A DNA stretch of 59,177 nt, taken from positions 1 to 59,177 of the forward strand of contig JBHHUC010000007.1 of NCBI GenBank assembly GCA_046861395.1, read 5' to 3'. The first letter of the stretch is position 1. Every line of letters begins with the position of its first letter. The translations under genes were made by a program, and so were the position numbers. Below the pieces are notes generated by a model, which was not told the origin of the DNA, made no database searches, and saw only the letters and a program-made list of their open reading frames with translations. Origin of the DNA: Fidelibacterota bacterium. GTDB lineage: Bacteria > Fidelibacterota > Marinisomatia > Marinisomatales > JABMOV01. This document shows positions 1 through 59,177 of the stretch, in pieces.

Positions 1-44
1 CGACTGGATAACGACGTTACCAACAGATAAATGGCAATGTTCAA
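1..44 (-). CDS. Possible 5' start of a secreted protein running off the left edge
   Basis: Minus strand reads TTG AAC ATT GCC ATT TAT CTG TTG GTA ACG TCG TTA TCC AGT (MNIAIYLLVTSLSS), which is signal-peptide-like, after a purine-rich GTAGAGAG. Confidence 0.3.
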   Translation of the reverse strand, partial: MNIAIYLLVTSLSS

Positions 45-105
45 TTCTCTCTACAAATTCTCTGTTTTTTGTAATAAGTAAGGTATTGCAAGGGGAGCAT
101 GAATT

Positions 106-130
106 ACCCCATCGAAAGATGGGGTTTTTT
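106..130 (+). terminator. Intrinsic terminator-like hairpin
   Basis: ACCCCATC-GAAA-GATGGGGT stem with a GAAA tetraloop, followed by a T run. Confidence 0.65.
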
Positions 131-157
131 ATTATGGACTGCAGGCAACTAAGTTTG

Positions 158-181
158 TCCCGATAGCGCAGCGTATCGGGA
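158..181. repeat. REP-like palindrome
   Basis: TCCCGATA-GCGCAGCG-TATCGGGA, a perfect 8-bp inverted repeat resembling CCCGAT..ATCGGG intergenic palindromes of FCB genomes. Confidence 0.5.
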
Positions 182-200
182 AGTCCCTCCTCCGGAGCCA
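181..200 (+). other. tRNA 3'-end-like fragment (possible att site or tRNA remnant, Asn-like)
   Basis: AAGT-CCCTC-CTCCGGA-G-CCA parses as T-loop end, 5-nt T-stem strand, 7-nt acceptor strand, discriminator G and CCA. No matching 5' half lies upstream. Confidence 0.45.
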
Positions 201-210
201 CGTGATAATT

Positions 211-238
211 GGACATGGAAAATCCATGTCCGTTTTTT
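211..238 (+). terminator. Intrinsic terminator-like hairpin after the tRNA-like fragment
   Basis: GGACATGGA-AAA-TCCATGTCC followed by GTTTTTT. Confidence 0.6.
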
Positions 239-400
239 GTATAGAGTCAGAAACCTATAGACAATGGATCCCTGTACAAAAGTCAAGTAATTATCATCGA
301 CAACTTGACGAATTAACCTGAAACCCAGGCAAACCTTTGGGGTTCGTACAAAATTGTCAAGCGACAGGGAATCCACTGAGTAAATTTATTACAACCAATG
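226..400 (+). pseudogene. Possible degenerate GIY-YIG nuclease remnant
   Basis: One frame reads FFV*SQKPIDNGSLYKSQV, resembling the F/Y-VYIL..S..DGSLYxGQT start of small GIY-YIG proteins. Multiple stops are present. Confidence 0.25.
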
Positions 401-602
401 AGATTATGCCTCACCTACCGTTTTATAATAACATATAACTATTAATATCCAATGACATATCACAGAATTAAGTAAAACCTGAGCTGAAGTTCCTTACGCG
501 ACATTGGTAACGATATCGCAAGAAGAATAAAGAAAGAAGGAACAGCTCATGGACTTAAAAGACAGTCTATAGGGTTCTGACTTGGAACAGAATAAATTAT
601 AC

Positions 603-629
603 TTAGATATTAAATGATTTGATATTAAA
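603..629. promoter_or_regulatory. Candidate MarR operator (two tandem imperfect palindromes)
   Basis: TTAGATATTAAA (603-614) and TTTGATATTAAA (618-629) lie just upstream of the marR ATG. Confidence 0.45.
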
Positions 630-640
630 AAATACCTGAT

Positions 641-1102
641 ATGGCAACACATTACAACGGAACTGAAATAGAAAAAACAGCTCTGGATGCATTTACAAAG
701 CTAAACAGAGCAACACAATCGGTGGCGACACGCTGTACAAAAGGTATTGATGACGCGGGCTTAACGGATACGCAATTCGGAATATTAGAACTTCTTTACC
801 ACACCGGAAGCCAATGTCAGAAATCCATCGGGAAACGGTTATTGAAAAGTGGCGGCAATATTACATTGGTGATCGATAATTTAGAGAAAGCTGAATTAGT
901 ACAACGCACCAGGGGCAGGGCCGACCGTCGGTTTTATGACATTCATTTAACCGGGAAAGGAGAAGCGCTCATTAAAAAAGTGTTTCAGATCGTCCTGAAA
1001 GACATTGTGAAGGTTTTTAGTGTGTTGACCCCTTCGGAACAAATAGAATTGGCCCGGTTAACGAAAAAACTTGGTTTGGGAAAATTGCATGAAGATGGAT
1101 AA
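641..1102 (+). CDS. MarR-family transcriptional regulator (MhqR-like)
   Basis: GLTDTQFGILELLYH..Q..IG..LLKSGGNITLVIDNLEK..LV.R....DRR...I.LT..G winged-helix signature. Confidence 0.93.
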   Translation: MATHYNGTEIEKTALDAFTKLNRATQSVATRCTKGIDDAGLTDTQFGILELLYHTGSQCQKSIGKRLLKSGGNITLVIDNLEKAELVQRTRGRADRRFYDIHLTGKGEALIKKVFQIVLKDIVKVFSVLTPSEQIELARLTKKLGLGKLHEDG

Positions 1103-1252
1103 ACCCATTGAAAGCTATGCATAATCTCAGTCGATAGGTAGCGCAAAATGTAAAATATTGTGCTGACACAACTTGAATTTGTTAAGCAAAACAACTAACA
1201 CTGAACTTAAAATCCTCACAGGGTAATTGTCATAGATTAAAAAGGAGATGAA

Positions 1253-1637
1253 ATAAAATATATACCATTAATAGGACGAATCCTGTTTTGACTGATGTTC
1301 TTGTTTTCGGGGATCGGGCATTTAACCAGTACCCAGGATATGGCTCAATATGCCAGTTCGGCTGGGGTTCTCGCTGCAACACTAGCCGTTATTGTAGGGG
1401 GCATAATGATTATTCTCGGAGGCCTTAGCATTGCTTTTGGATACAAAGTCAAGATTGGGGCCATCCTATTGGTCGTATTTCTGATTCCAGTCACATTTAT
1501 CATACATACCTTCTGGGGGTATTGAAGATCCCATGCAAGCGCAAATGCAAATGGTCGGATTTCTGAAAAATCTATCCATGCTGGATGGCGCTTTGATGTT
1601 CTACTATTTCGGTACCGGGGTTGGCAGTAAAAGTTGA
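1253..1637 (+). pseudogene. DoxX-family membrane protein pseudogene
   Basis: After the RBS AAAGGAG the frame reads (ATA)KYIPLIGRILF*LMFLFSGIGH...HTFWG. It then frameshifts in a G5 run near 1515-1519 to IEDPMQAQMQMVGFLKNLSMLDGALM..GTG. Lesions: lost start, TGA at 1289, one frameshift. Confidence 0.85.
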
Positions 1638-1803
1638 ATTATAAAACCAATGAGTTATGAGATGAATTAGGTACTAAATAACATTTTAGTTGAGAACAAT
1701 CTTCAGTTGGTTTTAAATGGAAATCCCAAATAATAGTCAAAAATTAAAACCTGTACCGTGAGCAATTGCTTGTAAATTTCACCTTCGATCAGCAGGCAAA
1801 TAG

Positions 1804-3249
1804 ATGAAATACAGATTAATATTACAGTTCCTGAGCCGAATATCGGGACTGTTTGCCATTGCGATGATTCCATGCTTACTTCTCTCCTACGGCTTCAGGG
1901 AACCGGTACATACTGAATTCGCATATCCCATTCTGGGTATGCTCATATTCAGCGTCTTATCATACTCCCAGAAGTACGATTTTAACAATCTGTCCATCCG
2001 GGAAGCTGTCGTCATTGTCGTTATTTCGTGGATTGTGGCTTCCATAATCGGAGCTTTGCCTTTTTATCTGGATCATATTCTACCCAGCTTCACCGATTCA
2101 TTTTTTGAATCCCTGTCCGGTTTCACAGCCACCGGATCGACCGTCTTGCCCGATATCGAAGCCATACCTCGCAGTATTCTGTTCTGGCGAGCGGAAACCC
2201 ATTGGTTAGGGGGCATTGGGATTGTGGTCCTGGTAATGGTTATTTTCCCCAATTTCCGCGGTCGTAATGATTTATTCAGCTCGGAGGCACCGGTTTCGGA
2301 AACGGATGACCGTTTGTTTCCCCGTGTCGCCACAATTGCCAAATCGTATTGGAAGGTTTACGTTATGTTAACCGTTCTGGAGCTTCTTCTTCTATTGCCG
2401 GCTATAGGATGGTTTGATGCCGTAACCCATGCCTTCGCTACGATTGCAGGGGGTGGGTTCTCAATTAGGAATGCCAGTATCGGTTTTTACAACAGTGTCT
2501 ATGTGGAGACTATTGTTATTATTTTCATGATTGCCGGGGCGACCAGCTTTATCCTTCATTATCAGGTCCTGCGAGGGAAATTCAATTACTGGAAATCCGC
2601 CCCTTTCAAGATATTCATGGGAATCCTATTATCGGCCAGTTTCCTCATTGCCATGAATGTCTATCTGGTCCAGGCACATGAAATGAGTTTCTGGTCTGCT
2701 TTCCGCAAGGCAATATTTCAGGTGACTTCCATCATCACGACAACGGGTTTTGCCACCGCGGATTTTAAGTATTGGCCCGATTTCAGTGTATTTATACTCA
2801 TTGCCCTCATGTTTGTCGGAGGTATGGCCGCGTCCACTAGCGGTTCCATCAAAACCTGGCGGATTGAAATTGTCTTTCTGGAAATGCGCCATATGTTGCA
2901 TAAGCTGATCCATCGCCGCGCTGTGATCAATCCGTCCCGTAATGGAAAACGATTGACAATTGATCGCGTTTTTAAGGTGCAGAACTTTATTATCACTTAT
3001 GTGATGATTTTTTTCATTTCCGGTTTATTGCTCATTACCCTAGGGAATACACCCGGCACGTCATTCAGCGCCGTGGCCGCCACGCTGGGAAACATCGGTC
3101 CCGGGATTGATGCCGTAGGCCCCTTTGATAATTTCGCCGGACTCTCCGACCTGTCCAAATGGATTCTGTCCGCCGACATGCTTTTGGGTCGGCTGGAAAT
3201 CTGGACCCTGGTTTCCCTGTTTGTACCGGAATTCTGGGGTCTTTTTTAA
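1804..3249 (+). CDS. trkH: TrkH-family potassium uptake membrane protein
   Basis: FFESLSGFTATGST, WLGGIGI, TTTGF, ATLGNIGPG and MLLGRLEI pore motifs. Confidence 0.95.
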   Translation: MKYRLILQFLSRISGLFAIAMIPCLLLSYGFREPVHTEFAYPILGMLIFSVLSYSQKYDFNNLSIREAVVIVVISWIVASIIGALPFYLDHILPSFTDSFFESLSGFTATGSTVLPDIEAIPRSILFWRAETHWLGGIGIVVLVMVIFPNFRGRNDLFSSEAPVSETDDRLFPRVATIAKSYWKVYVMLTVLELLLLLPAIGWFDAVTHAFATIAGGGFSIRNASIGFYNSVYVETIVIIFMIAGATSFILHYQVLRGKFNYWKSAPFKIFMGILLSASFLIAMNVYLVQAHEMSFWSAFRKAIFQVTSIITTTGFATADFKYWPDFSVFILIALMFVGGMAASTSGSIKTWRIEIVFLEMRHMLHKLIHRRAVINPSRNGKRLTIDRVFKVQNFIITYVMIFFISGLLLITLGNTPGTSFSAVAATLGNIGPGIDAVGPFDNFAGLSDLSKWILSADMLLGRLEIWTLVSLFVPEFWGLF

Positions 3250-3342
3250 CCCGAATATCACATAACACCGATAATGATTGTACATCGCTATAAGATAACG
3301 GGAAATTTTACCTTCTTTTCACACTAACTACAGGAATATTTC

Positions 3343-4056
3343 ATGGGGATAAAATCAGTTTCTTTCATTTTTCTATTATTGTGTTTCAATACCATGGCGC
3401 AGGATCATCCGGTCAGTATGCCGGGATTACTCCAGAATAATTACAGCGGAGTGGTTAAACAGACCATGGACCAGGGAGGATACACCTACGTACTGATCGA
3501 TACAGGCCAGGAGGAAGTCTGGGCGGCGGCTCCGGAATTTCCGGTGAAAGTCGGCGAAAATGTCAATTTTTCCGGTGGAATGGAAATGCGCGATTTCACC
3601 AGTACATCCACCGGTCAGACCTTTGATAAAATATATTTTGTGGGGCGAATATTTACCGAATCCGAACAGGAACCTGTCACCAAGGCGCCCCATGGGACGC
3701 TGGACGAAGATGATATGGGCGCACCCACGTTGAAGAAAGCTGCTGTTGCGCTGGACCCGCAAGCCGATGTTACAGCCATTGCCGACCTGGCGGAACATAA
3801 AACCGATTGGAATGGTAAACGCATCAAACTTCGTGGCAAAGTCGTCAAATTCACTCCGGAAATCATGGGCACGAACTGGATTCATCTGCAGGATGGATCC
3901 GATTTTGACGGGTTTTATGATTTAACAATTACCACCAATGATGTGGTAAAGGTTAACGCGGTGATTACCATTGAAGGCCTTGTCACATTACAGAAGGACT
4001 TTGGTTACGGGTATTATTATGATATAATTGTGGCGGACGCCCGGGTCATCCAATAG
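3343..4056 (+). CDS. Secreted two-OB-fold protein (NrfJ-like conserved hypothetical)
   Basis: Signal peptide. Motifs G.V..TMD.GGYTYV....W.A, F.S....TFDKIYF, and GKVVK....IMG.NW.H.QDG. Confidence 0.75.
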   Translation: MGIKSVSFIFLLLCFNTMAQDHPVSMPGLLQNNYSGVVKQTMDQGGYTYVLIDTGQEEVWAAAPEFPVKVGENVNFSGGMEMRDFTSTSTGQTFDKIYFVGRIFTESEQEPVTKAPHGTLDEDDMGAPTLKKAAVALDPQADVTAIADLAEHKTDWNGKRIKLRGKVVKFTPEIMGTNWIHLQDGSDFDGFYDLTITTNDVVKVNAVITIEGLVTLQKDFGYGYYYDIIVADARVIQ

Positions 4057-4069
4057 TCGCAACCTGCGG

Positions 4070-5347
4070 CTATTTCAGGGGAGGAAGGGGATTCACAACG
4101 ATCTGTTGTGACTCATAATTCCGGATCAGGATGAAATACCAGGAAACACCGATGGTATAGATCAATGCCGTGATCAGGAAAATGGACCCGTATGCCATAT
4201 CCCCGGCCCGCAGATACTGAAAAATTTTGGCACTGATGAACCAGGACGCACTCCAGATACTGGAATTCAGAGCACTGACCAGTTCCTGGTTTTTTTCACG
4301 CACATATCTCATGGACAGTTCCGAGATCATGGGACCGGCCATATTCATCAATGGTTGCCGAATCAGATAACAGAATAATGCCAGGTAAAGAATCCCGCTT
4401 ACGGACCGGAAGTGTTCGGTAAAGGCCAGTATGACCAAAAAGAATATTGCCAAAAATTGAGTTCCCATAATGGACATCCGGTATCCCAGTTTCCGTTTCA
4501 GGAGAGGGACGAACATGACGGCAATCATCACCAGGAAAGCAGATAATCCGCCGAAAATACTAAAGCGGTCGGAGTCCATGTCAAAAACGGAATAGAAAAA
4601 TAGATTGATGAAGGGAATCGTCAACCCGGCCCCAATGGAAATTATCAGTGTGGGAGTGATCACCTGGACAATCAGATTCCAGTCATAATCATGGTGTAAG
4701 GTACGTAGATTGGCCAGGAACTGGCTGGACGGGGAATGGGGTTGGCCTTCCTTGAGAAACAGTAACAGGATAACGGCGCTGATGCTGAGTATGGTGATAA
4801 TACGTAGGATATTGCCCTCCTCCAGGGCCAGCACCCAATTCCCGATGGTAAGGGTCTCCAATCGTGCCAGAATCGCGATCAAGGCGCCGGAAAACATCAT
4901 GGCCAGAGACCAGGTGGAAAAACTCAGCGACAGGGCTTCGGATAAGGTGTCATCATTCGCAATCCGCATGATGAAGGGGACCACACCGACCTGAAAAAGC
5001 ATGAACCCGGTTCCCCACATCAGAAATCCGGCATTCAATAATACGCGGGAATGAATTTCAATGGCGTGAATCAGGATAAAACTGGCCAGTGGAATCAGGA
5101 CCGAGGCCAGGAGAAAATAAGGACGCAACCGTTTTCCCCGGATATAGATCCCGAACGGAAAGGCAAGGAACAATACTCCCAGAAATCGCAATGATGTAAA
5201 ATGTGCGATTTGATCATCACCAAAACCCTGTTTCCGCAGAAAAATATTCAGTATGAGAATAAAAGCGGCATTGATCCATAAGAGCAGGAATTCGGCGGTA
5301 ACCAGCAGCAGGATAGAGGGGTGAATGTTAAAATAGCGACGCAGCAT
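4070..5347 (-). CDS. MFS transporter
   Basis: About 12 hydrophobic segments. IGAGLTIPFINLFF and R..LMNMA.P motifs. Confidence 0.9.
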   Translation of the reverse strand: MLRRYFNIHPSILLLVTAEFLLLWINAAFILILNIFLRKQGFGDDQIAHFTSLRFLGVLFLAFPFGIYIRGKRLRPYFLLASVLIPLASFILIHAIEIHSRVLLNAGFLMWGTGFMLFQVGVVPFIMRIANDDTLSEALSLSFSTWSLAMMFSGALIAILARLETLTIGNWVLALEEGNILRIITILSISAVILLLFLKEGQPHSPSSQFLANLRTLHHDYDWNLIVQVITPTLIISIGAGLTIPFINLFFYSVFDMDSDRFSIFGGLSAFLVMIAVMFVPLLKRKLGYRMSIMGTQFLAIFFLVILAFTEHFRSVSGILYLALFCYLIRQPLMNMAGPMISELSMRYVREKNQELVSALNSSIWSASWFISAKIFQYLRAGDMAYGSIFLITALIYTIGVSWYFILIRNYESQQIVVNPLPPLK

Positions 5348-5490
5348 GGTTGCAACCGGAGCTGAACGCTATACATTCTTTCTCATAATACTGGGAAAAT
5401 AACACCAATTCAGGGTAATCCAAATCCGTTTTCCGCGGGAATACTATCGTCTTGCCTTTGGGGAAATCCTCGCCCTATTTTATCCGTCTC

Positions 5491-6843
5491 ATGAATGTAA
5501 AAACATCACGCAATTCATTCCTTATCTTGTTAGTGACAGTATTTATCGCCGAAACGATGATTATGGCGGTAATGCATTCATATCTCTCTGATATCAGTGA
5601 CGGGGTCACGATGATTCTGGACGGTCTGATGCTGACTTTAATTCTGGCCCCCGTTATTTTCATCCTATTAATCCGACCATTGCTCAATACCATTGGGGCA
5701 AAGGAAAAACTGGAACAGGAAATTCTCAGGCACCGGGAGAAATTAGAAGAGAAAATTCTCGAACGAACCGAAGACTTGCGCAAATTGACGCAGGCTGTGG
5801 AGCAAAGTCCCGCCTCCGTGGTGATTACGGATATTGACGCGAATATTGAATATGTCAATCCCAAGTTTATTGAATTGACAGGCTACTCTCTGGACGAAGT
5901 GAAAGGGCAGAATCCCCGGATTCTGAAATCTGGAATTCAGCCCAAGTCGTTTTACGAAGATATGTGGCAAACACTGACTGCCGGGAAAACATGGCGCGGA
6001 GAGTTCGCCAACCGGAAAAAGAATGGTGAAATATATTGGGAAAATGCCTCCATTGCCCCCATCAAGGATGAAACGGGTCGCACAACGAATTACGTCGGTG
6101 TGAAGGATTATATTACCTAAAAGAAAGCGGCCCTGGATGCTCTCCGCCTATCGGAGGAAAAATTCCGCCATCAGTCCGGTTTACTGGAAAAAACCAATGA
6201 TATGAAAGATTTATTACTGGATATCATTACACACGATTTGAAAAATCCGATCGGCGTGATTCACGGTATGATAAAAATGCTGGCGGAAGAGTGTCAGGAT
6301 AAAGAAATCATATCCGTCATTGAACGAAGCAGCGAGGATATTCTCAAGGTAGTCAATAATGCCACGACCCTTTCCCAGGTGGCCATGGATGAAGCCATCG
6401 AATGCAAAGACTTGAACCTGCACGAGATGAGCGTAACCATTTTGAACGGATATAAATCGGCCCTGCAAAGTGCGGGAATGAAAGTCGTGAATAATATTCC
6501 GGAAGACACCATCATTCATGCCCACCCCGTCATTGAAGAAGTGTTCAAGAATTATATCAGCAATGCGATCAAGTATGCGGCCCAGGGAAAAATGCTGGAA
6601 CTGGATGTCGAGCAGGATGATGGAATAATTTGTGTTATGGTTAGGGACGCCGGCACACCCATCCCGGAAGAGGAATACGATAATATTTTTGAACGAAACC
6701 TGCAATTGGATAAGGTGGAACGCCGGGGCCGGGGTTTGGGACTGGCCATCGTCAAGCGGATTGCCGAAGCCCACAACGGTCGTGTCGGTGTGAAGCGAAA
6801 TCAACCGACCGGAAATTGTTTTTTCTTAGAATTGCCCCGGTAA
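5491..6843 (+). pseudogene. Membrane PAS/PAC sensor histidine kinase interrupted by one in-frame TAA (6118-6120)
   Basis: Two TM helices and a PAS/PAC domain (AVEQSPASVVITD...YVNP.F...TGY). The same frame continues past the TAA into HisKA (THDLKNP) and HATPase (N..SNAIKY, D.G, GRGLGL). Confidence 0.85.
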
Positions 6844-6844
6844 T

Positions 6845-7639
6845 ATGGCATTGAACTTGGGTCTGGCCTCCCCGACCTTCTCTGAATTTGGCATACTCCC
6901 GGGTGATTTGAACCTATCCCATCTTCTGGATCGCCAATGGCTTGAAACCAAGGCCCGGACCATCTATGACTGTAACCCCAATCTGGTCTGTGAAATCGCA
7001 ACCCCGGAAGACAACTACATTGTCAAGTGGTTCGGCTGGAGATCTTCCTTTCATTATCATATTTCCCCCTTGATTCGAAGTCGTGCCCAGGTCAGTTGGG
7101 AAATGGCCGATCACATTCTTCAGGCCGGTGGCAGCACACCGCAGCCGATCTATACCTGCACCCGCCGGGAAAAGGGATTCATTCGGGAGAATATTTTCAT
7201 TACGGCCAAGGTAAACGGTTCCCAATCGCTGCGGGACTGGTTGAAATCCGCTCCCGGAGATGATGCATTGAATCATGTTCTTGCTGACCTGGCCCGGAAC
7301 CTGGCCGCCCTGCATAGCCACAGGATTTTCCATTGTGATTTGACCGCCGGTAATATTCTGATCGACGAAAGAGGGAAAACCTATCTAATTGATCTGAACC
7401 GGGGTGAGCGCAAACGGTGTACCACCGTCCGTTGTCTGGCCGATCTGGCGAAAATATATTTTGGTGATCCGGCCAGGGACACAACCGGACAAATCATCCG
7501 TCTGTTCTTTCGGGAATATGCCGGAAGGATGTCAGAACCGATCGACTGGGAAGCTCGTTACCGGATGGCCCGGCAGGAATTGGAGCAACGACGGCTCAGG
7601 AAAAAGCAAATACGCCGATTACTGAGTCACCGAAAATAA
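6845..7639 (+). CDS. Kdo/WaaP/InaA-family lipopolysaccharide kinase
   Basis: VKWF lysine, LH...IFHCDLTAGNIL catalytic loop, LIDLNR, DLAKI. Confidence 0.85.
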   Translation: MALNLGLASPTFSEFGILPGDLNLSHLLDRQWLETKARTIYDCNPNLVCEIATPEDNYIVKWFGWRSSFHYHISPLIRSRAQVSWEMADHILQAGGSTPQPIYTCTRREKGFIRENIFITAKVNGSQSLRDWLKSAPGDDALNHVLADLARNLAALHSHRIFHCDLTAGNILIDERGKTYLIDLNRGERKRCTTVRCLADLAKIYFGDPARDTTGQIIRLFFREYAGRMSEPIDWEARYRMARQELEQRRLRKKQIRRLLSHRK

Positions 7640-8236
7640 TACAATTCGATTGGCGTGCAGTCCGGGAAGCACGGAACGCAAATCCATCATGGTCAGTCCG
7701 GAAGCTTCTGCTTCGATGCGCAGCTGTGCTGAAGAAATCATGGTAATCCGGGACGGCATTTTCACCAGAAGCCGATGCAAAGTGTGCAGGGGACTGGAGA
7801 CATAGAAGGACGCAATGACCCAGGATGAACTGACCCGGGCGAATTCCTTGAGAATGGCGATCCGGTCCTCCGGGGTATGAATATGCTGCAGCAGACGAAA
7901 GCTGAAAACACCGCTGAAGTGATTATCCGGGAAGGGCAGATTCTCCGCCCGCGCTTCGATGGCTGGGGGGTCGGCAGAAATATATTTATTGTAATATTCC
8001 ACGGCGTAGCGATTCAAGTCGGCACCATATACTTTCCCCACCCGCGACAATGGGTCATGAAAACGTCCAAAACCTGAGGGACAATCCAGAATGGGACCTG
8101 CCAGCTGATGATCCTTGATCAAGTCCTCTACCAGCCTCAATTCCCGGTTGCTTAACCATCGCTGATCCCAGGACTTATATCGTTTGTTGGCATAGGCTTC
8201 CACTTGTTCCAGATTTTTCCATATTTTGTAGGACAT
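7619..8236 (-). CDS. Class I SAM-dependent methyltransferase
   Basis: ILDCPSGFGRF motif I, LPFPDNHF, RLLQHI, EFARVS. Confidence 0.9.
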   Translation of the reverse strand: MSYKIWKNLEQVEAYANKRYKSWDQRWLSNRELRLVEDLIKDHQLAGPILDCPSGFGRFHDPLSRVGKVYGADLNRYAVEYYNKYISADPPAIEARAENLPFPDNHFSGVFSFRLLQHIHTPEDRIAILKEFARVSSSWVIASFYVSSPLHTLHRLLVKMPSRITMISSAQLRIEAEASGLTMMDLRSVLPGLHANRIVLFSVTQ

Positions 8237-8670
8237 TACTTGGCCTGAATATTATGTTTCGCGAGAAAAGATTTGAACTTCAGATCCTCTTTGATGATAT
8301 GATTAACCAACCAGTTTTTCAGAAAATCCAGAAGTTCAAAACTCAAATCCTGCTCTTTGCCTTTATCCAGGATGTGGCTGCCTTCCTTTAGCACTTCGTC
8401 GATTAATTGCTGGTGAAGGATTTTATGATGATCCAATTCATCAAAGCCGTATTTTTCAAAGACTGATTCCTCACGGCTGAAATGGGTTTTGGTGTATTCG
8501 ATTAATTCTATGAAAACAGCATTGATAAAATCCGTTCCCTGCTCCGTCATCATGGAGTGAAACAATTTCTGAATTAATGCGACCAAATGTCGATGATCAT
8601 CATCAATACTGCTAACACCCACGGACCAATCATCGGTCCAGGTTACTATGGGTTTTATTCCTTCAATCAT
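8236..8670 (-). CDS. Bacteriohemerythrin
   Basis: W....SVGV..ID.DH, HF..EE, H...H and WL..HI...D di-iron ligands. Confidence 0.95.
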   Translation of the reverse strand: MIEGIKPIVTWTDDWSVGVSSIDDDHRHLVALIQKLFHSMMTEQGTDFINAVFIELIEYTKTHFSREESVFEKYGFDELDHHKILHQQLIDEVLKEGSHILDKGKEQDLSFELLDFLKNWLVNHIIKEDLKFKSFLAKHNIQAK

Positions 8671-8758
8671 GACTGTACCTGCATATTATGCCCCCAAAAA
8701 TAAGGAATTATTTTCCGCGATACACAGTTGGAATATACCGACGACGAGAGTATCTGAT

Positions 8759-9916
8759 TTAGGGTATGCGCTGCAACGTCAACAGTGTAATTTCGTTCGT
8801 CATTCCCAGACGGAGCGGTGGACCCCAGTATCCGCTACCCCGGTTAACATACAGCCACATTCCCTGGTGATGATGCAATCCTTCAATATAGGGATGAGCT
8901 CGTGCCACCAGCCAGTTGAAGGGCACAAATTGCCCGGCATGGGTATGGCCGGTAATCATGAGATCTACACCGGCTGCCACGGCGGCGTGGACGGAACCGG
9001 GCTGATGCGCCAGCAACAGGCTGAAGGAGGGATCTGGTCGGTTCCGAGCGGCTTTTACAACATCCGACTTATGGGTCGGTTCAATCTCATGGGCTGTCAT
9101 ATCGGTTACACCCATAATGACCAAAGGATAGCCTCGGACCATCACGGTGGTATTTTCATTGATCAAATTGGTGAACCCCAGGGCTTTGGTTTTTTTCAGC
9201 CAGGAATCCACGCCGGAATAATATTCATGATTTCCGGTAATGAAGAATTTGCCATAGGGTGCCCGGAGGGTTTGCAGCGGTTCAACCTCCCGAGACAGAT
9301 GAGACACGGAACCGTCAACCAGATCGCCGGTGAGGGCAATGATGTCGGGTTGCAGTGTATTGACGATATCCACGATATTCTCCACAAACGACCTCTTGAT
9401 CGTAGGTCCTACATGAATATCGGATATTTGGGCAATGGTGAATCCGTCCAGTTCCGCCGGCAAACCGGAAACAGGAACGGTAACCTTTTCCACCACCGGT
9501 GCCTGCCGGGCCTGATGAAACCCAATCATGGTTAATCCTGCCGTGACGATCACAATGCCCCGGTTCAGGGCTCCGGATAAAAGCAGGGAGAGGGAAACGG
9601 GCTGGGCCAAAAGTCTGCTTCCCAGCAACCCGAGTCCAAACACCAGGTCACGAGCAATAAAGGCCAGAAAGGTCAGGATAAAAAATCCCAGACTTATATA
9701 ACCAAGGGCGGAAAATATATCGATTATCCTGTTTTCAAATCCATTAAAGCGGAGAATGGCGGGAATCAGGGGAGCGTATGCCAGTAGAATCAGGATGAAC
9801 CAGGCAATGAATCGTGAGCCGGGGGATAATTTCAGGGACGTCATAAAACGCCAGCCCACATACCCGTGAATTATACCCAGGATGGTAATAACGATCAGGA
9901 GAAAAAGTATGCGCAT
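8759..9916 (-). CDS. Membrane-anchored metallophosphoesterase (YkuE/YaeI-like)
   Basis: N-terminal TM helices. SDIH, TGDLVDG, GNHE, LAHQP and GHTHAGQ motifs. Confidence 0.93.
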   Translation of the reverse strand: MRILFLLIVITILGIIHGYVGWRFMTSLKLSPGSRFIAWFILILLAYAPLIPAILRFNGFENRIIDIFSALGYISLGFFILTFLAFIARDLVFGLGLLGSRLLAQPVSLSLLLSGALNRGIVIVTAGLTMIGFHQARQAPVVEKVTVPVSGLPAELDGFTIAQISDIHVGPTIKRSFVENIVDIVNTLQPDIIALTGDLVDGSVSHLSREVEPLQTLRAPYGKFFITGNHEYYSGVDSWLKKTKALGFTNLINENTTVMVRGYPLVIMGVTDMTAHEIEPTHKSDVVKAARNRPDPSFSLLLAHQPGSVHAAVAAGVDLMITGHTHAGQFVPFNWLVARAHPYIEGLHHHQGMWLYVNRGSGYWGPPLRLGMTNEITLLTLQRIP

Positions 9917-10085
9917 AAAAGGCCTGAATCTAAACCGAAGGAGAACCGGAACGGCACTATCTCATGGTATATAGATCTGGCAGAAATAGGGTACAGGTTG
10001 TCATGGGATGCCGCCGATTTGACAAGGAAAAACCGAATGGGATACATGGCACGTTCTCTGCTTTAATGGGAGAAGAAAAAAAGGA

Positions 10086-12188
10086 GTGAATATGAATCAA
10101 AATATGACCATGAATCCGGAACAGGGAGTTGATGCCATCAAAGCCTACGGCATCAACCTGACGAATTTGGCAAAACGGGGAAAAATTGACCCGGTCATAG
10201 GCCGGGATGAGGAAATCAGGCGCATTGTACAGATATTATCTCGCCGGACCAAGAATAATCCTGTACTGATCGGAGAACCGGGAACGGGAAAGACTACCGT
10301 CGTGGAAGGTCTGGCCAAACGTATTGTGGAAGGGGATGTCCCGGAAAACATGAAGAATAAACAGGTGGTAACGCTGGACATCAGTGCCATGATTGCCGGG
10401 GCTTCGTACCGGGGACAATTTGAAGACCGGTTAAAGAATTTCATCAAGCAGGTCGTAGAAAGCGACGGAGAAATCATCGTATTTATCGATGAATTGCATA
10501 TGATTGTGGGCGCCGGCGGAATGGAAGGGCAAATGGATTTATCCAACATGATCAAACCGGAGCTAGCCCGGGGCCGAATGAAAGTCGTTGGGGCTACGAC
10601 GTTGAATGAATACCAGAAATACATTGAAAAAGATGCCGCCCTGGAACGCCGGTTCCAACTGGTGTATATTGCTGAACCCACCGTAGAGGATACTATTACA
10701 ATCCTGCGAGGGATCAAGGATCGCTATGAACTGCATCATGGTCTGCACATCAAGGATGCTGCCTTGATCGCTGCTGCGACCCTGTCCCAACGCTACATCA
10801 CCGATCGTTTCCTGCCGGATAAAGCGGTCGATCTGATGGATGAAGCTGCTTCAAAAATCCGCATGGAAATGAATTCGGCTCCCGCTGCCATCGATGATTT
10901 GCGGCGACGCATATTACATCTGGAAGTGGAACGAGAAGCGTTAAAACGGGAAAAGGATTCTCGATCAAAGCAGTGTTTGCAGGAAGTCAATGAATCCCTG
11001 AAGAAGAACAACCGGGAATTGCAGGACCTGACCCTTGTCTGGGAAGAAGAAAAAAAGACTGTACAGAATATTCAGCGCCTGAAAGAAAAGCAGGATCAGC
11101 TAAGGAAAAAAGCCGAAATGACCCAGCGTGACGGAAATTTTCAGATGTCGGCCAAAATCCTGTATGATGAAATTCCCCGGCTGGAAAAGGAAATTGATGC
11201 TGCCACCGAAACCATGAAAAACAACCGCTTTGTCAAATTGGAAGTAGACATGGAAGATGTGGCGGATATTGTTTCCAAATGGACTGGGATTCCAGTATCG
11301 AAGGTCATGGCCGGTGAAAAGGAACGCCTCCTACATCTTGAAGAAAAATTGAAGGAACGGGTCCTGGGACAGGATCAGGCCCTGAAACGAGTTTCCGATG
11401 TTATCCGGATGTCCAAGTTGGGCGTATTGGACCAACATCGTCCTATTGGTTCCTTTCTCTTCATGGGAAATACAGGTGTGGGAAAAACCGAATTGGCCAA
11501 ATCCCTGGCGGAATTATTGTTTGACAGTGACAAAGCGCTGATTCGTCTCGATATGAGTGAATTCATGGAAGCCCATTCTGTGTCGAAAATGATCGGGAGT
11601 CCGCCGGGCTACGTGGGCTATAATGAAGGAGGACATTTAACCGAAAAAATTCGTCGCCGTCCCTATGCCGTCATCCTGTTGGATGAAGTGGAAAAGGCCC
11701 ATCCGGCGGTCCTGAATATTTTGTTGCAAATTCTGGATGACGGACGGTTGACCGATGCCAAGGGACGCACCGTGAATTTTTCCAATACCATCGTAATCAT
11801 GACATCCAATATGAAACGGGAAGAGTTGTCGTCTGTCATGCGCCCGGAATTGATAAACCGTATCGATGAAATCCTGATGTTCAATGATCTGGATCAGACG
11901 ATTATCAGAGATATCGTTACTCTCCACCTGAACAGGGTCATTGCCAATCTGAAACACCAGGACATTTTATTGGAAACAGATACGGCTGTCCATGATTACA
12001 TTGTCCAAAACGGATATGACCCAACCTACGGTGCGCGGCCGATTCGTCGGATCATCCGGCGGGAGCTGTTGGCCAGGCTGTCCATCGCCATGCTGGAACA
12101 CTCGGAAAACAATCGCTTTCGTGTCACGGTACGGGAAGGAGAGAGTATTACCGTCATGCCTGTTCAGGCGGATACACTGGCAGCCTGA
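10086..12188 (+). CDS. clpB: ClpB-like AAA+ disaggregase lacking the N-terminal domain
   Basis: DPVIGRDEE, Walker A GEPGTGKT and GNTGVGKT, coiled-coil M domain, GSPPGYVGY pore loop. Starts about 20 aa before NBD1. Confidence 0.9.
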   Translation: MNMNQNMTMNPEQGVDAIKAYGINLTNLAKRGKIDPVIGRDEEIRRIVQILSRRTKNNPVLIGEPGTGKTTVVEGLAKRIVEGDVPENMKNKQVVTLDISAMIAGASYRGQFEDRLKNFIKQVVESDGEIIVFIDELHMIVGAGGMEGQMDLSNMIKPELARGRMKVVGATTLNEYQKYIEKDAALERRFQLVYIAEPTVEDTITILRGIKDRYELHHGLHIKDAALIAAATLSQRYITDRFLPDKAVDLMDEAASKIRMEMNSAPAAIDDLRRRILHLEVEREALKREKDSRSKQCLQEVNESLKKNNRELQDLTLVWEEEKKTVQNIQRLKEKQDQLRKKAEMTQRDGNFQMSAKILYDEIPRLEKEIDAATETMKNNRFVKLEVDMEDVADIVSKWTGIPVSKVMAGEKERLLHLEEKLKERVLGQDQALKRVSDVIRMSKLGVLDQHRPIGSFLFMGNTGVGKTELAKSLAELLFDSDKALIRLDMSEFMEAHSVSKMIGSPPGYVGYNEGGHLTEKIRRRPYAVILLDEVEKAHPAVLNILLQILDDGRLTDAKGRTVNFSNTIVIMTSNMKREELSSVMRPELINRIDEILMFNDLDQTIIRDIVTLHLNRVIANLKHQDILLETDTAVHDYIVQNGYDPTYGARPIRRIIRRELLARLSIAMLEHSENNRFRVTVREGESITVMPVQADTLAA

Positions 12189-12227
12189 TGAAGTTCTGCC
12201 TAAATTTATCGGTCAATTCCAACAGGA

Positions 12228-12743
12228 GTGACCCGTATGAAAGAACTTTATCTCGTGCGACATGCCAAATCAAGCTGGACCAGCGCCGCCGCCACCGATT
12301 TTGACCGGCCACTGAATTCCCGGGGACATAAATCGGCCCCCTTTATGGCCGGTCTCCTGCGACAGCGTTTCATCCAGCCCGACCTATTTATCAGTTCCCC
12401 GGCCAACCGGGCCTTAACCACGGCCCGGTATTTTATTTCCGCTTGGGAAGGCCAACCGGAAGACGTTCAACAGGATAATCGTTTATATCCCGGAAGTGCA
12501 GCAAGCATCCTGGCCGTTGTGCGCGATATCCCCGACCGATATGATCGGGTGATGTTGTTTGGCCATAACCCCGGTATGACAGCCGTCGTGAATCAACTGG
12601 GACAAGAACAAATTCCCAATTTGCCGACGGCCGGTGTGGCCGGTTTCACCTTGTCTGGCGATCATTGGTGTGACGTCCTACAGCTGGAACGGAAGCTGAT
12701 TGTACTGGAATTTCCCAAAACATATAAACAGGAGTGGATATGA
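12228..12743 (+). CDS. SixA-like histidine phosphatase
   Basis: LVRHAKSSW, DFDRPL, SSPA.RA..TA, GHNP. Confidence 0.92.
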   Translation: MTRMKELYLVRHAKSSWTSAAATDFDRPLNSRGHKSAPFMAGLLRQRFIQPDLFISSPANRALTTARYFISAWEGQPEDVQQDNRLYPGSAASILAVVRDIPDRYDRVMLFGHNPGMTAVVNQLGQEQIPNLPTAGVAGFTLSGDHWCDVLQLERKLIVLEFPKTYKQEWI

Positions 12744-14086
12744 AACCGGTTGAACCCTTTCCCCTGGAAGTCCAGAAACGTGATGGTCGGGTCGTACCGT
12801 TTGATCAAAATCGGATTACCAACGCCATATACAAGGCGGCGGCTTCGCTGGGAGGACATGACAAGAGGAGAGCCCGGCAGATATCCGATGAAGTAGTATA
12901 TACCCTGTTTCATCAGTTTCCCGTGGGAACGACGCCTTCGGTGGAGGATATTCAGGATATTGTGGAACGGATCCTCATTGAAAACGGTCATGCCAGTACG
13001 GCCAAGGCATTCATTCTTTACCGGGACTATCGCACGCGGGAACGACAACGAATCAAACGGCAGAAATCCATGTTACTGCCATACCCGCTCATGTATGAAG
13101 CCCTGCGCTGGAATACCGTTCATGGTTGCGATACAATTGCCGGATTGAATGCGATTATCCGCTCCGGTGATTTGCCGTCTCTGGTGGGGGAGGCCGATGA
13201 CCATTATAATGAGAGTATCGAAAAAGCGGCGGATACCATTCTGGATATCCATGAAAAAATTCGCTTGATCATTATTGCCGGTCCCTCTTCATCTGGAAAA
13301 TCTACTACAACCGCCAAACTGGCCCAGGCCCTGACCGACCGGGGGTTAAAAACCACCCTATTGAATCTGGATCATTATTTCTTCAACCTGGAAGATCATC
13401 CCAGGGATGAATTCGGTGATTATGATTTTGAGACACCCGAAGCCTTGGATCTTAACCTGATCAATCAGCATCTGAAAGCGCTGATTGCCGGTGAAACTAT
13501 CCGTACGCCCCGCTATGATTTCAAGGTAGGGAAACGCTATCCGGATGGTAAAACCGTCCGGATTGCGGAGGATGAACTCATATTGCTGGACACCCTACAT
13601 GGCCTCTATCCACAGATGACGGCGGATATCGACGAGGAAACTAAATTCAAACTTTACATCGAAACCATTTCCCAGATACGGGATCAATCCGATCGTTTTG
13701 TTCGCTGGACCGATATTCGCTTGTTACGCCGGATGGTGCGGGATGCTTCTCAACGGGGATACGCCCCGTTGCAGACAGTGGGGCACTGGCATTATGTCCG
13801 CCGTAGTGAATTGAAACACATCATTCCCCATGTGGGATCCGTCGATTTTCAGATCAATGGCTCCCTGCCCTATGATTTGCCAGTACTGAAACAGGTTATT
13901 GATCCCTATTTCGGGGAGATTATAGCCGCGTTAAGTAAGCAGTCGGAACGAGAAGATGCCCTGATCCGGGCCCGGCGGGTTCATGGTTTATTGAACCAGG
14001 TAGACCCCTTCGGTGATCTCAACATTATTCCAGACACTTCACTTGTTCGGGAGTTTATTGGCGGCAGTCGCTATAGTCTACATTAA
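12734..14086 (+). CDS. ATP-cone domain fused to a uridine-kinase/PRK-like P-loop domain
   Basis: VQKRDGRVVPFD..RI..AI.KA...VEDIQD.VE..L.......AKAFILYR, then AGPSSSGKST, DFETPEALD, RLLRRMVRD. Confidence 0.88.
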   Translation: MDMKPVEPFPLEVQKRDGRVVPFDQNRITNAIYKAAASLGGHDKRRARQISDEVVYTLFHQFPVGTTPSVEDIQDIVERILIENGHASTAKAFILYRDYRTRERQRIKRQKSMLLPYPLMYEALRWNTVHGCDTIAGLNAIIRSGDLPSLVGEADDHYNESIEKAADTILDIHEKIRLIIIAGPSSSGKSTTTAKLAQALTDRGLKTTLLNLDHYFFNLEDHPRDEFGDYDFETPEALDLNLINQHLKALIAGETIRTPRYDFKVGKRYPDGKTVRIAEDELILLDTLHGLYPQMTADIDEETKFKLYIETISQIRDQSDRFVRWTDIRLLRRMVRDASQRGYAPLQTVGHWHYVRRSELKHIIPHVGSVDFQINGSLPYDLPVLKQVIDPYFGEIIAALSKQSEREDALIRARRVHGLLNQVDPFGDLNIIPDTSLVREFIGGSRYSLH

Positions 14087-14107
14087 TGAGATTCTTTGTC
14101 CTGAACC

Positions 14108-15679
14108 TTAATTCTTAGCTGGAATCTTGTCCATGATATATTCTGCCAGGGCAGTGATCGTCAGACTGGGGTTGACGCCGAGGTTAACGGGTATGATGGA
14201 CCCGTCAATGACATATAAATTATCATAGCCATGAATTTTCCCGGAAAAATCAATCACGCCTTTTTCGGGAGATTCCGCCATGACACAACCGCCAAGAATA
14301 TGTGCCGTGGAAGAAGTATCGAACAGGACTTCCGGCAAAATACTGAATGCTTCTCCGTCAATTTTTTCTGCAATCATGGTGGCATATTGATTTGCCACCG
14401 GAATATATGAAGGTACCTTTTTCTTCGTATTCCAATTGGAGTTCAGGGAAGATTTCCCCAGGCGCCACCACCGGGGCCGGTAATTAAGCGTTAAATAATT
14501 GTCCAGCGATTGCATCACCAGTAAAATGACGGTGCGATGCGCCCAGGCCAAAGGGTTCAGGGACCGGATAAACCGTAATGGATGCCGAATAATGCTAAGC
14601 AGAAAGAGCAGAGGGCGGGGTAGTACCGGATGTCCGCCCACCAAAATAGTAGCCAGGCTGGACATGGAATCTTGACCCTTACCGTAGCGAACCGCCTCAA
14701 TATGGGTTTGGTCGTCGGGATAGATGCCGGAAGTAATGGCCAGCCCATGGGAATAATCCACATCCCTGCGACGGGTGCGGGCTCCCACCAGTGCTTCGCT
14801 GTTGGTGCGCACTCTATGTCCCAGTCGATCAGAAATTCGGGCCAAAGTACCGGATTGTTTGCAATGAAACAGCAGACGGGTCGTTCCCAGAACACCGGCC
14901 GAAAAAATAATGCCTCTGGCCTGATAGGTATTTTGGGGATGACGGAAGCCTGTGACCTGTCGGGTTCGCACCAGGTAGATGTCGTCCCGATGTTCCACTG
15001 TAGTGACCCGGGTTTCAGGCAGGATTTCGACCCCGAGTTTTTCCGCCAGGTAAAGGTAATTTTTATCCAGCGTGTTTTTCGCTCCAACCCGGCATCCCAC
15101 CATGCAGCCGCCACAGAATGTGCACCCGGTACGTTCCGGTCCTTCACCATCGAAATAGGGATCGGGTACGGTCGTATCCGGGTCGCCGAAATAGACACCG
15201 ACATCATTGACATGGAAGGTGTCACCGCGACTCAGGTCGGCGGCGCATTCCTTCAGGATCTCATCTGTCTCGGCAATGGTTTCACATGGTGTGGCTCCCA
15301 GCATGTGCTGAGCCCGGCGATAAAAAGGAGTAAGCGTTTTTTTTGTGTCGGGGATTCCCCACCGGGGATCATCTAATACATCATCCGGCGGGACCAGGAG
15401 ATTATTGGCGTACACTAGGCTACCACCACCCACGCCAGCACCGTGGAGAATAAAGACATCTTTCAGGAGCGTCATGGCCTGAATACCGTATAATCCCAAC
15501 CGCGGCCACCAGAAATATTTACGCAAGTTCCAGTTTGTTTTGGGAAAATCTCTGGTCCGGTACCGTTTCCCTTGTTCGATGACCAAAACAGAGTATCCTT
15601 TTTCCGCCAGTCGCAGGGCAGACACCGAACCGCCGAAGCCCGAACCGACGATGATATAATCGTAAACAGGGGTATCCAT
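14108..15679 (-). CDS. GMC oxidoreductase, cholesterol-oxidase (ChoD)-like
   Basis: GSGFGGSVSALRLAEKGY, GVGGGSLVYAN, CxxCGGCMVGC..GAKNTLDKNYL, AHILGG, NLGVNPSLTI. Confidence 0.92.
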   Translation of the reverse strand: MDTPVYDYIIVGSGFGGSVSALRLAEKGYSVLVIEQGKRYRTRDFPKTNWNLRKYFWWPRLGLYGIQAMTLLKDVFILHGAGVGGGSLVYANNLLVPPDDVLDDPRWGIPDTKKTLTPFYRRAQHMLGATPCETIAETDEILKECAADLSRGDTFHVNDVGVYFGDPDTTVPDPYFDGEGPERTGCTFCGGCMVGCRVGAKNTLDKNYLYLAEKLGVEILPETRVTTVEHRDDIYLVRTRQVTGFRHPQNTYQARGIIFSAGVLGTTRLLFHCKQSGTLARISDRLGHRVRTNSEALVGARTRRRDVDYSHGLAITSGIYPDDQTHIEAVRYGKGQDSMSSLATILVGGHPVLPRPLLFLLSIIRHPLRFIRSLNPLAWAHRTVILLVMQSLDNYLTLNYRPRWWRLGKSSLNSNWNTKKKVPSYIPVANQYATMIAEKIDGEAFSILPEVLFDTSSTAHILGGCVMAESPEKGVIDFSGKIHGYDNLYVIDGSIIPVNLGVNPSLTITALAEYIMDKIPAKN

Positions 15680-15877
15680 GGCAGAAAATACAACGAAAAA
15701 TCATGGTAAGGTTAAAATTGATAGGTCCTTTTCGTCGTTGTCCGGTGGTAGTCTGATTTGTATGTGCGTAGGCTCACCAAAGGCGAAAATCTAGTTTTTT
15801 GAAAGGAATTGCGATAGTACTTTCCCCCTTGCAGCAACCTTATTTTGGCTCAAATTACCCAGCCATCAGGAGAAATT

Positions 15878-17104
15878 ATGAGGAAATTCGTACTCTACTT
15901 GTTCTGCGCCTGTTTCATTAGCGCACAATCATCGGCACCCGTTAGCCTGGATGTCGTCATCACACCCTATGTGACTTATTATTTAAGTTCCATCGACTTG
16001 AATACCGGAAGTTCCAATGTACCGATTTTTCAGGCCACATTGACAAACGAGAATAGCCCGGACAGTGTTCAGGCCATCATCGAATTCGAGATCAGGATTG
16101 ATTCAGATTTCCTTGATATGCACAATGATATCCTGGTTCGCATGGACACTGACCCATTTTATTTCCAGAATGACGTTATCCTCTCCAACCTGGATATGAC
16201 ATTGGATACTCGCGAGATATATGATGTGACGGGGGAAAAAGTCAATTTCCGTGTGAATATTCTGGAACAGATCGATCTGGCACGGGCCGATGCCTTGTTT
16301 AATTCAGTGGTTCAGTCCGGGAGGTTACCGGACGGCAATTATAGTTTTACAGTGTCGATCTATAACGGAGATGGTTCCGGTGAATTATGGGATCAGACCC
16401 AGGAAACGATCAGTATTACCACCCCGACTTATTTACAGCTCATATCTCCGGGAGGATTCCTGGCCGATACGACTTTGAATGAAGTATACACCAGTTATCC
16501 GGTCATGCAATGGGAATCCGACCCCTGCAATGTTCCTGAAGGCTGTAATTATTATATCCGAGTGGCTGAATTTGATTCCGGGGTTCATTCAACCGTCGAA
16601 GAAGCCATTGAATCCACAACCCGCCTACCGCTGGATCAAACACAGGGTTGGTTCCTCGTCGGGTCCGGCATTACTTCATTTCAGTATCCGGCAAATGATG
16701 CTGGGGAACTGGAACAGGGCAAAGTATATGTCTGGCAAATCCTGAAGGTGATGGGTACTACCGCAGGGTATGATGGTGTATTAAGTGAAATCTTTGCCTT
16801 TAAAGTGAAGGATTTCAGTGCCGGTGGTGACGGACAGACTTCCGCTGGCGGACAAACGGGCACCACTGATCCAGCCACTATCACCCTCCAATCCATCATA
16901 GGTGATGACCAATTCAACACCTTTTTCGGTCCCGGTGGGCCGGCCAACGGTTATTCGCTGAGCGGTAATTTCACCATCGATGGCATTGCGGTTGATCTTT
17001 CCCAGATTCAATCCCTGCTCACGCAGGGTGTGCCGGAAACGGATTCAACCGGTATAACAACTTACCACCCCATGACCATATTATCAGTAGAGGTATCGGA
17101 ATGA
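15878..17104 (+). CDS. Secreted beta-rich hypothetical protein (TANFOR/DUF928-like architecture)
   Basis: RBS AGGAG before ATG 15878 and a signal peptide. G.LP.G.Y.F.V, LISP, P..QW, SFQYP...LE.GK.YVWQI...SEIF.F pattern. Confidence 0.65.
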   Translation: MRKFVLYLFCACFISAQSSAPVSLDVVITPYVTYYLSSIDLNTGSSNVPIFQATLTNENSPDSVQAIIEFEIRIDSDFLDMHNDILVRMDTDPFYFQNDVILSNLDMTLDTREIYDVTGEKVNFRVNILEQIDLARADALFNSVVQSGRLPDGNYSFTVSIYNGDGSGELWDQTQETISITTPTYLQLISPGGFLADTTLNEVYTSYPVMQWESDPCNVPEGCNYYIRVAEFDSGVHSTVEEAIESTTRLPLDQTQGWFLVGSGITSFQYPANDAGELEQGKVYVWQILKVMGTTAGYDGVLSEIFAFKVKDFSAGGDGQTSAGGQTGTTDPATITLQSIIGDDQFNTFFGPGGPANGYSLSGNFTIDGIAVDLSQIQSLLTQGVPETDSTGITTYHPMTILSVEVSE

Positions 17105-17778
17105 AAAAAGGGCTCTTTATTGCATTACTCCTGACCTACATAATGGCAGCCGGCAAGGTGGCAATTACCGTTAAAGCATCAGGCGATGTAACACATATTC
17201 ATGCCGATAAATCACCGGCTACACCGTTAAAACTGGGGACCGGAATGGCCAATGAAGATGTGATTCAAACTGGTAAGGACGGCTTTGCCGTGGCCATGTA
17301 CCTCGATGATAAGACAACGGTAAAAGTCAGGGAAAATTCGGAATTTCTCATTGGCGGCGTCCGTACGGAAAAAGGTATAAACAAACGGGTTTCCATCAGT
17401 TATGGAACTATGATGGCTGATGTATCAAAACAAAAAGGGAAAGAATTCATCGTAGCGACACCCACCTCAGTGGCATCGGTAAAGGGAACAGAAATTGTCG
17501 TTGTCTCAGATCCTGTCCTCGGTGACTTATTCATTACTTTGGTGGGAACTATTGTTGTTACCAACAGCACTTCCGGCGATACGACATCGGTCAGTGCCGG
17601 TCAATCAGCCAATTCTACACCTGATGGTAGCCTGGACGTCAGCCAGACGAATGAAGGCGATATCCCCGACTTCGATGAGGATACCGGCGATCAGGATGAA
17701 GGCAGCAGTCATGAACTTCGCTTTGAAATTGAAGATATCAATGGCAACATGAAAGAAATCATTATTCAGTATCAATAA
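17101..17778 (+). CDS. Secreted stand-alone FecR-domain protein
   Basis: Signal peptide. D.I.TG.DG.A....D...V.V.ENS and F.V.TP..VA.VKGT. Confidence 0.85.
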   Translation: MKKGLFIALLLTYIMAAGKVAITVKASGDVTHIHADKSPATPLKLGTGMANEDVIQTGKDGFAVAMYLDDKTTVKVRENSEFLIGGVRTEKGINKRVSISYGTMMADVSKQKGKEFIVATPTSVASVKGTEIVVVSDPVLGDLFITLVGTIVVTNSTSGDTTSVSAGQSANSTPDGSLDVSQTNEGDIPDFDEDTGDQDEGSSHELRFEIEDINGNMKEIIIQYQ

Positions 17779-17831
17779 TCCGAACTTGGATTGATTCAAA
17801 TTACATCCAACCTGTTAGCTGGAGTAACGCA

Positions 17832-20144
17832 ATGACAAGATTTATGCGAACACTGTTCATCTTTATGTTAGGCTGGGCCGCCGTGACGGTACAGGCCCAA
17901 TCCATTCTCGTATTTAGTCCCGAACCTGGTTCCACCGTACTAAAAAATGAAGTACTGATTGCGGCTTCCCTGTTTGATCTGGGTGGCGTTGATCCGAGTC
18001 GGGTTCACCTGTTTCTTGATGATGTCGAAATCAGTAACCGTGCCGAGATTGATTCGGATATGCTCAGCTATGCTCCGGCCCTATTGAATCCGGGTAAGCA
18101 TAAAGTCCGGATTATGGTTATTCGAGACGGCAGTGAACCGATCGAAGAGAAATGGTCGTTTGATGTTGCCGGAAAGAAACGATTTGCGGATCAGGTGGAA
18201 TGGAACGGAAAAGTCACTTCAGGCTATCGCCTAGACCAATTGGACAACAGTGAATTGTCAGTTGGAACGGTCGGACTCTCAATGCGTGGCACCATTTATG
18301 ATAAACTGCGCTTTCAAACCAATATCAAAATGGCTTCTGATGAAGATCCCTTGTTACAGCCGCGGAACCGATATGGATTCAATCTCTCTTACAGTCGCTT
18401 TATTGATCTGGGCTTTGGCGATGTTAATCCCCGCCTGTCCCGCTTTACTGTTGACGGAAAAAGAGTGCGTGGTCTGGATCTGAATTTGAAACTGGGTGTC
18501 ATCAATTTCCACATGATCCAGGGGGAGCTCCTTCGGTCTGTGGAAGGTGGTATGGCGGCGAATGAATCCTATTCGATCAAACGCATGGCCGTGGAAGATT
18601 CTACCACGGTGATTGAGCTGAATCGAACAGGGTATACTTTCCGTCAGGATTTACTGGGAACCCGCCTGAGTTTCGGGGCCGGGGAAAATTTCCAGTGGGG
18701 TTTCAATTATATGAAAGTCAAGGATGCAATTAACAGTATAGACCCATTGCTCTATAAAGCCCGCATTGCATTTGATCGTGACACGCTGGGTATTGCAGCC
18801 GGGACTTATACACTGGAAGAATTACTCGCTCTGAACAGTACCGGGAACTATTCCATTGGCCTCCTGGATGGCACGGACTGGACCGGATCGGCCCCGCAGG
18901 ATAATGTTGTCCTGGGATCGGATATCGGATTTTATCTTGATCATAAAAAAGTATTGCTGGAGGGTGAAGTGGCCTTCAGTCTTTATAATAAAGACATCTG
19001 GGACGGTGCCTTATCCATTGCTGAGCTTGATACCATGCTGGATGACAGTGCCGACGGTTTCCTGAACGGTGAACTGGATTTGGGCATTATTCCCATTGAT
19101 CCCCGTGATATCGAAGATTTCTTTGTCATCGGTATCGGTATGATGCCATTGATTCCCATTGATCCGTCAGCCTTCAGTGACAGCAGTGATATCACCCTGG
19201 GCGAAGCGATACTGAATATGCCTTCGATGGCCTATCGCGGTCGGGCGAAACTGCAATATTTCGGACATTATTTCACCATGGAATATTCCCGGATCGGACC
19301 GGAATTCCGATCCCTGGGTAATCCTTATCTGCTTACAGGACAAAAAGAATATTCGATAAGTGACCGGATGCAATTTCTCAAAAACCGGGTCATGTTATCT
19401 CTGGAATACAGGCACCAGGACGATGATGTGCTGACATCAGTAGCCAATGTAACAACCCAAAATCGTCTCATGGCCAATATCACCATCATTCCGGGACCGG
19501 GCTTGCCCACCTTCACCATTGGTTACCGAAAAATTAATCGTGATAATGGAATCACTGAAATCGACTCAATCTTTAACTCGGTGGATTCGACCTGGACCAT
19601 TGGCGACAGTCGGGAAGAAACACAGACGGACAATATTACCGCCACGATCAACTATACCCTGGATGTGCTGGATGCCCGACATACACTGTTCGCAACCTAC
19701 GTCATGTTCAATAAGGCGGATCAGTACAGTGACAGGAATTATGATCCCAACTTTATTGATCCCGGTATCACTTCCAATGTTTTCAACATTACCTTGAATT
19801 CCAGATTCGGATTCCTGCCGTTGAAAACCAGTTTGAGCATCACCTCCAATACCAGCAATTTCAGTATCGGGCCGGGTGTCGCGGCCGAACAAAAGTTTAC
19901 CACCAGCAAACTGGAGGCGGAATATGGTCTGTTTAATAATAAACTGATTCTGCTGGGTGGTGGGAATTATATGAAAGGCGTAGGAACGGCCGACATTTCA
20001 CGACTGGGTATCCGGGCTGGTGTAAAGGTCAAATTAATAGAAGACTTGATCGCCAATTTAACCGTTGATCTGCGAAGTAAGACGACGAACGGAAAATCCA
20101 CCAGTGAGACATTGGCATTGGCCGGTCTATCTTATCTGTTTTAA
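17832..20144 (+). CDS. Outer-membrane beta-barrel protein with N-terminal Ig-like domain
   Basis: Signal peptide. GDVNP..SRFT..G.RVRG and IGP.FRSLGNPYL motifs, amphipathic strands, C-terminal LSYLF. Confidence 0.75.
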   Translation: MTRFMRTLFIFMLGWAAVTVQAQSILVFSPEPGSTVLKNEVLIAASLFDLGGVDPSRVHLFLDDVEISNRAEIDSDMLSYAPALLNPGKHKVRIMVIRDGSEPIEEKWSFDVAGKKRFADQVEWNGKVTSGYRLDQLDNSELSVGTVGLSMRGTIYDKLRFQTNIKMASDEDPLLQPRNRYGFNLSYSRFIDLGFGDVNPRLSRFTVDGKRVRGLDLNLKLGVINFHMIQGELLRSVEGGMAANESYSIKRMAVEDSTTVIELNRTGYTFRQDLLGTRLSFGAGENFQWGFNYMKVKDAINSIDPLLYKARIAFDRDTLGIAAGTYTLEELLALNSTGNYSIGLLDGTDWTGSAPQDNVVLGSDIGFYLDHKKVLLEGEVAFSLYNKDIWDGALSIAELDTMLDDSADGFLNGELDLGIIPIDPRDIEDFFVIGIGMMPLIPIDPSAFSDSSDITLGEAILNMPSMAYRGRAKLQYFGHYFTMEYSRIGPEFRSLGNPYLLTGQKEYSISDRMQFLKNRVMLSLEYRHQDDDVLTSVANVTTQNRLMANITIIPGPGLPTFTIGYRKINRDNGITEIDSIFNSVDSTWTIGDSREETQTDNITATINYTLDVLDARHTLFATYVMFNKADQYSDRNYDPNFIDPGITSNVFNITLNSRFGFLPLKTSLSITSNTSNFSIGPGVAAEQKFTTSKLEAEYGLFNNKLILLGGGNYMKGVGTADISRLGIRAGVKVKLIEDLIANLTVDLRSKTTNGKSTSETLALAGLSYLF

Positions 20145-20159
20145 GAATGAAAGTTCGGC

Positions 20160-20187
20160 AAAAAACGCCACTCCTGTGGCGTTTTTT
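20160..20187. terminator. Bidirectional intrinsic terminator
   Basis: AAAAAACGCCAC-TCCT-GTGGCGTTTTTT. Confidence 0.85.
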
Positions 20188-20275
20188 GTTTAAGAAAATT
20201 GAAGTTACAACAACGCAAAACGGATGTAATTTCCTTGCGAGTTTCCTCGCTCATTACACATAATCGGAGAAAATT

Positions 20276-22978
20276 TTGCAGAAATTCAGCATAAGCATAA
20301 TCTTATTGATCGGTATCGGAATGGCCCAGATTACCGTTTCCCCTTCCGCCATTGATACCAGTGTATCACTGGGGCAATCCATCGGTGAAAATATCATTGT
20401 TACCAATAACGGTTCGGCTGCCGTGACCCTAGCCGTCTCCACGACGGATCAGACCGTTCAGCGAAACTTGCCACCCCTGCCGGCCGTCACTTCCGACGCT
20501 TCCCGGCAACTATCCATCGGGGAACCGGATATCACGTATTCCAATGCATTGGGGCAGGAAATCCCCGGGATTCGCTGTGCCACACCCCAGCCCTCCGCTG
20601 CCGACAATGCTCTGGTGGAATATGAAATCGAACGCTGGCTGGAATCCCATGGCTATGACCGGGAACCACGGGATCAGGTGAATATTTTGGTGGCCTTCCA
20701 TGTCATCTACAACAGCAGTGGCACCGGCAATGTCCCCGATGAACAGATTGCCGCCCAGATCCAGGTTTTCAATGATGCCTATAATCCCTACGGCATTCAT
20801 TTTACACTGGACATAATTACTCGGACAGAGAATAATGCCTGGTTTTCCAATATGGATGGCCTGGAGTCGACATATAAAGCCGCCTTGGCTGTCGATCCGG
20901 TCCACTATTTCAATATTTACACCGGGCAACCCAGCGGTGGAATACTTGGTTGGGCCTACCTGCCCAGCTCCTGGCCGGAAAATTCATATATGCATGGCGT
21001 AGTATTACTTTACAACACACTGCCCGGTGGCTCGGGAGCGCCGTATAATCAGGGTGACACTGGGACGCATGAAGCAGGTCATTATCTGGGCTTACGGCAT
21101 ACGTTTTTGAATGGTTGTGCCAATCCCGGTGATTATGTTGATGACACCCCGTTTCAATCCGATGGTAATAACATATTTTCCTGCAATGAATCCCTGGATA
21201 CCTGTCCTCAGGAAGGGCTGGATCCGGTGCATAATTTTATGAATTACACGGACGACGCCTGCATAACGGAATTCACTCCACTGCAAGGGGAACGGATGTG
21301 GGCTCAGATTAATACCTACCGTCCGGGATTATTGGAAAATCCGATTGGCGTGCAATGGGTTACCCTGGCCACGGATACTTTGACCATTCCCGCCATGAGC
21401 GCGGATACGCTTACCCTGACGCTGAACAGTAGTGATTTGATGCCGGGAACATATCTGGCTGACCTGGAACTGACGGATACGTCGGGAGTCATGGCGCCGG
21501 TCATTATTCCCATTACATTTTCGGTATTTTCGGTGCCAACCTATTTCAATGACGATGCCATGGTCGATTTCGGCATCAGTTATACCGGCTATCCGGATTC
21601 CACGCAAATTCATATTCGCAATCTTGGAGCCGGTGAATTGGCCCTCTATGATTTTTCCTATAGTGATACGTTATTTTCTCTGGCCGTTTCGGACACCGTC
21701 GTGATTCCCGGTTACGGTTCGGATTTTATTCAATGTTATTACACTCCGCTAGCACCGGGATTAATCAATGATACCCTCCGTTTTGCGACAAATGATCCTA
21801 ATCAGAGTCTGGTAACCTTACCTGTGAACGGAACCGTTTTATCACCTCCGGTTGTGGATATTCCCGGCGATACGCTGCGGTTTCTTACTGACAATGCTTC
21901 CGGTTTGATCCGGGATATTACGCTGAAGAATACGGGAGCTAGTGACCTGAACTTTACCACCTTTGTGTCGGTGGATGTCTGGAGCTCAAGCATAGTCATT
22001 GACGAAGATTTTTCTGATTGCAGTTTCCCTGTCGGATGGAGCGATATTAGTACATCTTCGCAGGGCTGGCAGGTCGGGGATGATGGTTCCAGTGCTGGGT
22101 TCGCCATTCCAGCCGGGAATGGATGTTATGCCTATTACAATGATGATGCCGCCAATGATAATGGTATGGAAGTGATGCTGGTTTCACCGGATCTGGATTT
22201 TTACGGCGCCTCCAGTATCTTCCTGTTTTTCCGGTCCTATTTTTCCGGTGAGAATAACCAGACAGCTGAAATTCGTATCAGTACTGATGGGGGGTCAACA
22301 TGGGAAACCATCATGGACCTGCAGCCTTTTGGCAACTGGCGAACATCCTTTATCAGTCTGAATGCTTATTCCGGTTTCCACAATGTACGGCTGGCCTTTT
22401 TTACTAGCGACAACGGAGGGCAGGGGTCCGGATTCGCCGTCGATGAAATTCTAGTCAATGGTTCTTTCATGCAAAGCTGGTTGGACGTCACGCCCGGCAC
22501 CGGTACGGTGACGGCCGGTGACAGTGTCACCCTTTCATTGCAGGCCGTCACCGATGGTCTGGAACTGGGAATGTATAATGGTGAACTCATCGTATTGTCC
22601 AACGATCCGGCACATCCGGAAACAGCCATTCCGGTCACATTGGACATTACCGTCCTGGGCACGGACAAAACGGAAGGCATCCCGCAACAATTTACCGTCA
22701 GTGAAAACTATCCCAACCCCTTCAACCCCCAGACCAGAGTGGATTATCAACTGCCACAGGCAGGACATGTTCATATACAGGTATACACCATTACCGGGCA
22801 AACGGTTTTGTCGGAAAAAATTAACGATCTGGGGCCGGGAAATTACTCCTGGACATGGAACGGCCGAACCAACGGTAACCATTATGCTGGAACCGGCATG
22901 TACTTCCTCCGTATGTCTTTTGAAAATACGTCGGGTTTTCAGGGCACCTTTACCCGGAAAATGATCCTGTTAAAGTAG
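20276..22978 (+). CDS. M43 (pappalysin/ulilysin-like) zinc metalloprotease with Ig/MAM-like domains and a T9SS/FlgD-type CTD
   Basis: HEAGHYLGLRH, D.V.DTP, NFMNYTDD Met-turn. C-terminal NYPNPFNP...KMILLK. Confidence 0.92.
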   Translation: MQKFSISIILLIGIGMAQITVSPSAIDTSVSLGQSIGENIIVTNNGSAAVTLAVSTTDQTVQRNLPPLPAVTSDASRQLSIGEPDITYSNALGQEIPGIRCATPQPSAADNALVEYEIERWLESHGYDREPRDQVNILVAFHVIYNSSGTGNVPDEQIAAQIQVFNDAYNPYGIHFTLDIITRTENNAWFSNMDGLESTYKAALAVDPVHYFNIYTGQPSGGILGWAYLPSSWPENSYMHGVVLLYNTLPGGSGAPYNQGDTGTHEAGHYLGLRHTFLNGCANPGDYVDDTPFQSDGNNIFSCNESLDTCPQEGLDPVHNFMNYTDDACITEFTPLQGERMWAQINTYRPGLLENPIGVQWVTLATDTLTIPAMSADTLTLTLNSSDLMPGTYLADLELTDTSGVMAPVIIPITFSVFSVPTYFNDDAMVDFGISYTGYPDSTQIHIRNLGAGELALYDFSYSDTLFSLAVSDTVVIPGYGSDFIQCYYTPLAPGLINDTLRFATNDPNQSLVTLPVNGTVLSPPVVDIPGDTLRFLTDNASGLIRDITLKNTGASDLNFTTFVSVDVWSSSIVIDEDFSDCSFPVGWSDISTSSQGWQVGDDGSSAGFAIPAGNGCYAYYNDDAANDNGMEVMLVSPDLDFYGASSIFLFFRSYFSGENNQTAEIRISTDGGSTWETIMDLQPFGNWRTSFISLNAYSGFHNVRLAFFTSDNGGQGSGFAVDEILVNGSFMQSWLDVTPGTGTVTAGDSVTLSLQAVTDGLELGMYNGELIVLSNDPAHPETAIPVTLDITVLGTDKTEGIPQQFTVSENYPNPFNPQTRVDYQLPQAGHVHIQVYTITGQTVLSEKINDLGPGNYSWTWNGRTNGNHYAGTGMYFLRMSFENTSGFQGTFTRKMILLK

Positions 22979-23093
22979 TCCATTACCATTGGTTTCCTGA
23001 TAGGATACAAGACGATCGGGGTGAATAAAATTCTTGTCTCACGTCAGGAAATCAGTTATGTTTCCCGGATTTTTTCACGATAAACGCAAGGAT

Positions 23094-23714
23094 ATGCACA
23101 ATATTATTATAGCCACTCATAACCCGGACAAAGCCCGAGAGTTACAATCATTGCTACCAGATGACAACATCCAGGTACAGACCCTGGCAGATTATCCTGC
23201 CATCGGCGATATTCCCGAAACGGGCACAACCCTGTTGGAAAACAGTCTGTTGAAAGCCCGGACAGTACATCAAATGACCGGGGTGCCGGCCATAGCGGAT
23301 GATACCGGATTGGAAGTCGATATCTTGGACGGAGCTCCAGGTATTTATGCCGCTCGCTACGCCGGAAAACAGGCCACATATCGGGACAATGTTGAAAAAT
23401 TATTGCATGAACTGCGTCATAGCAAGGAATCGGAACGAACGGCCCGGTTCCGAACGATTATGTCTTTTGTGGATGATGATCATGAAATCTGGGCCGAAGG
23501 CATTGTGGAAGGAATGATCATGCCGGAACCCCGGGGGAAAAGCGGCTTTGGTTATGATCCCGTATTTCTAGTTCCTGATCTGGGACAGACATTTGCCGAA
23601 ATGCCGGCCAAAGTAAAACATGGTATCAGTCATCGCGGGAAGGCCATGAAAGCATTACTGGCCAAGATAAAACCTTTATTCAATCGTAAAACGAAGGAGT
23701 CTCCTATAGAGTAA
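23094..23714 (+). CDS. rdgB: RdgB/HAM1 non-canonical purine NTP pyrophosphatase
   Basis: ATHNPDK, E.G.T..EN...KA, ADDTGL, GFGYDPVF, ISHRGKA. Confidence 0.96.
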   Translation: MHNIIIATHNPDKARELQSLLPDDNIQVQTLADYPAIGDIPETGTTLLENSLLKARTVHQMTGVPAIADDTGLEVDILDGAPGIYAARYAGKQATYRDNVEKLLHELRHSKESERTARFRTIMSFVDDDHEIWAEGIVEGMIMPEPRGKSGFGYDPVFLVPDLGQTFAEMPAKVKHGISHRGKAMKALLAKIKPLFNRKTKESPIE

Positions 23715-23823
23715 ACGCTATTAATTATAAGTACGTGGTAAACCGATCCACACACAGCATCAAATTAATAACATAAACCGTGATTCCCGGACATCCGGGG
23801 GGCCGGCTACGTGTGTCCTTTTT

Positions 23824-26800
23824 ATGCTGATCCTGACATCCCTAATGTTGGGTCAGAGACCGGGAGAGACACCGGATAATTTTTTACGTTTTCCTTTAAC
23901 CAATCCATATGTCCTGTCTGGATTTTCTTCCCGGCCGCTTTCCATGGGACTATTACCTGACACTCTTATGACACCCCGGGGATGGTATTCGGCATCATAC
24001 GGAACACGGGAGATTGAAATATTCATTGACCGTGACTGGCAGTCCATTGTTTTAACCGAATATATCAACGGACAGGTTGTAAAAATGCCTTTTGTCGCAC
24101 CACTGGAATGGTACGTTTCTACCATGTTAGACGTTCAACAGAAACTGGCATTTTTCAAACATATCAACAAAGCGCATAGTCGCGAGAAAAAAGAAACGGG
24201 AAAAAGCCGCAGTAAAGCCATTGAAGTTGTCGGTGTCAATCTGGGCGGTCTGGGACGGGCATCGCTGCGAGTCCGAGGAAATGTGAATATTTCGGGCAAG
24301 ATGGTATTCCAGGATCAGGAATTGGTGGCATCCAGTATCAAGGACACGAAAAATACCCACCTGGAATTTGACCAGAAACAGAATTTGAATATAGAAGGAA
24401 AAATCGGCGATCGTATTACGGTCAAGATGGATCAGGATTCGGAACGGGATTTTGACTGGGAAAACAATATTCGCATTACCTATGATGGCAAGGAAGATGA
24501 TATTGTTCAGAAAATCGAAGCGGGGAATATATCCCTGTCCTTGCCGGCCACACAGTATGTGACTTTTTCCGGATCGAACAAAGGATTGTTCGGCCTGAAG
24601 GCAATTGCCAAGCTGGGTCCCATTGACATAACGACCATTGCATCGATTGAGCAGACCAAGAAAGAACGTCAGGAATACAAAGGTGGCAACGAAGAGAAAA
24701 CAACGACCATTAATGATTATGATTATATCAAGAATCAGCATTTCATGATCCATGAATGGTTCCGGGACGGAGTCGTTTCAACGGAAATCCCCGGGTATCA
24801 TGGTAAGGCGTTCCAGATTCATCCCTTTTTTCCCCTCCATGAAAGTGGTCTTCATCTGACCAATGATGTAAAAATTGTGGACTTTGAATTGTATCAGATG
24901 GATAATACGAATGATCCTGCCGCCGTTATCGGGACCGCTTACATTGATGATATTATCACTGATTCCTCTTCCACCCAGGACAGCGAAACGGGAACATTCG
25001 TTCGTCTGGAACGCAACACCGATTATTTCATATCGGAGGATTTCGGTTATCTGCGTCTGCGGAGCAGAAACCAGGATGGCGTCGTCCTGGGCTGCACCTT
25101 TTCGTTGGTCTATCGCGATTCCGTCAACGGTGAACGGCTCGTGACGATCGGCCATGGCATTACCGAAACGGATTCAACCCTGGCCCTTAAAATGATCAAA
25201 CCCAAGGCTTCCACACCAACCCATCCCACCTGGCCCTTGATGCTGAAAAATGTATATTATCTGGGGGCGTCGAATATCAACAAGGAAGGGTTTGCCGTAC
25301 GGATTATCAATACCCAGTCAGGTCAGCAGTCGGACCGGGCCGCCAGCGGGAAACCGTATATCTCACTGTTTGATCTGGATATTGTGGATAAACAGAATAA
25401 TCCCGGATCCGATGAAATCATCGATATGGATAATGCCAATATCGTGAGTCTGTCCAATGGTGAATTATTTTTCCCCTATTATCATCCCTTTGCCAACAGT
25501 GATTCGCTGGAAGGCGGGCACCCGGAACAGGAACTGAACCAATGGCTGGGCAGCGGAGACATGTACCAGAAATCAGACCGGAATTCCATCATCAGCGACC
25601 ATCGTTTCAATATTGAAGTGGATTATACCAACCCCAGTTCCACCATCAGTCTGGGGTTCATGCTGGTGGAAGGCAGTGAAGAAATCACCATAAACGGTAT
25701 CAAGCAGCAGCGGGGCATTGATTATCAGATCGATTATTTCACGGGAACGATTATTATGCAATCGGAAGCGGCTAAAGATCCCAATGCCAAGATCAATATT
25801 CTCTATGATAAGTATGAAATTGTATCCTTCGACAAGAAGGTCATTATTGGAACCCGCGCCCAGATGGACATCAACAACCGGTCTTTCCTGGGAGCCACGG
25901 CCCTGTATTTCAATCAATCCGTCATTGATCGCAAGGTGGAAGTGGGGTACGAACCAACCCGCAACTTCATCTGGGATGTGAACGGACGATATGAACTGGA
26001 CATGGACCGTCTGTCCCGCTGGATCGATCGTTTACCTCTGTTAGAAGCAGATCAGACCAGTCGTTTTTCCATTGAAGGAGAATATGCCCAGGTGATGCCG
26101 AACCCGAATCCGATTAACAATATCAGTACGGGAGATCCAAACGGTGTCGCCTTCGTTGATGATTTTGAAGGAGCCAAACGCACGACAAACCCCTCCATAT
26201 TGCGGCGCTACTGGAAGGAGTCGTCTGCTCCCATTGAAGTGTCGTCAGGTCGGTCGTATAACCAGCTGTTCCGGGGAAATATGTGGTGGTATAATCCGTA
26301 CAGTCAGGTGTTGACCAATGATATCTGGCCGAACCAGTCCACCTCCATCCAGGCCGGGAATGAAACCACCGATATTCTTTCGCTGCGGATGAAACTCCAT
26401 CCCTATCAGGTCGGGACTCCCCCCGATTCTCTCTGGGCTGGGATTACTACTCCGTTTTATTCTGGGGACTATGACCAGACAAAGAGTAAATTTTTTGAAA
26501 TCTGGTTAAAGGGAACGGATGGTAAACTGACCGTTGATCTGGGGAAAATCAGTGAAGATATCGATGGAAATGGACGGCTTAACACCGAGGACAGAGCCGA
26601 AAGCCTACCGGTAGGTAACGGATTGCTTGATCCCGGTGAAGATACGGGTCTGGACGGATGTTTCGATGAGTATGAAGACGGCTGGGGTGGTTGTTTGTCC
26701 GATGAGACCTATGTGCATTTCTATAATATTTTTCTCCAAACCGGCGATCCCGGTCCCATCAATACGGATGTGGCGGATACTACCGACCCCAACGGAGATA

Positions 26801-29800
26801 ACTGGTACTATCAATCAGGAAGTACGGATTATACCCATATCAACGGTACCGAAGGTAACGGTTCCGGAAATCAGATTCAGGAAGGCGGACTGTATCCCGA
26901 TACGGAAGACCTTGATCGCTCCGGATTCCTGGACAAAATCAATGACTATTTTTCCGTCACTTTTGATTTAAACGACACGACTTACCTGGCTGGCTCAACA
27001 GTGAAAGATGGTAATCCCACTGGCTGGCGTTTATTCCGTATTCCTCTTAGTCACTTCAACGCACTCAACAATGTGACTTGGAGCGACATCAGAAACCTGC
27101 GTCTGTTCTGGTCCGGGGTGAACCTGGAAGACCTGGAAGATGTTGCGGTACTGCGGATTGCCAAAATCGAACTGGTGGGAAATGAATGGGAGGAGTTGGG
27201 CATCGCCGCCAATGATGGAACGAAATACACGGGAGCCTATTCCTATGAAACGGTGATCTTCAATGGTGAAACGGGATATGATACCATTACCGTGTCTACC
27301 AGTTCCGATAGCATCTTTGCCATCACCGTCATTAATAATGAAGATAATGCCAATTATATTCCGCCTAAAGGGGTCAAGGGGGAATATGACCCCATCAACG
27401 ATCTGGAATCGAAAGAACAATCCCTTGTCCTTCAGTTTACTGATTTACCCGGCCGGCATAAAGGGGCGGCGAAGAAAACATTATTGGCTCTGGCTGGTGA
27501 TCGGGCCAAAAGTTATCTGACGTATGATAAATTAAAGATGTATGTCTATGGGCATAGTCCCTGGATTGAAACCGACCGCACTAGCGTGGAAATGTTCATT
27601 CAATTCGGTTTCGGGAATCATTATTATGAATTAAAACAGCCGGTTTATGACGGTTGGGACGAAGAGTTGGGACGCAATTCAGTGGAATTGGATTTAAACT
27701 GGTTGACGGCTTTGAAAGTTCAGGATTCCACCACTGTGAAGAAATTCCGGTCCACGGATATCTTTCTCGATTCTGCCAATGTTATTAAATACATTTTCAC
27801 GGATGAGTCCGGTCTTCGTACCGGAAAGCAGGTGACGATTGTAGGTTCACCGGCCCTGCAACGCAGTCAATTTTTCATTGTCGGCGTTCGCAATGTTTCC
27901 GACGAACCCATTACGGGAGAAATCTGGCTGGATGAATTGCGGCTGAGCGGTGTGAAAAAAGACCGTGGTACTGCCATGCGTCTGCAATCCAAGCTTAATC
28001 TGGCTGACATTGCCAGCACGACAATTTTGTACAGCAAAAAGGACGCCGATTTTCATGTTCTGCAGGAACGTTTGGGGAGTAACAACACCAAACATGATAT
28101 TCGTGTTAATACGAATTTGAAACTCCATAAATTTCTTCCCAAATCATGGGGTATGTCGATTCCAGTGAATATGTCATATTCTCAATCTGAAAGTCGTCCT
28201 AAATACCTTCCTTACAGTGATGTCCTGGTGGATCCGTCCCAGGTGCCCGATTCCATCAAGGTATTGTCACAATCCGTTTCACTGAATACCAATATCGCCA
28301 AATCCAGCAAGTCTGATAATCGGTTGATCAAATACACCTTGGATAATCTGAACGGCGGGTTCAGCGCGTCCTATACGGAATCTTCCAATGATATCATGGA
28401 AGAAGTTATCAACCAGAAATATACCTGGAATGCGAAATACCGTCTGAAATTCGGACGGGATAATTATATCAGCCCATTCCGGTGGCTGAAAAATGTTCCT
28501 CTGCTGGGTAAGAAGTTCGAAGAGTTCCATATTTATTATACACCGCAGTCCGTGAACACCGCGGCGAATCTGAATGAAAAACTGGTGGCGAAAAAAGCTC
28601 GTAATGCACCACCCAGTCCGGCTGATTATAATCTCGGTTTGAATCGTTCTTTTGACCTGGACTATAAATTACTGGAATCTTTGTCCCTGCAGTATAAAAA
28701 GGCCATGACCAGTGATTTGCGGAATATCTGGGGTTTTCAGGGCTATGACTGGACGCTCAAGGACTTGGATCCGGGTATATTGACCAACACAACCGAAAAT
28801 CTGAATACAAAATTCAATCCTGTTATTTTCCCCTGGCTGAAACCGAATTTCTCTTATTCTGCCGGCTATCGTTGGAGTTATCCCCTGGGAAATACCATCA
28901 AAGGGGCCAATATCGGCACGCAATTGCGTTTTTCCTCCAACATCAGCCTGAGCGTGGTACAAATCATTGAGACATTCTATAAACCGAAGGTACAAACCAA
29001 CCCGGGAGCGGGCCGCCGTCGACGGGGTACCAGTCGGTTACCGACTCCGCCTCCGGCTACGGAGAAAAAACAGGAAAAAGATCATAAGGTGCTGGAAAAA
29101 TTCCACGGTTGGGCCAAAAAAATTGATCCGGTTAGTTTGTCCTATACAGAATCATTGTCCCGTACCGGATTGGGTGTGAACGGAACCGTACCGGCCGGCT
29201 ATAAATTCGGTTGGTTACCTGATCATGGCTTGCCGTATTCGGAAGATGTGGGGACCAATACTGGGAATTGGGACCATAAACAGGATTTTTCCGTGCGGTC
29301 GGGACTGAAACCGGTGCGGAATGTCAGCCTGACGTTCTCCTACGCCCAGACGATTTCCAATACCATCAGTGGTGCCGGTGTGGAGCAGTGGACCATTACC
29401 CGGGATTATCTGGGCTATGGCAAGACCCTGGAAAATGGTTTGCCTTTTTCCAGCTGGTCTCTGCGTCTCAGCGGTCTGGAAAAATTACCCTTCCTGAAGA
29501 AATATATTCGAACAGCCAGCTTGGATCATAACTTTAGCGGAAAGGAATCCCGTGCATGGCAGTTTGAAAATGCATCCGTGAGTAAACCAGATTTCTGGAA
29601 TTTGAATTCCTTCATCGATGCCTATCCCGATGAATTGCGGTCATTCCGACTTAATACTAGCTTTTCCCCCCTGGCTGGTCTGACGGTATCTTTCAAAAAA
29701 GGGATATCATTCAATGCCCGGTATAACTGGTCCCGTTCCCTGGAAGAAAGCAACGGGGGACAAACTTTACGGGATGAATCTTCCTTTAATGCTGGCGCGA

Positions 29801-30114
29801 ATTATTCCCACCGCGGTGGTTTGACCATCCCCCTGCCCATGATGGATGATTTTCATATCGAAAATACAATGAATTTCACCTTTAACTTTGATAGCAATTC
29901 CAGCCGCACGGAGGGCCGGGGTCGGGGTGCTGAGAAATTTGAAGTGAAAAGTGAAAATAAAGGATGGAAGGCAGGGTTACGTATTTCCTATTCGTTTACC
30001 AGTCGGGTGAGCGGTGGAATCCTTTATGAATACCGAGAAAATAAAACCAAGAGTTCCGGGAGGAAAATTGATCGTGACTTTGGTTTCGATGTTAATATTG
30101 CCATTACGGGTTAG
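23824..30114 (+). CDS. sprA: T9SS outer-membrane translocon SprA/Sov homologue
   Basis: 2096 aa. FDQ...NI.GKIGD, Y.G.EDDI...IEAGN.SL.LP...GLFG, DDFEG, DLG.ISED, DTEDL, W.DELRL, and a long C-terminal barrel. Confidence 0.92.
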   Translation: MLILTSLMLGQRPGETPDNFLRFPLTNPYVLSGFSSRPLSMGLLPDTLMTPRGWYSASYGTREIEIFIDRDWQSIVLTEYINGQVVKMPFVAPLEWYVSTMLDVQQKLAFFKHINKAHSREKKETGKSRSKAIEVVGVNLGGLGRASLRVRGNVNISGKMVFQDQELVASSIKDTKNTHLEFDQKQNLNIEGKIGDRITVKMDQDSERDFDWENNIRITYDGKEDDIVQKIEAGNISLSLPATQYVTFSGSNKGLFGLKAIAKLGPIDITTIASIEQTKKERQEYKGGNEEKTTTINDYDYIKNQHFMIHEWFRDGVVSTEIPGYHGKAFQIHPFFPLHESGLHLTNDVKIVDFELYQMDNTNDPAAVIGTAYIDDIITDSSSTQDSETGTFVRLERNTDYFISEDFGYLRLRSRNQDGVVLGCTFSLVYRDSVNGERLVTIGHGITETDSTLALKMIKPKASTPTHPTWPLMLKNVYYLGASNINKEGFAVRIINTQSGQQSDRAASGKPYISLFDLDIVDKQNNPGSDEIIDMDNANIVSLSNGELFFPYYHPFANSDSLEGGHPEQELNQWLGSGDMYQKSDRNSIISDHRFNIEVDYTNPSSTISLGFMLVEGSEEITINGIKQQRGIDYQIDYFTGTIIMQSEAAKDPNAKINILYDKYEIVSFDKKVIIGTRAQMDINNRSFLGATALYFNQSVIDRKVEVGYEPTRNFIWDVNGRYELDMDRLSRWIDRLPLLEADQTSRFSIEGEYAQVMPNPNPINNISTGDPNGVAFVDDFEGAKRTTNPSILRRYWKESSAPIEVSSGRSYNQLFRGNMWWYNPYSQVLTNDIWPNQSTSIQAGNETTDILSLRMKLHPYQVGTPPDSLWAGITTPFYSGDYDQTKSKFFEIWLKGTDGKLTVDLGKISEDIDGNGRLNTEDRAESLPVGNGLLDPGEDTGLDGCFDEYEDGWGGCLSDETYVHFYNIFLQTGDPGPINTDVADTTDPNGDNWYYQSGSTDYTHINGTEGNGSGNQIQEGGLYPDTEDLDRSGFLDKINDYFSVTFDLNDTTYLAGSTVKDGNPTGWRLFRIPLSHFNALNNVTWSDIRNLRLFWSGVNLEDLEDVAVLRIAKIELVGNEWEELGIAANDGTKYTGAYSYETVIFNGETGYDTITVSTSSDSIFAITVINNEDNANYIPPKGVKGEYDPINDLESKEQSLVLQFTDLPGRHKGAAKKTLLALAGDRAKSYLTYDKLKMYVYGHSPWIETDRTSVEMFIQFGFGNHYYELKQPVYDGWDEELGRNSVELDLNWLTALKVQDSTTVKKFRSTDIFLDSANVIKYIFTDESGLRTGKQVTIVGSPALQRSQFFIVGVRNVSDEPITGEIWLDELRLSGVKKDRGTAMRLQSKLNLADIASTTILYSKKDADFHVLQERLGSNNTKHDIRVNTNLKLHKFLPKSWGMSIPVNMSYSQSESRPKYLPYSDVLVDPSQVPDSIKVLSQSVSLNTNIAKSSKSDNRLIKYTLDNLNGGFSASYTESSNDIMEEVINQKYTWNAKYRLKFGRDNYISPFRWLKNVPLLGKKFEEFHIYYTPQSVNTAANLNEKLVAKKARNAPPSPADYNLGLNRSFDLDYKLLESLSLQYKKAMTSDLRNIWGFQGYDWTLKDLDPGILTNTTENLNTKFNPVIFPWLKPNFSYSAGYRWSYPLGNTIKGANIGTQLRFSSNISLSVVQIIETFYKPKVQTNPGAGRRRRGTSRLPTPPPATEKKQEKDHKVLEKFHGWAKKIDPVSLSYTESLSRTGLGVNGTVPAGYKFGWLPDHGLPYSEDVGTNTGNWDHKQDFSVRSGLKPVRNVSLTFSYAQTISNTISGAGVEQWTITRDYLGYGKTLENGLPFSSWSLRLSGLEKLPFLKKYIRTASLDHNFSGKESRAWQFENASVSKPDFWNLNSFIDAYPDELRSFRLNTSFSPLAGLTVSFKKGISFNARYNWSRSLEESNGGQTLRDESSFNAGANYSHRGGLTIPLPMMDDFHIENTMNFTFNFDSNSSRTEGRGRGAEKFEVKSENKGWKAGLRISYSFTSRVSGGILYEYRENKTKSSGRKIDRDFGFDVNIAITG

Positions 30115-30120
30115 ACGATC

Positions 30121-31038
30121 ATGAGGCGTCTGATCATTCTGCCAATTATGCTGTGGTCCCTGGTCAGTTGTCAATCATCCGTCCCGAAATTTGACGAAAA
30201 CGCGGCCTTTGATAATCTCTTGAAACAATGCGAATTCGGTCCCCGGAATCCAGGTTCCGAAGGTCATTCCCGATGTAAGTCCTGGCTGATCGACCAACTG
30301 CAAGTTTTTGCCGACACAGTATTTACCCAACCCTTTACTTATCGTGATCTGAAAGAAGGACGGGAGCATCGATTGACAAATATCATTGCCCGGTTTAATC
30401 CTGACAACCAGACCCATTTGCTTCTGGGGGCACACTGGGACACTCGTCCCTGGGCCGATTGGGATCCGTACCCGGAAAGGCGTAATGAAGCGATAATAGG
30501 GGCCAATGATGGTGCCAGCGGAGTGGCGGTTTTACTGGAAATTGCCCGAATCCTCCATGAACATCCTCGAAAGGCAGGTATTACGATTGTGCTTTTCGAT
30601 GGCGAAGATCTTGGTGTTTCCGGCGTCAATGAAAGTTATGCCAACGGCGCCCAGTATTTTGCCCGCAATTTGCCCATACCCGTACCCCGGTCTGCGATCG
30701 TTCTCGATATGATCGGTGATACGGAACTCACCATACCCATTGAACGAAATTCCTACCGGTTTGCCCCCGGCCTGGTGAAGACGCTGTGGCAATTGGCGGA
30801 TAAACTGAATCTGCCCGCATTTGAGTCTCGTCTGGGCGACACGATCTATGATGACCATGTCCCATTATGGGAATATGCCGGCATTCCGGCCGTTGATCTG
30901 ATCGATTTCCATTATCCTACCCCCGGAGAGAATTTTTGGCATACCCACGATGACGTTCCCGAGAATTGTTCTCCAGCCAGTCTAGGACAGGTGGGAACTT
31001 TATTGGTGGAATATATTTGGATAAAAACGAATGATTGA
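30121..31038 (+). CDS. M28-family lipoprotein, glutaminyl-cyclase-like
   Basis: Lipobox LVSC. FGPR.PGS..H, AHWDTRP.AD, GANDGASGV, FDGED, LDMIG, DDH.P, WHT. Confidence 0.85.
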   Translation: MRRLIILPIMLWSLVSCQSSVPKFDENAAFDNLLKQCEFGPRNPGSEGHSRCKSWLIDQLQVFADTVFTQPFTYRDLKEGREHRLTNIIARFNPDNQTHLLLGAHWDTRPWADWDPYPERRNEAIIGANDGASGVAVLLEIARILHEHPRKAGITIVLFDGEDLGVSGVNESYANGAQYFARNLPIPVPRSAIVLDMIGDTELTIPIERNSYRFAPGLVKTLWQLADKLNLPAFESRLGDTIYDDHVPLWEYAGIPAVDLIDFHYPTPGENFWHTHDDVPENCSPASLGQVGTLLVEYIWIKTND

Positions 31039-31069
31039 TTGGCCGCCATCACCTTCCTATTTTCCCGCC

Positions 31070-31879
31070 ATGAGACGGATTATCACGCCACTGCTTACCA
31101 TGGTGTTCTGGGCCTGCCCGGGGACGACAACGGATCCCATTCCGAATGATCCTTTGACGGAACAAACCTTTACCTTTTTACAGTCCACCAACCAATTATA
31201 TTTTGCCGTGACCGTGAAATCGCCGCTGGCCGGGGGACGAGTTGACTCCGTTTGGGTTGACTGGTACGGGAAAGATACAGCCAATGTCGCCGACCATTTC
31301 ATGTTAAATGATTCCGGTCTGGCCGGCGATATTATTATTGGCGACAATATCTGGTCCCGGAAAGTATTCAACCAACCGGGATCGCTTACCAACGTAATCG
31401 CTGCTACTGACAGCGGTGTCATATATCTCCGGTTTGGCGCCGATTTTGGAACCCAGGTCGCAACCGTGACCGACTCATTTTACCTGGGCAATTTAACTCC
31501 TAATATCGTATCGGTGACGGTTCCGGATACCATTATCCGTCCCACGTCGGGATATCAATTATACCTGATCACGTGTACGGTGCAGGATGCCAACGGGCTT
31601 GATGATATACGCTGGGTCGGTTTTCGCTCCTATAACACGGTCTTGGATTCCTTCATGAATAACGGGAATTATATTTATCTTTATGATGATGGAAGTCAGG
31701 ACACACTTTATTTACCGGATATTACGAGCGGCGACGTTACCGCCGGAGACGGAATATATTCATTCCGGGCTCTGGTGTCGTCGGGGTCGACGGCCGGTGT
31801 CTATGACTGGATTTTTGAGGCCCAAGATGCGGCCTATGCCTTCAGCGATACAGTGATCCGCCGGGTGGTGGTACAATGA
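31070..31879 (+). CDS. Hypothetical lipoprotein with two L.D.G..GD..AGDG.YS-type motifs
   Basis: MRRIITPLLTMVFWAC lipobox. LNDSGLAGDIIIGDNIWS and LYDDGS...GDVTAGDGIYS. Confidence 0.65.
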   Translation: MRRIITPLLTMVFWACPGTTTDPIPNDPLTEQTFTFLQSTNQLYFAVTVKSPLAGGRVDSVWVDWYGKDTANVADHFMLNDSGLAGDIIIGDNIWSRKVFNQPGSLTNVIAATDSGVIYLRFGADFGTQVATVTDSFYLGNLTPNIVSVTVPDTIIRPTSGYQLYLITCTVQDANGLDDIRWVGFRSYNTVLDSFMNNGNYIYLYDDGSQDTLYLPDITSGDVTAGDGIYSFRALVSSGSTAGVYDWIFEAQDAAYAFSDTVIRRVVVQ

Positions 31880-33453
31880 GACGGCTTACCCTGTTACTGG
31901 TACTGACTCTGGGTTTTAGTCAGACACCCCGGGAATTCCGGTTACAACATGATCGCAGGGCCACCAATGGCTTGTTAAGCAATATAGTTTCTGAAATCGT
32001 ACTTCAGGGTGATTCACTGGTTTGGCTGGGAACGGGGAAGGGGATTGCCCGCGTCCGAGATTCCCTTACCATTGAAAGTCTGGATACTCTCAGCGTTGGT
32101 CCCGACCGCGTTCCAATGACATTTGGCATATCTGCCATTACCGCCGACAGCAGTAATCTCTTTTTTGCTTCGGCCACAAATGATGGTGATGTTTCGGTGG
32201 GCGGCGGTATTTATTATTCCACCAATGCCCGGGATTCCCTGCCCACCTGGACATATTTTCCACAACCAGTGGATGGTGCCGGAGATAGCATTCCTCCCAT
32301 CGGGGCGTGGTTTTTCCGTGCTTTACCCGTTACAACCGACCATCAAAACGTTACTTATGACGCCAGCCTGTTCGGTCGTTATTTATGGATTGCCAGTTGG
32401 GCCGGTGGAATCCGGCGCTATGATCTGACCAGCAATTCCTGGGATCGGATTCCCCTGCCGGAAGATGGAGAACAAAAATTAATTACCTGTGCCGATTCAG
32501 CCTATGTATTGTCCGGTGGGAAAGAAATATTGAAGGAATTTTATCTCAATCCCAGGGATCCATCCGGTGGCGGGAACCATAATCATAAAGGATTTTCCGT
32601 ACTGGCCTATGGCGATACGATCTGGGTTGGTACGGCCAACGGTATCAATCGTGGTCTCATTGGCGCCGGCGGCTGCGTCGACTGGCAACACTATTTTTAT
32701 CCGACCAATAATATTACCGGAAATTTCGTGGTTGGTCTGGCGAAGCAGGACTGGAACGGCCGAAGACGGATTTGGGCGGCCTGTCTGAATGCCGATGATC
32801 CGACGGAGGAACGGGGTTTATCATGGACTGACAATGATGGGTTGACCTGGCACAGGACCCTGGTTGGCGAACGTATTTATAATGTAGTGACTCAGGATTC
32901 CATTATTCTGGCCGCTTCCGACCGGGGGTTGTGGAAATCGGAAGATGGCGAAACTTGGGCCTTGTTCCGTCCTGCCCGTGATGGGACACCCTTGCAATCG
33001 GATGAAATCCTGAGCGATGAAGTCTATGCTGCAGCCCTGGATGTGCGTCTCTATTATCCGACTCCCGTAATATGGATAGGAACCGGTGACGGATTGGCCC
33101 GGTCCCGTGATCTGGATGGTTCGGCCTGGAAAATTTTCCGAACGGAATACAATCCGAATCAGATCTATGCCTATCCCAATCCCTTTTCGCCCGATGTCCA
33201 TAATATTCAGGGCGACGATGGTTATGTGCGCATTCATACCGATGTCAAGACCTCTTTCGTGATTGATATGGATGTGTATAATTTTGCCATGGAACATGTG
33301 GTACGACGGAAATATGACCGTACCACCGGAGATGGAACCCTGAAGTGGAATGGCCGGGATGCTTCCGGCCGCCGAGTGGCCAACGGGACGTATTTTATCC
33401 GTCTGAAATACGACACGAAGACGGAATGGATTAAGTTAATCGTATTGAAATGA
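31876..33453 (+). CDS. Beta-propeller protein with FlgD-type CTD (PorZ-like architecture)
   Basis: Repeated W.GT..G blades and Asp-boxes (S.D.G.TW). C-terminal YAYPNPFSP...WNGRD..G..VANG.YF. Confidence 0.75.
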   Translation: MRRLTLLLVLTLGFSQTPREFRLQHDRRATNGLLSNIVSEIVLQGDSLVWLGTGKGIARVRDSLTIESLDTLSVGPDRVPMTFGISAITADSSNLFFASATNDGDVSVGGGIYYSTNARDSLPTWTYFPQPVDGAGDSIPPIGAWFFRALPVTTDHQNVTYDASLFGRYLWIASWAGGIRRYDLTSNSWDRIPLPEDGEQKLITCADSAYVLSGGKEILKEFYLNPRDPSGGGNHNHKGFSVLAYGDTIWVGTANGINRGLIGAGGCVDWQHYFYPTNNITGNFVVGLAKQDWNGRRRIWAACLNADDPTEERGLSWTDNDGLTWHRTLVGERIYNVVTQDSIILAASDRGLWKSEDGETWALFRPARDGTPLQSDEILSDEVYAAALDVRLYYPTPVIWIGTGDGLARSRDLDGSAWKIFRTEYNPNQIYAYPNPFSPDVHNIQGDDGYVRIHTDVKTSFVIDMDVYNFAMEHVVRRKYDRTTGDGTLKWNGRDASGRRVANGTYFIRLKYDTKTEWIKLIVLK

Positions 33454-34379
33454 ATAAAAATATTCTCATATTATTCCTGATCTCCGGCTTGCTGATGGCG
33501 GCTACGAATATCGCTGGTTATTCAGGCTCCTTCCTGCGCATGGGGACCACGGCTCGTTCCATGGCCATGGGGTCAGCCTTTACGGCCGTCATTGACGATG
33601 GTTTTGCCTCGTATCATAATCCGGCCGCCCCGGCTCTTTTTTCCCGTCCACAGGTATCCGTGATTCATCATGCCCTGCCCCTGGACCGGCAATTGACTGC
33701 CGTGGGATTTGGGACGAAACTTCCGCCGGCGGGCGGAGTCAGTCTGGCCCTGTTGCGCACTGCGACGACGGGGATTGATGGCCGAACCTCCTCGGGAGAA
33801 AAAACCGGAGTGCTAACGACCAGTGAAATGGCCCTTTTTATCGGGTTTGCCCAACAAATCAAACCATGGCTGGCGGTGGGTGCCAATCTCAAAATCATGT
33901 ATCATTATTTACCCCTGAATGCCGACAATCTTAAGGGAAATGGCAGTGGGTTTGACATTGGTATCCTGGTACGATTACCCAAGGATCGGCAAATCGGATT
34001 GGTGGTTCAGGATCTGAATTCCGGTTATCACTGGAACAGCGGAAATGTTTTCGCCGAAGGGGGGCCGTACAAAGATGTATTCCCCGCCAGTTATCGTTTG
34101 GGGATATCCACGCCGATAAAAATGTTCCGCGTGACGGCGGATGCCGGTGTTTACATGGATGGCGGCACTTATCTGGCACCCCTTGTCCGGGCCGGAGTGG
34201 AATATACCTATCGTGATCAATATTATATGCGGGCCGGGTTCGGCAATGGTCGGGTGGCCTTCGGAACGGGATTGAAATACCGTTTTCGACATCCAGATGA
34301 CAGTACCATTGATTATGCCATAGCCATCGATGCCACATCCGGAATCAATCATATATTAACATTCGGGTTTTCTTTTTGA
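33450..34379 (+). CDS. PorV/PorQ-family outer-membrane barrel
   Basis: FLRMG..ARSMAMG.A..A......YHNPA motif. C-terminal FGFSF. Confidence 0.85.
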   Translation: MNKNILILFLISGLLMAATNIAGYSGSFLRMGTTARSMAMGSAFTAVIDDGFASYHNPAAPALFSRPQVSVIHHALPLDRQLTAVGFGTKLPPAGGVSLALLRTATTGIDGRTSSGEKTGVLTTSEMALFIGFAQQIKPWLAVGANLKIMYHYLPLNADNLKGNGSGFDIGILVRLPKDRQIGLVVQDLNSGYHWNSGNVFAEGGPYKDVFPASYRLGISTPIKMFRVTADAGVYMDGGTYLAPLVRAGVEYTYRDQYYMRAGFGNGRVAFGTGLKYRFRHPDDSTIDYAIAIDATSGINHILTFGFSF

Positions 34380-35242
34380 ATACCCGGATTTCATTTATTC
34401 TTATCATCCTGGTTTCGAGTCTGTTTGCCATTGGATCCGGATTTCTTGCCATTCCGACCACCGCGGAGAATCTAGCTGTGGGTGCCCAGCCAACGTTTTC
34501 ATCATCAGTGCCGGTAAATCCGGCCGGGTTGATGCACCGTATGCAACCGCAACTGCAACTAAGTCATGGTACCTGGCTGGCAGGCACGCAGTCCACCACG
34601 ATTTTTTATACCACCGATCGCCTTGGGGGAACCTTCGGCGTTACCGGCCGCTATGTGGCGTTGCAGGGACTGGAATACCGGACCGACATTCCCACCGATG
34701 ATCCGCTGGCGACCTTTGACAGCTACGGGGCCTTTCTGCAGGCCCAATATGCCCGGTCCCGTAACAATATTCGCTGGGGCATTGGTGTGAAAGCGGTCAA
34801 TATGTATATCTCTGCTTTTCATACCCGGGGACTGGCTCTGGATGTCGGCCTGATTCAATCTTTGGGAAAGGAATTGAAAGTCGGAATATCCCTGTTGAAC
34901 CTGGGAACCTTTTCGTCGTGGGAGGGACGCCAGGCCCGATTTCCCCGCCGGCTTTCTGTCGGGGTGGAGAAATCCTGGGAAGCATCCCTGTTTCGTCCCG
35001 TGCTGTTGGCTAGCCTGGAATCCACGACCCAGACAAAAGGTATCATCGCCCGCCTGGGGGGACAGGTGCAATGGAAACAGTTAATTCTGAATCTGGGGTA
35101 CGAACACAGTGATGGTGTTCAGTCCCTGTCATCGGGTCTTGGCATTCGCACCGGTCGTTATGCGATCCAGTACGGTTTTCGGTTCGGGTCACAGGATCTT
35201 ACCATGCCGCAGGTCCTTGATATTGCCATAACCCTGCCCTGA
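34376..35242 (+). CDS. Divergent PorV/PorQ-family barrel
   Basis: FLAIPTTA..LAVG, NPAGL, H..WL, A.DVG, S.LNLG motifs. Confidence 0.75.
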   Translation: MNTRISFILIILVSSLFAIGSGFLAIPTTAENLAVGAQPTFSSSVPVNPAGLMHRMQPQLQLSHGTWLAGTQSTTIFYTTDRLGGTFGVTGRYVALQGLEYRTDIPTDDPLATFDSYGAFLQAQYARSRNNIRWGIGVKAVNMYISAFHTRGLALDVGLIQSLGKELKVGISLLNLGTFSSWEGRQARFPRRLSVGVEKSWEASLFRPVLLASLESTTQTKGIIARLGGQVQWKQLILNLGYEHSDGVQSLSSGLGIRTGRYAIQYGFRFGSQDLTMPQVLDIAITLP

Positions 35243-36060
35243 TGACGTATAAAAAGAAATTTTATTATTCCATTGCGCTGAACGTCGTTCTGCTAGCGGC
35301 CTTTCTGACAGTCATCGTCATGGTATTTCGTCCCGAAAAGGGGCCTGACAAATCGCCGCCCCTTCCGCCGCAGGAAACGGATGTCCTGCCCGCCGCCCGC
35401 GGAATTATCGTCTTAATTATCGATGACTTCGGCTATCGGAATGATGAAATATCGGATGGTTTTCTGGCGCTGGACGTTCCTCTGACCTGTGCCATCATTC
35501 CGGGACATAGAAACAGCGCCGTTTTTGCGGAAACAGCGGTAGGAAAAGGGAAGGAAGTCATTATTCATATGCCCATGGAATCCTATGCCCGGCGGGGTGG
35601 TGAGGATCAATTTGTATTGAAAACCACCCATACCAGTACGGAACTGGAACACCGGATCAGGAAAGCGTTTGATCTCATCCCCCAGGCTGTGGGAATGAAT
35701 AATCACCAGGGGTCAAAAGCGACGGAGGATGTCCGGGTCATGCGGGTCCTGGGACTGACTCTGAAGCACCTGGGGAAATATTTCATCGATAGCCGGACAA
35801 CGGCCAAGACGGTGGGGGAATCCACCATGACCCGGCTGGGCGTCAAAACCCGGCGTCGGAATGTATTTCTGGACAATGAATTCGATCCGGCTCTGATTCG
35901 GGAACAATTGAAGGAATTGGCGGAAAAAGCGGAAGAATGGGGAACGGCGGTAGGGATCGGTCATGCCAAGCGGACTACGCTGGAAGTCTTGCAGGAAGAG
36001 ATCCCCAATTTGGTGGCTCAGGGCTATCAATTCCAATTCGCCTCGCAGGCGGTACGATAG
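35242..36060 (+). CDS. Divergent polysaccharide deacetylase (YibQ-like)
   Basis: IIDDFG, HMPME, GMNNHQGS, FIDSRT, RNVFLDN, IGH. Confidence 0.95.
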   Translation: MTYKKKFYYSIALNVVLLAAFLTVIVMVFRPEKGPDKSPPLPPQETDVLPAARGIIVLIIDDFGYRNDEISDGFLALDVPLTCAIIPGHRNSAVFAETAVGKGKEVIIHMPMESYARRGGEDQFVLKTTHTSTELEHRIRKAFDLIPQAVGMNNHQGSKATEDVRVMRVLGLTLKHLGKYFIDSRTTAKTVGESTMTRLGVKTRRRNVFLDNEFDPALIREQLKELAEKAEEWGTAVGIGHAKRTTLEVLQEEIPNLVAQGYQFQFASQAVR

Positions 36061-36263
36061 ATTCGATTATTTTACAGCTTCCGGGTTAGTCTGATTCTCA
36101 TTCCACGTATAGTGGGGAAAACCAAAAATTCCGGAACAATGTGATCGGGGTAACGGCGTTGATTTTCGCTGCGAATTTCTGCTGTGTTTCCTCGATTTTA
36201 TGACCGCTTCCCCGGTGATTTTATCCTATATTTAACCCTGCGATAACAACACGGATTTTATAA

Positions 36264-37976
36264 ATGAAGAACCGAATTATTCTATTCCTTTTCCTGTCAT
36301 TCTCCTGGGCTTCCACGCACCGGATTATGGCTTATAATGTCCTGAACTTCAGCGGAGGTGACGCTGCCAAGGAAAGTGCGCTGCGGATTGTAATTGACAA
36401 TGCCGCCCCGGACATTATCATAACGGAAGAAATCCAGAATCAGGCCGGATATAACGCCTTCCTGGCCAATGTTCTGAATAATGATCAGGGCACCACCTGG
36501 GCCGGGGCACCCTTTACCGATCAAAACCAGACCAATGTGGATATCGCCCTGTTCTATAAACCGGAATTTTTTACCTTCATCAGCACTTCCCGCATTAACA
36601 CAACGTCAACCTACGGTCGGCGGGATGTGATTGAATTCGTCATGCAGCACAATGCCTCGGGACTGATTTTTCGTCTGTACGGCGCCCACCTGAAGGCAGG
36701 ATCAACCACATCCGATGAGAATGAACGAACCGCGGAAGCCACGGAATTGCGCAATTATCTGAATACGCTAGACCCTGAAACACCTTTCCTTCTCGGGGGT
36801 GATTTCAATGTGTACGACAATGCTGAAGGCGGATTTCAGGCCCTGATTGAGTCTCAGAGTGATAATGATGGTCAATGTTTCGACCCGGTCAATCGGATTG
36901 GGGTCTGGCATAATAATTCATCCTATTCCGATGTGCATACCCAGTCATCCCGGGGCGGTAATTATGGCGGCATGGATGATCGATTTGACTGGTTATTCGC
37001 GTCGGCCAGCATTCTCAGCGATACGGATATTAATTATGTGCCGGGTTCATACCAGGCTTATGGGAATGACGGAAATCATTTCAATATGGCCATTAACGAT
37101 GGTTCTAATGCCGCCGTTTCAGCAACAGTCGCAAATGCATTATATGATGCTTCCGATCATATTCCGGTTATACTGGATCTGGAATTCGATGATATTGTCT
37201 ATGCCACAATCCCCATCGTCATTTCGGAAGTCATGGCTAATCCCAGCCGGGTCAGTGATTCCTACGGGGAATGGATCGAATTATATAATAATGATACGGT
37301 GGCCTGGGATTTACAGGACTGGGTCATTCGCGACCTGGGCAGTGATTATCACCAGATTTCCACCAGTCTGGTCATTCAGCCCGGTGATTATGTTGTCATT
37401 GGGCGCAATGGTGACGGAGCCTTGAATGGTGGTGTACCAGTGGATTATGTAGCCAACAGTTTCGTTTTATCCAATACGGAGGATGAAATCATTTTACTGG
37501 ATTCGGTCGGTCGTTATGTGGATGAAATCGACTATACATCGTCCTTTCCCTATGAAAATGGTGCTTCGATGCATATCCGGGAATTTGCCCTTGATAATAA
37601 CGATCCGTCATCCTGGTACACGTCACAGGAGCCCTACGGGGCCGGCGATCTGGGAACGCCGGGCCGGGCCTGGAATCAACCTTTGACCATCAGTCCCGCT
37701 GTCATGTTACCGGCCCGCTTCCAACTGGCGAATCCCTATCCAAACCCCTTCAATCCCCGGGTCACCATTCCTGTAGATATCACTGAGGCAAATGCCTACC
37801 GCCTGTCCCTCTGGAACCTCCAGGGACAAGAAGTGGCAATGGTATATCACGGATTCCTGAATCCTGATTCCTACCTTTTTTCCTGGCATCCCATCAACCA
37901 GGGGGCCGGTGTGTATTTTCTGGTCCTGAAAAGCGGTAGCAGGTCGCAGACGAAAAAAATAATATATTTAAAATGA
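36264..37976 (+). CDS. Secreted endonuclease/exonuclease/phosphatase (DNase I-like) with lamin-tail domain and T9SS CTD
   Basis: YNVLN, EE, HLKAG, GDFN, DDRFD and SDH catalytic set. ISEVMANP..EWIELYN...GTPG lamin-tail domain. YPNPFNP...KIIYLK. Confidence 0.9.
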   Translation: MKNRIILFLFLSFSWASTHRIMAYNVLNFSGGDAAKESALRIVIDNAAPDIIITEEIQNQAGYNAFLANVLNNDQGTTWAGAPFTDQNQTNVDIALFYKPEFFTFISTSRINTTSTYGRRDVIEFVMQHNASGLIFRLYGAHLKAGSTTSDENERTAEATELRNYLNTLDPETPFLLGGDFNVYDNAEGGFQALIESQSDNDGQCFDPVNRIGVWHNNSSYSDVHTQSSRGGNYGGMDDRFDWLFASASILSDTDINYVPGSYQAYGNDGNHFNMAINDGSNAAVSATVANALYDASDHIPVILDLEFDDIVYATIPIVISEVMANPSRVSDSYGEWIELYNNDTVAWDLQDWVIRDLGSDYHQISTSLVIQPGDYVVIGRNGDGALNGGVPVDYVANSFVLSNTEDEIILLDSVGRYVDEIDYTSSFPYENGASMHIREFALDNNDPSSWYTSQEPYGAGDLGTPGRAWNQPLTISPAVMLPARFQLANPYPNPFNPRVTIPVDITEANAYRLSLWNLQGQEVAMVYHGFLNPDSYLFSWHPINQGAGVYFLVLKSGSRSQTKKIIYLK

Positions 37977-38071
37977 TAGTGATTTCACGGTTTTATCCTC
38001 AAACAACGACTCGTAACTTGGACCTCGCCAACTGTATAAAATAATGATCAGATGGAGACATTAATCAATCC

Positions 38072-40231
38072 GTGATGCTTCGTACCCTGACCTTCAATAT
38101 GGCTCTGTTTACCCTCGTGGGGATGGCTTTTGGCCAACTTAACGATACACATCCTTTTTCCCGCCACCCCAAATTAGCTTTCAGTGATGTCTATGATAAA
38201 TATACTTCCGTGGGACAGCTAGGATTGACGGTGACGAATTTTGGTGTTTTAGGGAATGGCTGGAATAAAATTAACGGACGCATCCAACCGTCGTGCGCAT
38301 ACCGTCAACATTCTGAAATTCTGCGGGAAAATATTGAACATTTTTCCTTCGCTGGAATGTGGGTCGGAGGACTGGTTCACGGAGAAAAACGGGTTTCCAC
38401 GGCTATTGTTGACGGTGTATTTGAGTCCGGAGTGGAAGGATTCGAATTTTTTGCCAATTCCGATCTCACAATCCGTTCCTCCATATCCTCCACATCACAG
38501 GATTCCATGGCGCAGTATTATTCCCCTTTCGCCCAATCTCATCAGGATTTTTTATTGAAATTCAAAGATTACGGTGCCGCTCCTGATGATGCTGTGGGAA
38601 TTCCCAATCATATCCCACTGGGAATCGATATTCAACTGACGTCCTATGCCTGGAATTTCTCCTTTGCCGATGCCTTTGTTATATTAAACTACACCATTGT
38701 GAACTCATCCCCGGATACCATCAAGGATATTTATACCGGGATCTGGGCCGATGTTTCCGTAGCCAATATGAACTATACCAGCATTTATATTCCCGGTGGA
38801 GGTTTCACTTGGTCGGACAACCTGGATGGCTTTGATGTATCCCTTGATGAAGCCGGTTATCCCCGGGATATCGGCTATCAATACGATGCCGACGGTGATG
38901 ATGGCTGGGCCGAGTCCTACATCGGGATTTCACCACTGGGGGGGGCCGTGCCGCGGAAATATTTACAGTCCCATTACCAACAGTGGGTGTGGACCAATTC
39001 CAACAATACTGACTATCCATTTTATTCCATGCCCCTAACGGATTTTGAACGTTATGATAAAATGACATCCAATGTACCCAAGGGGTTGCCTGACGATCCT
39101 CTGTACTCCAATGGGTACCCCAACCGACCTGACAGCTGGTTGATGCTGGTGTCCATCGGTCCCTTGGGGTCGGTTCCCATTGCCCCCGATTCGTCATCCT
39201 GGGCTCTTCCGCCCGGTGATACATGTACGGCTGCTTTTACGATCGTGGCCGGATTATGGGCCTCAGCCACAGATAATTCGGCGGCCCGGCGGGAGAATCT
39301 TCATATCAATAAGGACTGGGCGCAAAAGGCCTACGATGGTGAGGATAAAAACCGGAACAATCAACTGGACGAGGGGGAAGATATCAATCTGAACGGCCGA
39401 TTAGATCGATACATTCTGCCTGAACCGCCACCCGTACCCAATATGACACTCAAGGTAGACGATCAATCCGTCATTATTTACTGGCAGAACAATGCCGAAT
39501 CATTCATTGATCCCATCAGTCATGAAAAAGATTTTGAAGGCTATCGTGTATATGGAGCCCGGAAAACCGATAACGGATTGGAAGATGAATTTTCTCTGTT
39601 GGGAGAATTTGATGTTGCGGGAAATGACATCGGGTATAATAGTGGACTTTCCCCCATCCAGATTACCAATGACGAAGGAGAGCCGGATAGTGTATTCATC
39701 GACGGTCGCTATTATCAGTATAAATTTGAGAATGTTGGTGTGAAAAACGGCTGGTTAAATTATTTTACCGTAACAGCATTCGACCGAGGTGATCCGGCGT
39801 CCAATCTGGCCAGTCTGGAAAGTACCATTTATTCCAACCGGAAATATGTTTATCCCGGTGTACGGGCGGATTCATCCTGGAGTGGTTCACCCAGCGTCTA
39901 TCCCAATCCTTACCGGGGACAGGCGGCCTGGGACGGCTACAGTAACCGTGAACAGATGATCTGGTTTCAGAATTTACCGACCCAGGCTGAAATTCGTATT
40001 TTCACCCTGGCTGGAGATTTGGTTAAAACGATAAAACATGATGCAACCTACCAGGGGGGAGATATTCGCAATATTGATCACACCAAACATCCCGTTCTTA
40101 GCGGTGGTGAACATGCCTGGGATCTGATTTCCGAATATGACCAGGCCATTGCTTCCGGGCTATATTTATTTACTGTTGAAAACTTGGAGTCTCACGAAAT
40201 AAAGGAAGGAAAATTCCTTATCATAAAGTAA
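38072..40231 (+). CDS. Secreted hypothetical protein with FN3-like region and variant CTD (TonB-receptor-associated type)
   Basis: Signal peptide. VTNFG, W.GG...VST, DFEGYRVY, YF.VTAFD, VYPNPY...IWF.NLP...IRIFTLAGDLV...ASGLY...GKFLIIK. Dx(D/N)x(D/N) loops. Confidence 0.8.
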   Translation: MMLRTLTFNMALFTLVGMAFGQLNDTHPFSRHPKLAFSDVYDKYTSVGQLGLTVTNFGVLGNGWNKINGRIQPSCAYRQHSEILRENIEHFSFAGMWVGGLVHGEKRVSTAIVDGVFESGVEGFEFFANSDLTIRSSISSTSQDSMAQYYSPFAQSHQDFLLKFKDYGAAPDDAVGIPNHIPLGIDIQLTSYAWNFSFADAFVILNYTIVNSSPDTIKDIYTGIWADVSVANMNYTSIYIPGGGFTWSDNLDGFDVSLDEAGYPRDIGYQYDADGDDGWAESYIGISPLGGAVPRKYLQSHYQQWVWTNSNNTDYPFYSMPLTDFERYDKMTSNVPKGLPDDPLYSNGYPNRPDSWLMLVSIGPLGSVPIAPDSSSWALPPGDTCTAAFTIVAGLWASATDNSAARRENLHINKDWAQKAYDGEDKNRNNQLDEGEDINLNGRLDRYILPEPPPVPNMTLKVDDQSVIIYWQNNAESFIDPISHEKDFEGYRVYGARKTDNGLEDEFSLLGEFDVAGNDIGYNSGLSPIQITNDEGEPDSVFIDGRYYQYKFENVGVKNGWLNYFTVTAFDRGDPASNLASLESTIYSNRKYVYPGVRADSSWSGSPSVYPNPYRGQAAWDGYSNREQMIWFQNLPTQAEIRIFTLAGDLVKTIKHDATYQGGDIRNIDHTKHPVLSGGEHAWDLISEYDQAIASGLYLFTVENLESHEIKEGKFLIIK

Positions 40232-40241
40232 AGGAGATAAG

Positions 40242-43190
40242 ATGAAGAAAATCCTGCTAATACTCTTCATTGGGTTTAGTCTGGCGGGAGCCCAGACTGT
40301 GGATTATGATGCGCAAATCCAACCCATCTGGAATAATAACTGTACCCAATGTCATCCTGGAAGCGGTGGACTGGATTTAACCACGGGGAACAGTTTTGGA
40401 AATCTGGTAGATGTATCGGCGCAAGGCTACTCCGCCCTGCGTGTTGCCAGCGGTGACCCCAGTGGATCCGTTTTGTGGAATAAAATTAATAACACCGGTG
40501 TTTATGGTGGACAAATGCCCCCGGGAGGCATGTTATCTCAAACTGACCGTGATCTGGTGGAAACCTGGATTACGGAATTAGCATCTGGCACGACAATCTA
40601 TGATATTCAATACACAGCTGATGCTTCCGGAGATTCTCCGTTGGACGGTCAGGTAGTAACGGTAACCGCCATTGTCACGGCAGAATTCTGGGGTAGCGGA
40701 AATAAACACATGTTTATTCAGGATGCACCCGGACCATGGAATGGTGTCATGTGCTATCAATCTTCGGGTTGGGACACTTTTTCTTTTGTTGATGATGCCG
40801 GGAATCCCGTTTCTTCGGTTGCCGAAGGTGATTCCATTACCATTACTGCGACTGTAACGGAATACTATGGCATGACCGAATTGGTTGATGCCACGGATGT
40901 GGTGGTACATGGTCCGGCCATGACTCCCATTCCACCGGCTGTGGTGACTCCTGGAGAAGTGGGAACCGGTGGTACCGATGAAGAAGCCTATGAAGGTTGT
41001 CTGGTGGAGGTGCAGAGTGTTTCCGTCGATGATCCTGATCTGGGATTCGGTGAATGGTCCGTCACCGATGGCACCAACTCCGTCAGGTTGGATGATCGCT
41101 GGGATTATTATTATGCTCCCCAGATGGGCCACAGTCTGGCCAAAGTTGTAGGTTGTATGGATTATTCTTTCAGTAACCGGAAAATTCAACCCCGCTTGGC
41201 CCGGGATGTGGTCGAAGCTGGAAATACCCGGATTCAACGGATTCAACAGGTTCTTTACAGTGATCTGTTAACGGCCGGTTCTGATAGTCAATCGGATACG
41301 TCCTACATGCAGGGACAGACGGTGACGGTAGTTGGGGTGGTTACAATGCCCACCGGCCTGAGTTATGCCGGTTCCGGTATTAAATTCATTTTCCAGGATA
41401 CCAGTGGCGGTCCTTGGAGTTCCATTCTCTCCTATGATCCGGATTCAACAGCCTTCCCTGTCCTCTATGAAGGCGATCTGATCGAAGCCACAGGATTTGT
41501 ATCTGAATACTCAACCGGTCCGTCGAACATGACAGAATTATTCATTACCGAACCCATCAATATTCTTGATTTCGGTTTAACGCCACCTACACCACCGCTT
41601 GTGAATACCGGTGATCTGCGCTGGCCTACGGAAGCAGAGCAGTGGGGGAACGTATCGGTTCGGGTTGAAGAAGCCATTGTGATTCAAAATGATCTGCCCT
41701 ATGGTGAATGGTCCATCGATGACGGAACCGGAACCGTCAATGTTGATGATGACTCTGATAGTCTCAATGTCTGGCAAAATGAATTCGGTCGTCCTCCGGT
41801 TGGTAGTTTCATCAGTTCCATTGAAGGTTGGATTTATCATCACTACGGTTCATACAGCGATTCTACGGCCTATAAACTGGAACCGCTATATCCATCGGAT
41901 ATCGTTTTTGGTGCCGGCCCCCCCAATATTATGAATCCTGCCCGGACACCATGTGTACCGGGTACCGCCGATGCCGTGACGATTGAGGTGGATATCGAGG
42001 ATAATTCGACTGTTGCTTCCGCTGAAATTTCTTATTCGGTGGATGGCGGGGCCTATCAATCCGTCGCCATGACCAATACATCGGGACTAACCTGGTCCGG
42101 AGATATCCCTGCGACCGGTACGGAAGGTGCGCGAGTGAACTATTTCATCTCTGCTACTGATGACGGAACGGGACAATCGGCTCCCAAGACCAGCGTGTTG
42201 CCTTATGACACAACAGCCTTTCAATTCGGTTACGTAACGAAGGACGGGCCACTGACCATTGCTGATATCCAGTATACGACCTGGGATTTGGCTGATTCGC
42301 CTTTCAATGGTTGTGAAGTGACCGTGAGTGGAATTGTTACAGCTGATACGGCCCAGGCTTACAGTGGCTATGGTGCTTATGCATTACAGTCCGGTACCGG
42401 ATCCTGGAATGGTATTATTTTCGATCCGGTCGATGGTGTTGAACTCACCCGCGGTGATTCTGTGACCGTCACAGGAACGGTGGAAGAATATGATCCGGTC
42501 TGGCATTTCAAGTATGATAATAATACCAAGCTCATTGATATTACCAACGTAACGGTTCATTCTTCCGGTCATAATGTGGATCCGATGCCGGTAGGTACAG
42601 CCGATCTGGCCCAGGATGCGGATGAAGTAGAGTCTTACGAAGGCACTCTGGTAACCCTCGCGAACGTGACGGTTTCCTCCGTGAATCAGTATGACTGGAG
42701 CGTCGATGACGGCTCCGGCGTTACCTGTTTGATAGATGATGACATGGCCAATGCTGCGGCCGACGGATTCATGAATACGCTGGAAGTCGGAACAACATTG
42801 GCATCCGTAACCGGTGTCTTCAACTTCAGCTACGGATCCTATAAAATTCAGATCCGTGACCTGGCAGACTTGGGTCAGCTGGGTGTTAACGACGACTATG
42901 TTGTGCAACCTATGACGTACGCACTGCATCAGAACTACCCCAATCCTTTCAATCCGGAAACTAAAATCCGGTTTGACTTAGGATCAGCGGAAAACGTGAA
43001 ACTGGTCATTTATGATATCAATGGCCGGGTCATTCGCACCCTGGTGAATGAATCCTTCAGTCCGGGAATGCATCTGGTTAATTGGAACGGTACCAATGAT
43101 TTTGGTGAACCGGTCAGTACCGGAATGTACATTTATCGGATAAAGGCGGGTTCATTCCTGGCTCAGGAGAAGATGCTTTTGGTACGGTAA
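40242..43190 (+). CDS. Secreted protein: c-type cytochrome domain, three tandem OB-fold-pair repeats and T9SS CTD
   Basis: IQPIW..NCTQCH..GGLDL...GDP..S.L..KI...QMPP...WI. Repeats begin TIYDIQ, RIQRIQ and TIADIQ, each with V.V.G/A.VT and E.YEG.LV-type halves. NYPNPFNP...KMLLVR. Confidence 0.85.
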   Translation: MKKILLILFIGFSLAGAQTVDYDAQIQPIWNNNCTQCHPGSGGLDLTTGNSFGNLVDVSAQGYSALRVASGDPSGSVLWNKINNTGVYGGQMPPGGMLSQTDRDLVETWITELASGTTIYDIQYTADASGDSPLDGQVVTVTAIVTAEFWGSGNKHMFIQDAPGPWNGVMCYQSSGWDTFSFVDDAGNPVSSVAEGDSITITATVTEYYGMTELVDATDVVVHGPAMTPIPPAVVTPGEVGTGGTDEEAYEGCLVEVQSVSVDDPDLGFGEWSVTDGTNSVRLDDRWDYYYAPQMGHSLAKVVGCMDYSFSNRKIQPRLARDVVEAGNTRIQRIQQVLYSDLLTAGSDSQSDTSYMQGQTVTVVGVVTMPTGLSYAGSGIKFIFQDTSGGPWSSILSYDPDSTAFPVLYEGDLIEATGFVSEYSTGPSNMTELFITEPINILDFGLTPPTPPLVNTGDLRWPTEAEQWGNVSVRVEEAIVIQNDLPYGEWSIDDGTGTVNVDDDSDSLNVWQNEFGRPPVGSFISSIEGWIYHHYGSYSDSTAYKLEPLYPSDIVFGAGPPNIMNPARTPCVPGTADAVTIEVDIEDNSTVASAEISYSVDGGAYQSVAMTNTSGLTWSGDIPATGTEGARVNYFISATDDGTGQSAPKTSVLPYDTTAFQFGYVTKDGPLTIADIQYTTWDLADSPFNGCEVTVSGIVTADTAQAYSGYGAYALQSGTGSWNGIIFDPVDGVELTRGDSVTVTGTVEEYDPVWHFKYDNNTKLIDITNVTVHSSGHNVDPMPVGTADLAQDADEVESYEGTLVTLANVTVSSVNQYDWSVDDGSGVTCLIDDDMANAAADGFMNTLEVGTTLASVTGVFNFSYGSYKIQIRDLADLGQLGVNDDYVVQPMTYALHQNYPNPFNPETKIRFDLGSAENVKLVIYDINGRVIRTLVNESFSPGMHLVNWNGTNDFGEPVSTGMYIYRIKAGSFLAQEKMLLVR

Positions 43191-43198
43191 AGTTCTCA

Positions 43199-43226
43199 GG
43201 CGGAGTGGAGGTTCCTCCGCTCCGCC
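43199..43226 (+). promoter_or_regulatory. GC-rich intercistronic stem-loop without a U-tract
   Basis: GGCGGAGTGGAG-GTTC-CTCCGCTCCGCC (12-bp stem with one G-U pair), between the stop at 43190 and the ATG at 43236. Confidence 0.7.
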
Positions 43227-43235
43227 CTCATTCTT

Positions 43236-44768
43236 ATGAAAATATATCATTTCATTCCATTCATCATTCTGACGGTGTTTGCCGGGTGTAAACTGTGGCA
43301 ATACGATGACGAATCCGACCCCATTTCGGCCCAGTCCCCGGAAACCTACCTGGCGCTGGTAGCCGGGGATACGATATACCTCGCCGTTGACAGTATTTCC
43401 CAGTGGACCGATCCTGAAACGGGGGAAACACAAAACGATACGGCCTGGGTCTATGATTTTGACGGGAATCCCGATTCACTGCATCAATGGGATACCTTGA
43501 CAGGCGCCTTTTCCACCGTGATGTCCAGCCGGCAGTTCTTGCATTGGTGGGGAGAAGACAGTGATGGTGAAGTAGTGGGATATTACTATAAATGGAGCAA
43601 TGAATCTGACTGGACCTACACGACGGAAGAAGCGCATTTATTCTTCGTTCCCATCCAAACCGATCTGGATATATTTACGTTTCAGGTTAAGGCCATAGAT
43701 CGGGACAGTCTGGTGGATCCTACTCCGGCAGTCATTACGCTCCCGATCCAGAATTCTCCACCGGAAATACATTTCCGGTTCCGCAGTAATCCTCTGGCCG
43801 CTGATATTAACAGCGACACCAGTTTCACTTTTCCCACCCGGACGTTTGTATGGGATTTATATGATCAGGATGGTAAGGAATCCATCGTTGATGTGTTTTA
43901 CGCCTTGGATTCGATCTGTGATTCCTGCTGGCAACAATTGGATGCCGCCAGCTATGCCAGTATAACTCTCACTGGACTTTCGCCGGGATTCCATACGTTT
44001 TACGCCAAAACTAGGGATATCGCAGGGGCCGAAAGCAATATCATCCAATTTCCGGATACAAATAATGTCGATGAGCCGTCCTTCTGGAAAGTCCTGCCCG
44101 TATCTGGAGATGTCCTCATTGTGGATGATTATCCCCAGGATAACGGCAATGTAGCACAGGAGTGGTATAGCAATACCCTGGCCGCAATCGTAGGAGAAGG
44201 GAATTTTTCCGTCTGGGAAATCGGCGATGCATTACCATTTTCCGCCACCGATGTACAGGCCACATTGAGTTATTTCAAGCATGTAATCTGGTATTCTGCC
44301 ACCACCGGCAAGGAGACCTATCTGGATGCCAGCGGAAGTATTCTGGCCTATATTCTGAACGGTGGAAATTTTTTCATCAATGCACCGGAACTGAAAGATT
44401 CCACCTTTACTTGGTTTCCCATAAGCGCCAGTAATGTCATCAATCCCAACGGCCGCTTATTATCAGGGACGGTGCTGGAATCGGATATCAGCGATTCCCT
44501 AGACTTGGAAACATCACAGTTAATCGCCATCCGGGTGAAGCACTTCACACCCGATTCCTTGGTATTTTCATCCTATAACACGTTTTATCGGATTGACGGT
44601 AATATTGTTTCTGCCGGTGGAAAATTTCAGGCTTCACCCACGACCGTTTCCGGGAATGTCGTTCTGTTCTCCATCCCACTGCACAACGGGATTCAACCCA
44701 TCATCGAAGGAAACGGTTCGGCCGCTAAGTTTTTGGAATTTTTGCTGGAGGATTATTTCCTACGATGA
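43236..44768 (+). CDS. Hypothetical lipoprotein with Ig-like domains
   Basis: Lipobox FAGC. PET, W.G.D.DG.V.GY, F.V.AID....DPTPA, N..P.I.F. Confidence 0.75.
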   Translation: MKIYHFIPFIILTVFAGCKLWQYDDESDPISAQSPETYLALVAGDTIYLAVDSISQWTDPETGETQNDTAWVYDFDGNPDSLHQWDTLTGAFSTVMSSRQFLHWWGEDSDGEVVGYYYKWSNESDWTYTTEEAHLFFVPIQTDLDIFTFQVKAIDRDSLVDPTPAVITLPIQNSPPEIHFRFRSNPLAADINSDTSFTFPTRTFVWDLYDQDGKESIVDVFYALDSICDSCWQQLDAASYASITLTGLSPGFHTFYAKTRDIAGAESNIIQFPDTNNVDEPSFWKVLPVSGDVLIVDDYPQDNGNVAQEWYSNTLAAIVGEGNFSVWEIGDALPFSATDVQATLSYFKHVIWYSATTGKETYLDASGSILAYILNGGNFFINAPELKDSTFTWFPISASNVINPNGRLLSGTVLESDISDSLDLETSQLIAIRVKHFTPDSLVFSSYNTFYRIDGNIVSAGGKFQASPTTVSGNVVLFSIPLHNGIQPIIEGNGSAAKFLEFLLEDYFLR

Positions 44769-47539
44769 AACGAATGATACTCCTTTTCCTAATCCTTCAG
44801 GTTAGCTTTGGCCAAACCACAGGATCAATCCAGGGACGCGTATATAATGCGGCGACGGAAGAACCTTTGATCGGGGTCAATGTATTCATCAAAGGAACCT
44901 ATTGGGGTGCTTCCAGTGATTTGGAAGGATATTATTCCATTCGCAACATTGCTCCCGGTGATTATGACATTGAAGCATCCATCATTGGCTATAAAGTCTT
45001 ACTTAAAACCGGAATACATATCAAAAGCGGTGAACGCCTGACCTTGGACTTTCCCATGGAAGAAACGGTGCTGTCTTTAGGGGAAGAAGTTGTGGTGGTC
45101 GGGAAAAAGCCCCTGTTTGATGTCAATGAAACCTCATCCATGAGCCGGATTCGCAGTGAAGATATTGCCAATCAGGCTGTGAACAGTGTGGAAGATATAC
45201 TTTCCGATCAGATTGGTGTCACGACTCAGGATAATGAAATTCATATTCGCGGCGGGCGTATCGACGAAAGTCTGTTCATCGTGGATGGAATGTCAGTAAA
45301 AGATCCCCTGTCCGGGTATTCGGGAAATGTTTTTGTGAATGCGGAAGCAATCGAAGAACTGGAAGTGGTGACGGGAGGGTACAATGCCGAATATGGTCAG
45401 GCCATGTCTGGCATTGTCAATATCAAACTCAAGGAAGGTCGTAAACATTTTGAAGGAGCATTGAAATATACCAGTGATAATTGGGGTCTTACCCGGCAAT
45501 ATATCGATCACGTGAATTCGGACCGGCTGGAATTCAATATCGGCGGTCCGTCCCTGCTGCTGGAGAAATTCCCGGCGCTGCTGGGAATCGATTTACCTGG
45601 AAAATTCTCTTTTTTCCTCAACGGATATGGCAAATCCTATAACGGCTATCTGCCAACGGCCCATCAACTCTACCCCCATCGTTACTGGACGTTACCAGGC
45701 GTGAGCGATAAAACGGCAGATCAATGGAACCAATCCCTCGCCCTGCGGGAAAACAATGATTGGCATGCCATGTATAAATTAACCTGGAATATTTCCGGGT
45801 TAAAAAAACTGGCCTTATCCTATGATATATCACTGAATATTAATCAGGGCTATTTTATGCCACGCGCCTTTTCCAATACGTATTTCCCTTACTCCTATAT
45901 GAAAATCCTGGATTCCTACAACACAATTACGCGGGACACCAGACTCATCAATCTGAACTGGACTCATACCATCAATACGCGCACATTTTACGAAGTGACG
46001 CTCGGCCGGTTTGTTACAATGGAACATAGCGCGGTACAGGATAAACACTGGACCGAGTATCAAGAGCGGTTGGATCTGGAACCGACAAACTATATTCCAT
46101 TGGATTCCGATGGAAATATCAGAATTTACTATGGTGATGAATTCTATGATACCGGGTTTGCTCCGGAGTGGTATGATCTGTTCAGTGACAATTTTCGAAC
46201 CGATTTGGACTGGATCTATCAGGTATCAGAACGCCAGAAAGTGAAAATGGGTTTCGAAAATACTGTTGTTAATCTTCAGGTGTTGGATATTGATGAACCC
46301 TGGGCCGGCAGTTCCGGCTTCGGTGCCAATTATGACCAGTATAAGGTCACAACGACCTATGGTGCGGTCTATATCCAGAATCGCCTGCAATTTGAGGGGA
46401 TGACGGTTAACATCGGGACGAGGTATGATTATTGGTTTCCGGGGAAATACGTGGAAGACGCCATCAATGATCTGAATTCCATAATCATTACCGATGCGGC
46501 TCGGAAGAAATTCCATGATGAAACCTTTGCTTTCGCTGGTTACCGGGGGAAGGGCCGGTTGAGTCCCCGTTTCGGTATTTCACATCCGGTCACGAATAAT
46601 GATGTATTGTATTTCTACTACGGTCATTTTTCCCAGCTGCCCACATTCCAATATGTCTATGCCAAATTGAAATCCAATTCCGAATCCACCTACCAGGTTT
46701 TCGGCAACCCCAACCTGGATCCGAAAACAACGGTTCAATATGAATTGGGAATCAAGCATCGCTTCAGTGAAGACCAGGTTCTGGAATTAAAGGCTTATTG
46801 GAAAGACATGTTTGATTATGAAACGTCCCAGACAATCAAACCGTCCAATCCGAAATATTCATACCTGTCCTTCAATATGTATTTCAACGCGGATTACGCC
46901 CGGGCCCGGGGGATAGAAGCCATTGTGAAAAGCCGGGTCTTCCGGAATTGGTTTGTGGATCTGAATTTTAATTATTCCATTGTGACCGGGAAGAGCAGCA
47001 GTCCCCTGGACAACCTTCTGGTCCAGGCCGGGGAGATCGCGGAAAAACCGCTGGGTGAGAATTTCGTAAGCTGGGATCGTCCAATCCAGACGTTTATGAA
47101 TCTTTCCTATCGTCATCCCCGGGGCTGGGGTGCCACAATTCGCTATGATTATCAAACCGGGCGTCGTTATACACGCTACGTCAAGGGAACCAGTGAATAT
47201 CCTGACGGCTATATTGAGGTAGACGGTGTACGCTATTTCATTGGGACCCAGGAAAGCGATAAGCCATATTTCTATGTTTCCGAGATTCCAGTGAATACAG
47301 TGGATTTAAAACTGTTCAAGACCTATGATTTTGAACGATTCAAACTGAAATTATTACTAGAAGTGGAAAATCTGACTGATATGCGGATTCCACGACGAAT
47401 CAATCCCTATACGGGTCGCGGCTACAATCCCGGCGAAGTCATCGGCTATAATTTAATCAATCAACCCAACCCCAATATCAACCCGGCCCGATTCCGCAGA
47501 CCGCGTTCGGCGGAACTGGGAATACAATTCATTTTTTAA
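44765..47539 (+). CDS. TonB-dependent receptor with N-terminal carboxypeptidase-regulatory-like domain
   Basis: TTG.I.G.V....T.EPL.GVNV, plug HIRGGR..E....VDG, GGYNAEYG.A.SG, SPR.G.S.P, GNP.L.P..T..YE.G, C-terminal F. Confidence 0.95.
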   Translation: MKRMILLFLILQVSFGQTTGSIQGRVYNAATEEPLIGVNVFIKGTYWGASSDLEGYYSIRNIAPGDYDIEASIIGYKVLLKTGIHIKSGERLTLDFPMEETVLSLGEEVVVVGKKPLFDVNETSSMSRIRSEDIANQAVNSVEDILSDQIGVTTQDNEIHIRGGRIDESLFIVDGMSVKDPLSGYSGNVFVNAEAIEELEVVTGGYNAEYGQAMSGIVNIKLKEGRKHFEGALKYTSDNWGLTRQYIDHVNSDRLEFNIGGPSLLLEKFPALLGIDLPGKFSFFLNGYGKSYNGYLPTAHQLYPHRYWTLPGVSDKTADQWNQSLALRENNDWHAMYKLTWNISGLKKLALSYDISLNINQGYFMPRAFSNTYFPYSYMKILDSYNTITRDTRLINLNWTHTINTRTFYEVTLGRFVTMEHSAVQDKHWTEYQERLDLEPTNYIPLDSDGNIRIYYGDEFYDTGFAPEWYDLFSDNFRTDLDWIYQVSERQKVKMGFENTVVNLQVLDIDEPWAGSSGFGANYDQYKVTTTYGAVYIQNRLQFEGMTVNIGTRYDYWFPGKYVEDAINDLNSIIITDAARKKFHDETFAFAGYRGKGRLSPRFGISHPVTNNDVLYFYYGHFSQLPTFQYVYAKLKSNSESTYQVFGNPNLDPKTTVQYELGIKHRFSEDQVLELKAYWKDMFDYETSQTIKPSNPKYSYLSFNMYFNADYARARGIEAIVKSRVFRNWFVDLNFNYSIVTGKSSSPLDNLLVQAGEIAEKPLGENFVSWDRPIQTFMNLSYRHPRGWGATIRYDYQTGRRYTRYVKGTSEYPDGYIEVDGVRYFIGTQESDKPYFYVSEIPVNTVDLKLFKTYDFERFKLKLLLEVENLTDMRIPRRINPYTGRGYNPGEVIGYNLINQPNPNINPARFRRPRSAELGIQFIF

Positions 47540-47540
47540 C

Positions 47541-48542
47541 ATGATGAAGAGATTTCCCATTATCCTCTTCCTACTGACGGTCATGCTGAACGGACAGAAT
47601 TTCTTTCCCATCCTGGGCGGACAAAGGGTCGGAACATCTGTCTTTACTTTTCTGAAGATCGGTGTCAGCGGGCGGGCCATGGGCATGGGGGAAGCCGTGG
47701 TGGCATTGAACCAGGATGCCGGCTCGCTCTATTACAATCCAGCCAGCATAGCCCAATTGAAGAATACGGAACTGATAGCCACGCGCATATCCTGGCCGGC
47801 CGACATCAATTATGATTTTTTCAGCAGTGTAAAACATGTTAATGGTCCGCACTACCTCGGCCTAATGGCAGGGATTCTGCACATGGCGCCCATGATGGAG
47901 ACGACGGAGTATTACCCTCATGGGACCGGAAATTATTTCACTTTTCAGGATCAGTTCTTCGGTCTTGCATATAGCGTACGCATGACGGACCGGTTCAGCT
48001 TTGGAATTACAGTAAAACATGTGCAGGAAGAATTGGCCGGGAACACCATGAGCAATGTTCTTCTGGACATGGGAACCTTCTACTGGACGGGATATAAATC
48101 ATTGCGGTTTTCGGCTGCCTTGACTCATTTTGGGAATCAAACGGCTCCGGAAGGGACCTATGATAAAGTGGTCCTTGATAAAGATACGGGAGAAGAAATA
48201 TTGCTAACGTCCACCTTTACCAATTTTTCACCACCGACCATGTTCCAAGTTGGTGCCGCCATGGATGTTCTTACTAATGATCTGACCGTCGTGACGTTTT
48301 CGACCCAGCTCAATCATCCCGTGGATAATACCGAATACATTGCCACCGGGATGGAAGCCCTGATTTTGGATGTATTATATTTACGTGCCGGATATAAATC
48401 AAATAAGGACGAAGAAAATCTATCCCTGGGGATGGGGTTGCAGATTAAGCTCGGTGCGATGCTGTTTCATGTGAATTATTCCTACACCAATCTGATTCAT
48501 TTATCCGATCCGGTTCGTTTAAGCATTGGAGTATCCTTCTGA
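47541..48542 (+). CDS. PorV/PorQ-family outer-membrane barrel
   Basis: GT....FLKIGVSGRAMGMGEA.VA......YYNPA, D.G..Y.TG...L, LR.GY, C-terminal F. Confidence 0.9.
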   Translation: MMKRFPIILFLLTVMLNGQNFFPILGGQRVGTSVFTFLKIGVSGRAMGMGEAVVALNQDAGSLYYNPASIAQLKNTELIATRISWPADINYDFFSSVKHVNGPHYLGLMAGILHMAPMMETTEYYPHGTGNYFTFQDQFFGLAYSVRMTDRFSFGITVKHVQEELAGNTMSNVLLDMGTFYWTGYKSLRFSAALTHFGNQTAPEGTYDKVVLDKDTGEEILLTSTFTNFSPPTMFQVGAAMDVLTNDLTVVTFSTQLNHPVDNTEYIATGMEALILDVLYLRAGYKSNKDEENLSLGMGLQIKLGAMLFHVNYSYTNLIHLSDPVRLSIGVSF

Positions 48543-49909
48543 TGGTCAAATCATTCGGGTTTTATCCGTTGGTAATTTTAATTCTGCTTACAGGCTGCGT
48601 CGAACGCACACCGTACTATTCCGATGTGAATAATGACAACATTTTCGGAGCCGGAGATACAACCTATGTGCAATTGAGTCCAGTATGGGATGCTGCAATG
48701 GGATTACAAACCCCCATGGACATTTCCATTGCTCAGGACGGGCTACTCTATATTGCCGATTCGGCCGCGCACCGGATTCTGGTTTTGGATCAGGGTGGAA
48801 CACCTCAGCCGGCGTATGATCAACTATCCGGCCTGGTGGATGACCAGGGGCAGACAATCTCTCCGCTAGATGTGGATATTGATAAGAAAATGAATGTGTT
48901 CTTTATTGATGGCAGTGCGCGGGTTTTCTGCTGGAATCATTACTGGAATCAGACCGGGATCGACAGTATAGCCGCTGCTGCGACCTTTGTCCATGAGAAT
49001 GGATCTACCATAACGCTAACAGCCGGGACGGACGAATGGACCGAACTTCTGAATGACCGGGATTGGACTATGACGCAGGTCCAGTGGGCAGCGCCTCAGG
49101 CCAAGATTGATTCACTATTACGACCGCATCTCTTTTATGACGGAGCGAATCCGCGACACAGTTTTACCGACATTCACTACGAATCGGAATTATCGCGGTT
49201 TACGGGGATTACAACTATTAAGGATTTTTCAAATTATATCGTTGTCAGCGATGCTGGGGGAGAAGACAGCACGGATCATCGCTTGCTTCAAATTGATTTT
49301 CAGCGCGTTGACCTGTTGAAATTATCAACCGGGAACTCAGTATGGTCCTTTACCGGAATTTTTGGCCAGACGGTGGTGGAATATGGTACCGGAGCCGGGT
49401 TTGCCAATCATCCAGTGAGCGTAGACGCCGATGAAAATGGAAATCTGTTTTATACACAATTGGGATCGCAATTTGGGGCCCACAAGGTGCGTCCCATCGT
49501 TACTGGCTCCTATGTAACCTTTACTTCCACCTATACGGGAGGAGTCAATGACATTATGGATCTGGGAAGGTTCCAGCAGCCTAGGGACATTGCCGTAGAC
49601 CACAAAGGAATGATCTATATTGCCAATACCGGGGCGCGGGAGATCCAGGTCTTTGACTTTGAAGGTGGTTTCTTCAAGAAAGCCGGCGTGGAGGAGACCA
49701 GAATTGATACAACAATTTGGGTCTTCGATGGCGCCGACAGCACGCTAGTGGATACCATTCTGGTGACGGAAGGTTGGGGGGAGCTGGCCTATCCTTCAGC
49801 CGTCACCGTGGATAATCGTGGGATCATTTATATCTGCGATCCCATTTCCGGCTTGATCCAACGCTATCGTCTATCAAACTTCCTGGATGAGGATTTACAA
49901 CCGAATTAA
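48542..49909 (+). CDS. NHL-repeat beta-propeller lipoprotein
   Basis: Lipobox LTGC. Repeats P.DI....DG..YIAD....RI and F..P.DIAVD..G.IYIA.TG...IQVF. Confidence 0.85.
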   Translation: MVKSFGFYPLVILILLTGCVERTPYYSDVNNDNIFGAGDTTYVQLSPVWDAAMGLQTPMDISIAQDGLLYIADSAAHRILVLDQGGTPQPAYDQLSGLVDDQGQTISPLDVDIDKKMNVFFIDGSARVFCWNHYWNQTGIDSIAAAATFVHENGSTITLTAGTDEWTELLNDRDWTMTQVQWAAPQAKIDSLLRPHLFYDGANPRHSFTDIHYESELSRFTGITTIKDFSNYIVVSDAGGEDSTDHRLLQIDFQRVDLLKLSTGNSVWSFTGIFGQTVVEYGTGAGFANHPVSVDADENGNLFYTQLGSQFGAHKVRPIVTGSYVTFTSTYTGGVNDIMDLGRFQQPRDIAVDHKGMIYIANTGAREIQVFDFEGGFFKKAGVEETRIDTTIWVFDGADSTLVDTILVTEGWGELAYPSAVTVDNRGIIYICDPISGLIQRYRLSNFLDEDLQPN

Positions 49910-50876
49910 TATCCGGACAACAGGGCTGATCGCTGCAATAGCGATTATCTGCGGAGCCGCAGTCTTCAATAGCCCTATCACTGCTTTCCCATCCCAATCC
50001 GTCCGTTATTTTCTTTCCGAAAAGGATATGCAAATCGGACGTCAGATCGATTCATTACAGATCGGTATTCCAGGCCTGAAGGTCTACTATGATGATCAGG
50101 ATCTTCCTGTTTCGGTATTATTTCTGGATAATGCCCACACTGTCTGGCAGGAGCGCCTTTATCAGTATGACGAAAAAGGAGTCCTGGCCTCCGTCACCTA
50201 TTTTGATAAATCCCGGCAGGCAACCCGCAAGACGATTTACGATCCAGAGGAAGCTTGGGCCAATTCGTTTCGGAATTTTCTATATCAGAAACCGGACAAT
50301 ATATCCTTTACCGGTTCCCGTACCGATTTTCATTTCAAACCGGACGGAACATTGGAAAAAATCACATTCTTTACCGTAACGGGGGAATCGTATGGAATGA
50401 TCCGTTTCCATTATAATTACCTGGGTTATCTTCAGGAGGAAGCCTGGTACCGTAATCCGGGACATATTCCCATTCGCCGCTTTGTATATGACTTTGATGT
50501 TCAATCCGGCGCGAAAAAGTTGTGGGAATATGATGGACAGGGAGAAGAAGTCAGTTACATTGAACTGGACATGGCGCCGGCCGATGAAATATATCCCTAT
50601 CCTCAACCCCGCACCGGAAATATTCTGGATGAAGCGGATCTTATTATTAAGGATATTCGTCGATCGGGTGTTTCACCGCCTCATCCGGTGCGTATTCCCG
50701 TCACCGTCTGGGATCGGCTGCAATACAAGAGCGGAGAAATGGTTGATATTCGACTGGTGGATATTGCGGGAGGCTATGTTACGTTCGTATTTCCCGGTGA
50801 AACAGAGGAAATCCATCTTCCCCTCGCACAGGTGAAATCGGTACGTTCCCGGTGGGGGGAATATTTATATCCGTAA
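49887..50876 (+). CDS. Hypothetical exported protein with YD-like beta-hairpins and a small C-terminal domain
   Basis: Long ORF overlapping the upstream stop, with an N-terminal hydrophobic stretch and Y.YD..G repeats. Confidence 0.65.
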   Translation: MRIYNRINIRTTGLIAAIAIICGAAVFNSPITAFPSQSVRYFLSEKDMQIGRQIDSLQIGIPGLKVYYDDQDLPVSVLFLDNAHTVWQERLYQYDEKGVLASVTYFDKSRQATRKTIYDPEEAWANSFRNFLYQKPDNISFTGSRTDFHFKPDGTLEKITFFTVTGESYGMIRFHYNYLGYLQEEAWYRNPGHIPIRRFVYDFDVQSGAKKLWEYDGQGEEVSYIELDMAPADEIYPYPQPRTGNILDEADLIIKDIRRSGVSPPHPVRIPVTVWDRLQYKSGEMVDIRLVDIAGGYVTFVFPGETEEIHLPLAQVKSVRSRWGEYLYP

Positions 50877-50941
50877 TGGCAACTATTTAACGCTGTTACC
50901 GATACCCGGATTCGTCTTAAATTGAAGATAAGTAATAAAAA

Positions 50942-51721
50942 ATGGAACAGATAATGAGATACAAATTTGCCGTTTATATATTTCTCATATCGTCGGTATT
51001 TTCGCAGGGGGCGTCCTACCCGCCACCGACGACATTAATCACCTCACCTACGGCCGGGACTCTGGTGCGTGGCAGTTTTTCATTTGAATTACGCATTCAG
51101 AACAACGGAGGGATTATGTCGGGGCTGTCCGCCGGAATTACCGACCGTTTTCAGTTCGGAGTATCATTCGGTGCCAATAATTTCATCGGAGATGACAGCC
51201 TAATGTGGTATCCGCGTCCGGAAGCAAATCTGAAATACCGTATCGTTGACGAAACCATGTCCTTGCCGGGCTTGTCGCTGGGAATAAATACCCAGGGCTT
51301 TGGCCGGTATCGTGAGGATATGAAACGCTATGACACCAAAGCCTACGGTGTGTATCTGGCGGCCAGCAAGAACTGGAAATTTGTCCTGGGGAATATGGGT
51401 CTGCACGGTGGAGTGAATTACAATTTTACAGAGACAGCTGATGGTGACAAAGACCCCAATCTGTATTTTGGCTTTGATATGGAGTTAAACCCTGAATTGG
51501 CGTTATTGCTGGAATACAACGGAGCTTTTAATGAAAATAATAAGGATATCCGGACGATGGCATTGAATACGGGCGGTTATCTCAATGCGGCGGTTCGCTG
51601 GACCTTTGTACAACATTTGCATATTGAAATCGATTTTAATAATATTTTATTCAACAAGGACAATGAAGATATTGATTATTTCAACCGGGAAATTAAACTC
51701 ACGTACATTGAATACTTTTAA
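50942..51721 (+). CDS. Outer-membrane barrel, YjbH-domain-like
   Basis: LI..PTAG.L..G, Y.AASK, LE Y, GYLNA..RW, C-terminal F. Confidence 0.7.
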   Translation: MEQIMRYKFAVYIFLISSVFSQGASYPPPTTLITSPTAGTLVRGSFSFELRIQNNGGIMSGLSAGITDRFQFGVSFGANNFIGDDSLMWYPRPEANLKYRIVDETMSLPGLSLGINTQGFGRYREDMKRYDTKAYGVYLAASKNWKFVLGNMGLHGGVNYNFTETADGDKDPNLYFGFDMELNPELALLLEYNGAFNENNKDIRTMALNTGGYLNAAVRWTFVQHLHIEIDFNNILFNKDNEDIDYFNREIKLTYIEYF

Positions 51722-51733
51722 CCAGGAGGGATC

Positions 51734-52498
51734 ATGATACGGAATACAATCATCGCTTTGTTTACGCTGGCAATGCTCTTTGCCCAATCTGATTTTGAAC
51801 AAGGTGTAACATGGTATAATAACCGGGCCGAAGGACACCAGGCCAATCGGGCACAAGCGGCAGCCATTACCAAGGCAATCGGGTTTTTTGAAAAAGCCTA
51901 TGCCAATCCGGACACAAAACGCGATGCCGGCTTGTATTTACTGAAATGTCACTATTATCGGGGAAAATTTGCTCATACCGATGATGATAAAAAGAAAGAA
52001 GAATTCAACGCTGGAACCGACCTGGGGCGAGAATTGATGAAAGCGTATCCCGATGATGTTGCCATCCGTTACTGGTACCTGGTAAATCTTGGTAGTTGGG
52101 CCGAAGTCTATGGTATTCTGGCCGCTGCCAAAGAAGGAGTAGCCGACCAGATGAGGGAACATTCCGAATTCATTATTGCCAAGGATCCGGCCTATAACGA
52201 CGGTGCCGGTTATTTTATGCTTGGAGCAGTTCATTTTAAAACGCCATATATTCCCTTTCTGTTGAGCTGGCCGGACAATGATGATGCGCTGGCCAACATG
52301 GAAAAAGCGGTGAATACGGGTCTGGCTACCCCCACCCAGAAAGTCTATCTGGCCCAAATCGTTCGGAAGAAAGGGGATAAGAAAAAATCGATAGAAATCC
52401 TGAAAGAAGTGATTGCAACTCCTCCCCGGGATGAATTTATTGTGGAGGACCTGGACGAAATCCAGAAAGCCAAATCTTTGCTTGAGGACTGGTCCTGA
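51734..52498 (+). CDS. Secreted helical-repeat (TPR/TatT-like) protein
   Basis: RBS AGGAGG and signal peptide. All-alpha pattern YW....G..A..YG...A, DP.Y..G..Y..LG. Confidence 0.75.
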   Translation: MIRNTIIALFTLAMLFAQSDFEQGVTWYNNRAEGHQANRAQAAAITKAIGFFEKAYANPDTKRDAGLYLLKCHYYRGKFAHTDDDKKKEEFNAGTDLGRELMKAYPDDVAIRYWYLVNLGSWAEVYGILAAAKEGVADQMREHSEFIIAKDPAYNDGAGYFMLGAVHFKTPYIPFLLSWPDNDDALANMEKAVNTGLATPTQKVYLAQIVRKKGDKKKSIEILKEVIATPPRDEFIVEDLDEIQKAKSLLEDWS

Positions 52499-52512
52499 AC
52501 CGTTAGCCCATC

Positions 52513-53055
52513 ATGGAACTGGAAGAGCGCCGACGGACCTCCGAACAGGTATATTCTGGTCGGTTGCTGAAGGTATATCGTGATACGGTCGAACTGCCCA
52601 ACGGACGGTTATCGGATCGCGAATATATTAAACATCCTGGCGCTGTAGTCATTATTCCCCTGCTGCCGGATGACCGTCTTATGCTGATCCGGCAATATCG
52701 TTATCCCATGGGGAAAATCCTGATTGAACTCCCGGCCGGAAAGCTGGATCCGGGCGAATCGAAGCTGGATACAGCCCGACGGGAATTGGAAGAGGAAACC
52801 GGTTACCGATCCGAATCATTCACGGAATTAGCCGAAATCCATCCCTGCATCGGCTACAGCGATGAAAAAATGTGGCTCTATCTTGCCACGGATTTAATTC
52901 AGAGCAGACAACAAACAGATCAGGATGAGTTTATTGAACTCCTACCCGTTGCGGTTCCGGATGCACTGAAAATGGTCTGGAGCGGCCAGATTACTGATGT
53001 AAAAACCATCATAGGTATCCTGTGGTGTCAGCGTTACCTTGAAACTCAATCCTGA
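52513..53055 (+). CDS. NUDIX hydrolase, ADP-ribose pyrophosphatase-like
   Basis: HPGAV, QYRYP, ELPAGKLDPGE...TARRELEEETG Nudix box. Confidence 0.93.
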   Translation: MELEERRRTSEQVYSGRLLKVYRDTVELPNGRLSDREYIKHPGAVVIIPLLPDDRLMLIRQYRYPMGKILIELPAGKLDPGESKLDTARRELEEETGYRSESFTELAEIHPCIGYSDEKMWLYLATDLIQSRQQTDQDEFIELLPVAVPDALKMVWSGQITDVKTIIGILWCQRYLETQS

Positions 53056-54034
53056 CAGTACGCCAACGTCCTCCCCTCAGTCCCTGAAAGAACTCATTCA
53101 ACTTTCTGCCCGGGAATTGGGCTTTGACCACCTTGGTTTTGCCCGTGCTCAACCCCTTACTCAGCCCACCGAACGATTGGAGCAATGGCTCGCGCGCGGT
53201 CACCATGCCTCTATGGGCTGGCTGGAAACTCGGCGGAAGGAACGAATGAATATTCATGAATATTTTCCGGGGGCCAGGACCATGATATCCCTCACCATGA
53301 ATTATTATACCGGAACCACCCGGGAAAGGATCAATCAGACAGAAGGAAAGGTCAAGATTTCCAATTATGCCTGGGGTGATGATTATCATCGGTTAATCAA
53401 ACAGAAATTGATGACACTGAAACGTAGAATCCTCGATCATGACCCATCCCTGACCATTCTGACCTGCGTGGATACGTCCCCGGTCATGGAAAAAGCCTGG
53501 GCGGAGCAGGCCGGCTTGGGCTGGATCGGCAAGCATACCAATCTTATCACCCGCGATCGCGGCAGTTGGCTCTTCCTGGCAGAACTGATTCTGAATATCG
53601 ATCTGGAACCGGATAGGCCTTTTACCAGCGATTTATGCGGGACCTGTACGGCCTGTATCGATGCTTGTCCGACTCAGGCTCTAACGGAATATGAGCTGGA
53701 CGCACGGAAATGTATTTCTTATCTGACCATTGAACACCGGGGCCCGCTGCCGGAAGACCTCAGTGATCGGTTTCAGGGCTGGATCTATGGGTGTGATATC
53801 TGTCAGGAAGTATGTCCCTGGAATCATAAATTTTCACAACCCAGCCCGGAACCGGCTTTCCAACCGCAGGAAGCGTTGAGCAGTTGGACGGTAATAGACT
53901 GGCAACAATTGGATAAACAGCAATTTACCGGTCTGTTTAGGCACTCTGCGATAAAAAGGACTAAATTTGAAGGCTTAAAGCGAAATATTCAGGTCGCTTT
54001 TCCGAAAAAAGAACCTATAAATAATGATGAATGA
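53039..54034 (+). CDS. queG: tRNA epoxyqueuosine reductase
   Basis: YAWG.DYH, VDT.PV.EK, GLGW.GK, CG.C..C..ACPT, CISYLTIE, GCDICQ.VCPWN. Confidence 0.96.
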   Translation: MKLNPDSTPTSSPQSLKELIQLSARELGFDHLGFARAQPLTQPTERLEQWLARGHHASMGWLETRRKERMNIHEYFPGARTMISLTMNYYTGTTRERINQTEGKVKISNYAWGDDYHRLIKQKLMTLKRRILDHDPSLTILTCVDTSPVMEKAWAEQAGLGWIGKHTNLITRDRGSWLFLAELILNIDLEPDRPFTSDLCGTCTACIDACPTQALTEYELDARKCISYLTIEHRGPLPEDLSDRFQGWIYGCDICQEVCPWNHKFSQPSPEPAFQPQEALSSWTVIDWQQLDKQQFTGLFRHSAIKRTKFEGLKRNIQVAFPKKEPINNDE

Positions 54035-54046
54035 ATCGGAGGTCAT

Positions 54047-54709
54047 ATGCCAACAGTAGGACTTGTCTTATCCGGTTGCGGATATCTGGACGGAGCTGAA
54101 ATTCAGGAAACGGTCATCACGATGCTGGCTCTGGACCGAGCCGGGGTCGATATGGTTTTCATGGCACCCAATATTGAACAACTTCACACCATAAACCACC
54201 AAACGGGCGAAGAAATAGGCGGTATGTCCCGGAATGTACTGGTGGAATCGGCCCGCATTACCCGTGGTAATGTTCAGGATATCACTACCGTGGACCCGAA
54301 TGAACTGGATGCTCTGATTTTCCCCGGAGGCTTCGGGGTGGCGAAAAACCTGTGTGACTATGCCATGGTGGGAGCTGATTGCAGTGTGAATCCGGGTGTA
54401 GAAGCTCTGGCTACTGCCATCCATGACGCCGGCAAACCCATTGGTGTCATTTGCATTGCCCCAGCGATGATGGCCAAAATAATGGGTAATAGCGGGATTC
54501 AGGCGGACCTGACCATCGGCAGCGATGAAGGAACGGGAAATGATATTCGTGCCATGGGAGGCCGTCCGGTCACCTGTCCGGTACAGGAAATGGTAGTGGA
54601 CAAGGAGCAAAAGATTGTGTCAACTCCGGCCTACATGGAAGCACAACGCATCAGCGAAGCCGCGGCTGGAATTGAAAAACTGGTGCAGGAAGTATTAAAT
54701 CTGATTTAA
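54047..54709 (+). CDS. elbB: ElbB glyoxalase (DJ-1/PfpI family)
   Basis: LSGCG.LDG.EI.E, RNVL.ESARI.RG, PGGFG.AKNL, CIAP, TPAYM. Confidence 0.95.
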   Translation: MPTVGLVLSGCGYLDGAEIQETVITMLALDRAGVDMVFMAPNIEQLHTINHQTGEEIGGMSRNVLVESARITRGNVQDITTVDPNELDALIFPGGFGVAKNLCDYAMVGADCSVNPGVEALATAIHDAGKPIGVICIAPAMMAKIMGNSGIQADLTIGSDEGTGNDIRAMGGRPVTCPVQEMVVDKEQKIVSTPAYMEAQRISEAAAGIEKLVQEVLNLI

Positions 54710-55600
54710 TTATTCCCGGACGGAAATATTGACCGATCCGAGGCCGACACTTACATCCAGATTCAAGACCGGAACGCCCGGTTTCCAGTTTGGTGTAACC
54801 CAGTAATCCTGCCGTTCTTCGACCAATCCCAGAACGGATACCTTGGAGAGAAAAGAATCACTGACGCGAATCTTTATATTGGCATGTCGCGGCAGGATGA
54901 GATCTAAGTCACCCAACCCGACTTCAATATTGAAGTCCGTATCCACCAGGCGATCACCGCGAAAATCAATATCCGTACTGCCCAGACCAACATCCAGGTC
55001 AATGTCATTGGCCCGTAAATTTCCCAGTCCGACTACATTAAGATCACCCAGGCCGCTTTCGATTTTCAATTTTCTGGATCGAACCGGATTAGGGGAATGA
55101 ATTTCCAGATTGACATCGCTTAAACCGCATTCAATTGCCATACGCTCAATACGAAGGCCGGATAAATCAATATCGGCGTTTCCAAAGCCGAATTCAAGCC
55201 GTAACCCTAGGTCGATCTTTAGCGGTAAAGCCAGGTCAATGTCACAATTCTTATCCTTGAAGGTGAGTGATTTATAATTGGAAAAATTAATATCGCCATT
55301 AAAATGGATCGAATCCGAATCATCAAACTGGATCATGAAATCGACCTGTTCATTTCGCGGTGTGAATGTTAACCATGGCTGTTTTTGTGAAGGGTCATAA
55401 GTCAGCATCCCGGAAATGATATAACGTCCGGAACCGGGTTTGATGGTCAAATCACCCAGGCCATAGTCCACGGTTGCATTCAGAAAAGAATAATCTTTGA
55501 CAGAATAGCGGAAATGATCAATGACCGTTTGCTGGGTGCTATCTGCCATCCAGGCAGAAGCGGTCATGAGAAAGGAAAACAGGATTGACTGTATTTTCAT
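54710..55600 (-). CDS. Secreted beta-solenoid (LiaF/'toast-rack'-like) hypothetical protein
   Basis: Signal peptide. Repeated G.G...ID(L/F) units (GFGNADIDL, GLGDLNV, GLGSTDIDF, GLGDLDL, GLGSVNI). Confidence 0.7.
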   Translation of the reverse strand: MKIQSILFSFLMTASAWMADSTQQTVIDHFRYSVKDYSFLNATVDYGLGDLTIKPGSGRYIISGMLTYDPSQKQPWLTFTPRNEQVDFMIQFDDSDSIHFNGDINFSNYKSLTFKDKNCDIDLALPLKIDLGLRLEFGFGNADIDLSGLRIERMAIECGLSDVNLEIHSPNPVRSRKLKIESGLGDLNVVGLGNLRANDIDLDVGLGSTDIDFRGDRLVDTDFNIEVGLGDLDLILPRHANIKIRVSDSFLSKVSVLGLVEERQDYWVTPNWKPGVPVLNLDVSVGLGSVNISVRE

Positions 55601-55608
55601 AATGTGTC

Positions 55609-57129
55609 CTAAAAGGGGAAATTAAACCTGACGGTGGTATCGATGGTATTGAATCTTTCCAACGGAGTTGCGATGGTAAATCCCAGGTTGGGATCTCCGT
55701 CATCATTGAAACTGATACCCAGCCCGACGGATTGGATCATATTGTGGCGATCGTGACGCAGGTCCATGAAGGTGTGGTCCGTTTTTAACCAGGCTTCTCC
55801 AATATCATAGAAGGGATAGATCGTGAAACTCTCGTCCAGAAAATCCGGGGTGAAATAGAGCGCGATATTGGCCTGAAACATTTCTTCCCCCGTCAGAACC
55901 TTATAGGGATAGGCTGCTACCGATCCCAGTCCGCCGACACTGAAGCGGCGAAAGGCCGGGACATCCCCGATCATGGTGCCGCCAATCAATCGGGTGCGTA
56001 AGACCAGTCCGGGAGAGAATTCCCAGTTCAGAATTCCCAGGGCAAAGATGCGACTGACATCTCCCAGCGGGTTGGGAATGAAGCCGCCATCCATGTAACC
56101 GGTAATATGCACCAATCCGGCAAACCCGGTTTTAAAGGGATGGAAACGGCTGGTACGAAGGGCAATGGTAGTTTCGATATATTTTACCGGACCGGGCTCA
56201 AAGGTGGAAAAATTCGGTCGTAATGCACGGTTGTTCTGGAAGAGACTCCAGGCTTCGATGACGGAAAACGTATCCTGTTCGGCCGCCACCCAATTTATCT
56301 TCAATTTCAGAAAGGAAATGTCGATGCCGAAACCCGCCTGGGCACCCTTTTCATACCAGCGGTCATACCAATCCTGGCGGGCAATAATATTCGCTGCCGT
56401 ATTCTCCGATTGTGGTAAACGGTAACCATCATCCGTCTTGGTGAGATGGAAGGCACCCAGGAACAGGACCAAGTGCCGGTTCATTCCGAAACGTCTTTCA
56501 AAGCCCACCTGGCCTACGGGCATATCCTGGCCGAAACGGTATCCGAGGTTCAATGTCAGACGATAAGGGGATTTGCCATCATAGTTCCAGGACGGATTGA
56601 TGGGGATCAATACCAATCCTTCATTCCGGTTATACGTCAATACGTCGGGATCGGGGAAAATCCAGTCAAACTGGGCCTGCTTGCTTAGGGCTTCGACACC
56701 GAATTCCGTTTCACCTTCCAGGGTTTCTTCCTGCTCATATTCACGGTAGATCAAACCTTCCTTAATATTTGTTTCAATGACGGATCCGGTAATAGTCGCT
56801 CCTTCTTCCGTATGAATGGATCCTCCGATGGCAATGATTTTTCCCCGGATCAGGGCGGTTTCGTACAAAAAGACATCCCCGCCTACAACGGTAATGACAC
56901 CATCTACCGTGCCGTACACAAATAGATTTCCGCCGATAATCCGTATTTTATCTTCCGAAACGACACCGGCATCGATCGTGTGATCACCGAAAAATTTCAT
57001 TTCCCGGACCGATTGATTAGCGATAGGTGTCCCCGGACCGGTATTGTTTGTGGCTGGAAAACCGGAGTCCGGTTTCTGTCCCTGGATTCCGGAGAGAAAA
57101 AGTATTCCAATGAGAATTCGTATAAACAT
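55609..57129 (-). CDS. Bactofilin-like beta-helix fused to an Omp85/BamA-like barrel
   Basis: Signal peptide. IGGNL.V.G.VDG...VGGDV...A.I.G....IGG repeats, then YNR.EGL, F.VGG.GS...Y, FYD.G.AW, S.G.G, C-terminal F. Confidence 0.7.
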   Translation of the reverse strand: MFIRILIGILFLSGIQGQKPDSGFPATNNTGPGTPIANQSVREMKFFGDHTIDAGVVSEDKIRIIGGNLFVYGTVDGVITVVGGDVFLYETALIRGKIIAIGGSIHTEEGATITGSVIETNIKEGLIYREYEQEETLEGETEFGVEALSKQAQFDWIFPDPDVLTYNRNEGLVLIPINPSWNYDGKSPYRLTLNLGYRFGQDMPVGQVGFERRFGMNRHLVLFLGAFHLTKTDDGYRLPQSENTAANIIARQDWYDRWYEKGAQAGFGIDISFLKLKINWVAAEQDTFSVIEAWSLFQNNRALRPNFSTFEPGPVKYIETTIALRTSRFHPFKTGFAGLVHITGYMDGGFIPNPLGDVSRIFALGILNWEFSPGLVLRTRLIGGTMIGDVPAFRRFSVGGLGSVAAYPYKVLTGEEMFQANIALYFTPDFLDESFTIYPFYDIGEAWLKTDHTFMDLRHDRHNMIQSVGLGISFNDDGDPNLGFTIATPLERFNTIDTTVRFNFPF

Positions 57130-57131
57130 GG

Positions 57132-58367
57132 CTAATCCTTATTGATTATAACCCGTCCGAAATGCGATTCGATACGGACGGTGTTTTGTTCCGCTCCCAG
57201 TATTCCGCTGGCTTTGACCACCATTCCGTTGTACTGGATATCTATGGGGAAAAAAGTTTCGACAGCGTCCCGGCTTTCCGTTCCGGTGACCGTAATGGAA
57301 AACCGGGCCTGAAAGGAAGACGGTAAAATCACGTATACATCACCGTAGCGGGTGTTCAGATCGATGTCCTGGGAGGAACCATGGGTTCCCAGGACTTTAT
57401 ACACGCTGATGTCGCCATGATTGCTCACAGCTGAAATCCGGCCTCCGGCATTTTCAATCTGAATGGTTCCTGAGCCTGTCTCGGCGATGATATCACCGCT
57501 GACATTATCCAGTTCAATATCACCGGATTGTGTTTCCGCGGTAATATTTCCCAGCACATCTTCAAGATATATATCCCCGCCGCTGGTTTTGAGGGTTATA
57601 TCGGCGGTGATATCATTGACATCGATATCGCCCCCGTTGGATTCGGCCGTAATCGTGTGACCTTCAATCGTACTGATTTCAATTTCACCACCGCTGGTAA
57701 AGAGAGTCACATTTCCTCTGTTCAGTTCCACATCCAGATCGCCGCCAAAAGTGGTCAGGGATAATATCCCCTCCGTATCGATGGAGGAAATATCGCCGCC
57801 GGAGGTCTGCAGTGTAATATTTCCATGAGCATGCCGGATATCGATGTCGCCGCCCTTGGTATTGGCCTGAATTTTTCCTGCCAGCTGTGCCAGGTCAATA
57901 TCTCCTCCGGCTGTGCTGAGATTCAATTCACCGGCTACATTATTGATATCGATGTCCCCGCCCTGATTGACCAGAAAGACACTCGTCTGTTTGGGAACAC
58001 GCACATTATAATCAAGATCAAACCGAAGCGGAGTGTCGTAGGAACCGATAATATCAATGATACCGTTGACATCATCATAATGAATCCGGGCCTTGATCTT
58101 GCCATAGGCCTGACGAGCTTTACGCTTACTGGGGGAATAAATCTTCATTTTTTCCACAACCTGAACCGTCGCTCCGTCATCCCCGGAAATGGTGATATCG
58201 CCGGAAATATTGTGCATATTCAATACCAGCAACGTATTCCGGTCGATATCAATCTGGTAGACCGTTTCACCTGAATATCTTGCTTTTTCATCCAGTCCGA
58301 ATGAATCAAAGATATCCTGGCAGAAAATCAATTGGACCAGGCTGAAGGCAAAGAGAAAATACTTCAA
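57132..58367 (-). CDS. DUF4097-type beta-strand repeat protein
   Basis: Many T.GGDI/SGDI repeats spaced about 18 aa apart. Signal peptide. Confidence 0.88.
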   Translation of the reverse strand: MKYFLFAFSLVQLIFCQDIFDSFGLDEKARYSGETVYQIDIDRNTLLVLNMHNISGDITISGDDGATVQVVEKMKIYSPSKRKARQAYGKIKARIHYDDVNGIIDIIGSYDTPLRFDLDYNVRVPKQTSVFLVNQGGDIDINNVAGELNLSTAGGDIDLAQLAGKIQANTKGGDIDIRHAHGNITLQTSGGDISSIDTEGILSLTTFGGDLDVELNRGNVTLFTSGGEIEISTIEGHTITAESNGGDIDVNDITADITLKTSGGDIYLEDVLGNITAETQSGDIELDNVSGDIIAETGSGTIQIENAGGRISAVSNHGDISVYKVLGTHGSSQDIDLNTRYGDVYVILPSSFQARFSITVTGTESRDAVETFFPIDIQYNGMVVKASGILGAEQNTVRIESHFGRVIINKD

Positions 58368-59176
58368 TGAAGGACCTCGATTTCATCATCGAAAGCACTG
58401 GAGCCCAACAGGGCCAGGATTTCCCGCGCCTGGTTCCGGATATAGACATTTTCATCCATGGCATTTACCACTCGCAAGGTGGGAATGATGGAGGGATCCG
58501 GGAAACGGGACAGAATGGTGATTGCTTCCTTACGTACGGCATCATTCTCTTCTTCCAGCAACACCTTCTGACAAGCCTGCAGCAGGGTGGGCGAAGTTGT
58601 TTCAATGGATTGCAGAGCACGGGCGGCTTTCATACGTACCCCGCTATTCACATCGGTTAACATCGAAGAAATCAGGACCAGTTGTGCATCTTCCGGCAAG
58701 GGGTTGTGTTGCAGGAAATCAATAGCTTTCAGGCGGTTGCCTACATTTTTATCATTCAAAGCAAGATACTGTACCAGTTCCTGAAGTTGGCTATCGCCTA
58801 AATCTCCGCTAACCACCAGGTATTCTGTCGTTTCCAGGGCGACCTGCAAGGGTTGAGACGTATTTCCGGTATAGTATAACCGGGCATTTCGGATCATACC
58901 CTGCTCAAGAATTTCTTGCAGACGTAGCTGATTCGGGTCCGTCTGTGGTGCCGGAGTCGGTGCGAGGGTGTAACGGCCGATTACAAAGGCAATGACCGCA
59001 TACATGGCCACTGCCCAGACCGGCTGCCGGGTATCGGCAATGAAGCCGATAAAAGATTGCCACATGCGTTGCAGGCGGCGCCAAATGCTTTCCTTATTTT
59101 GGGATAGGGCGATCTGGGCGATTCGTCCTTCCAGCAAAGTCCGTTGATTCTCTAGATAGTCTTTTGTGGGACGCAT
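58364..59176 (-). CDS. Membrane-anchored HEAT-repeat protein, probable anti-sigma factor (5' end probably outside the window)
   Basis: One TM helix followed by D.N.G.RLKA, D.NSGVR.KA..AL and E.N..VR..AI..L HEAT-like repeats. Confidence 0.7.
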   Translation of the reverse strand: MRPTKDYLENQRTLLEGRIAQIALSQNKESIWRRLQRMWQSFIGFIADTRQPVWAVAMYAVIAFVIGRYTLAPTPAPQTDPNQLRLQEILEQGMIRNARLYYTGNTSQPLQVALETTEYLVVSGDLGDSQLQELVQYLALNDKNVGNRLKAIDFLQHNPLPEDAQLVLISSMLTDVNSGVRMKAARALQSIETTSPTLLQACQKVLLEEENDAVRKEAITILSRFPDPSIIPTLRVVNAMDENVYIRNQAREILALLGSSAFDDEIEVLH

Positions 59177-59177
59177 G

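Follow-up and report, generated by a model that had tools for sequence, protein, structure and literature searches.

Whether seven adjacent genes of a marine bacterium of the Marinisomatota (SAR406) form an uptake system for extracellular nucleic acid, and of what kind, is the question raised by this locus. Extracellular DNA contains much organic phosphorus and nitrogen and, to our knowledge, few importers of it are known besides pilus-based competence. A sequence-only reading of the window (the whole stretch of 59,177 nucleotides analyzed) had proposed seven co-directional, closely spaced genes. The seven ORFs are indeed all found on the + strand between positions 36264 and 49909, with successive gaps of 95, 10, 45, −4, 1 and −1 bp. 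The domain assignments were also upheld (EEP with lamin tail and CTD, three OB pairs with CTD, TonB plug, PorV/PorQ family, NHL). The features are the following:

23824..36060, + strand: T9SS cluster providing the genomic context (sprA, M28 peptidase, lipoprotein, PorZ-like CTD protein, two PorV/PorQ-like barrels and a divergent polysaccharide deacetylase)
36264..37976, + strand: EEP-superfamily enzyme with a lamin-tail domain and a type A T9SS CTD (570 aa; Pfam/NCBIfam)
38072..40231, + strand: core gene 1, receptor-partner (719 aa) with an N-terminal beta-supersandwich, a conserved DFEGY domain and an atypical (PorZ-like) CTD
40242..43190, + strand: core gene 2, OB-array T9SS cargo (982 aa) with three OB-fold pairs (six OB folds), an Ig domain and a CTD
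40293..40586, + strand: cytochrome c-type module at the N-terminus of the 40242 product (CxxCH at residues 34-38)
43199..43226, + strand: 12-bp, GC-rich hairpin 3′ of the OB gene (−26.9 kcal/mol, z −4.9)
43236..44768, + strand: core gene 3, lipoprotein with a lipobox (510 aa); overlaps the receptor start
44765..47539, + strand: core gene 4, TonB-dependent receptor with a plug domain (924 aa)
47541..48542, + strand: core gene 5, private PorV/PorQ-family barrel (333 aa; NF033709, 151.4 bits versus a cut-off of 90)
48542..49909, + strand: core gene 6, NHL beta-propeller lipoprotein with a lipobox cysteine (455 aa; PF01436, E 2.2e-13)

Co-direction alone cannot define a unit here because the seven genes are only a slice of a run of 25 consecutive + strand ORFs of at least 150 aa (15845 to 54709), which includes sprA (SprA model match of 765 bits versus a cut-off of 200). 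The conserved unit comprises six genes, 38072-49909, and not seven as first proposed. Synteny of these genes, in the order T9SS-tailed partner, OB-fold array, lipoprotein, TonB receptor, private PorV/PorQ-family barrel and NHL lipoprotein, extends over Marinisomatota, Ignavibacteria, Rhodothermia, Balneolales and some Bacteroidia. In 69 of the 72 loci with downstream DNA, the partner gene is followed by the OB gene, and the complete six-gene order is kept in 43 of 51 long loci, while the receptor is found without the rest of the cassette in some Bacteroidia. The seven-gene unit was rejected because the EEP gene is separable from the core: it keeps its place in the sprA cluster where the core inverts (6 loci; 48542..49909 is the final gene of the inverting unit), moves or is lost, and has no match in 13 of 36 cassette genomes. 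Gene 36264 is an accessory neighbor that belongs to the sprA cluster, outside the six-gene core. The gene order of the T9SS cluster (23824..36060) is the same in relatives that have the core and in those that lack it, and the genome has four C25 peptidase matches. An Rfam scan of positions 33000-55000 gave no matches. A promoter and terminator scan of the EEP-core junction, carried out with sigma-70 patterns that may not fit the host phylum, yielded nothing decisive.

The product of 36264 is probably a secreted nuclease. It passes the EEP superfamily test (PF03372, 32.9 versus 24.5 bits) and its catalytic residues (N, E, H, GDFN, DRFD, SDH) are invariant across 13 sequences. Its EEP subclass matches ExeM and MnuA weakly among profiles and nocturnin/CCR4 weakly among solved structures; the score with the ExeM family model is 36 bits, far under the cut-off of 300, and the Atlas label is a generic EEP only. 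A fused form (EEP-PKD-OB) occupies the syntenic position in relatives G012 and G049, with 87.6 bits to the ExeM model, also under its cut-off. The EEP enzyme would thus be a functional partner of the core, but an exchangeable one.

The 40242 product is predicted to be a surface nucleic-acid binder of the DUF5689/ExeM type. Its structure model (pLDDT 93.4) displays six OB folds and one Ig domain, and the best Foldseek matches of this model are p204 HIN-dsDNA (E 5.9e-9), CST, RADX, POT1 and RPA. The N-part of ExeM matches 40242 with an E of 4.9e-19 (68.6 bits versus a cut-off of 300 for the full ExeM model), and profile alignment of the OB pairs with DUF5689 using hhalign gives a probability of 94 (E 1.1e-7, 140 columns). 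The Pfam cut-off of DUF5689 is passed by 5 of the 17 OB orthologues scanned; no match to PF18942 was found in this genome, its own OB protein included. When the PDB sequences were searched with the OB alignment, only the tail was retrieved (FlgD). Acidic residues strongly outnumber basic ones in the OB pairs (31-32 D+E versus 5-9 K+R). Acidity was rejected as a decisive objection to this assignment because the acidic ratio of 40242 (3.3) lies inside the 1.2-4.9 range of the genome's 49 T9SS-tailed proteins.

The earlier view that nuclease, binder and receptor partner are all T9SS cargo fits 36264 and 40242, which carry type A tails (TIGR04183, 37.7 and 37.3 versus 23 bits), but not in the same way 38072, which has no TIGR04183 match and whose tail matches only PorZ residues 672-757, weakly (E 8.9e-6). 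This protein is a candidate SusD substitute. It belongs to no Pfam family, and its structure model is poor (pLDDT 53.7 from 22 sequences) and usable only for the fold class of the N-domain, which in this low-confidence model resembles galactose-mutarotase-like sandwiches (best Z 15.9, rmsd 4.2, 264 aligned). No SusD family matched among the seven proteins of the locus, nor did PF07980 (SusD_RagB) in the 94% complete genome, the B. thetaiotaomicron control being positive. The lack of SusD noted earlier therefore stands but is not a special trait: paralogues of 38072 adjoin other receptors of the genome in eight further receptor-partner pairs built alike. The receptor-partner-PorV trio is generic, not special to this locus.

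The 44765 receptor, judged by its sequence, is neither a SusC nor a DdbC. The SusC model TIGR04056 scores 63.5 versus 368.25 bits and covers the N-terminal part only. Orthology to DdbC was rejected on the basis of a profile-profile probability of 38.5 at 18% identity and of separate clades, the DdbC-like set having been chosen by the gene order EEP-receptor-DUF5689 and not by comparison with the B. thetaiotaomicron sequence. In a FastTree phylogeny, whose deep branches are unsure, 44765 forms its own clade among PorV-cassette receptors, apart from the DdbC-like set; a separate receptor of the genome (C96) groups with that set. SusC/SusD polysaccharide utilization loci combine a receptor, surface binders and hydrolases, with the flanking enzymes setting the substrate. 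The present locus resembles them in these respects but has no SusC-class receptor, its binders are T9SS cargo and no adjoining regulator was seen here. The lipoprotein 43236, whose lipobox cysteine is invariant in its alignment, has no Pfam/NCBIfam match; the closest named Atlas cluster, DUF4960 at 0.90, is a lead only, and a single-protein search with it retrieved one locus.

The 47541 barrel stays under the equivalog cut-offs for PorV (47.4 versus 250 bits) and PorQ (70.7 versus 220 bits). As in the PorQ-PorZ and type B CTD/PorP-SprF pairs, according to the accessible parts of their descriptions, an atypical-tailed cargo is encoded with its own small barrel, and uncleaved tails retained at the surface have a precedent in the T9SS (PMC10947112, PMC12618676). 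Unlike in those pairs as described there, the barrel found here is of the PorV/PorQ family, not PorP, and is tied to a TonB receptor.

The neighborhood survey bears out the proposed co-occurrence with nucleases. Neighbors of the phosphodiesterase/phosphatase kind were found at 27 of 80 orthologous loci and, in a second survey, at 29 of 62 (2 loci in common), while more than half of the orthologous loci have no such adjoining gene. These enzymes have unrelated folds (EEP, PLD, endonuclease I, alkaline-phosphatase/NPP, 5′-nucleotidase). In the control, drawn from one order only and, like the other counts, including related genomes that are not independent, none of the 89 flank proteins at 39 paralogous loci was of this kind; these flanks hold starch, beta-glucan or peptidoglycan modules instead. 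A second control with purpose-built profiles gave 0 of 40 paralogous loci. In this genome's paralogous cassette C112, an EEP gene lies two genes away. The scanned flanks of orthologous loci contain hardly any catabolic CAZymes (one GH2 N-domain 533 bp upstream at L071 and one CBM26-DUF5689 protein at L249), and an M4 peptidase is inserted in three loci. The assignment of a nucleic-acid substrate was sustained by these recurrent nuclease-type neighbors and the negative paralogous control, together with the EEP-OB fusions and the homology of the OB array to DUF5689 and ExeM. We consider it likely, from sequence and modeled structure, that the six-gene core (38072-49909) represents, within a family of SusD-less uptake cassettes, a substrate-specific member specialized for extracellular nucleic acid.

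Three other readings were weighed. Broader organophosphate scavenging, in which mixed phosphodiesters (glycerophosphodiesters, lipid head groups, teichoic-acid fragments) are imported for phosphorus and nucleic acid is one substrate or none, is unlikely. Some enzymes with PLD-like and EEP folds act on lipids, and this reading would accommodate the uniformly weak subclass matches of the 36264 EEP and neighbors such as GDPD (L047), PhoD (L067), an alkaline phosphatase inside the core (L049) and a patatin (L097). However, the invariant gene codes for an RPA/HIN-like OB-fold array, the endonuclease I, ExeM-like and 5′-nucleotidase-EEP neighbors also found at orthologous loci point to nucleic acid, and the PLD neighbors contain an OB pair and match NucT, if weakly. 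Import of a glycan or other non-nucleic-acid polymer, the EEP being a mere bystander of the sprA cluster, is rather improbable. OB folds can bind oligosaccharides, the Ig domain of 40242 has a weak CBM56 match, the partner N-domain resembles those of glycoside hydrolases and phosphorylases, and both the M4 insertions and the EEP remaining with sprA where the core departs would fit. Against this, the CAZymes nearly missing here are present at paralogous cassettes, the partner supersandwich lacks a catalytic barrel and is common to paralogues, and nuclease-type genes were recruited on different sides in different lineages. Natural transformation, in which long DNA would be taken up as by the Riemerella DdbC/DdbD homologues and not as food, is very improbable: it is favored by the requirement of a DUF5689 homologue for R. 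anatipestifer transformation (accessible text of PMC8459023), by ComEC in this genome and by the many loci without an adjoining nuclease, but ComEC is also found in 10 of 14 control genomes, no competence gene was noticed beside the core in the scanned flanks, the recurrent secreted nucleases, nucleotidases and phosphatases fit digestion, and the nearest receptor clades in the tree belong to nutrient cassettes.

The preferred reading, a nucleic-acid uptake cassette, has a characterized counterpart, so that the earlier statement that no characterized system of this architecture was known is not supported. The accessible text of PMC12478041 describes ddbABCDEF of gut Bacteroidales as a DNA-utilization locus in which a DUF5689 protein takes the role of receptor partner instead of SusD, and in which the best fold matches of DdbD are DNA-binding OB/HIN-domain proteins; R. 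anatipestifer RA0C_RS04910-04920 is a locus homologous to ddb (PMC8459023, in its accessible part). No published description of the exact six-gene architecture was found in a literature search that reached few subscription papers. The six-gene cassette would work like ddb but is not a ddb member. As far as the ddb source goes, both have a SusD-less TonB receptor, a DUF5689-type OB protein similar to HIN-domain DNA binders and secreted nucleases (predicted ones in the present case) including EEP enzymes. The receptor is here from another clade and followed by the PorV/PorQ barrel, whereas in ddb the DUF5689 lipoprotein lies directly 3′ of the receptor; the OB pairs form tandem repeats within a T9SS cargo; the partner protein, the private barrel and two lipoproteins are extra; and the predicted nuclease, which can be exchanged, is encoded outside the core. 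The OB subfamily of 40242 follows DUF5689 in 5 of 10 ddbBCD-like loci (98-130 bits), one of which also has the EEP subfamily of 36264 (36% identity). ExeM (Shewanella) and Xds (Vibrio) require their OB as well as their EEP domains (PMC6085458, PMC6746945, accessible text). The lamin-tail, YhcR-like OB pair and EEP domains are shared with these enzymes as described there, but ExeM/Xds is one polypeptide while OB and EEP are here on two genes, with a distinct EEP subfamily (36 versus 300 bits), T9SS tails and linkage to an importer.

The cassette most likely catches and imports environmental DNA by a route other than the gut Bacteroides DNA-uptake system. With export signals and sprA present in the sequence, Sec and the upstream-encoded T9SS would export the EEP enzyme, the OB protein and the partner. 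The OB array, by its fold and homology, would bind DNA or RNA at the surface, where a secreted nuclease may cut it (here the 36264 EEP; elsewhere PLD-type, endonuclease I, ExeM-like or nucleotide pyrophosphatase enzymes). OB and EEP would thus be delivered as two proteins, as against one in ExeM/Xds and the fusions of relatives. By analogy with PorZ-PorQ, the partner would retain its tail and be held by the private barrel beside the receptor, replacing the SusD lid, and the TonB receptor would import oligonucleotides for salvage and as phosphorus, nitrogen and carbon source. More tentatively, it is possible that a second outer-membrane importer of nucleic acid arose in FCB bacteria independently of DdbC, made of a T9SS-cassette-family receptor, a secreted partner cap held by its own PorV/PorQ-like barrel and not by a lipid anchor, a six-OB surface array and a lineage-recruited nuclease. 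If true, SAR406, Ignavibacteria, Rhodothermia and Balneolales would have in it an old cross-phylum route to dissolved DNA/RNA. With the six conserved genes as a marker, DNA-foraging could be predicted in abundant uncultured marine lineages, and their substrate would offer a way into the wider receptor-partner-PorV module, so far unstudied, which seems to replace SusC/SusD in these phyla. The cassette is testable in its cultured carriers Roseithermus sacchariphilus (EEP adjoining), Rhodohalobacter sp. 8-1 and Rubrivirga sp. IMCC43871.

Two features of the region had been overlooked in the sequence-only reading. The strong hairpin 43199-43226 is a candidate internal terminator or mRNA-stabilizing stem, conserved in position and not in sequence (in 50 of 53 loci, the OB stop codon is followed by a stronger fold than the partner stop codon); it might raise the surface proteins over the transporter. 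The cytochrome c-type module of 40242 is mobile. It is absent from most orthologues, which align only from residue ~115, and was rejected as an essential part; PSCyt1/cytochrome c matches are found in the OB orthologues of L002 and L025.

All seven ORFs that a sequence-only reading had placed between positions 36264 and 49909 were confirmed, and the earlier domain calls agree with domain searches of the window; the observation is real. Genes are named by their start positions:

36264, + strand: EEP domain, lamin tail and type A T9SS sorting tail (domain search)
40242, + strand: OB folds and type A tail (domain search)
40293-40586, + strand: cytochrome c-type module (CxxCH) at the N-terminus of T9SS cargo 40242
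43199-43226: 12-bp hairpin
44765, + strand: TonB plug (domain search)
47541, + strand: PorV/PorQ family barrel (domain search)
48542, + strand: NHL (domain search)

The cytochrome module and the hairpin were absent from that reading. Domain searches assigned no family to 38072 and 43236. Among the matches listed, the closest named relatives are Marinimicrobia/Fidelibacterota. The seven ORFs, separated in order by 95, 10, 45, −4, 1 and −1 bp, are part of 25 consecutive + strand ORFs of at least 150 aa (15845-54709). This run includes sprA, encoding the T9SS translocon (765 vs 200 bits), and, in the sprA cluster, a PorZ-like tailed protein followed by two further PorV/PorQ-like barrels (31876-35242), which may be this phylum's PorZ-PorQ pair. 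An M43 peptidase with a MAM domain and a T9SS tail lies upstream of sprA (20276-22978), and 17832-20144 codes a 770-aa protein matching no Pfam family. The CxxCH module also occurs on numerous other, unrelated proteins of Marinisomatota, and its presence varies among orthologues of 40242.

The proposed seven-gene unit was not borne out. The unit comprises six genes (38072-49909), here called the core, bordered on the right in relatives by a conserved family-less 329-aa protein and a small beta-barrel (49887-51721 in the window). Strong matches to the OB gene led to 31 loci (one extra region served as upstream context). All 31 keep the order partner-OB-lipoprotein-receptor-PorV-NHL as far as contigs reach, and the EEP gene is directly upstream in nine. 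Six carry the core inverted between EEP and the 49887 homologue, with EEP head-on to the NHL end (two have one extra gene in between). The core is absent from three genomes (G005, G020, G025) where EEP abuts the 49887 homologue, and two others (G047, G008) retain EEP in the sprA cluster with no receptor match. The core has thus been inverted, relocated or lost as one piece, and EEP stays. The order was surveyed in 61 genomes, counting the own one: 23 have both a receptor orthologue and EEP, 13 have the receptor alone and seven EEP alone, giving totals of 36 with a receptor and 30 with EEP. Two points speak for a partner role: of the 23 genomes with both, 19 have EEP adjoining the core (16 observed directly in the window and loci, three judged from coordinates), and in several relatives EEP directly borders or overlaps the partner gene. 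In G002 (L159:7575-15936) EEP is followed by an LTD/PKD cargo with a cytochrome module, a weak OB protein and a helix-hairpin-helix protein of 817 aa; proteins of this type are reported to be indispensable for transformation in Riemerella.

The core is old. A search with the partner alignment gave 576 loci, the best 80 of which were examined: downstream DNA is present in 72, with the OB gene next in 69. The full order as far as PorV is seen in 43 out of 51 long loci; eight are cut, interrupted or without a PorV call. Groups named in their titles are Marinisomatota, Calditrichota, Ignavibacteria, Kryptonia, Rhodothermales and several Bacteroidia. A receptor alignment led by Rhodothermia was used for a second scan, which yielded 62 loci (four repeating earlier ones) and added Balneolales. 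At least five Bacteroidetes-type loci (L267, L268, L270, L277, L281) have the receptor with neither partner nor OB gene nor PorV-like barrel close by. The hairpin after the OB stop codon recurs across the core's phyla with unconserved sequence; the fold there is stronger than after the partner stop in 50/53 loci (median −24.9 vs −8.8 kcal/mol).

The absence of SusD, noted before, holds genome-wide (no PF07980 match in the 94% complete genome) but is not special to this locus: eight further receptor-partner pairs occur, and in six of these a PorV-like gene is seen to follow. In a FastTree tree, receptor 44765 groups with its orthologues in a single clade (support 100) within the cassette receptors. 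The N-domain of partner 38072 is modelled, at low confidence, as a galactose-mutarotase-like supersandwich with no catalytic barrel, and its tail matches only the PorZ C-terminus. PorZ, whose tail is retained, has PorQ as its anchor (PMC10947112), and type B cargo depends on cognate barrels (PMC12618676); by analogy, the partner would act as a lid anchored by the barrel.

The OB protein was modelled at high confidence with six OB folds and one Ig domain (pLDDT 93.4, 100 sequences). The top Foldseek hit was the p204 HIN-dsDNA complex (E 5.9e-9), followed by CST, RADX, POT1 and RPA, with whole-chain TM scores all low and Ig-rich chains intermixed; single OB folds (Z about 11) also match tRNA-synthetase and MCM domains. 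The OB pairs match the N-part of ExeM (E 4.9e-19) and, by profile comparison, DUF5689 (probability 94), whose cut-off is passed by 5/17 OB orthologues scanned, the own genome's protein falling below it. In the DNA-utilisation locus ddbABCDEF the receptor partner, DdbD, is a DUF5689 protein, and the DdbD model is also HIN-domain-like (PMC12478041). Among ten loci chosen for strong DUF5689 matches, five have DUF5689 followed by a tailed protein that carries this OB subfamily (98-130 bits; one with 34% identity over 210 residues). One of the ten has an EEP of the 36264 subfamily (36% identity), one endonuclease I and one an OB-PLD protein. In two core-less genomes (G012, G049) the EEP gene in the syntenic place encodes the OB pair as well, as a fusion:

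L156:6781-8922 and L157:1946-4096: EEP-PKD-OB pair-CTD fusion, replacing the EEP-LTD gene

In G008, EEP at that place is followed by endonuclease I and an OB protein. ExeM and Xds, extracellular nucleases, require both OB and EEP parts (PMC6085458, PMC6746945).

The sequence-only reading had called for a neighbourhood survey for nuclease co-occurrence; phosphodiesterases or phosphatases lie next to or inside the core in 27 of the best 80 of 576 loci and in 29 of the 62 from the second scan, kin being non-independent in these counts. The first set (two cut genes uncounted, far flank visible in about one third of loci) has EEP orthologues upstream in ten Marinisomatota loci, a 5'-nucleotidase-EEP plus EEP pair in two, EEP upstream in seven Bacteroidia/Rhodothermia loci (three by our own profile only, 180-228 bits) and downstream in two, OB-PLD downstream in four, and GDPD and alkaline phosphatase in one each. 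The second has EEP downstream in 19 (own profiles; both of two checked were confirmed by Pfam), nucleotide pyrophosphatase in four, endonuclease I in one, and divergent ExeM-like and PLD genes in two and three (the latter by own profile). The control, drawn from one order, comprised 40 paralogous PorV-like loci of the same order (receptor in place in 36); none matched our nuclease, phosphatase or OB profiles, bar one 22-bit match that we put down to the tail portion of that for PLD. None of 89 control flank proteins (of 112, from 39 loci) matched EEP, PLD, endonuclease I, PhoD, alkaline phosphatase, GDPD or DUF5689. These flanks carry modules for starch, beta-glucan and peptidoglycan. As counter-examples, M4 peptidases are inserted in three first-set loci. 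First-set flanks are mostly unrelated housekeeping genes, and one paralogous cassette of the own genome has an EEP two genes away. UshA-like 5'-nucleotidase-EEP fusions with a second EEP lie upstream of relocated core copies (L039:6958-9841, L025, L027, L029, L050; domain calls made for all except L029). A nucleoside phosphorylase family gene is divergently upstream of the core in G056 (L010:894-1826).

The OB array resembling DUF5689 and ExeM, the EEP-OB fusions, the recurrent nuclease-type neighbours and the negative control support the proposed nucleic-acid substrate. Literature searches returned no description of this exact architecture; "no characterised system" is too broad, as ddbABCDEF is a known DNA-utilisation locus with a DUF5689 receptor partner. 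Membership in ddb was rejected: the receptor resembles the DdbC-like set no more than a generic TonB receptor would and belongs to another clade. In Riemerella, a DUF5689 homologue is indispensable for transformation (PMC8459023); that this cassette serves transformation is very improbable. EEP 36264 is a probable nuclease, its substrate class ambiguous in sequence comparisons. The system probably works like ddb, with nutrient uptake of nucleic acid as its predicted role, but is built from other parts. Marinisomatota genomes were noted in DNA-amended cultures, the passages concerned naming no importer (PMC8630151). One receptor of the own genome falls on the DdbC-like side of the tree, on a long branch:

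G000:C96:24412-27339 (L211:8416-11340), minus strand: orphan TonB receptor grouping with DdbC-like receptors

It has no DUF5689 partner beside it and is flanked by a deoxynucleoside kinase gene and a SRAP gene, one on each side. Elsewhere the genome encodes a DdbB-like EEP (C4:7774) and a tailed endonuclease I (C28:3073).
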